DNA of 59,777 bases, the filler included, from Platydemus manokwari (lineage: Eukaryota), in NCBI GenBank assembly GCA_037951405.1. It is 5 parts of 5 records of this genome, joined end to end, with 100 filler letters (N's around TTAATTAATTAA, not from the genome) between each part and the next. Parts side by side here need not be neighbours in the genome. Positions count along the whole stretch, not along the records: positions 50,352 to 59,777 come from JBBMOY011250763.1; 4 more parts are not named here. One strand, given 5' to 3'. A program made the position numbers and the translations under genes. This document shows positions 1-59,777 of the stretch, in pieces. Each line of letters starts with the position of its first letter. Position 1 is the first letter of the stretch. The notes beneath the pieces were generated by a model. It saw only the letters and a list, made by a program, of their open reading frames with translations, was not told the DNA's origin and ran no database searches.

Positions 1-3000
1 TTATCTCATGTGCGAAAATTCATTATAACGGCCGTAGGACAAAGGACCATTTTTCTTAACTTAAACCTAGATAAAATACAAGAAAAATATAAAAAGTAAT
101 GAATTAATATAAATAATAGCAATTAATAATTATTATCTTTCTAAAGTTATATTATTAATGCCAGTAATTAAGTTAGTATTAATAATGATATTTATTATGT
201 ATTACCAATAAATATTATTATTTTAACAATTTTAACCATCTAAATGATTTGATTTCCCACTATTTAACTTCATGACGCTCATAAAATTGATTTCTTATCG
301 TATGAGATTGGTGATGTAAAAAAAGAAATTTTGGTATCCAACAGTAAAGTATATGTTATTAATATATTTTAATCCAGGTCTTAGTTTCATATGTTAAGGT
401 ATTAACTGACGCTAAATGCCAAAATTGTTATTAATTATCACAATAATTTAAAAATAATAATAAAACAAAATCGTCAAATGCCCAAGGTCCGAATTCACAT
501 TTTCAAAAACCCATGACACAAGATGAGATCAGCTTCCAAAAATTAAAAATTAACATAAAGAGTAACCATAACGACTAGTTATTAGAAAAATTCAATGAAA
601 TTCACACAGGTAAAAGTTACTGACCAAAAGAATTGGCAAATGCTAGTGAGAATCAACTCCTTTTATAGGCTTGTTGTGTGTGTTCATTTGAGGTCTCAGA
701 GCCTTGCTTTTCATTCGATACAGTTTGTATCTCTTGTGCAATTGGCTTATCTAAATGTTTGTGCCAGTTGTTGGTGTGCATCAATTGATTATCTAGTTCT
801 AAATACGGATTGATATATAAGAAGCATATGATTGGCTACTAGTATGTGCGTTTGTCGAATCCGTGTTTGTCTACCCTTTCAGGGTTATTTCCATGGTTTT
901 AATGACATACCTAACACATAAAAAATTTTTATAAAAAAGTTTAATACGAGAAGAAATTTGTACATGGCAATTGTATGTTATCATTTTTATACTTTATTTT
1001 TGATATAAATGTCGTGCTTTCGTGCATTAATGAAGCACATGAAATGGTCAACTGTGCCACAATGATAACTGAAACTTGTAAAGCCTCTATTAGACCTCGA
1101 ACAAAACGTATAAATGATTTATTCGACTTTGCCTATAATATGTTAGGTATTTTTGGGTTTCGATTTTCAGACTAATCACATTTATGAAATTACTGAGCAA
1201 GTGAATGCAGCGAAAATGATATTTACCTTTGATGTATTGAATAAACTATTTGAAATCACAAAATCATAAATATCAGCGTTTAATTAAAACAATTAAAAAC
1301 ACCATAAAATTACAACAACACTACTTTAAAGTATCTACAAAAGAAACAAGGACTGATTTTTCAAACTTCTCTCAAGTAATCCGAAATTTATAACTGAACT
1401 ATTTTTGATTTGTTTTCAAGGTGAATTTATACTATTTTGATAGTGGCAAGTTCTTGCCAGTTTGGTAAATTAATTTTAATTTGTTACCGCTTAAATTAAA
1501 TTTCTATAATTTTTTTTCATAATTTATCTACACATAGTTAAAATGACTACTTTTACCTATAAGTTAACAAATATTATTTATGTTTAATTTCAATATTCGT
1601 CACATTAAATAAAAAGTTATCGACAATTTTTTTTATTTATTTCATTAATTTCAGAACGCTAAACTATATATTTTTAAATGACCAATTAATTTATAAATGC
1701 CACAGGATAACTCTGTCAATGGCGTACTCCAAGTTATATTTTATATACATAAGATGTAAACACTGAATATTTTCAGAATGATTAGAAAGCTTTAAAATCA
1801 CAAAATCGTTTTACATTTATGTTTTAGATCAAATTAAAAGAATCAGATTCACAACGCAGAATCACTCTTGCACTGATCTCTTGGATACTCGTTTTGGGTT
1901 GGAGCTTCAACATGGCTTTCGCTTAAATCCATCACGAACTTTTCTTGCTTTCTTTATCGTTAGTTTAGTTAATTACAATAGTTATTTCAGGTTTAATTTT
2001 GTAGTAACGGGTAAACTCATCCATTGTAGATTATCCTAACAGTATCTTGTAATCAATGTATCTAATGTTGACACACAATGATTTGGGATTGGAAATAAGG
2101 AATTGTATATCGGGAAATTTTGTATTTATATAAATAATTTAAAAATCTTTAGTTGTAAAGGTTGATTTAATCATGACGTTTATTTGATGGCACACTTTAA
2201 TGTGGTCCCAATATAAGTAAAAGACGAAATGTTTAGGATCTCAAATAAAAAGTAAACGTTAATCTTAAACCGGTTTTCAATTTTGATCACAACATTTCCC
2301 CTACATTTGAGGCATTCTTACCAATTTGTTATTTTCATCGCAATTTCAGGTTTTCACACAGGGTATCAAATCTGTTAATTAAAATTTTTCAAATTCTAAA
2401 ATTCTAAATTGACATATCAAGATTCTGACTTGTTTAATAATATCATATTCTGTTCTTAAGAATATAATAACAAAAATTTTGAAACAACTCTGATTTCTTT
2501 TTATACGTGATCGCAAGATACATTTTGATATTATGTTATAAATAAAGCAAAATACGTTGTTAATGATAAATTTCAAGTCAGAGTTGATTAATTTCATGGA
2601 AATCATTTTGATTGGTTACTTTGAAAAGTCGAGATAAAACAATAAGATAAAAGCTTTCATCTCTTTGATTTCCGTGATGATTAATTGATAATCTGTGACG
2701 AGATTTAAATAAAAATAGTGATATTTTAATGAAGTTATACGAAAACATCTTTCATCTTTCACAATGATTATTTCAACTGAAATAATGATCTAATATCGCA
2801 TATATGCTTTATTCTATTTGATTCAACCAACAACTCTTTTAAAAATGATTTTAGTGATCCAGTATCGAAATACGGTTGGCAGTGAATATTTATGAAAATA
2901 ATAATTCACTATTATCAGCTGAGGTTTAATGGAATTTGAATTTATCACATTGTGATGAACTTGATCCTATTAATCATAAAGGGTAATGCAACAGTTTATG

Positions 3001-3817
3001 ACCGCAATTTATGTGCGTTTGGTTGACTGTTTGGTACACTACTGTGAATATTTTATGAAATACGCTTTAGGTAATCTAGCACAAATAAGTGAGGAGCTAA
3101 TTTTGAAGGTTCTTTCAGGTAGGAATTCTAAAATATCATTTCGTTATTTATTTGTTTATGCTAGTCGTTTAAATATGATGAACTTTTGATATTAAATTTT
3201 CTTTTATTTTTTACTTTATTAAAACTGTATGACTTGATTTCATAATTATAGCCACATTAGTACAACCATTTTTATTTATTGTTATTGATTAGTTGTGATC
3301 CCTGTAAACCTATAGTATTTTACAAAGCAAGCATGGAAAACGAACTGAAAGTGAAGAAAACATATATTTAAATACAAAAAATATAAAAACAGTTTATCAA
3401 ATCTTTTAAATTCTCCCAGTTCCAAAAATTATTAATATTTCAAGTAAAAAATCATCATAAATCGAAGTTATCGGATTAAATGAAAATGTAGTGTTTCTAG
3501 GGCTTTTCTAATTTTTAAATTAAATAACAAGGGAATTTGAAATCAATATAATTGTTATGTTTACTGCAAAAATAAATCAAACACTAAAAATTAATAACAA
3601 AAAATTCTTGTGCTCATTGCACTTCTCAGGATATCAGTTCCATTAATTGCAGAACTGAGCAAGTTTCATGATCAGTTTAAAAAACAAAAAATTCCGGCAC
3701 GAAACCCCAACGAATTAGGGGAGTTTTAACTGATCATAAATTAAAAAATTATTTTGGATCTACAGTTTTTTAAGCCTGGGTTTCGCCAGGACGTGATTAA
3801 ATTTATTTTGCACCTTA

Positions 3818-4052
3818 TGTAAATGATATGGAGGCTGTAGACGACAAACAACAATTTTTAACACAAACAACTAGCAGCCCAAACAATCTATCACAAACAA
3901 ACCAAAGCTTAGGAAGTTCCCATATTCTGCTAGTTACTACGGCAGAGAGCTTCAGCATTTCCTTATATGTTTCGGCGGCAACAGGGAGTACCTTAGAACG
4001 TATAACCTAGCTAGCAATCAATAGGAGTTTCTATGGTCCTTTCAACCCAACA
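3818..4052 (-). mobile_element. Possible solo LTR
   Basis: GC-richer island bounded by TGT...ACA. On the minus strand it starts TGTTGGGTTG, like other TGTTGGG-starting islands here (21028 minus, ~59456 plus). No TSD seen. Confidence 0.25.
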
Positions 4053-7000
4053 TGTGAGGTCGCTTGTAAACAATTTAAGTTAAGAATAAACACCCACGAT
4101 TAAATAATTATATTCGAATTCATCACAATTATTACTCGATAATTAATCAATTATATTTTGACGAATTGGAATTATAACTAGAGTTTAATGACAGCTATTA
4201 CATCATGAATTAAATTTTTGCATTTCCTATTTCTAATAATCAAACGGTTCGAAATCTTTTAGATATACAACGCCAGTTTATCCAATTTGTACCAATTCAT
4301 GCTAATTCGTTGCATTTTTTAAAGTTCTAATTGTCCGTCAGTTTTGATGCGACAACTAATTGAAAGGACTCTAATTATATCCAATATTAGAACAATCAAA
4401 TTCTTGGAAATTCCTTGTCCAATCAATAGATATTCCATCAGCTATGCGTTAAGGTTTTTGATTTCGATATTTATTATTTATCATAAATTTGAATTTTTGT
4501 TTTAATGCTTTTGGTTTTTTTTAATTTCAAGCCAATCAATTTTTGAAGTCCAAAACCCAGAATTAATTGATATTGTAAAATGATAGAGTTAATCAATTAT
4601 GCAATATATATTTGAAAATATTCGGCATCATATAAACACATTGTCAGATCATAACAGAATCACAATTGAGAATTATATATTATTAATATTGTCACTCTGA
4701 TTATTCTGATTACACAATATATCGATATTATAATCATAAAACTTTAAAGCAACACAATCTAATAATTTATAATAATTCATAAGATTAAATTTCCATGCAT
4801 AGATTTTTATCCAATCGTCCCGAGTTCAGCCAATTTATCATTCATTTTCCAATCCTATTGTAAGAAATAAGTCGTTTTATACGGACTGATTTATTTAACA
4901 CAATTACGATGTTATATACATCATCTTATTACTGTTGATGAAATAACGTATAATAAGTGACAATTGCGCAATCACTAATCAGTATGCAATCAAACAACAT
5001 ACACACGTCATACATATCACATTCACATTTCCATTTATGAATCTCTCTTACATCTATTATCACCATAACTTAGATATTTTTAATGTTTTTACTCTTTCAT
5101 TATTTTGTGTATCGATGTTATGATGAATCTCTTTCTCTTTCATCAAATGATCTCAATAATTTCAACAATTTTTATGAAAATTCAAAGTTCATATCAACTT
5201 ACAAGATTATTTTATATAAAAATAAAACTACTATCTGATTGTTCAAACGGGGACGAGATTAATCATGATTATAGGGTCTTGATTCAATCACAATTTCCAT
5301 TACAATTGAACATCCATTAATTTGACATTGGAATTAATCGATTGTTTTCGATAATAATATCGCCAAATAAATTAATAAAATATTAAATCAATTAATGGAA
5401 ATTAAACTAACCTAATTAAATAATAGAATAAAATGATTAAGTAAATTCAAGATTTTATTACAAAAATCGATAACAATAGATACCAGACACGTTCTTTGAA
5501 TTTAATACTTTTATTCAGTTTTCGATTTCCAATAAATCATGTTTTCAGCTGTCATTTGAGCATATGGAAATTTAATAATTTTATATTTACTATTATTGCC
5601 ATGATTGGTCAGAGGGTTCCTAAATTAAGGTCAGGTGTTTTAGATGATCTATTTGGTCTAATGCAATATAACAGACAAAAAAAATATCATTTATATCTAG
5701 TTTATTGTGATAATTGACTATGCATTATCGATCTAATCAACCCAAAAACGAAAATGATATAAATAATTGCATTTATGTTATTCTGATTTTTAACAAAGAA
5801 AATCTAAGGTTTGTCAACAACACACTAGTGCAAACATTCACAAACAATACTTCAATGAATTCTTAAAAATAATTTTTCTTTTCGTCGTAATTTTTGTTTA
5901 CTTTTCTTGAATTACTATCAATTTTGATTTAAAAACTTTACGATTGGCTCATTCGATAAGGCAACATCTGCTAATTACCAGGTTTAGCTTTCAAAACGCA
6001 AATAAATCGGTTTAATTATGATTTCAATGTTTTTTTACATTGGAAATAATATTATTAGTTTTATATAAATGGTGAAGTTTTACAGGATATCTCATAATGA
6101 TCTCAAAAGGAAAATGAGGCTTAGAATAGGACACCCCATATATAGCTCTTTATTTATTTTTATAATTAGAATTTTCATAATTTCTATTGAGTATTTCACA
6201 GTATTGAGTATTATCATTTCTTATTAATCAAATTTCATATTTTTATTAGTACCAATATTTTGTTCTGTTTTATTTAAGTCGGCTTTATTGTCGAAACATC
6301 ACCGGCAAAATAATTTAGTTCTGATAATTTGATGAACCAATAAAGATTAATGTAATAATGTGGCAATCAGGATATTAAATTGAGTAACGAATTAATGAAG
6401 TTATTGTAAAATTAATAATAACATGATATTTAGAACTATCATAGTATAAACGACAAATTGGCATTCCAAAACAATTTATTAACATTGTTAAATGACAACT
6501 TTTGAGATAATTATGATCATGAAATCATTATTATAATTAAACAGTCGACATGTTCAATCCAACTCAGTAAATATCACCCAATTCTTCCCAGGAAAATGAT
6601 GATATTAATCGAGAATTGATATTAATCGAGCTTAGTAGATACTGATAATTAATTGAAATAGAATCGTTAGTCTAACTTTCAGTGTTTTTTAAATATTGTA
6701 ATTAAAATTTTTTGAGTCAATCCAACTAATCAAATTCATCGACATTTGTTGAAGTGCTATTAAAAATTTGAAAAAATCAAAAAGTAAAATTATTTTAATA
6801 TTAAACGAAATTGTAATAAATAGAACCGAGAAAAGATTTTCTAATTATTGTTGTACTATAATATATGAGATCGACCATAATTAATTTAATCAAGTTGTCA
6901 TTGGTGAAATAACATTTGACATTCAAAGCAGAATATTTAATCAAATATTGTAAATACGATCATTTGTCTCGGGAATAATTTTCTGGAGAATACAAGAATC

Positions 7001-7469
7001 TCGATTTTCATTAATTCTTAAAGATACCGTTATAAAATATTAATAAAAATATATATTTATATATCAAGTGAGTTAATTTTTATCACAAGATTTATTTCAA
7101 TTGATACAGATTTTCTGATAGACATAAGCGATTGTATCTCATTAAATAATAATTTAAAGAATTCATAGCTTTGATAATCTTATTATCGAAAAATAATGTA
7201 AAGCTCTTCTTATTACCAATGCCATACGGAACATTGAAGTAATCGTTAAATAATTCGCTCAAATGTGGATTTAAATCTCCTGCTACATCACATAACTTCT
7301 TTATCATTTATAACTGGCAAGCAGCATTTTTTGGATTTCGATTTCATGTTCAAATATCCTCAAAAATGTAATCAGAAAAATATAATATTATTTCAAGCAA
7401 TTAAATTTTAAATACCATTCTGATATATACCATGCAATTCATAAGTCTCCATCTCTAAAACTAAAATAA

Positions 7470-8160
7470 AACAACAGCAAGAACAAGCTATAGGTATTGA
7501 GTTACTTTAATGCACAACGAAACACAATAACAGTAAGAACAAATAACGGTAAATAATAAGCAATTTCATAGCAAATGTTCAAAATCTTCACGATCTTGTT
7601 CTAAACAGAGATTGCATTGTTTCCTGAGACTTGAATAACATTTATGGACTACTTCCTGATTGATGCTTATTAATTAAGAGATTGTGTTTTCGTACGAGAT
7701 CGTTTAGATAAAACGAAGCTTCATCTGAGAAAATAATCTTTCTATGGAAATTGACATTGTTTTCGTTGATTATCCAAGAACAGAATTCAACCCTCCTATC
7801 GGGATCATATTCTCCCCATGCTTGATTAAAAGAACATTTGAAAAATTTTATTTTTTCTTCCTTAAAATATCTGCGAACTGAAATTTGTAAAGTCATACAC
7901 ACTCGTGCAGTTTCTCATTGATTTCTCATTTACAAAATTTACCACCTTTTCCTTAATGATTTCATCAGACGGTCTTCCTGATTGCAACCTAATGGATAAG
8001 TTTCCAGTTTCATCAAACTTCTGTTTTCAGTATTGCACTGTTGTCCTAGCTGGTGGTGTACGATTGAAATGTTGCTGAAATTCTTGACCAAGTTTGGCAC
8101 TACTCTGGTACACTATTGCATGGCTAAATATAAACACTCTATCCGCATGAACAGCCCATA
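7470..8160 (-). mobile_element. Degenerate, internally deleted Tc1/mariner-superfamily transposon (DUF4817-type HTH + DDE fragment)
   Basis: Minus-strand fragments read FQQHFNRTPPARTT, KFDETG, RRVEFCSWI...KIIFSDEASFYLNDLVRKHN (first catalytic D in FSDEA) and C-terminal RKQCNLCLEQDREDFEHLL*. The middle of the catalytic core is missing. A paralogous copy lies at 36300-36740. Confidence 0.8.
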
Positions 8161-9719
8161 AAGCATAGGTAATATAACATAAATTAATAATGAAATATCA
8201 ACAAACATCTTAGAGGAGTCCAGAGAAAGTTGTTTGTTTTCTAATCTAAATTGAAAATGATGTGAAACTGATAAATTACATTGAAAAAAATTGATTGAGT
8301 TAAGGCACAGTAATTGAAGTAAATTTGTATGGATATTGAAGCTAGTTATTAAAATTTAACAAGGATTAATTTCCCAAATAGAAGAATTATTGCCTGATGA
8401 AATCAACTGCTCTCAGATAATTCAGAACCAACAGAAACCAAGGAAATTAAACAACTTATTTGTCTGACAAAACCAATTTTCTCTGTGCCCATTGAAATTC
8501 TTATCATAAAGAGGTAATTTACTTTCTTATATGAAACGTAGTGTAATCGTTTGTACGATCTTGTAGATCTAGACCTGTAAAGTATTTACAATACTATTTA
8601 CAATACTACTCAAGAGAGGTCTCTTGGCCTGCAGCCTAAATTCATGCTCGGATTAGACCCATTTCTGTTTTACTGGACTTGTATTAGGTATTTAGCCCAT
8701 GTGTAATCAAATTTAATAAAGTTGCAAAGCTTGTGTAGATATATGTATTGCGGGTTGATTTCATGGAAGTTTGCAGGTGATTAATTTGAAATTAAAGAAT
8801 ACAATTCTTATTTGATAATAGTTCAATACACCATTACAACTATGGCTGGAACTTTCGATAATAAAATCTCTTTTGTTCTTAAAGCATCACTTAATCCAAA
8901 GCGAAATTTTAATCAAATAATTACTATTGCCAAAAATTCATCTTGTTTGATTACACGTGTTCCTAATTTTTGTCCTAACAACAATCTATCAACACATTAA
9001 ACAAGTTATTTGAAAGCCATTAGAAGAAAATCTTCGAAACAGAATTATTGTTATAAATATCTATTAAATGTGTCCGAAATGAAAATAAATCTTAGATAAA
9101 GCATTCCTGGAAAATTATCTTGGATCATTAGAGATAAGATTTATGAACTTCTAAGCCAACACGTTGTGTTTTTGACTACAAAATAAGATTTATTAATTAA
9201 ATAGAAAAATTTTATTTAAAATACTTAATTAAAATATTTAATTTAATTTAAAGTAAGGTACTTAATGACAAATATTTCTTTAATTCAGATAACAGAAATT
9301 TTAATTCGATCTTTTTAATTCAAAATAGTGATTATTAAAGCGTTAAAGAAAATATTATTGAAACCAAAATTCTGTTGAATCTTATTATGATGATATCCTA
9401 ATATCTTAATCTATCGTAATTTATGTAAAAATATTGAAAATATTGATAAAACTAGGTAAAAATAAAAGTAAATAACTCTATATATTACAACTTTAGACCC
9501 CTGTTTTGATACTTTCCGGGAATGTGAGCCTGCACATAGAGGTATGGTAATCAACCAATCAAAGACTATATGAAGGACATGACTATACAGAAATACATGG
9601 ATAAGGATTGGCCAATAGGTTGAAATTAATAGACAGTTGAGATTAAAGAAATAGAAAGTCAAATTAAAATTTACCAAAAATATATATGTATATATATGTG
9701 TGTGTGTATAACCTTTATC

Positions 9720-12200
9720 GTGTTTATATGAAGGAAATTCGCCACTACCTATGCAAATTAGAAAACAGACTGGGACTCAAGGAACTGGAAACCACCAGAA
9801 CCCAAATGGATTCAACTGTTCAAATTCAACAACCAAGTTCTTCAATGACACCTCAGTTTGGATTGTCTTCTGGACAATATCCTAACGAAATTAGATACCT
9901 ACCTAATTGGACAATCTCTTTAAAACAAGTTGTTTCCTTCATCCGTAACCTTCAACAAAACTTTTCCCAGCATCAGAGAGTCTCTTGGCCAAAGATACTC
10001 AATATACAAAGCATTACCTGTCACCATAAGCTTGGAAGAGGTCTCTAAAATTTTGAAATGACATCTTACTTGCGTCAACTTTTATTGAGGAGCGAACAAA
10101 TGTGAAAAGACCAATACCTAGTCAAAATACCCCACATTAGCTGACCTAAAATCCATGTCAAGCTCACCTTCACAAAAACCGCTGTGCTCTATTTACACAC
10201 CTACAAGGCATATTCTATAAAACAACAATATCAAAGAACACGGGGTTCTCCAATCCTTTACAATGATATTGTCAATCTGTCAACTGTTGAAATGTTATCC
10301 AAACTTCTATCTTAAGCTTAAAACCAGTCTAAAAACAACAAACGACCAAAGGCTCAACCTCCCTATTTAAACAAACTACCAGAGCTTTTAAACCTGGTCA
10401 TTCCACGATCCTACCAATCCAATCAGCAATAATTCTGAAATGTCCATTTCCGACATTATAGATTTATGTGACTCATCCAGGAGAGAAAAAGTGCTCCTGA
10501 CCTCATCAACTTTTCATTACTTATCACTTATCCTGATACTCTACCTTGTGCCTACCCTGGATTCCAGTAATATGCAAAGACCTTCAATCACCTATTTTCA
10601 CCAGATGAAGTTGACGTTAAGCAGTTCAAATGTACCAAGTAACAGCCCAAAACAAACATAATTCTCCGCAGCACTAGAAATGTGATCAATGTATAAAATA
10701 CTAAATGAAAACCTTTACTGGTCTGCCAATTTTTGTGATTCAAGATCCATAAAATTCAAAATCAAGACAAGCCTGCTCAGCTAAACGGAACAGCTCAGAA
10801 CAGCTTTTAATCCCATGTAAAACTTCAAATGTAACTGCCGTATCTGCAGAAACTTTTTCTCCAGAACATTGGTCGGTCCTTTTGAATTAACAGCTGATCA
10901 AATAGCACAACTGTTATCAAATCACCAGCAAAATAAAATGAGATCTTAGAATCCATACCAAAATTCACTCTAACTATACATCTGCGCTCTGCTTTTGTGA
11001 TGGCGCACTACATGATCTAAAACTGTTCCAGGAGGTCAAAGACATTGGCTCTGAATGGAAGAACATCAACACCATACGCAATAAATTTTAATTTTCTAAA
11101 GAACAAAATATGTACTATCGATCACAAGACAAACCTCAACCAATTAGAAACTAAGCTAAACCTCAGTTTCACCTGGTATCATAACCAGTCAATCAATCTC
11201 CGCTCCACGCCTAATACTCGTAGGTAAGAAACAGCAAACTGATGCCATATCACCTTCCATTTCAAAAAACATCTAACATGCTCCAAATCATACTCCTACT
11301 CTGTATTCAGTTACCTCTGTGCACTATCGATATCGACAATGTCACTTTCACTCAAACTGCAATTGATACTCCGTATGGTGTGTCCGACAGTAAAAGAAAA
11401 TCTTAGAATGAACTTTAGTCAAACAGATCGACCTCCAGTAATAAATCCCTTTAAGTTGTATTTGAACCAAGAAGACTGAAAACCTACAAACAAACCACAC
11501 CCAAATCAATTGAAAGCATTCCCTTTAACAGTTTCCTTACCAAACTGTTCAATTTCAATGACGTCATTTTCATCAAACGGCAGTATGTAGTCGCTAACAT
11601 CAACTAGAATTTCGAGATTCTTTATCTTTTTTTCCATTCTTTAATTTGTCGTCACGGAGAGTCGACTTCTGGTTTATTCATTGAAATAAAAATCATTGAA
11701 ACCTTCCAACAACGTTAGATTAATTCAGCCATCTTATTCCTGTTCAGTGGAAAGAGTATTGCGCAACAAATTGGATAAATTCCTACTGAATCTAAGGTAA
11801 GGAAATGCTGATATTCCAAAGGTTCATTATAGCCCATAAGCACTTAAACTCATTTAACTGTGGCCTGCCTATTCATTGTCCAGCAAGATCTCGATTATGC
11901 ATCAAATTTTACGATATTTCATTCTTCAGTCCTTTCACAGCCCCTGAAGAACATCGATGATACTAAAGCTAATACTCTACTTCTCCACATGACATCAAAT
12001 TTCGGCGAATCAGATACAGGTTAACCTCTGGAAGTCATCAAGCTGATCTAGATTGACTCTCTATTTCTCACACAAATACTATTTTACTGCACTAACAGTT
12101 CGGTTCATCTTTGAACTCTCTAGATTTGCACCAAAGAAACATGTGAAACCTTGAGGACTACATTTCAAAGGTCAATCATCTTCAGATTTCTAACTCCGGA
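9720..12200 (+). mobile_element. Highly decayed LTR-retroelement-like region
   Basis: C/A-rich strand-biased block with broken reading frames. Only weak remnants resembling zinc knuckles and an integrase core (DYASNFT; FSPFTAP) remain; no clean motif. Confidence 0.3.
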
Positions 12201-12729
12201 GTGATTTAACCTGAGAGATTATGTTTTTGTAAAATAAAATTTAATTAAATAAATTTTTGTAAAATTATTTTGTATAAAATAAATTAATATTTTGAAAGTA
12301 AAATAAAGGGATCATAACTCACTAAGAACTAGATTTACAATCACAGTAATAATAAAAAATTAATGCTGCTGAGTCTGATACTCTTATTGTCCAGAAAGAG
12401 CTTTAATAATTTCAGTCTATTCAGACATTAGTAGCAGACAAAACGGTTTTTCGTCATATTTTAGATAAATCACCTCACTTCAATGTAGATTTCGATTCTT
12501 AATATCAACACTTTTTTTTGAATCAATCTCGTTGACGAAATGTAACAAATTCTAGTCGTTTTGATCATCTATCTCTTGCATTATGTGTTCATCATCACCA
12601 TTGCATTGCCTTCCAAATTCGTCATAGATGTGTAAAATTCCCTTTCTGGACTCGCTGCAAGTGACAACATGAAATCGTAGTCCACATCTCTAACACTTGT
12701 TTCTTGTTGGTCTCTAAAATAACTTTTCT

Positions 12730-12850
12730 GAACACAATAGAAACAGTGTGTGGCTCGCAATTTTTCATTTTACAACTAGGAAAGCTACATCTTTAATTAT
12801 AAAGTTTACAGGCAATCTTGACTTTGCAATTATTTCTTTTTCATTGTTAT
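12730..12850 (-). mobile_element. Possible piggyBac-like Cys-rich C-terminal domain remnant
   Basis: Minus-strand translation NCKVKIACKLYN*RCSFPSCKMKNCEPH has Cys/His spacing similar to the piggyBac CRD; contains a stop. Confidence 0.25.
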
Positions 12851-14714
12851 TCGGTTTGAATTAGCGAATTTTTTTCTGTTTTTGTGATTTCCTCACACAC
12901 TACTTAAAAATATTCCTTGTGTTGTGAAACTCTTGTAGTCCAAAAATTCAGCTGATCAAAACATATAAATTTTAATTTAAGGATACCTAGTCTCTGTATC
13001 TCATTCATATTTGCAACAGTAGAAATTTGCTGCGATACGTCTGTACCTTTGTAGATCTTGACATGGAACTGGATTTTGGACATTCCAATCTCTTATGTTG
13101 TCAAAGGAGCTTTTTCAAAGCATGTATTTTGTGCTGTTAGAAATAATATCTTTAAAAATTGCTTCACACGTCAGGCCTAAATTCATAACCAATTCTATAA
13201 ATTTTTGAATTTGAATCTCGAATGTGGTGAGTTGCTGGATATCATTTTGTGAGATTCTTGTTAATTTAATTATTAAGTCAGTAATCAACTTATTTGTTGA
13301 AAATAGGCTTATAAACCACCCTTTTGTATACTTTTTCAGTTACTTCATTCCTGGATTAATTCCATGATATCCTAGCTTTCTCCTATAATAAGTTCAAAGC
13401 GCTTAGAATATCAAGGTTATTTATCCATGACCAGTCTTTGGGATCCTGGATCCATCAAGTAGCTTAATTTGGGTCTTGCTCATTATATCTTTCTGTCATG
13501 CACCTTCTTAAGGTGTAACTCTAACATCATTTCACACTGTTGGTCTCTCGTAACAGCGTTTGTTTCTATAGCATGAGTGCCAGGAACAGTCATTGTAAAT
13601 ACATGTTCAAAAACAGAGTAAGCACTAAGTTTGAAAATTAACAATCATGTGATTCAGATCACTTAAAATACGAATACCATCGACCGTAGATATGCACGCA
13701 CAAGTATGTACAATATTTATGTTAAATCATTATCTGATTACATCTAAAACTATTTTATGCCAATAGAGCAGCTAATTTGACTAATAAAATGAAATATTTC
13801 GATCAAAAATATTTTCAACAAACTCATGTCGCTCAAGTTATTTGAAAAACCAATTGAATTTTGACTCTAAAATTTTTCTAAATTCAAATTCCAAAAACTG
13901 TCATTATGACAGTATAAACTTTTTTTTCCTCAGAAAATGATTGTATTAGAAATTTCAATGTTTTCGTTTTTCCAATTTATTTACGAATAAATATAATTTG
14001 ATGTATTATGTTTACTGAAGAAATAATGATTCTGATTTGTTAACAGATTCGTTTAAATTTATTTCATAATAATCAATAATAAACATTTATGTTTGAAAGA
14101 ATATTTCCAGCATTTATTCAAGCGCTTTCCATAATTTCGTAAATGCCAACTTTAGAAAAAAAAATATTTCTTATTCCATATTTACTATTTCTTCGAGCGG
14201 AAATTGAAGTTAGGAAATGAACTAAAATAAATATTTTTCAGTTCAAATATTTTACTTTTTCTTCTTATTACTATTAATAGAAACATAACAGATTTAATAC
14301 AGATGATTTGATGGACCTTTTAGACATGCTATTTCCGTTATTGAAAATTTCTATTCATCATTTAAAACATTCCCGAAATAGCTAATATAAAATGTATGTT
14401 TGAATGTTTATTGTTATTACAATTTATTTGGACTTAAGTTAAGAACAGGGACCATTAACCTAATTTCAATATGAATTTTGGTATATGAATTAATTTTATA
14501 ATTTGATATTTTGCAGATTTTCATAAAATTTACTGCGAAAATTAATTGTTAATAAATATTCTAATTTTAAAATAATGAGAATAAATTGCAAATTAATTGG
14601 GTTCTAAATTTCTTGGTTTCATGAATTGTTGAATCATGTTGAATGGTTAACATTTGTATGTTGATAACTGATAATTGTAAGGTTACCGTAATACCTCTAA
14701 TTAACCATATAGAT

Positions 14715-14786
14715 CAGGGGTCTCCAAAGTACGGCCCGCCAAGCTTACTATGAAACACACGAACATTATGACAAAAATCTTGCTAC
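14715..14786 (+). mobile_element. hAT (Charlie/Buster-like) element left end, cut by gap
   Basis: CAGGGGTCTCCAAAGTACGGCCCGC is a typical Charlie/Buster terminus; it is preceded by an 8-bp site ATATAGAT with central TA. Confidence 0.6.
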
Positions 14787-14886
14787 NNNNNNNNNNNNNN
14801 NNNNNNNNNNNNNNNNNNNNNNNNNNNNNNTTAATTAATTAANNNNNNNNNNNNNNNNNNNNNNNNNNNNNNNNNNNNNNNNNNNN
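14787..14886. other. Assembly gap with six-frame stop linker (44 N + TTAATTAATTAA + 44 N)
   Basis: Directly visible; linker at 14831-14842. Confidence 0.98.
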
Positions 14887-15029
14887 TACTATGCAAAATG
14901 TACTTTAAATAAATAAATATTTTTCAAAAAAAACCGAAATTTTAAGGTTATACACCTAATAATTGAAGTAAACATTTGTCTTTGTTTATGGATTATTTAA
15001 TATCTCAAGTAATATTAGAAAATTATACA

Positions 15030-27309: not shown

Positions 27310-30300
27310 ACAAAATCACAGATCAAGCCGCCAACATATTCATAAAACCCCACCGGCAATTGCCATCCTGAAAAATGACTTCAAAACCTTATTCAAATCT
27401 TTCCCATTAAGGAAACTTGCCACTTGGGAAAATACTTACTGACTAATTCATTGGAACAACAACCACTGGAACCTCTACATCGCAGATCACCTGAAATTGT
27501 CATCACACTTCATCGACCCAGCAACCAAATCTTCGTCAGCCGAACAAAAATGCTTATGAAATAAACTCGACAATCTATTCCAAAACCTTAGCGCTATGGA
27601 GGACAACATCCTCTTCAAGCAATCAATCCTATCAGATCTGCCACTCCAACTCAATTCATACGATTGTGGCCTCTTCATCATACAGCACGTACTGAACCAT
27701 ATGAATAAATCACCAGTCAATCACACTCCGGTCTTCCCACAACTTGAAACACAGATATCAACAAAATAATATCAGTCACGATCTTATTTCGAAGAATTGC
27801 CTCACAAACCGACAAGAATTCTGGCCCCACAATGAGCCCAATACTAATAAAAGCAATTAAAATAAATGAAACAAATGCCGCTGATCTGACTCAAATGCTC
27901 ACTTCTGCTCGGACTGCTATCTCAATTATCGAGACTTCCAGAGTTGCTCCGAAGAAAGTCATGAAACCATCAGTTCTTCATCTAATGGACTACAAACTGA
28001 GAACCCAATTCCAAACTGAGCCAAAGAAAGCTCTTTGAAACATGATGGCGTCAACCAATCCTACAGCGACTCCTAATATCGAAGACATCATAACTCACTA
28101 CTCGAAGCCAAAACCGAAACCGCTACCAAACAACTTCTGCCCGCCAATACCGAAACATGAGGACAACTCGAACTTCAAAGAGATCTCGCTAGCTGAAATC
28201 GCAAATACTTTCGCGAAACTTGCAAAATCCTCACCTGGCAATGACGGAATCACGTACAAAGAGTGGCGACACCTAGACCCGCAGCATCTATACCTCCAAT
28301 CTTTATTCAACAGAATACTAAAAACAAAAACCATTCCAAACCAGCGAAAGGTATCTAATACTAACTTGCCAATAAAACCAGCAAGCAGGACCTATCTCAT
28401 CTCATAACCTCGTCGAGACCAATCGCGCTTACGGATACTTCATATCGAATATTCATCAAGATCCTCAACCTCAGACTTCTCAAATGGATCGATGGCGGCA
28501 ACTTACTGTCTCCAAATCAAAAAACAATGTTCGCTTCTAACGGATGCGCTGAACACAACGCTTACCTCTTCTCGCCGCAAGAATATGCATCACAACAAAA
28601 CAAAGACCTCCATCTGTTCTGGATCGAACTCGAGGAAGCTTTCCCAAGCCTGCCCTACGATGTCATTTGGTACACACTCAAATCGATGGGCTGCCATTCT
28701 CACTATATCCAGGCCTTATTCGATAACAGCAGAACCACATACACTTGCGGGATGATCAATACTCCACCAATGCCGATCGATCGTGGTGTCAAACAAGGTT
28801 GCCCCTTATCAATGACACTGTTCTGCCTCTCATTCGACTTTATTCTACGTTCATCATCGGATATTCCAGAACAGCTAACAGTACACAACAGCAAATTTTC
28901 CACACTGGCATACGCTGACGACATTGTCATCTTAGCAAACTCTTGAGAAAACTTAGAACACAGGCTCAACCACATTATCAACGCAACAAACGAAATTCAG
29001 CTCACAATCAACGCCAACAAATGTGGATACTTCATCAAAAACCTGAGGAACCGGATAGATCTTCAAATCAACGAGGAACAAATACCGATCATTGACGCAG
29101 ATAATCTATACAGTTACCTTGGCGTACTATTTGGGCTCCTGATGCGTTCTCCAGTCAATCATATCCGACTTCGAAGCCATTTCTGAATCACGACTTCACC
29201 CATCATCCTGCACTCTCAGCTTCCCTTCTACTTCCGGATTCCGCAAGTGGCAACAACAAAACTTAATTCCAGGACCTTGATCACTAATAAAGATAACGAA
29301 CTCGAGCAATCTTTCGACAAGAAAATAAGTCAAATTTGCCTGAAAAATTCTCAAGACAGACGGATCGAACTCTAGCAATGACTTCATTATGTGTGCCCCG
29401 GCTAAACTCGGTGGAATTGGACTAACCATCTCACTCATGGAATACTGTATCCAAAGTGTAGTCGCAGCTTTTAGATTTCTAACCATTCAAGACCAATTCA
29501 GAACCTTCATCACCAACCACATCAATTATATAGTCAAACACAGGTCTTCGGAATATTGTGATCTTAACGCCGTTCTTCTATGGATCTCGGACAAGTTAAA
29601 CACTGATAAACCCAGCTCTTCCTCAACATGGTGGACCAAAACCCGATTTGCAATTTGGAAACTGAGGACTATTAGGATTGACATCCAATTCTACCAACAC
29701 AACGCGGAGATCCTTCTGAAAGTTTCAATCGAAGAAGATAAAACCTCGTTAACGACTCAGTCTCGATGTACCATTACAAGGAGTGAAGTACAATGACAAA
29801 ACAAGGTTGGCTTCCCTACTGCTTCTCAGCCTCGCATCTGCCTGAAGTATGGATATTCGTTCACGAAGCAAGAAACAACCTCCTCCTGCTCAACTACACC
29901 CCATATTTTATCAATATGGGAAAATCCACTCTTTGCTAAAGATGCCACACTGAGAGAGAAACCGAACCCCACATCTTTATACACTGCCCTGCAGTACCAG
30001 GAATTGCATCGAAAAGACATGCTGTAATTCTCGACCATCTCGGATATTATATCAGATCGTTATGCTATGACGCGGACATTGACATAAGTCCACCAGAAGT
30101 CAACACAAAGCTCAAACCTGACTTAATTATTAGGAACAAGGCAAAACGCCATGCTTATATCGTGGATCTGAAAATTTCATTCGACATCGCCGACAATTTT
30201 GAGAAGCACAGATTACTAAACTTCGAGAAATACAGGTCAATCGCCTCCGATATCAGGATTAAAACTCGCTTTGAAACAAGCTTAGACGTACTTTGCTTCG

Positions 30301-30700
30301 GAGTGCTCGGATCTTGGGACCCAAAGAACGATGGAGTTCTCTCAAACATCAGCCTCGAAAAGGCCCAAATCACCTTCATCGTTGGATTCCTCATAGGCAC
30401 ATTGCTTAAGGATGCCTTCGCCACCTACAAGGCTCACGGGGATATGCAAAATCTCAAGCACCCATCATGGATCAGGGCCTTCAAACAACTAACCGGACGT
30501 AGCAATGATTTGAAAGAGAATCGACAAGAACCATAAGGAACCTGACTAGGAAACCTTCTCAAGGAAATATCTGAAGACTTCGGAAATGTATATATTATAA
30601 AAATGATGTGAGGACTTGCGCCACCGCATCGCAAAGATTGTCATGTTTATGTGAAATAAATTTTATCCACTACTACTTATATATTATATTGAATAAAACA
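27310..30700 (+). mobile_element. RLE-type non-LTR retrotransposon (NeSL/Utopia/R5-like) with Ulp1-like protease, RT and restriction-like endonuclease; decayed
   Basis: Protease: NNHWNL..FIDP..QLNSYDCGLF (27362-27720). RT: SSPGNDGITY, RPIAL, GCAEH, GVKQGCPLS, LAYADDIV, YLG, APAKLGGIGL. RLE: RH, LKPDLII..YIVDLK, KY, FGVLGSW. Short 3' UTR ending in AATAAA. Many stops and frameshifts. Confidence 0.92.
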
Positions 30701-30727
30701 TATTTTCAAATCAATAAATAAAAACCC

Positions 30728-31045
30728 TATATAAAATATACACTTAAAAATGAACACACAAAAATCCGAAATTTGTGATATAACATTTAAAGCTATTCAA
30801 GCTTCAAAAGCACATAAAAAATCTAAAAAGCATATTGCGAAATTTGTTTATCATCTACAACAGTTAAGCTTTGATCATTGTCTACAACAGAACTTCGTTT
30901 ATTTTTATGAACAACCGTTCTTTCATTATATTTCGCAATATGCTTTTTAGATTTTTCATGTGCTTTTGAAGCTTGAATAATTTTAAATGTTATATCACAA
31001 ATTTGGGATTTTTGTTTGTCCATTGTTAAGTGTATATTTTACATA
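30728..31045. mobile_element. Fold-back MITE (about 115-bp inverted arms, about 85-bp spacer)
   Basis: Arms 30728-30843 and ~30929-31045 are near-perfect reverse complements. This explains the mirror-image ORFs 30750+ and 30823-. Confidence 0.85.
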
Positions 31046-31319
31046 TATTTATATAAAACCCATAAGATTAATAAAAAATCTCAACCAACTGAAAATAGAA
31101 TTTCTCATATTACAGAAGAATCTCATGAACTCTTACAACTCATAAATAAATATTCAAACATTACATTTCAAATAAGTGTTAAGATTATTCTTCAAAATAT
31201 AAATAATAATACAAATAAATATAATTACATTATAATAGCATTAAGTTCAGATCAAACATTAAAAACTGGTGAAGATCCGTTGGATTACCAGTGAAGATTT
31301 AATCTCTGAGAATCAATGC

Positions 31320-31620
31320 ATGCCTTCAATTTATTTAAGAATCTTGTAAAACGTCAAGGGCAAATTGCCATTTCATATGGTTAGATCTTAAGGAAGCTTT
31401 ACTGGCTTGCCTCATGAGTTAATTTGGTTGACTCTGAAAAAGATGGGTTTTGCATCCAGCACAACCAATCTTCTGAAGAATTTCTATGATGGCATAAGTA
31501 CTAAAAATCACTGTGAGAATATAGTCACTCTCTCTATTGATTTGGTTAAAGGTGTCAAACAAAGTTGCTCCTTGTCAACGTCATTGTTCTGTTTATCGAT
31601 AGACTTCCTTGTTATGATTT
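31320..31620 (+). mobile_element. Second, divergent RLE-clade RT fragment
   Basis: WLDLKEA, LPHELIWLTLKKMGF and KGVKQSCSLSTSLFCLSIDF are collinear with the RT at 28600-28850, but the nucleotide composition differs. Confidence 0.8.
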
Positions 31621-31869
31621 ATTTTACTTATTGGGAATATATTCCTTAACAGACCATCAAAAAGTAATCTTTTGGCATTTATAATGATTAGTAGCACTTT
31701 AACCAATCAAGAAAGATAAGAAATTAAATATTTATTTACATAAAATTATCCTTACTTGGAGTATTATTAAAGTTAACTATATTTGTTGAATACTGAAAAC
31801 GCTCAAGATTACCTAAGTTATGAAAACGAAGCATTAAAAGTAAATATTAATAATTTTATGAATCAGATA

Positions 31870-32246
31870 AGAGCATATTGGAATTTTTCCGGTAATTACT
31901 TTATATTGTGGAGTAGAAGCTCGTTTATTAACAATAATAAATTCTGTTATCGGAGAATCATTTCATGCTGGATTAAGTAGTAAAAAGAAAAAGATATAAA
32001 GAAGTTTATGAAGCAATTTAACATGGTATTGATAAATTATATTTATTCCAACTGAAAGCTTAGGATGATAATATATTAACTGGTGAAGAAATAATTAAAG
32101 TCAAATATATTATTAAAGATTTGCATGAAGAAATATTAAAATTAAAAGACAATAATGTTAAATTAGAGAATAAATTACAAGAAGCTAAACGTGAACATAT
32201 CGGAGAGTTAAAGAATAAATACCACGAGGAGTTAAAAATAAAATAA
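31870..32246 (+). mobile_element. Possible Polinton/Maverick accessory ORF remnant (hydrophobic segment + coiled coil)
   Basis: Intronless broken frame reading GIFPVITLYCGVEARLLTIINSVIGE...SKKKK / YKEVYEAI*HGIDKLYLFQLKA*DDNILTGEEI, then a Lys/Glu coiled coil. From memory it resembles the KAL.D..I...E-type ORF of Mavericks. Confidence 0.35.
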
Positions 32247-33228
32247 AATTTAACTATAAGAATGTTAAAAAAATTATATAGAATATTCATATTAGGATCC
32301 AAACCCACAGTGAGTCACACAACGACAAATACCATGTTAAGCCCACAAACATAATCACATAAATAAAAATCCTAAAAATAAACTATCAATTAAAAATAGT
32401 AATTTATAATTACAAAAATAAAACAACAAATGCAAGAAACTAAAAATAGAATTTAATAATTGCAAAAATAGAATAGAAAACAAAAATAGGATTTTAATAT
32501 TCCAAAAACAGAACAATAGCGATTGGATGAAACCATAACAAAAAGTGGTATATAAGAATACAGATTTTTAGAATAAATTGCCAAAAAACATAGCACAACA
32601 GATAGAATAGCAAAAAACGTCACAATCACATAGAAGACAGACTACGATTCGATATCAGCTAGAGAAAATCAGTCACAACAAGAAGCATTAGTCAGCTACC
32701 AGCCAAGCATAGCGTAACATAAATCTCCACCACAAGCCGATTTATTTAACGAGGTATAGATCGAATTGTTAATAGTTTAATACCGTGTCGATAGATTCGG
32801 TATTAAGTAACTTCCTTTTTGCTCCTGCTTTTTTCATAGTTTTCATTCATTGTACGGTTCACCCTCTGGTTAAGTGAGTTAACACTTCGCCAGTTCTGTG
32901 GTTACATAATCTTATTAATTAACTTTGTTACATATTCATTGTATTTGTTTGACTATAAATTATGCTTTTCAGTAAATTTGCGTTGTTGTTATTTATTATA
33001 TCATTATCTATAATTAAATCACAACCTATATTACATCACACGAAACACAACAGATTGCCTGGAGTCCGATCTGTACCACTTACGAGCAACTCTGAAAACC
33101 AATTTCACCTCATCACCACATACACACACATATTCACAAGTAGTTAAAAACCAATATTCATATTGTTTATGTATTAAAATAATGATGATTTTTATGTAAA
33201 GCAATGTAAAATATGTGTTCATAGAAAT

Positions 33229-33492
33229 TGTTAGTAGCTGCTACTTCACTTGTAATTGATGTTTCAACAAAAGAACTCATTATAACGATTTTCTTAAATT
33301 TTATTTAATGCCAACACTTAATACAATTTTTTAAAAAAATTAAAATTCCTTTTCTAGAGAGATTTCCTTATCAAACTTGATGGGTTAAAGATAAAAAATA
33401 TTTAAATCATTTAATAATTATTTTATTTTTAACAATTTTTAAAGTTAAACTGTTAATAAAACTGTTTTAAAATAATTTTAATTTTCCTCACA
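33229..33492 (-). repeat. 3' LTR of a Ty3/Gypsy element
   Basis: On the minus strand TGTGAGG...ACTAACA directly follows the PPT AAAAAAAGGGGA (33493-33504). A homologous LTR lies at ~40953-41179. Confidence 0.75.
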
Positions 33493-34830
33493 TCCCCTTT
33501 TTTAAAATTTTTAATTTTCTCCACATTCCTTCTTATTACTGTACCATTTTTGTCTTGTAATTGGTAACTTCTTTCATGATTTTGATCCTATTACTTCGTA
33601 CCGGTCATCATATCTTTCTTGTTTTTATTTTGTACTTCCTTTTTTACAAATACCTTGTCACCTATCTTAAATTTGCTTTTTGTTATTTCCACTGATTCTC
33701 TTTTTTGTTTGTCCTCAATGTTTCATTTAATTTCTTCTCTATCTACTCTTCTGTTGGCATACCATCATGATTTATCTATCTTCCTTCCAAATATAACTTC
33801 TGGAAGACTAACATCAGTCGTTTTGTACTGTAGCGTTCAATGTATATTTGATTTCTTGTAATATTGAAACCTAGTTTGTATGCTACCTATCCTTCACCGT
33901 CGCATTTATATAGTCTCTTATCGTTCTAAATTGTCGTTTAGCCATTCAATTTATATCGTTCTGACATGGACTGGAAAATATTATATCTGTCCCCATTCTA
34001 AAAGCCATCTGTTTGATTCTTTGTGATTCAAAACATTTACCACAATCTACCTGTATTTCTTTTGGTGCACCGTTCTTCAAAACCTATTGATCTCGAATCA
34101 CTTTCTCTATTGTTTACTTATTGGTGTAAGTGATATATATCTGCTAAATTTTCTACTCTAATCGATTCTTTCCATGGTCCACAAATATCAATATTTATTT
34201 TCTCGAATGGTTTGCCTGCTAATAACAATTTCGGTTTCTCTTTCTTTGGGCTAGTTGGCACTTTCGATTTTTGGCACACCTCACATTTACTCACATTTAG
34301 TTATCTTTACCAAATCTTTCATGTCGAAATTATCTCTTATATATCGTCTTACTTTTTCAGTTCCTGCATGACACAACAACTTGTGAGTATATTTAATCAT
34401 TTCTTTTTTTTATTGATGGTATCCAAATTTTGTGCTCTTTTGTTTTTACTATGTCTTCCTCGAGTATGTAATGACCATTTCGAGTTTTTTCTATTTCGTT
34501 TTTAATCATTTCTATTTTTTTATTGTTTATTTGCCATTCTTTTCCTTCATTCTCACACATTATGGTTGATATTTTGGTTTTCATTTTCCTTTGCTTAGAT
34601 TTTCATCCTTTGTTAAGCATTGTGAACAGGTCTCACATGTGTTTCTTGTGAATAACTCATACGAGCGGAGAATATCTGAGTAATTTGTTTTTTCTAATGA
34701 TTTCATAAATTCATTTCGTTATTTGGAATTTTTTGCACGGTTTTTATTCTTGATTAGTATGCATTTTTCGTAATTGTAAAAAGCCGCATATGGTTATGCA
34801 CCAACCCAATACAATCAAATGATCGAAATC
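33493..34830 (-). mobile_element. Degenerate Ty3/Gypsy integrase region
   Basis: Motifs CEVCQKSK (HHCC), PFEKINIDICGP and PKEIQVDCGKCF (DDE core), and C-terminal SYQLQDKNGTVIRRNVEKIKNF, followed by PPT and LTR. Confidence 0.85.
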
Positions 34831-36299
34831 TTATACACTACCCGAAATTTGGTTTATAAGAAACTTAAATAAAAAATTCTGCTCTTTAAAAACATCGAAA
34901 TGTGAAAATATTTAGTTTATTTGCTGAAATTTCCCTCAACTATCACTTAGCATTAACAAATTATTCGAGTTTTTTATATTTTCCATTCTATTGATATTCT
35001 AAATGAGGAACTTACAATGCTAGTACTCTCTTAATTTGTGAGTTTATCATGGTTTGATGTTGTAGATTCCACTGATTATTGCTGTCGGTGAACATGTTAA
35101 TATCGTGATACACATGATACAGATAACGAGGAGAATAATTGTGATTTTGTATTTGTTCAAAAATTCGCACATTCGAATAAAAATCTATTTAAAACATGCT
35201 TGTCTGTTATGAAATACAGCAAGTCGGGATCAGATAATCATTATTAAGCATGTGTTAATCCAATTGAATTTAGTTTTAAATAGAAATTTTTCATTTATTA
35301 ATGAATATAATCATTAATGAAATCAATAAGGTATTGTGTAGCATTATATATAGTTATTATCGATTATGATGTTTTATAATAATTCAGTCATTGACTTTGT
35401 GATTCTTCATCGATGTTGGTTTAGATTCACTACCAAGAAGATAAAAATGATAATCCGGACAAATTTTACAACTTGTTTCTCGTGAAAAATTTAATTTATA
35501 AAATCGATAAAATTAGAAAAATTGATTTTTATGCCAATGTCATCAATGTTTGATGACATTTGAAAAAACAATAGCAGTGCAAGAGTTGTCATAGATCAGG
35601 ACATTCTATAGACTAGCATATAAATTATGATTTTTGGAATTATTATTACTGCATATACATTTAACTTTTTCATCTTAAAATATCAATACTCGACAGTAAA
35701 ACATTTCAAGCGTATTGATTTTGATTTTTATGAGAAGGAAAGTATTTTTGCAATTATGATTTGTTAATGCTTAAATTTGATTTCAGAAAGTTGTTCATTT
35801 TGAAGAATACCTAAATCAAGCCAATCTCCAAAGATACCTTAGAATTACAAAATGGATTTTAGGGACCAAATTAAATAAACATGATACTGAAGTGCCTGAA
35901 ATGAAATTTTAATTGGAAAATAGGACAGCCAAAAAAAACCCACACAGAAATTGACCAATCACATCGATGCACAGACTAATAATCCCAATAGGAACAAGAA
36001 AAAGCAAAAATCGAATTAAAATGCAATGCAAACATTACACAAAATTTGCACACATGTCTCGAGTATAAATATCGATGTGAAGATGACCAAATTCCTTTGG
36101 AATCCAAGTTTTAGTGATGTTTTCGAGTAGTACGAGTATGAGTGTATTTTTGTAAGTCGTACTGATTAGTTAGCAAGTTGGAAATTAAGTCTACAGCCTT
36201 TGAGTTTTGAATTCGGTAATTATTCGGTAGTTTAGAAGTAGAACTCAACAATATAAGGTGCGATTCATTAGGCTACGTCGTAAAAAAATAAAATAAAAC

Positions 36300-36740
36300 A
36301 ACAGTAAGAACAAAATAAATGTATTGCGTTACTTTAATGCACAACAAAATACAATAACGATAAGAACAAATAACGGTAAATGATAATAAATTTCATAGCA
36401 ACTGTTCAAAATGTTCACCATCTTGATCCAAACAGAGGTTGCATTGTTTCCTGAAGCTTGAATAACATTTACGGACGACTTATTGATTGATGTCTATTAA
36501 TTTATTTGAAATTGCTTCTTCATTTTGCTGAGCGTTGTATAATTTAAGCGATACAGATGACAAACGATGTCCATTCTCTTCAGTGTAATAAAAGAAATTG
36601 TGTTTTTGCACCAGAAAGTTAAGATAAAAGCAAAGCTTTATCTGAGAAAACAATCTTTCGATGAAAATCGATATTGTTTTCTTTGACTATCCAAGAACAG
36701 AATTCAACTACCTTTCGGCATCATCTTCTCCCAATGTTTG
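36300..36740 (-). mobile_element. Second copy of the Tc1/mariner-like remnant at 7470-8160
   Basis: Clear nucleotide similarity (e.g. TTACTTTAATGCACAAC, TTTCATAGCAA, CCAAGAACAGAATTCAAC); encodes KIVFSDKALL and CNLCLDQDGEHFEQLL*. Confidence 0.8.
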
Positions 36741-39700
36741 ATATTTCAAAATGTTTTTTTTATTATTTTAGTTTTGGAGACCGAGACTTATGAATCGCAC
36801 GATATATATTGGATATTTGCTTCTAATCACTGGATTTGTATTCTTCAACGCAAGGTGCATTTTAAATGGCTCAAATGTTTGGCTTCTTAGAAATAATGGA
36901 TTTCAAAACTACAGTCTTTAGACCCTAGAATAGAGTAGCATGCAGCATAAGCGCAAAAATTTACAAATTCTGATTCCTTTTATAAATCAGATAAACTATC
37001 AAAGCAATCAGTGACTTAAATATTTTAAAAAACCAAATAAGTATGAATGGAAAAATAAGTGCGTAATCCAGGAATAATCAAAATCTTATCTAATCTATCT
37101 CGAAACATGTATTCCTGAATCAAACAATCAATTACTTTGTTTTGTTTTAATTTTCTCCGTAAAACCATCTGTATTTTAATATAAAAACTTTCTTAGACAC
37201 AGTAAATCAGTGGAAAAAATGATTAAACATTATTAATTATAATATTAAAATAAAAATTCACTCGCAGAAAAAATATTTTGTTTATTTACGGTAATGAGAA
37301 ATATCGTTTATAGTTTCGTTGGGAGAAAGAGCTTTGTAAATATTTTTTTAATTTGTCTGGAGAAAATTGAATCAATTAAATAAACATCATCCAGAAAATG
37401 TAATGTTAATTTATTTGGGAGTATAAAAACTTTAAATATTGTTATTATTTTTTCAGTTTTTAAATACGAGTTTACAATGGAATTGTAAAGCATATTTTAA
37501 CGATCGTTTCTCTTAGGCTAGGTTGATTTTATTAATCTTGGTTGTGTTATTTTTCTAGCTCAGAGCGGTGAGTACTTGCATAACAGTACATGTTAGTAGT
37601 AGATACTTCGTTTGAAATTGATGGCTCAACAAAAGAAGTAATTGTTGCGATAAATTTAAATCCTTTTTTCAAATCTTTTTCTAGAGAGCTTTAGCTATCA
37701 AATTTTTAGATAAAAATTTTTAAATTACTTAATTACAAAATTTCAAAATTTTATTTTTTAATTTTAACTTATTATTAAATTATAAAAATTATAATTAAAA
37801 GTTTTTTATTAAAATTATAATTTTAAATTATTATTGGTTTCTTTAAATTTTTCTCACGGTACATATTTTAATGAAAGCCAGTATATCATATATAGAGCTA
37901 CTTAAGCACGTATATAAACAACCAATAAAAAATAATGTTTAAAATATTTCTATAATATTACAAATGTTCGATTTCATACAAAAATTCATACAATAAATTT
38001 ATCAAAAAAAGCTTATCAAAATAAAGACTCTTCACAAAGAAATCATTATCAAAGAAATTAAGAAAATAAATAAGAAAATAAGTACTCGCATAAATTGGAA
38101 CATTATCGAGATTGTTCACTATCGGTATTTTCGGCAAACAAAATAATAAAAATATAAAGTTCCCCGTCTAATGTTTGCAGGACATTTCACAGATAATTTT
38201 CTAGTATAAGTAGCTTATTAACTTTTATTTTATAAATTAAACAATAAAAAAACATAATTTCTACAAGACCAGATATGTTATGGATGTGTTGTGGATAATC
38301 AAATATTTCCAAGTAATTATATTCGCTTATATTCGCAGAGAATGATTCAAACGATTTGAGATAATTCTAAAAATGACTAAAAATATTATAATTTATTTAA
38401 ATAAGATTTTAACATTTTCTTTCAATGATTCATGGGGTGAGAAATAAACTGATAACAATCAATTAAGGTTCTCAAAAATTTAAATATTCATCGAGAACTC
38501 GTCAGAGCACATCTACTTAAAGAAAGTCTCCATTTGTATTTATCATTGTCATTGAAATATATACTTACATCAAAACATAGACTTATTTTTTCTCAAACTG
38601 ATATCAAACAAGATTTGACAGTAAATCCTAATGCTTTAGAACTAATTGATTTAAACATCTAGAAAAATTATAATTCAATTACTGGTCAACATAATTAATC
38701 TTTTAAGTATTTCTTATTTTTAAACTAAAATTCATTTTCATACAAACTTTATTTAAATGTTTTATATCGTTATTATTGAAGAAATTTTCTCCCTAAACTA
38801 TTCAACATTTTAGGATGGTAAATATTTTTATAAAATGAGATAACGAAAAATATTTAAAAATTTTTAAATTATTTATTTTAATAAAAGTATAAAAACTTGT
38901 CGAGATAGATGACAGAATAAACTTTCGATTAAATTCGTACTAAGAATGAAATTAAATAAAATCATCATGCTATAATGACGAAATACAAATATTAATATTG
39001 TACGATATTTTCAGGCAAGCTTGGGAAGGATTAAATATTGACAATTGAAAAACTGAAATTTTTGATAAACACCTCAAAATATTGTTTAATATTACAAAAT
39101 GTCTACATGAGTTGACATGAAAAAGATTACGATTGATCCTCAATGATCTCAATTAATTATAAAATTTTGTGAGTAGATTTTTTGTGTTAATGTTTTAGAT
39201 CTTAGATAATTGTAGATAAAAGAAGATTAGTGTTGATGATGAATTTTTTAATATTTTCGAAAGCTACAGTTGGTCTAATGATATAATCTTACGGTCCTGC
39301 TTGATTAATTGTTTGTGATATTATATGCATTCACAAAATTCGCATATATACCATGTGAAGCATATATATAAATTCAAAAAGATCATTGACCCCGTTGATA
39401 GCGGTGTTTGTTTTATGAACCAGGAGTCATCATATGATGTTGTTAAGAATTGATTTCAATAAATAAATCCTTGAGTATGTTTATGTTATTGTTAGGCTAT
39501 AAATGTACGAAGAAGGATGATGGTGAACTTGCTTATGTAGTTTAGTAATGTTGAAATGTATTATTTAGGAAAAGTCGTGTTAGTTGTTTGTAAACATGAA
39601 GTGAAATTCTAATTTTTGTACAATTAAATCTTTCTTGAACGAAAACAACCACGCCTTTTCCTTTTGCATAAAATAGTGATAGAATTTTCTGAATTTTTAA

Positions 39701-40699
39701 TTAAATAAATGAAATCCCTCTACTGAATAAGAATGTCAGTAGTAATGACTTGTACAATAGAATTTTTATAGGTTGTTATCATTTTACAATTCAAGAACAC
39801 CGTCGTTGGTACTCACAGATGATTTGATATTTTAATGCTTACGAACTTAATTTTATAAGGTTTAAGAATTTATTGTTTTTGAGACTTTGGAGTGTTTTAT
39901 TAATATTATGCGATGATTATATATATTATTATTTGACATTTGATTTCTGCTGTTATTACACTTATCATTGCGTCATCGTGAAAAAATTATAACCTATTTA
40001 TCTCTCCTAAGGTTTAACTAAATTTAAGCTAACGAACGAATTGTGTGATCTTTATCAAGGGATTATAATTATGTATTGAAAATATTTATTAGAATCCACA
40101 AATAGTTTAAGATTCTTTTCGGAAAATATTTTCTTTACAAATGATACTTCTCATATTGGGGAAGAAAATGAAAATAAAAATTGATTCTGTAGACTAATAA
40201 CTCCTCGGTAAACATCATAATTTCATATTTCTGCATCTTAAATACTTTGATGGAAACAAATTCGTAATATTGATTTCGACAATAGCAAAAATAGTTTGAA
40301 ATCATAAAAAACGGGAAATCATCGAATATTTTTAAAAGGCATTTGTTCTATTTCAATGAACTCAACTCAATTTAGAATTTAAAATTCTTTGTATTATTGA
40401 TTACTTGTTAAGTATGGATCAATTCAATTTCAACCATGTCGCAATGCCAACCGAATAAAAAAAGCACCTTTATTGCTAAGAATTTTAATAACTTTCAATT
40501 TTACGGTGAGTGAATCAAAGTCAATCCATTCTTTGATTTAGTGATTTGGATATCACGTGGCTAAACTTCACAATGATAGTTAAGACAATTAAGTTGACGT
40601 ATATGGTAATGGTTAATAATAAAATATGTGATATTATCTCCACGTGTGATGAAAATTCAAATTAACTAAACAGATCACAATGGTATCCCAACATTAAAG

Positions 40700-41179
40700 T
40701 AGATAAAAAAGAAATTAAACAAAACATTGAGGATAAGCAAAAAAGAAAAAGGATGAAAATAACAAAATGCAAATTTTAGACAGGTGATAAGGCATTGGTA
40801 AAAAGGATGTACGAAATAAAAACCGAGAAAGTAATGATAGCTCGTAAGAAGTAATAGGATCAAAATCATGAAACAACTTGCCAATTACAAGACAATAATG
40901 GTACAGTAATAAGAAGGAATGTGGAGAAAATTGAAAATTTTAAAAAGAGGGATATATGAGGAAAATTCAAATTAACTAATTATAATTTTAAATAAAGATC
41001 TTTAATAAAAAATTAATAAAAGATGTTTTAATTACAATGATAAATTTATAAATAAAAATTATTATTTTAAATTTTATATTGGATTGTTATTAAAGTGTTT
41101 AAATATTTTTATCTATACCTGATTAAGATTGATAATGAAATCTCTCCAGAAAAGGAATTTTAATTTGTTGAAAAATTGT
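40700..41179 (+). mobile_element. Ty3/Gypsy 3' end (integrase C-terminus, PPT, LTR start), same family as 33229-33700; cut by gap
   Basis: QLQDNNGTVIRRNVEKIENFKKR, then PPT AAAAAGAGGGA, then an LTR matching the 33229-33492 copy (GAAATCTCTCCAGAAAAGGAATTTTAATTT). Confidence 0.8.
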
Positions 41180-41279
41180 NNNNNNNNNNNNNNNNNNNNN
41201 NNNNNNNNNNNNNNNNNNNNNNNTTAATTAATTAANNNNNNNNNNNNNNNNNNNNNNNNNNNNNNNNNNNNNNNNNNNN
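41180..41279. other. Assembly gap with six-frame stop linker
   Basis: Directly visible; linker at 41224-41235. Confidence 0.98.
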
Positions 41280-41324
<45 letters not shown>

Positions 41325-41341
41325 AGAGATAGAGAGAGAGA
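41280..41341. repeat. Compound (TA)n(TG)n(GA)n microsatellite
   Basis: Directly visible at the contig start. Confidence 0.95.
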
Positions 41342-42200
41342 CTTCGAATTACATCCATTCGGATATTATAAGTTTCGAGACAAAGAAATAATGTAATAAT
41401 GAAAACTTTACAAAATAATAGTTTAAAAATCACACAATGTTGTTATAGAAAATCCTTTCATTGTTTTTAATCATTCTTCAATACATATTTAATCGCATTA
41501 CAAAACTACAAATTACATCATTGAATACCATTTATGAAAAACAAATCAACGCCAGCTGTGCGAATGATAAACTCAACAATAACACAGCATTTCCATATAA
41601 AAAATCAATTGCCAACAAATTTTCTATCCAGAACATTATGAAAATGTTGCCTAACGAAAACAATATATTTACACACACACACACACTTATATATATAATT
41701 GTCTTAGTGCTCGAATAAAATTCTCTACAGACGGTCATAAAAATTATTATTAGAACATTGCTATAAGATTCTTATTATGATTATTTTCATAAACCTATAT
41801 ATGCATGTATCATTTTAGTCAATATTAATGAGGTGAATATATCTTCAGAATTGGCACCACAATAACAGCCAGGTAAACATTAATCTTGATTATAATTGTA
41901 TTGAGACAAATAAATACAAAAACATTTCATAAATACAATGACACGCTGATAGGACATGTTATAATCATGGCAATAACTGACGTGTATCGAATATGTGATT
42001 GATAAAATTGGTAATGAGGTTGTGAACTTATATACTATCATTTTAATGATAACAAAATCATGCGATATTCATTATAGTTTATAGTAACCATTACACACAC
42101 TGTTTTTATTTCAAATATATAATTTTATTTTTTAACTATTACAGAAACGAATTGATCGGATCACGTTGGTATTTTATATTTCGAAAATTCAATGCAAAAT

Positions 42201-45200
42201 CTAACTTTTATTGAGAGAAAAATCATCTTCGGATTCTTTTGATTTCATTAAATCGAGAATTTCCTGAAATAAATTTACCCATCATGAAAGACAAAAATAA
42301 CTATTAATGAAAATCATCATAATTAATTTTTCTGTTCGAGTATCGATTAAAAAATCATCAATAGAAAGTGAATGGAGGAATGAGATTCAATATTCAATAG
42401 CCTACTCAATATCCTTCTTGAACCGGGCTCTTAAAATCACGATCGAATGATTTGTGAAAGTGTATTCAGATCTATCTTGATATTTTACAGCAGTTAATGG
42501 ATTTTATCAAATAATAAGTTCACAGAACAATATATCATGAGATTTTATAGTTTCATTATTTCAATGAGAATAATAGAAGTGAAATAATATATTCCATGTG
42601 ATTATGGTGAACTGTTTTATAGACATCGGAAAAAATATTATTCCAAAAATAATCGTTTGAAATATATGTTACTTATGATAGAGGAAAACCAAAATAGTTA
42701 TATATTCTGTACTATTTTAGTCTCAAAACAAGAAAAATTGGTCGTGTTGAAGACTCTGAAAAATTGTTATTTTTTGACAAAGCCAAGAATAAATGAACCT
42801 TCAATTTACTTGAAGTATTTTCAAATTCAGTTAATCTCACAGGCTCTTGTGGGATAAATTAAACAATCTTGATTTACAATGTTTATACAAGGATGAATTA
42901 AACATTATTTATCACCTAATTACTATAAGATACATTTCATAATATAAGCTATTCCTTCTTACTCGTTTAAAGGTATATGATCTTCAGATCGCATTAAAAG
43001 AAAATAATCTATCAAGAACTGAAAACCAATAATATTCTGGTTATTCAAGCTAGCAATATCCTAAGTAAGTCCAATGTTATATATTATACGCTGTTTATTT
43101 TACTCGTTATTCGTATAAGATCAGAAATGAAATTCGACAAGGATTAAAATATTATTTTGAAAAACAAATTTTAAAAAGCACTTACATCTCTATAAATTGT
43201 TTGTTCCGAAGAAAAATAAATTTCCAACGATAAAAGCTTCGGCTCCAAATCTCTTGATTGATAAAAAGCCTTTTTAAGGGCTTGACAAATGGAAAAAGGT
43301 CCAAACCAATGACCAGGATTACAACCGCTATAGCGGATTATGCGATGGATGGAAAAAGGATTCGTCACCTTATCGAAATCACCGAACCATTTAATAATTT
43401 GATTGTGAAATGCTTGATCCTTTGGGTCAGTGCTGAAAAGATGGTATAAATAATATTGGTTAACAAAGAATCTAAAATAAAAATTAAAAAAAAACCAAAG
43501 GAAAAATTATTGTAAAACTTGATTATAAGAAATAATTTCGAAAGACTTTATCTTATTCTAATGATTGGTTGAAGAAGTAAACAGGATCTATCCTTAATCC
43601 TGACATATATACTTCATTCAAGATCATAGAATCGAAATTGGTATGCAATTCACTTACATATTCACTATAGATTCATTAAATGTGAAATGAAACATATTAT
43701 AAGTCAATTTGGGAAACTTTCGTTTTCGATATTTTGCCGATGTGCTTCTTCATTTCAAAATACACTTATCTGATTTTTCTAAAACTTCAAATCACATGTT
43801 ATTCTTCAATCATTCAATTCAAGCAACTTGTATTCTATTTTGTTCATAGCTACCAAATGAAGTAATAAAATTACAGAGGAAACACAGGTCTGATAAGTAA
43901 TCATCATATAATTAATTATCCAAAACAAGTAGTACGATTAACAATTCCAAGTATATTCAATGGTAAATAAATATCACCAGAATAATCTTGCATAAATATC
44001 GTAATTCTAGTAAAAGTACTTCGATTATTTTTTACAGAACAACCAATATATAAGACGAATTTATCCATATTCAAATATTTACCATGTAACATGGTGGTTT
44101 ACAATTCAAATGAATACATTCTAGTAGCCAGTTTTGTTACTTTTATTGAAATATTTACAACTAAAATCGGTTGAACGAGAGTATCTTTAATAAAATGCAA
44201 AGGTACTTTTAATCAATTTAAAGATCATTAAGTACAATAACGTGTCATTCAACAGTACACGTTAACGGCCTTCTGACAGATTATGTGAACAATATATTCA
44301 GACATACGTAAATATAATTGATCACGAGTGCCTATTAATTAAAGCGATCCTAAATGCTTAAAGTAACTGCAAATCATACTTGTTAAATCGCAACGATTTA
44401 TCAAATTCCTCTCAAATAAGAAAGCATAACAGCGTCGATAGCATAAAAATGTAACCAACATGCCCAAAGTGTCACTCCTTTAACATTCTCTTGTGAATGA
44501 AATTTAAAACGAAGTATTCATAAAAAGTGATAAATGTATATTTACAAAAATACTCCAAATTATATAAAATATTAATCTCAGTTAAGGGAAACAGAGATCG
44601 TACTAAGAACCGCTTAAAAATTCCCGCTACCAGTTTTGTGGAGAAACATCAAAGTAGATATAAAAAAGAATAATAACAAGATCAAAATATATCATTGTTG
44701 AGAAGGAAATGATTTTTAATATTAAATATTTTTGCATCAGCACAAATAATATGAAATATATTTTTACCATAAATAAATACGGCATAGACAATTTGAATTT
44801 TTCATAAATGATTTCATGGCTGAAAATAAATTTCAATTTTTTTTAAAAATTTTTAATTTTATAAATCAGTCAACTTTAAATATTATAAAAATATATTGCA
44901 ATTTGTTTAAATAATTTCAAGGAAAATGGACTTATTAATCCTAAAATATTCGAGTTGGCCATGTCATAGAAGGCAACCAAGCCTATTGGTGATTATTAGA
45001 ACTGATAAATTATTTATTTTTTGTGGAAGAGAGTATAATAGTAGACCAAATAAAAAGTACTAAAATATATGTTCATAAATATATTTATAAATAATAAAAA
45101 AATTCTTCGAATAGACGTAATCAATACCTGGTTACAGATTCACTACTATTATAAAAGTAAGAATCAAATTTAACTTCATCCAATTCCATTTTCTGATTTA

Positions 45201-47514
45201 TATTGTTTATAAATTTTTACAGAAATTACCAAAAAGAAGATTTTACAATTTTTACAAGACGATACCTTAGTTATCAGAATTCAACATTCGGACTTCCTTC
45301 GAAAACCAAATCAACCTTAGCGATCTATTTAGTAGACAAAATAGACGAAACACTATGGAAAAGAAAGTACTAACTACTAAGTGAAAAGTAAGTTCGAAGA
45401 CTATTTATCTACTTCTGATAACCCAAAGCCTTAAATGAATCTTCAATTAAGTAAAAGGACAAAAAGAATTTAAGACGACATGGACCAGGCAATGGAAAAC
45501 TTTTTCTGACTAGCATGTCTTCATAAAGTCTAGAAGATGGCCGAAATGAAGATCGAATGAACAAAGGAAAAGAACAACCTTACAAAGACATCGTATTTAG
45601 CCATAACCATGGAAACTTTAGAAACCTTAAAGTAAGAGATACGACCTAGCCAATCTAGAAAATCCTTCAAGATAAAGCAATGCAATCAAAATAAATAAAA
45701 TAAAATCTAACTAGAAATATCATCCATCCGAAAGAATAAAATAAGGAAACAAAAAAGCAAATAAGCACACACTTGTGCTTCTTGAATAGTTCTTGAAATA
45801 TAAGATCGATTTCTTTAATTTCAGCATCTTGAAGAAAGGACGTAAAATTCAACGACAAACTTATATTTTCTACTTCTCATCTGACACCTGTATAGGCAAT
45901 TAGCAATGAGAAAAACTTTTAAAATAATATTATTACATGCTGGGTTTGTGTTTGAAATTATGGGGGAAAACAAATAAATGAAGAAAACAAACACAATCGC
46001 TAGCTACAGATGGCTATAAAATTGACAGGACATCTGTCTTACTAATAGAAAAACCAATGATTATTCGCATATTAATATTAGAATATGATACTTAAAATAA
46101 TCGAAGATATCGGATAAATCGGAACAAGTGCTTTCAAAATCCAAAGAAGTATCATAGCCAATACTTAAGGTTATAAGCTGATCATTAAGATTTCTACTTT
46201 TAGAATCAATGTCTAAGAGTTTAATTACTTCATCGATATGGAATCTAAAATAAGTAGCTACCTAACATTTTTAACAATATCTCACTGAAATCCAAATACG
46301 CAATAGTGCAATAGATGATTGAATTCTATTCCAATTCCGTTGTATTGTCAAAAATTTACTTCGTTTGTTGCCTTTTTTTATGAAATAAAACAACAAATCA
46401 AATTATCAATGAAAGTTATTGATTAAATTGTGAATCTCAAATACTACCAAATATTCTCGAAATAGATATCAATAATCAATTTTTCGTTTCAAACTACTTG
46501 GAACAATAATCATTGATTGGATACTTCTTCTTTCTTCAAACAAGCACATTGGAATGAATTTCTCGTTCTTAAATGATAGAAGCAACAATTGCAGAATGGT
46601 TACACCATAACATGATTGGTTATTGAAATACCATTTGTAGATTTCAAATATTATAATCAACAAATTATCACAGAGATCATTTCAGATAATTATATAAAAA
46701 ATCCAACTAAAACCACATAAATCGATGAGAAAGATATTTCAATTCACCAAGCAATCGTAAAACTTTCAAATTCTTCTCAAATTTATTCAATGAAACATTT
46801 TGTCTAACAATCGGTGCAATTTAAAGGACAAATCGATCTACTATTTATAATATTGCCATTGGCAACAAAATTATGAAACTAGGTCAGTCATTGACACCAA
46901 TCCATCAAAATAGTGTGTTCTAATAATTCCAAATAGAATTCAGAAATTTTTGAAAAAGAAACCAATTCATGATTAATTGAAAAATGGTCAAGAAGGTAAA
47001 ATCTATTTTTATACCTTGTTCGATCCCAAGAACGACCAAGAAAGTGCATTGTGAGACCTTGTGCCATTAGCATTTGACCCGATCGTATCATACAACCCCA
47101 ACCAGCATCCGAGGAACGCAACACAACTGGAACAGGCATGCTGGATAATTTTGGACATGGTAACAAATTGAAATTTTCCCGATAAGTAAACCAAAATCGA
47201 CTGACAAAATCCTGCATAAATTCTTTCTTTCCCATCAGATTGGCATAGCTGATGTCTGGAAATGTCAACGAAAAATCAAATATTAAATGGATCTTAATAG
47301 ATCCAGAATAAAGCGTACTGTTAAAGAAATATTTTTTCCCCAACAAATACACGGATTTATTAGAACTGATTTGTGTTTTTATTTTTAGCCAGTCTGCGAT
47401 ACGTATGGAATAGAATTTGCGATTCAATTTATTCAACAAAACCACACTGAATTCTTTCATGGCATCAGATCCTCGCCGACGCATTTTGGGATTTTTATTA
47501 ATATTATTTTCCAT
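42201..47514 (-). pseudogene. ATG4: ATG4C/D-like cysteine protease (peptidase C54); 5' exons intact, 3' catalytic region degenerate
   Basis: Recognisable motifs: KSVYLLGKKY, FVSRFWFTYRENF and SDAGWGCMIRSGQMLMAQGL (catalytic Cys). Exon ~43184-43470 reads HNQIIKWFGD..PFSIHRI..GHWFGP. Region 42880-43140 holds only broken remnants (KINSV*, IIGFQ) with no YLDPH. A possible acidic last exon EILDLMKSKESEDDFSLNKS* lies at 42201-42263. Confidence 0.8.
45350..45800 (-). mobile_element. Possible decayed tyrosine-recombinase (DIRS/Ngaro/Crypton-like) fragment
   Basis: Only weak remnants: CAYLLF...LRMDDI, PLF, and FKALGYQK*INSLRTY. Confidence 0.2.
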
Positions 47515-47786
47515 CTTGCCGGTTTGGTTCTCTTAATAACAATATCAATAAATCATTTGTTTAGCAGATTTTCGTTTGCTCTTAGACAAAGGTATTCTGG
47601 AGAACCGATATAATATTGAGTACAAAATATTTGTGATAGAAAAAACTGATTATATTAAAAGTGAAACATTCTACGAAATTGATAAAGTAAATGGATTTCT
47701 TTGTTGTACAGACTTCCACGATGGAATTTTTTATTTTTAATAATTTTTATTTTTATAATTGTCAATTATAATTTAAATAATGAGAC

Positions 47787-47919
47787 TTGTATCCATGTGG
47801 TGACACTAATAAAAATTTCCAATGACTGGTTATATATTTTATAAATAATATTTCTTCTAAAATATAAAATATAAAACTAATCATTGGAAATTTTCATTAG
47901 TATCCCAGCGTGGGTACAA
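47787..47919. repeat. Palindromic MITE-like inverted repeat (about 55-bp arms)
   Basis: TTGTATCCATGTGGTGACACTAATAAAAATTTCCAATGAC... pairs with ...TCATTGGAAATTTTCATTAGTATCCCAGCGTGGGTACAA. Confidence 0.8.
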
Positions 47920-48104
47920 AACATAATTCGGATCAATCCCCCCCAAACATTAATCAACTAAAGAATACCCACTCCAAAATTAATAAAAAATAAACCAAAT
48001 ATTAAATCAAAATAAGTCCAACATTGACTAAATTTATTTATTGAGGATATTGCAAAGCAATGTGTTGGCATAGATTTGCAAATTCAATCTTACACAGGAA
48101 ACAA

Positions 48105-48390
48105 CTATACCCAAAAACCCACAAAGTCGAAGCGGGAATTCGTTCACAATTACACTTTGACTTGTGGGGAAAACAAGATACGTCCACCTCCACAGCTACT
48201 CCAGATTCGCCTAAAGAAATGGGATTGGATCTGAATTTGTACACATCTCACGAAAAAAGTTTTAACAATCCACCATTGTTCAACTGTCTGGAAGCAATTG
48301 AAGAATCTCCTCCCCTAGACTTGTTCAAGAGGACAGATTCTTCAATTGATCCGATAATTCAGTCATATTATTGACAAGGTCGTTTTTCCA
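48105..48390 (-). mobile_element. Merlin (IS1595/ISXO2-like) transposase fragment
   Basis: LGESGVAVEVDVSCFPHKSKCNCERIPASTLWVFG matches the Merlin G..G..VE.DE....K.KY..GR......WVFG motif; degenerate. Confidence 0.75.
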
Positions 48391-49390
48391 TTAGAAAATA
48401 ATTTGAGAAAGATGAAAGTATAAAATCTTTTTATAATTAGTTAATATAATCATTGATTCTAAAACAACAGTTGACAAAGAAGAATCGGCATGTGCATCAC
48501 AAAATCATCCAATCAAATTGATACTACGATAATCTGCAAGAATAATCCAAGGGGTTCAATCAAATGAGTAAGCCTTTTTTCAAATAGATTAAATATTCAT
48601 ATATTTTATATAATTAAATGGATTTACATATTTTTTAAATTTTCGCTCGTAAAAACAATCATTTATTTGAGTTGGTTTTATAAAATAAAATATAGACAGG
48701 AAATTAAAAAAAATTAAGCAAAATACTCAACGGTAAATTCAAATTAAGAGCAATGACTATTTAATTTTAAAAATCGATTATTTAAATTTAAATCCAAGAT
48801 ATTAATAATCACTTCTGAATAATTTTCAAAATTGTTTTGCTACATTAAATAAGGTATTTCTTTACTTATTATTATTATTCATGATCGATTGGGGAAATAG
48901 TTATTCTTGGATATGAGTTCAATATCAACGTAATTAATAGAATTTAAAAACCATTTCTTTGAGTGGTAAAATATTAACACGTTATAAATATATTTTTCAA
49001 ATAATAATATATGAAAATGTTATTGAATAAAATTAATCGATAATAATATTAAGCAATACTAAAATAGACAATTAATTATATAATAATATTAAACTAAAAA
49101 TAACTTTTCAGACATTTGTTTTTCTAATTTTTCTGAATTATAAGATAAAATATATCGGAAATGAAAATATTTTGAATTCAAAAATAATGACGTTGTTCCA
49201 TTCAACTGATTCTTAGACAAATCAAGGCAGCATTAACAAATTATTCAGTATTCGATATTTATGTATTCCTTCAACCAATCAAAATTGCCAGAATATTTCA
49301 ATGACCAAAATACATTATAGAGATCATTATTTTGTTAAAATTATATTTAATTAATTCTCTTAAAAATTTAATTCAAATAATAAACAATAC

Positions 49391-49828
49391 CAATCATTTC
49401 AAAGCTCGATAGACTTCCGAACTCATTGAAATTAGCATCAAAATCATCGAATTCGGGACACTGATCATATTCGTGACTTCGCAACGACAAGCAATCTTCA
49501 CTGCAAAATCTGAAAATGTTAAAATTAAATATACCATTTTAATCAATGTTTATTAGCATATGTCAAAATTTTCAAGTGATTCTCAGCTTGGTTTATTTGA
49601 AACCCATATAAAATTTGTCATATGACCCATAAATAAAATCGGCAAATGAATTATTTATAATTTTAGAAAATTTTTCACATAGAATGACAATTGCGACAAA
49701 AATAGTTTACTCACTTTTCTGCTTCATGTTTGATCCAATCATCGCTATCATCAAATTTTTCTTTCGGGTCTTTATTTAATTCACAAGCTGATTTATTGGG
49801 ACAACTTGTACTATACATCTTATGCTTT
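49391..49828 (-). CDS. Two in-phase internal exons of an unidentified Cys/His-containing protein (MYND-like?); gene incomplete
   Basis: Exons 49715-49828 and 49391-49509 have canonical AG/GT ends and matching phase. They translate to KHKMYSTSCPNKSACELN...EAEKFCSEDCLSLRSHEYDQCPEF. Confidence 0.5.
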
Positions 49829-50251
49829 CTAAAATAAAAGAGTTTGGTATCATCAATCATAAAAATATTGGGTAATTATGCAATATAAATTGTTGTTTGT
49901 AATGCTTTTATTATGACATATAATAATGAAATGAATATAATATTATGAAATTTAAATTTCAAGTTATGATATATTTTGAAATCGTTTGAAAGAAATATTT
50001 ATTTGATTACCATCACAATTAAAAGATATTAAATTAACTTATTCAGCTAATATTTAAAAATAAAAAAGAAAATAATTAGAAAGATTAAAGTCAACTTAAT
50101 CACATTTTAGAATGAAATAATGAATAAATATGAATATAATCCAATATATATGTTTAAATTACAAATTTGAACAAATTAATTAAATTATTTCATTTAAACT
50201 TTCTGACGTTAGCTACTTTCTTTTTATCAGAAATTTACAGTTCGATATTGT

Positions 50252-50351
50252 NNNNNNNNNNNNNNNNNNNNNNNNNNNNNNNNNNNNNNNNNNNNTTAAT
50301 TAATTAANNNNNNNNNNNNNNNNNNNNNNNNNNNNNNNNNNNNNNNNNNNN
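50252..50351. other. Assembly gap with six-frame stop linker
   Basis: Directly visible; linker at 50296-50307. Confidence 0.98.
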
Positions 50352-51703
50352 TAAATCGATGGCAAAACGTGATGGCAAATTTTTATTTACAATTTTGTCC
50401 GCGAACTTTATTTACAACCTAATATTAACATTTTATTGAAATGTTCTTATTTCAAGAACTAAAAGAAATAAAAATTAAAAAAACCAAAACATATTGAAAA
50501 TCTCATGATAATTATCGTTCTTGATAGCAATATACATAAAAACGTCAATATATACTTGATTATGAGGTTGTGATGAATTTTATAAATTAAAGTGAGTGAA
50601 TAAACTTTTATTACTGAAATCTGTCATTTCTGATAATTAGCGAACTCGAGTGTCAGAAATTAACTTTAAACGACGTTTAATTTATCTAGCTTATAAATTG
50701 ATTATTAAACTATCAATATTATAGCAAAAATATAATCAATTTCAAATAAATAAAAGTAAATTAGAAAAAATTCTAAATTAACAAATCACAAATAAAAAAC
50801 TACATTGAGCAAATTTCTACATTGATAAAGAAAATTATATCAAAAATGCGTAGGCATAGCGTTTAATTCTTTGTCTTCCCCTATGGATATTGTGGTTATC
50901 AGATTTTAATCAATGTTCCAATTGAGAATTATTAAAAGGAGTTAAACAATGTGGTTGTTATCCAACAAGTTTCTTGTAAATTACTAACCAATTAGAAACG
51001 AGTTTTAATGACAAAGAGTTGCATTTACTTTTATGAAAATACTCAGAGAATACTAGAACAAAGAAGATGACAAGCGAAAATTAGACTAAACATTAAATAT
51101 CAAAAGAATTTATCGAAGGAAAGAGACAAAAAATAATTGGATATAATAACTAAGTTAAACTATGAAATTCAACTGAAAAAATAATTTTTGTAGCGTTTCT
51201 AATTTCATCCAGCAATTTTTCAAATTAATATTATTTATTAAATTAAAGTAAATATTTATTAATTTCTCTTAAAAAGCGAATACGGAAATAAATATTTCTT
51301 AGGATAAATTTTTATTGTAAATTAATTCCTATCAGTAAATGTGGAAACAAGTTGTGACGAATAATATTCCATGACTTGTGGTAATACTTTAAACTATTTA
51401 AGCTTCCCGAAGGATTTCTACTACAATACCAATATTTTTAGATTGATTTATTTACATTAAAGTCATCTGCAAATCTAAAAATTTCCATATATATATTGCA
51501 GATTTCGATTACTACGGCAAGACTAATTTTGTCACAGAAACAAATATTTTTCATCTTGCTTATTCTTTTGTTCATCTTAGAATACAACACACACTGATAC
51601 CTGTTTCAAACATACCTTCGAGTTGTTTTTAAAAAATAACAAAATTTTATTACAAACAATACTATTTCAATTATACAAATTGGTTAACACAATGAATATA
51701 CAA

Positions 51704-54143
51704 TTATTGATTCAATAAAATTCTCTCCAATCCAGATATGCGATTTTCTAATTCATTAATTTTCAAAATTAATTCATCTTCAGAATTGTTACGCATCTTC
51801 AATACTTCAATATGATTGTTTAAATGAGTAGTATTAGTTATCCCATTTGACTTTGAATTATCATTAGTGTCACTAGTTTTGTCACCGTTTACAACTTTTG
51901 AAATCATATTTAATTCTAAAAATATAAACGTTTAAAATTTAAATGTTTCAATTTAAGTCATACCATCAACTGCAATTGTACAAGTGCCACTCTTTTCTAA
52001 AATTGAAGTTAAAGATCCTTTCATTTGTGATATCAAATCAATAACAAATTTGTCCTTATTAATACGTATAACTTGCATTCCAAATTCATTTATATCGTCA
52101 CTAAGTCCGATAATATGACTAAAAATATCAGTTGCATGAACCCAAGCTTCCTTCTTTATATCAACATTTAATTGACAATGAAGAGCTAATCCAGGATTAG
52201 CTACTAGTTGATCATCAACATTTAGCAACATTTTATAATCAACCCATTCATCATTCCCATAATCAATGAAAAGTACGTGAATCTGAGGAGCATCGACACG
52301 TTTTGCTATTACTTTAGCTCGGAAAAACTCTGCATCTGACCCTGATATAATAAAAGGGGCAATAACTGCTTGGTTGACTTTTATCTCATCTAAGTTCTTA
52401 AATGGTGTACCATTATAATTAATATTTATTTTTTCTTGAATATCTGTCAGTGTTTTAAAAAAATCATCACGGCTAACTTGGACATAGAAATTAATGGGAG
52501 ATATAAAATGTGATACAGATACTTTATACGCTTTCCCAACAAAATCATTGAAATCGAGATCAATGTATTCAAAATCTTTTTTATGTGGTAAGTCAAATGT
52601 CACAATATATCTATTATTTCTTTTATATTGAGCAATAATAAACTGAGTACAATCTGCATTTAATGACTTTAGCAATACATCATCAGCACAAGATACAGAT
52701 TTATCTAATTCACAACTAATTGCATATGGTGGATCACTTTTGTGAATATCTTCCGGTGTATAGAGATTATCAATATTCACGTTGCTAATTTTTTCACCTG
52801 TATCAATTAATTGTATGTCAAATGAAAATAACTGCCTTCTTCTAATTAATGAACGAAATAATTGTGGATTATTGGAATTTTTTTTTTCATAAATGCAAAT
52901 ATCCCCTGGTGTGGGTAAAACAAATGGAGATTTCTTATTCTTCAGAATAACTTGGCGAATTTCTTGAAAATTAAGTACAAAATCATTTTGATTTTTATAC
53001 AAATATTTGGGAAAAGATGCATTTGAAACTTTCCCAGGTTTATGAATTGGAAGATCGTCGAATTTGATCGAAAATTTCTCTCTGATAAGTGTTTTGTGAG
53101 TCTGAATATATTTTTCTACTATTTCCTCTTCGTTTAAGAATAAGTTAACCAGTGGAACATAGTCATTAACAAATTCACCGAGCCAATATATTTTAACAAC
53201 CTTACCTTCTGACTCTTTCATAATAAATGACTTTAATTCGCTAACATCTGGACAGCCAAGTGATAATTTCAAAAATTGTTTAGGATATTGTTGCAATATA
53301 CCATTGGGTATTAATTTAATATCCCTTACTATATCTCCTGATGTACCCTCATCGACGAAAGCCACTTTGTAAGATCCGTCTTCCAAAATATCTAATAATT
53401 CTGCTCGATAATAACAATCATCTTCCCACTTTGCAAGATAGAAACTATGTATTTTTGGATTATCTACTGCTACCAAATTAGATTTTTGTGCATTTATTTT
53501 AGAAAGTGATTCGGATATTTCGATTTTTGAATTTTCAGTCAATTTTATTGGTCGCGCATAAATGTAATCAATATTATTTAACTCAACTATTTCTACTTCA
53601 ATCAGTTCCTTCATTTTTAGTTTGATATCATTTAATTTAACTTCATTATTTATAAAAGATGGTGGACTACTAATAATTTTGTTTTGCAAACCTCTACCTC
53701 TTCCTACATTTGCAAATCGAACGGAAACTTCTTGGTTATTTAATTGAGTTCTAGGACTATTCCCTCGTATATTATTACGCATTTGAGAATTTTCCATTCC
53801 TTCTAAACACTTTTTTGAAATAGAGGCCTTAATGGGATCACCAAAGGCATCGGAATTATCAGCTATTCTAACTGCTTCCAAAGCTTCATCTGCTGTTTTA
53901 AAGCCTACAAAGCTGAATTTATCGTAAAATAACATAGTAGAACTAAATGATACCATAGTTTCTGATTTTCATTTCGTCTATCGTCAATTATTTTAACTTT
54001 TAATACATTTCCTGCCGACGAAAATAAATTTTTGACCACTACCTATCAAATCATATTTCACTACATGCATACAAAAAACATTAACATACCTCACTAATAT
54101 TTTTGGGCAAATTAGTTAAAAACACATCACATGTAGAATCCAT
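51704..54143 (-). CDS. RRM + three Tudor domain protein with C-terminal coiled coil (TDRD/Vreteno-like), 767 aa
   Basis: Exons 54090-54143, 53954-54042, 51964-53912 and 51704-51915 are all GT-AG, in phase and stop-free (2304 nt). RRM: VFLTNLP (RNP2) and LCFVGF (RNP1). Tudor cores: YYRAEL..VAFVDEGT, LFRSLI..IQLIDTGE and FFRAKV..VLFIDYGN. A GRGRG motif lies between RRM and Tudor 1. Confidence 0.92.
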
Positions 54144-54959
54144 TTTTGATTACTACAGTGCGCTGATTAAAACAATTATCAAATTATGTTTACTAACATT
54201 AGAATATTATATACAAATTTCTGAAATAATTATCCAAAACTAAATTTTCTTTGCAATTAAATATTTTTGAAATAAGATTGAAAAAAAATTAATTGTGCAA
54301 ATTTTTACTTATCTTTTTCTTCCGAAATTATAGTTGAACCCTAAAAATGAAATTATTCCAAAAATGAACAAAACATTTATAAATTAATGTCGTAATATTC
54401 ATTTTTGAATATCCACTGCCTACTTAAACTAATTTTGGTATTTATTCCAAGCTTCGGTGATCTCAATTCATGTAATCACGATTTTAAGTTGACTTAATTT
54501 AGTAATACTGTAATTACACTGATCCTGCATAAATTAAAGTAAATAATAATTGAAATTACTTTAAGCATGTTCAAACAAGATATAAAGGAGCTGTAAAGAA
54601 GGTCTTCAATTATTTTAAATTAAATTAAAATTGGAAATCTTAATCATGCAAATTGCATTTCATTATAGAGATTTTGATAGTTAGTTTTAAGTTTATGAAG
54701 TTATTTGTGAAACTATGTGATGGCAAATAATATTGTTTGGATTCGGTTGTTTCAAACTCTCATGTTCTGCATTAATTCAATCCAAAAAAGTATGTTCGAC
54801 TTTATTTAAATTTGAAGTTTGTTATTATATGAAACAAAACTCTCGAAACCAATTTAATACTCTTATTTATGTAACCCCTCAGTCTACAAATCACTTCAAA
54901 TAAAGTTGCATGGTTAATCGAGACCACTTAGGTAATTAAGTGTATTTACATTCAAATAT

Positions 54960-55835
54960 GAAAGTAGCTGGTTGTAAATTGTAAATAAAATCATTCATAA
55001 GTCTCAAATCTTAAAGAAATCAGAGAATGAATAGGTTATATACTTAATAAAACCAAAGAAGATCCAAATAAAGACAATTAAGGTTTTAAAAGAAGGAATG
55101 CTTTCTATAATTTAGAAACCACATTCACAGAAATATATCCTTTGCAACAGCCATTTTGATTTTTTAAAGGTTATAGTAGATCGTTATATCTAATGATGAT
55201 TAGGTTAACTTTAAATATAAGTATAGTTATTAAGAAAAATTTATAAGACAAAAGGAGAAGAAAATTGACTATTAAGTCATTAAAATTTTGTATGTTAAAG
55301 TTAACTTTAAGTTCCCAGAATGAATTAAGCTCATTAGAAAGATAATATATTGACAAACCGAATCAGAAAAATTATTAAAATAGATATTCAAATTTTATTA
55401 TTATTCCAAAAAGATCAGTATTTATTAAAAAAAACAGACCAAAATATATACTAGTAGGATTCAAAGGTGACATCGAATGTACAGAAAATAACTAAAAACT
55501 TATTCAGATAATCGGTAATAACTAAATTAAATCATTAAGAGTAAAATTAAATAATTCCAACTATCCAATGAATAACATGCAATTTGATATAACAAACAAT
55601 AATCAAATAAATCGTATTTAGTTTATGTCAATTTATTCAAAGAATTTAAAAACAAACCACAATTAAATTTGTTAATTTTCGAAAGTTATACTCAAAATAT
55701 TTTGCTTTGATGTTACTGCTCAAGATGAAACATTAATAATACATATATGTAATGTAAATATAGAAATTGAAGATGATTTTGATTTAGAATGTAAAGCTTA
55801 TTGTTCTATATTAGAAGAAAAAGCCGTCTGAATAT
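54960..55835 (+). mobile_element. Polinton/Maverick (adintovirus-like) major capsid protein pseudogene
   Basis: Broken frames give, in order: N*GFKRR..F...YPL..PF*FFKGY, NRPKYILVGFK (55433), IKSLRVKLNNSNYP, KPQLNLLIFESY, IFCFDVTAQDE and AYCSILEEK. This is the motif order of the Polinton double-jelly-roll MCP. Confidence 0.75.
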
Positions 55836-55839
55836 TAAT

Positions 55840-56394
55840 TAAAGGGTGAAGATGTATACTATTCAAGACAAAGTTTGATATTTTTATTTAAAAAATGCTT
55901 TTAACGCCTTTTAAATGTTTTCATTTAAAAAATTAGTGACGATGAAAAACTTTTAAAACAAATGGTTAAAAACAAAAACCCAAAATCATTTAATTATAAT
56001 GGCGAAAGCATAAAATTAATTAAGGAAACTATTAATGAATTAAAAAAATTGACAATGAAATATATTGTAAAAAACAAAAAGAAGGTGGTTTACCTTCATT
56101 ATCAGCATTATCAGCAATTATAACATGTTTAGGTGGAGCTGTAGGTATCGCTGAATGAGTTAAAACTGCTGTAAACCAAGAAAAACATTGCTAAGAAAGC
56201 AGTCTTAGAGAGTAATAAAATAAAAGAAGAATTGAGATAAATAAAACAAGAAAACACTGGAGCTAAAGAAGTTGGCATCCAATTAAATCATTTTGAAGGT
56301 AAAGCTTTAAAGAATTTTACAAAAAAACGCTAGTTATGAAAAATCACCATTTCGAAAACATATGAAAGGTGAAGGAATTTATTTATCATCATAT
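55840..56394 (+). mobile_element. Polinton/Maverick pX-like (GG[F]LP) virion-associated ORF remnant
   Basis: EGGLPSLSALSAIITCLGGAVGIAE*VKTAVN at 56081, then GIQLNHFEGKAL and MKGEGIYLSSY; lies directly downstream of the MCP remnant. Confidence 0.65.
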
Positions 56395-59300
56395 ATATTG
56401 AGAATAAGGAAGAGATATTTAAGAAAATATTCATTAAAGGGCTTCTTAACAAGAGCTGCAAATTTGGATTAAAGCAATTGAACCCAAAGAATATAGATAA
56501 AGTTGTCAGTATTATCAAGGAAGATACTGATGTATCAAAGCCATAATCCGAATATTTGGATATGCCGTGGGATCTGATACATATAAAATCAGACCAAAAG
56601 GACATTATTAGCAGATAAAAAGCTGAGAATTTAAGGCTCAAGCAATACATAGCCAAATTAAAAGAGCGCCGAAACTCTTCGAAAATCAGATTGCAAGAGA
56701 AATCAATGGAGGACCTAACTAATTTCAAATGTAAACAAAAAGGACATTATGCTCGTTTTTGTAAGACAATTGAATGTTTTCGATGTGGTGATCCCCATCT
56801 GCAAAGATTCGGTGGTACAGATATCAAGAATGTCAAATACTTAAATACCGAAGAAGGAAGTATTATATCAGAAGAGGACAATGTCTAGAGCTTAGATATA
56901 CTTTCTGAGAAATGTTGTAATATGTTGGATATGGGTGACTGGAAACAAGTTAAGCCGAGAACGCCTAGGCACAATCAATTCAATTCGATCGAAGACAATT
57001 ATGCACAGTTTGTGAATGGTCAAGGAGCTAAACCAAGCCGAATGTACACAAAAGCAGATACGGTTATAACGAATCAAAGACCAGAAAAGGCACAAAATAA
57101 ACCAATAGTCGATTATAAAGTTGAAGATGAGAAAGCGAAGATACTATTTGACACGGGAGCTGTGCTTAATGTAATCAGCAAAGATTTAGTCAATGGACTA
57201 ATGAGAAAGGATGATTCAATCTAAATGAGGAGATCTCCTAACAAAATTAGATGTGCAAATGGATCAATAATAAAACCTTCAGGACAAGTTTATTTAAGAG
57301 TTGTAATTGGTACAGAAGAAATATTTCATTATTTTGATGTAGCGTTAGAACTATTCGCAGAATGTTTCATTGGAATACGTTATATGAAGAAGGATGGAAT
57401 TTCAGTCGTAAATGTGTAAGAATTGCATTAAAATAAAAGAGATTGAGATACCTTTTGTTCCTAAAACTCAAATAGAATCTTTAAACTGTTAGAGGTCGGG
57501 TTCAAAGGTCGGAATGCGACGGAAGTAGAAGAGAAGATCCAGAATAATAAACGAGTAATGTTTGCGAATGGTGTGCTGTTGGTAGATGGTGATTACTTTG
57601 TAAAAGCTATGGTTGTTGACGGAAATAGCAGAAAAGTAGATAGTTTTTAGGAGTATGTGTTTGTAGTAAATAAGATAAATATAGTGGAGAGGGATTTGAT
57701 TATAGCCAATTCGTTGCTTTAAGCAAATAACGAATATATTTTGAAAATGTTGCAGGAAATTGAGAATGGCAATAAAAAAGTTATACTGGAATGAATTTAG
57801 GTTGGGTAGAAGTATCAAATGAAATAAAGGGGGAGAACATTGGGAATTCAGTTGGGTGGTATAACTTATGTTCCCAAAAGAGAGAAAGTTAACTAGATGA
57901 AATATTAAAAAACATTGAACAGAACTTAGATGATAAACTGAATCCTGAGGATAAGAATAAACTTATGAGGGTTTTATCTTTATTACAGAAATAGTTTTAG
58001 TACAGGTCCAGAGGACTTAGGAAAATGCGAGATAGTGAAACATAGTATAAAAACAAACATTGATCAACCAATAGTTGTCAAACCTCGCAGAATTCCAGTG
58101 AGGTTAGAAGAAGAAGTTAAACATCTAATAGATGGAATGTTAGAATCAAAAGTTATTAGTCCAAGTAATTCAGCATGAAATTTCCCAATAGTGCTAGTCA
58201 AGAAAAAGGATGGAACGACCAGAATGTGGGTAGATTATAGGGAACTAAATGCAGCTACCTCCAGCCCAATTTTCCCTATACCAAATTCTGAAGAAATATT
58301 CGATGCTGTACAAAGAGCCAGATATTTTTCAACAATAGATTTGGCGAACGGATATCATCAAGTTGAATTGGAGGAAGAAGCAAAAGAAGAAACAGCATTC
58401 AGCACTAGATACCGACAGTTTCAGTTTAATCGAATGCCTTTTGGATTATGTTCAGCACCTGATACTTTTCAGAAACTTATGAATGTGTTATTCAAGACTG
58501 AAAATTGGACAAACTGTAATCTATCTAGATGATATTCTGATATTTGGAAGAACAGTCAATGAACACAATGAAAAGCTGAAAAGAGTTTTAAATCGAATCA
58601 ATGACTCCAAAAAATTTTTTTTTCTTAAGAAAAGAAATTAAGTATCTGGGACACGTGATTGACGAAAAGGGCATACGAACGGAAGAAGACAAGCTTGGGG
58701 TAATGCAAAATTGGTTAAAACTTCAATGTGTCAAGGAACTACAGGAACTTCTGGGATTATGTGTTTATTATAGGCGGTTTATAAAGAATTTTGCTGGTAT
58801 TGCCCAACCGTTATACCAATTACTGAAGAAAGAGAATAAATTTGAGTGGAACTATTTAGCAACTGCATCTTTTCACAAATTGAAGACATCATTAATTTCA
58901 CCTCCAGTTCTAAGTTTACCATGCAAAGAAGGGAAATATGTTTTGGATACTGATGCATCTTTCAGTGGTATAGCAGCTGTGCTTTCTAAAGTACAAAACG
59001 GTAACGAACGAATAATAGCGTATAGATCAAGAATATTGACGAAAGCGCAGCGTAAGTATTGTATAACAAGAAAAGATTTGCTAGCTATCCATGTTTTTGT
59101 TAAGAAATTTAAACACTACCTACATGGTAAGAAATTTATTGTCAGAATTGATCATGTAGTTCTGAAATGGTTGCTGAATTTGGATTCTCCGAATATATCG
59201 CAATATTGTATATTTTAAATGGAAATAGAATATAGAAAAGGTAAAGAACACATCAATGTAGATGAGATATCATGACTTCCACATTGTCAACAATGCTCTA

Positions 59301-59440
59301 TAAAGCATCAAAACCCACAAAAAAGGTGTAATATAATGACGGACTATGATAAAAGCGATTGATTGTGTCGAGTGGAACAAGACAAGTTTTTAGATCAGAA
59401 TAAAGGTGTAGAATTGAAAATGGTGATAAATGCAATTCTC
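56395..59440 (+). mobile_element. Degenerate Ty3/Gypsy LTR retrotransposon (gag zinc knuckles, protease, RT, RNase H)
   Basis: Zinc knuckles FKCKQKGHYARFC and CFRCGDPH; protease LFDTGA; RT VLVKKKDG..VDYRELN, TIDLANGYHQ, RMPFGL and YLDD; RNase H VLDTDAS. Stops and frameshifts throughout. Confidence 0.92.
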
Positions 59441-59455
59441 AGCGGAGTGTCATAG

Positions 59456-59777
59456 TGTTGGGGAAATGGCAAATTCAAAAACAATCCAATCCAAAAAACA
59501 ATAGCAATATTTTCCATTCAATCGAGATCAAAATTGTCTCGCTTTACTGCATAAAAACATTTAATACTGATGTATAATGTAGTAATTTATAATTGTAACA
59601 ATTTTTATAAATTGGTGTGCATCATGTATCAATTTTTGGGCTTGATTATTCAAGCATTAATTTTTGTAGCAATTTTGTGTAAAGCTTGTTTAATCAAGCA
59701 TTGTATTTTATTTTTAATAAATTTTTATAATCAAGCTTCTGGATGATTTGTTGAATCATTGAAAATAATAATAATAA
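59456..59777 (+). repeat. Possible LTR start (TGTTGGGGAAATGG...) running off the window end
   Basis: TGTTGGG start and an abrupt composition change after the pol fragment; the other end is not in the window. Confidence 0.25.

Follow-up and report, generated by a model that had tools for sequence, protein, structure and literature searches.

Polintons (Mavericks) are virus-like elements known to occur commonly in planarian flatworms, and copies with capsid genes have already been published from this group. Table S1 of PMC4028283 lists four Polintons from Schmidtea mediterranea, namely Polinton-1_SM, Polinton-2_SM, Polinton1_SM and Polinton2_SM, and marks the capsid as present in three of the four, the fourth cell being blank. 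These elements are 11.6–15.9 kb long and carry penton and ATPase genes, and two of them also a protease gene. Maverick expansion has contributed to genome growth in Dugesia, according to the accessible part of 10.64898/2025.12.11.693146, and planarian Polintons/Mavericks are silenced by SMEDWI-2 piRNAs, according to the accessible part of PMC8532177. Adintoviruses, as described in the portion of PMC8502044 at hand, combine a double-jelly-roll hexon with a gene containing a pX-like segment, and the same portion reports degraded endogenous adintovirus copies, one of them on human chromosome 7. Erosion is common in vertebrates as well: the available text of PMC8097293 states that stops, frameshifts and insertions have eroded 96% of 3,511 mapped vertebrate Maverick loci and that many of these have no terminal repeats.

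The locus described here lies in a window of 59,777 nt, by which we mean the whole stretch of DNA that was analysed. It is very probably what is left, about 1.5 kb in all, of a now dead Polinton/Maverick element (polintovirus, adintovirus-like) whose host is planarian-like. Like the Schmidtea Polintons it comes from a planarian and bears a gene for a major capsid protein, but it is a broken 1.5-kb piece instead of a long element with penton and ATPase genes. Its eroded state is that of the vertebrate Mavericks in the available text of PMC8097293; there, however, the host group is different, and PW and protease genes adjoin the capsid gene. No description of the locus or of its capsid clade was found in the literature searched, which included few subscription papers and not Repbase. 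The locus itself is a new dead copy, and alone it matters little: Polinton copies are as a rule decayed, and planarians are already recorded as hosts.

The capsid pseudogene

The well-supported part of the remnant is a pseudogene for a major capsid protein of the double-jelly-roll type at 55013..55852 on the + strand. A phmmer query made by translating window positions 55031–55870, with X at stops, was run against 1.84 billion proteins. It retrieved 40 matches at E ≤ 0.001, 12 of them at E ≤ 1e-10, with a best E-value of 1.2e-28. These 40 proteins carry neither names nor genomic context. A Pfam scan covered 21 of them; PF21738 (double jelly roll) was above its cut-off in all 21, and a giant-virus or virophage capsid family in none. 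We take PF21738 to be a family that covers Polinton capsid proteins; the Pfam text itself says only 'double jelly roll-like domain'.

We built a capsid profile of 414 columns from 19 of the matches, after removing the rearranged P0029. In the window this profile found one domain, at 54833–55852, with 136 bits, and the well-supported part of the gene corresponds to columns ~134–409. A frameshift-aware search, which had been suggested earlier for the reconstructed capsid, gave a score of 161.2, whereas 200 resampled sequences scored no higher than 25.5 and the second-highest peak of the window reached 31.6. Moreover, hhalign aligned the fossil with the profile over 324 columns (probability 99.78, E = 4.2e-28). 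The profile scores are partly circular, the profile having been made from matches to the same query, a caveat that does not touch the phmmer E-values or the Pfam labels. For the capsid part, a chance similarity is excluded.

Other searches returned little. The fossil itself had no match in Pfam, nothing meaningful among PDB sequences (ACE alone came up, with E-values from 0.33 upwards) and no hit among the 148 candidates of a word-seeded protein search, and the capsid family profile had no real match among PDB sequences either. Prokaryotic genomes yielded 41 pattern matches, none of which was confirmed as a relative, and no relative was matched among phage records. In a tree covering 25 of the 40 matches, the fossil groups with seven unnamed proteins, with support of 100/99. 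Its terminal branch is 1.56 against a median of 0.52, a length that fits decay. Six short unnamed database proteins (P0007, P0013, P0014, P0018, P0022 and P0025), which align with different stretches of the fossil at 44–67% identity, may stem from further decayed members of this capsid family.

Strong homology starts at ~55013–55052, and tblastn of the matches starts at 55013. Upstream of this, the gene probably extends weakly over 54833..55012 (+), that is, back to ~54835. Columns ~74–99 fall at 54839–54910 in the same frame, and the extension scores 14.6 bits, a value that resampling attains 5 times in 500 and shuffling 2 times in 1000; columns 76–99 in particular are only weakly matched. 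Columns 1–~73 are undetectable, the best score for columns 1–75 being reached by 406 of 500 resamples. The start at 54960 given in the initial annotation is an unsupported boundary.

The same annotation had read four capsid motifs by stitching together short broken frames. All four are indeed present, at 55436–55465, 55526–55567, 55697–55729 and 55796–55819, but they need no stitching: each lies in window frame 2 of the + strand, and they are divided only by stops. Frame 2 contains 12 stops in 280 codons, compared with 33 and 32 in the other two + frames. When each stretch is counted in the frame in which it matches the capsid, there are 8 premature stops in 263 codons. For positions 55609–55683 it is frame 1 that gives the better match to the profile (24.1 bits, a score reached by none of 1000 shuffles), and therefore the capsid gene also contains frameshifts there. 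Since the longest stop-free piece in the capsid frame is only 51 aa, an ORF track would miss the gene, as had been supposed.

The downstream pX-like gene

Downstream of the capsid pseudogene, the + strand holds what appears to be a broken pX-like core-protein gene of ~150 codons at 55959..56394, recognized with a profile of a Lottia protein family. It consists of three ordered pieces: 55959–56045 in frame 3, 56075–56185 in frame 2 and 56350–56394 in frame 1. The second piece bears a GGLP motif and a hydrophobic Gly/Ala segment, and the third a single G.GIYL motif. This region had been described as one ORF in which a GGLP-hydrophobic-GG..GIA stretch is accompanied by G.GIYL repeats. The first two elements are there, with GGLP at 56084 and GGAVGIA at 56132. 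The single ORF is not, as the three pieces occupy a different frame each (3, 2 and 1) and stops occur among them. Nor are there repeats: G.GIYL occurs once in the downstream region, at 56368–56385, and a possible earlier copy near 56268, judged by eye, is degenerate.

The Lottia family was reached through one of the capsid matches, P0037, a single record that contains both a capsid and a pX-like sequence in the same order as in the window. The tail of P0037 retrieves 47 shorter proteins, 46 of which are hypothetical proteins of Lottia gigantea, and together they represent a multi-copy animal family. A GGFLP-like motif is present in 29 of the 47 and a G.GIYL-like motif in 18. The Lottia proteins (P0037 and P0041–P0087) share with the window the order of an N-terminal segment, a GG-LP-type motif with a hydrophobic Gly/Ala stretch, and a C-terminal G.GIYL-type motif. 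They are nevertheless distant: pairwise BLASTP of two of the window pieces against P0066 gave no alignment. The capsid linkage in P0037 suggests that the Lottia proteins are located inside Polintons.

The Lottia-family profile scores 38.7 on the downstream gene, whereas the 200 resamples that served as the null did not exceed 22.1 and the best peak elsewhere in the window reached 28.3. Scores of the individual pieces 1–3 were reached by 9, 0 and 4 of 1000 shuffles, respectively, for regions picked after inspection, and hmmsearch with the same profile gave E = 0.07. On these profile scores we are moderately confident that the three pieces correspond, one after the other, to a limpet protein family that contains a pX-like segment, and a small possibility of chance attaches to this part of the locus.

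The link from this family to adenovirus pX is softer and would run indirectly, via the Lottia proteins. Adeno_PX (PF05829) is matched by 23 of the 47 at E ≤ 0.1, all of them under the 25-bit cut-off, and in the atlas the top cluster for the family (score 0.91) has Adeno_PX in 20% of its members. The window pieces themselves matched nothing in Pfam, PF05829 included. An adenain-type (M/I/L)xGxG motif occurs once, at 56362 in the third piece, where 0.07 would be expected by chance, and is found in just 11 of the 47 Lottia-family proteins. The GGLP site falls outside the adenain consensus given in the accessible parts of 10.1101/341131 and PMC7998265. The pX-like accessory genes of adintoviruses in the available portion of PMC8502044 are PLA2X and GasderminX, whereas the gene here resembles the Lottia family instead, and neither a PLA2 nor a gasdermin domain was detected in it. 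In the accessible part of its supplement, PMC8502044 does not name a planarian or Lottia element, and the part of PMC11161782 at hand holds nothing on pX or planarians. GGFLP was not met among the papers listed in the literature search; its use as a family name comes from the initial annotation.

A bold and rather improbable reading is that the remnant marks an undescribed capsid clade: it groups with the seven unnamed proteins and has a capsid-plus-pX cassette in common with limpet elements. As the clade to which the fossil belongs is invisible to Pfam at such a level of decay, the intact proteins P0001–P0006 are useful for finding and classifying planarian Mavericks.

The Gypsy junction and competing explanations

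On its right side the Polinton piece abuts the remnant of a Ty3/Gypsy-type LTR retrotransposon at 56395..59430 (+), both ends of which are approximate. A zinc knuckle, an aspartic protease, RT and RNase H follow one another in the Gypsy order (Pfam zf-CCHC, a weak gag-asp protease, RVT_1 and RT_RNaseH). The start at 56395 is where the knuckle-bearing frame reads back to, approximately, and where GC content changes from 0.23 to 0.29–0.37. On the gag side, at 56319–56888, only weak zinc-knuckle matches were obtained, and the junction position is without database support. Neither an integrase core after RNase H nor an LTR pair was found, and 54000–59777 has no blastn repeat elsewhere in the window. 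As the remnant is cut short and the window stops at 59777, the neighbour could formally be BEL/Pao rather than Ty3/Gypsy.

A Gypsy insertion at ~56395 had been proposed as the event that interrupted the viral element. The Gypsy remnant does abut there, with no N gap at the junction, but a clean insertion is not what the junction looks like: no LTR pair or integrase core was found, and the Polinton piece is joined to the inside of gag, an arrangement not expected from a clean insertion. The simplest course of events would be that Gypsy inserted and that a later deletion removed sequence across the junction. Less likely, though a possibility of some weight, is that the order was reversed, with a Polinton piece entering a Gypsy element already in place or recombining with it, or that the join is an assembly artefact. 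The absence of an LTR at the junction suits this reading, as does the fact that the window is pieced from short contigs with four N spacers, whereas the junction itself has no N gap. Stop density is higher in the capsid gene (8 in 263 codons versus 10 in 809 for Gypsy), a weak hint that the Gypsy element is younger than the Polinton piece; however, the difference is not significant (Fisher p 0.056), and the Gypsy part is GC-richer, which lowers the rate of stop formation. A reversed order or an artefact would alter how the locus came about but would leave the capsid gene's identity as it is.

Judging from its family (PMC4028283 and the accessible portion of PMC8502044), the parent of the Polinton remnant would have integrated by means of an RVE integrase and replicated with a protein-primed polymerase. 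It would have built an icosahedral capsid from the double-jelly-roll protein, with the pX-like protein packed in the core and cleaved by an adenovirus-type protease. After insertion, neutral decay may have reached ~0.15–0.2 substitutions per site, according to a crude stop-count simulation with which 0.1–0.4 is compatible. The left part of the element would then have been lost and its right side joined to the inside of the Gypsy gag. At present the piece is most likely repeat DNA without another role, and it may be a piRNA target.

Structural comparison bears on whether a different virus could have left the remnant. The predicted fold of P0002, one of the intact matches (pLDDT 84.2), matches capsid proteins of mavirus, grouper iridovirus, PBCV-1 and Sputnik at E ~1e-14. 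Its many further matches include entries for adintovirus, MELD-virus and adomavirus; identity in the structural matches is ~10%. The fossil's own model of 272 residues (pLDDT 74.9) is confident mainly in the second barrel. Foldseek returned no match for it at E ≤ 0.001, but capsid or scaffold proteins with a double jelly roll filled the top eight rows of a VIA search (best Z 9.5, rmsd 4.4, 228 aligned). Structure prediction, which had been put forward as a check, points to the expected double jelly roll.

The predicted fold alone cannot tell Polintons from other double-jelly-roll viruses. Matches to mavirus, iridovirus, ascovirus and adomavirus LO7 are as good as those to adintovirus and MELD-virus, the family-defining polymerase and integrase are not seen, and a pX-like protein is also described for adomaviruses in the accessible part of 10.1101/341131. 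We nevertheless consider it improbable that the remnant derives from another integrating double-jelly-roll virus, be it a Polinton-like virus, a virophage, an adomavirus-like virus or a giant virus. The Polinton assignment follows from the PF21738 matches (21 of 21 scanned, as against none for giant-virus or virophage capsid families), from the neighbouring gene, from the known elements of the host, and from the atlas. There P0005 is placed with PF21738 and with animal clusters (TM 0.81–0.88) before virophage and giant-virus clusters (TM 0.78). Moreover, the pX-like genes in the available text of PMC8502044 belong to animal adintoviruses. The phmmer search, PF21738, the profile, hhalign and the models all uphold the original idea of a fossil virion module of Polinton/Maverick type, with a pX-like gene behind a double-jelly-roll capsid gene.

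Among the 156 ORFs of at least 58 aa in the window, a set that shorter decayed pieces would escape, none was recognized as pPolB, integrase, ATPase, protease or penton. A host Tudor gene blocks the left side 690 nt away, so there is no room on that side for the missing genes; on the right, they would lie beyond 59777, where the window ends 3.4 kb on. An rva_4 match considered as the integrase has E 0.065 and reaches 13.4 bits where the cut-off is 26. It coincides with the capsid reading, though in a different frame, and is attributed to chance. Among the 25 longest of 250 inverted pairs, none brackets the locus as terminal repeats. The end motifs AGTAGT, ACTACT and CTCTCT are absent from 54000–59777, where two AGAGAG matches are internal. 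Absence of terminal repeats and end motifs is expected for an internal fragment. Since neither a terminal repeat nor a gene for polymerase, integrase, ATPase, protease or penton was found in the window, full Polinton membership is not established. The division of adintoviruses into Alpha and Beta classes rests on PolB, which is absent at the locus.

Domestication, with the capsid or the pX-like gene now serving as a host protein, is very unlikely. A host gene lies close by and the capsid homology is still strong, but the capsid gene has 8 premature stops and frame changes, with no stop-free piece longer than 51 aa, and the pieces of the pX-like gene fall in three frames. Interrupted by stops and shifts of frame, neither gene can encode its protein. 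Least credible of all is that the motifs arose by chance in AT-rich DNA. The GC content is 22% and the fossil itself is without a Pfam or PDB match, but for the capsid phmmer reaches E = 1.2e-28 and none of 200 resamples or 1000 shuffles comes near.

Host genes and other repeats in the window

The locus lies on the last of five joined parts of the window (50352–59777), which as a whole is AT-rich animal DNA; the region of the fossil has a GC content of 22%. The long ORF to the left of the fossil belongs to a Tudor-domain gene (Pfam) that is part of the host and not of the element. This Tdrd1-like gene spans 51707..54143 on the – strand and has short introns, as mapped by tblastn of its exons. 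Its product is 60% identical to Tudor domain containing 1 of Schmidtea polychroa, a resemblance from which we infer that the host is a planarian. The start codon is at 54143 (an ATG, as checked), ~690 nt from the first capsid-like codons, and the two genes stand head to head. Proximity of the remnant to the start of this piRNA-pathway gene (<~700 nt) is the basis for a speculative and rather improbable role: it might have been kept as part of the promoter, or might be a piRNA source that ties expression of the gene to Polinton silencing. If it were a conserved part of the Tdrd1 promoter, the remnant would matter more.

Identical spacers (44 N, 12 bases, 44 N) mark the four joins, at 14787–14886, 25798–25897, 41180–41279 and 50252–50351. 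Rfam had no match in the window, and no tandem repeats were found in 50352–59777. A bacterial promoter scan, a method not meant for an animal genome, stayed at chance level.

Other genes in the window include exons of an ATG4-like cysteine protease (Peptidase_C54) at 43174–43506 and 46891–47532 (–) and an exon of a trypsin-family protease at 24154–24495 (–). A decayed non-LTR retrotransposon occupies ~27400–30540 (+), with RT at 28365–28943. Upstream of this RT, at 27560–27766, there is a weak Ulp1-protease match below the cut-off (E 0.0047). It was considered as the protease of the viral element and rejected, being 27 kb and two spacers away and beside the non-LTR RT. The Ulp1-RT-endonuclease layout presumably recalls elements of the NeSL type.

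An inverted repeat pair at 33328–33778 and 40667–41175, 80–87% complementary and ~7 kb apart, possibly represents two copies of one repeat. As candidate termini of the viral element these repeats (33328–41175) were discarded, since they lie on another contig and do not flank the locus. A near-perfect hairpin at 30728–31045 has 116-nt arms (93%), each with a weak zinc-finger match. The + strand match to HTH_50 at 15797–15994, weak and below the cut-off (E 8.7e-05), is perhaps a transposase remnant. Finally, a dispersed repeat is present in two copies, at 7457–7791 and 36284–36708, with 87–88% identity.
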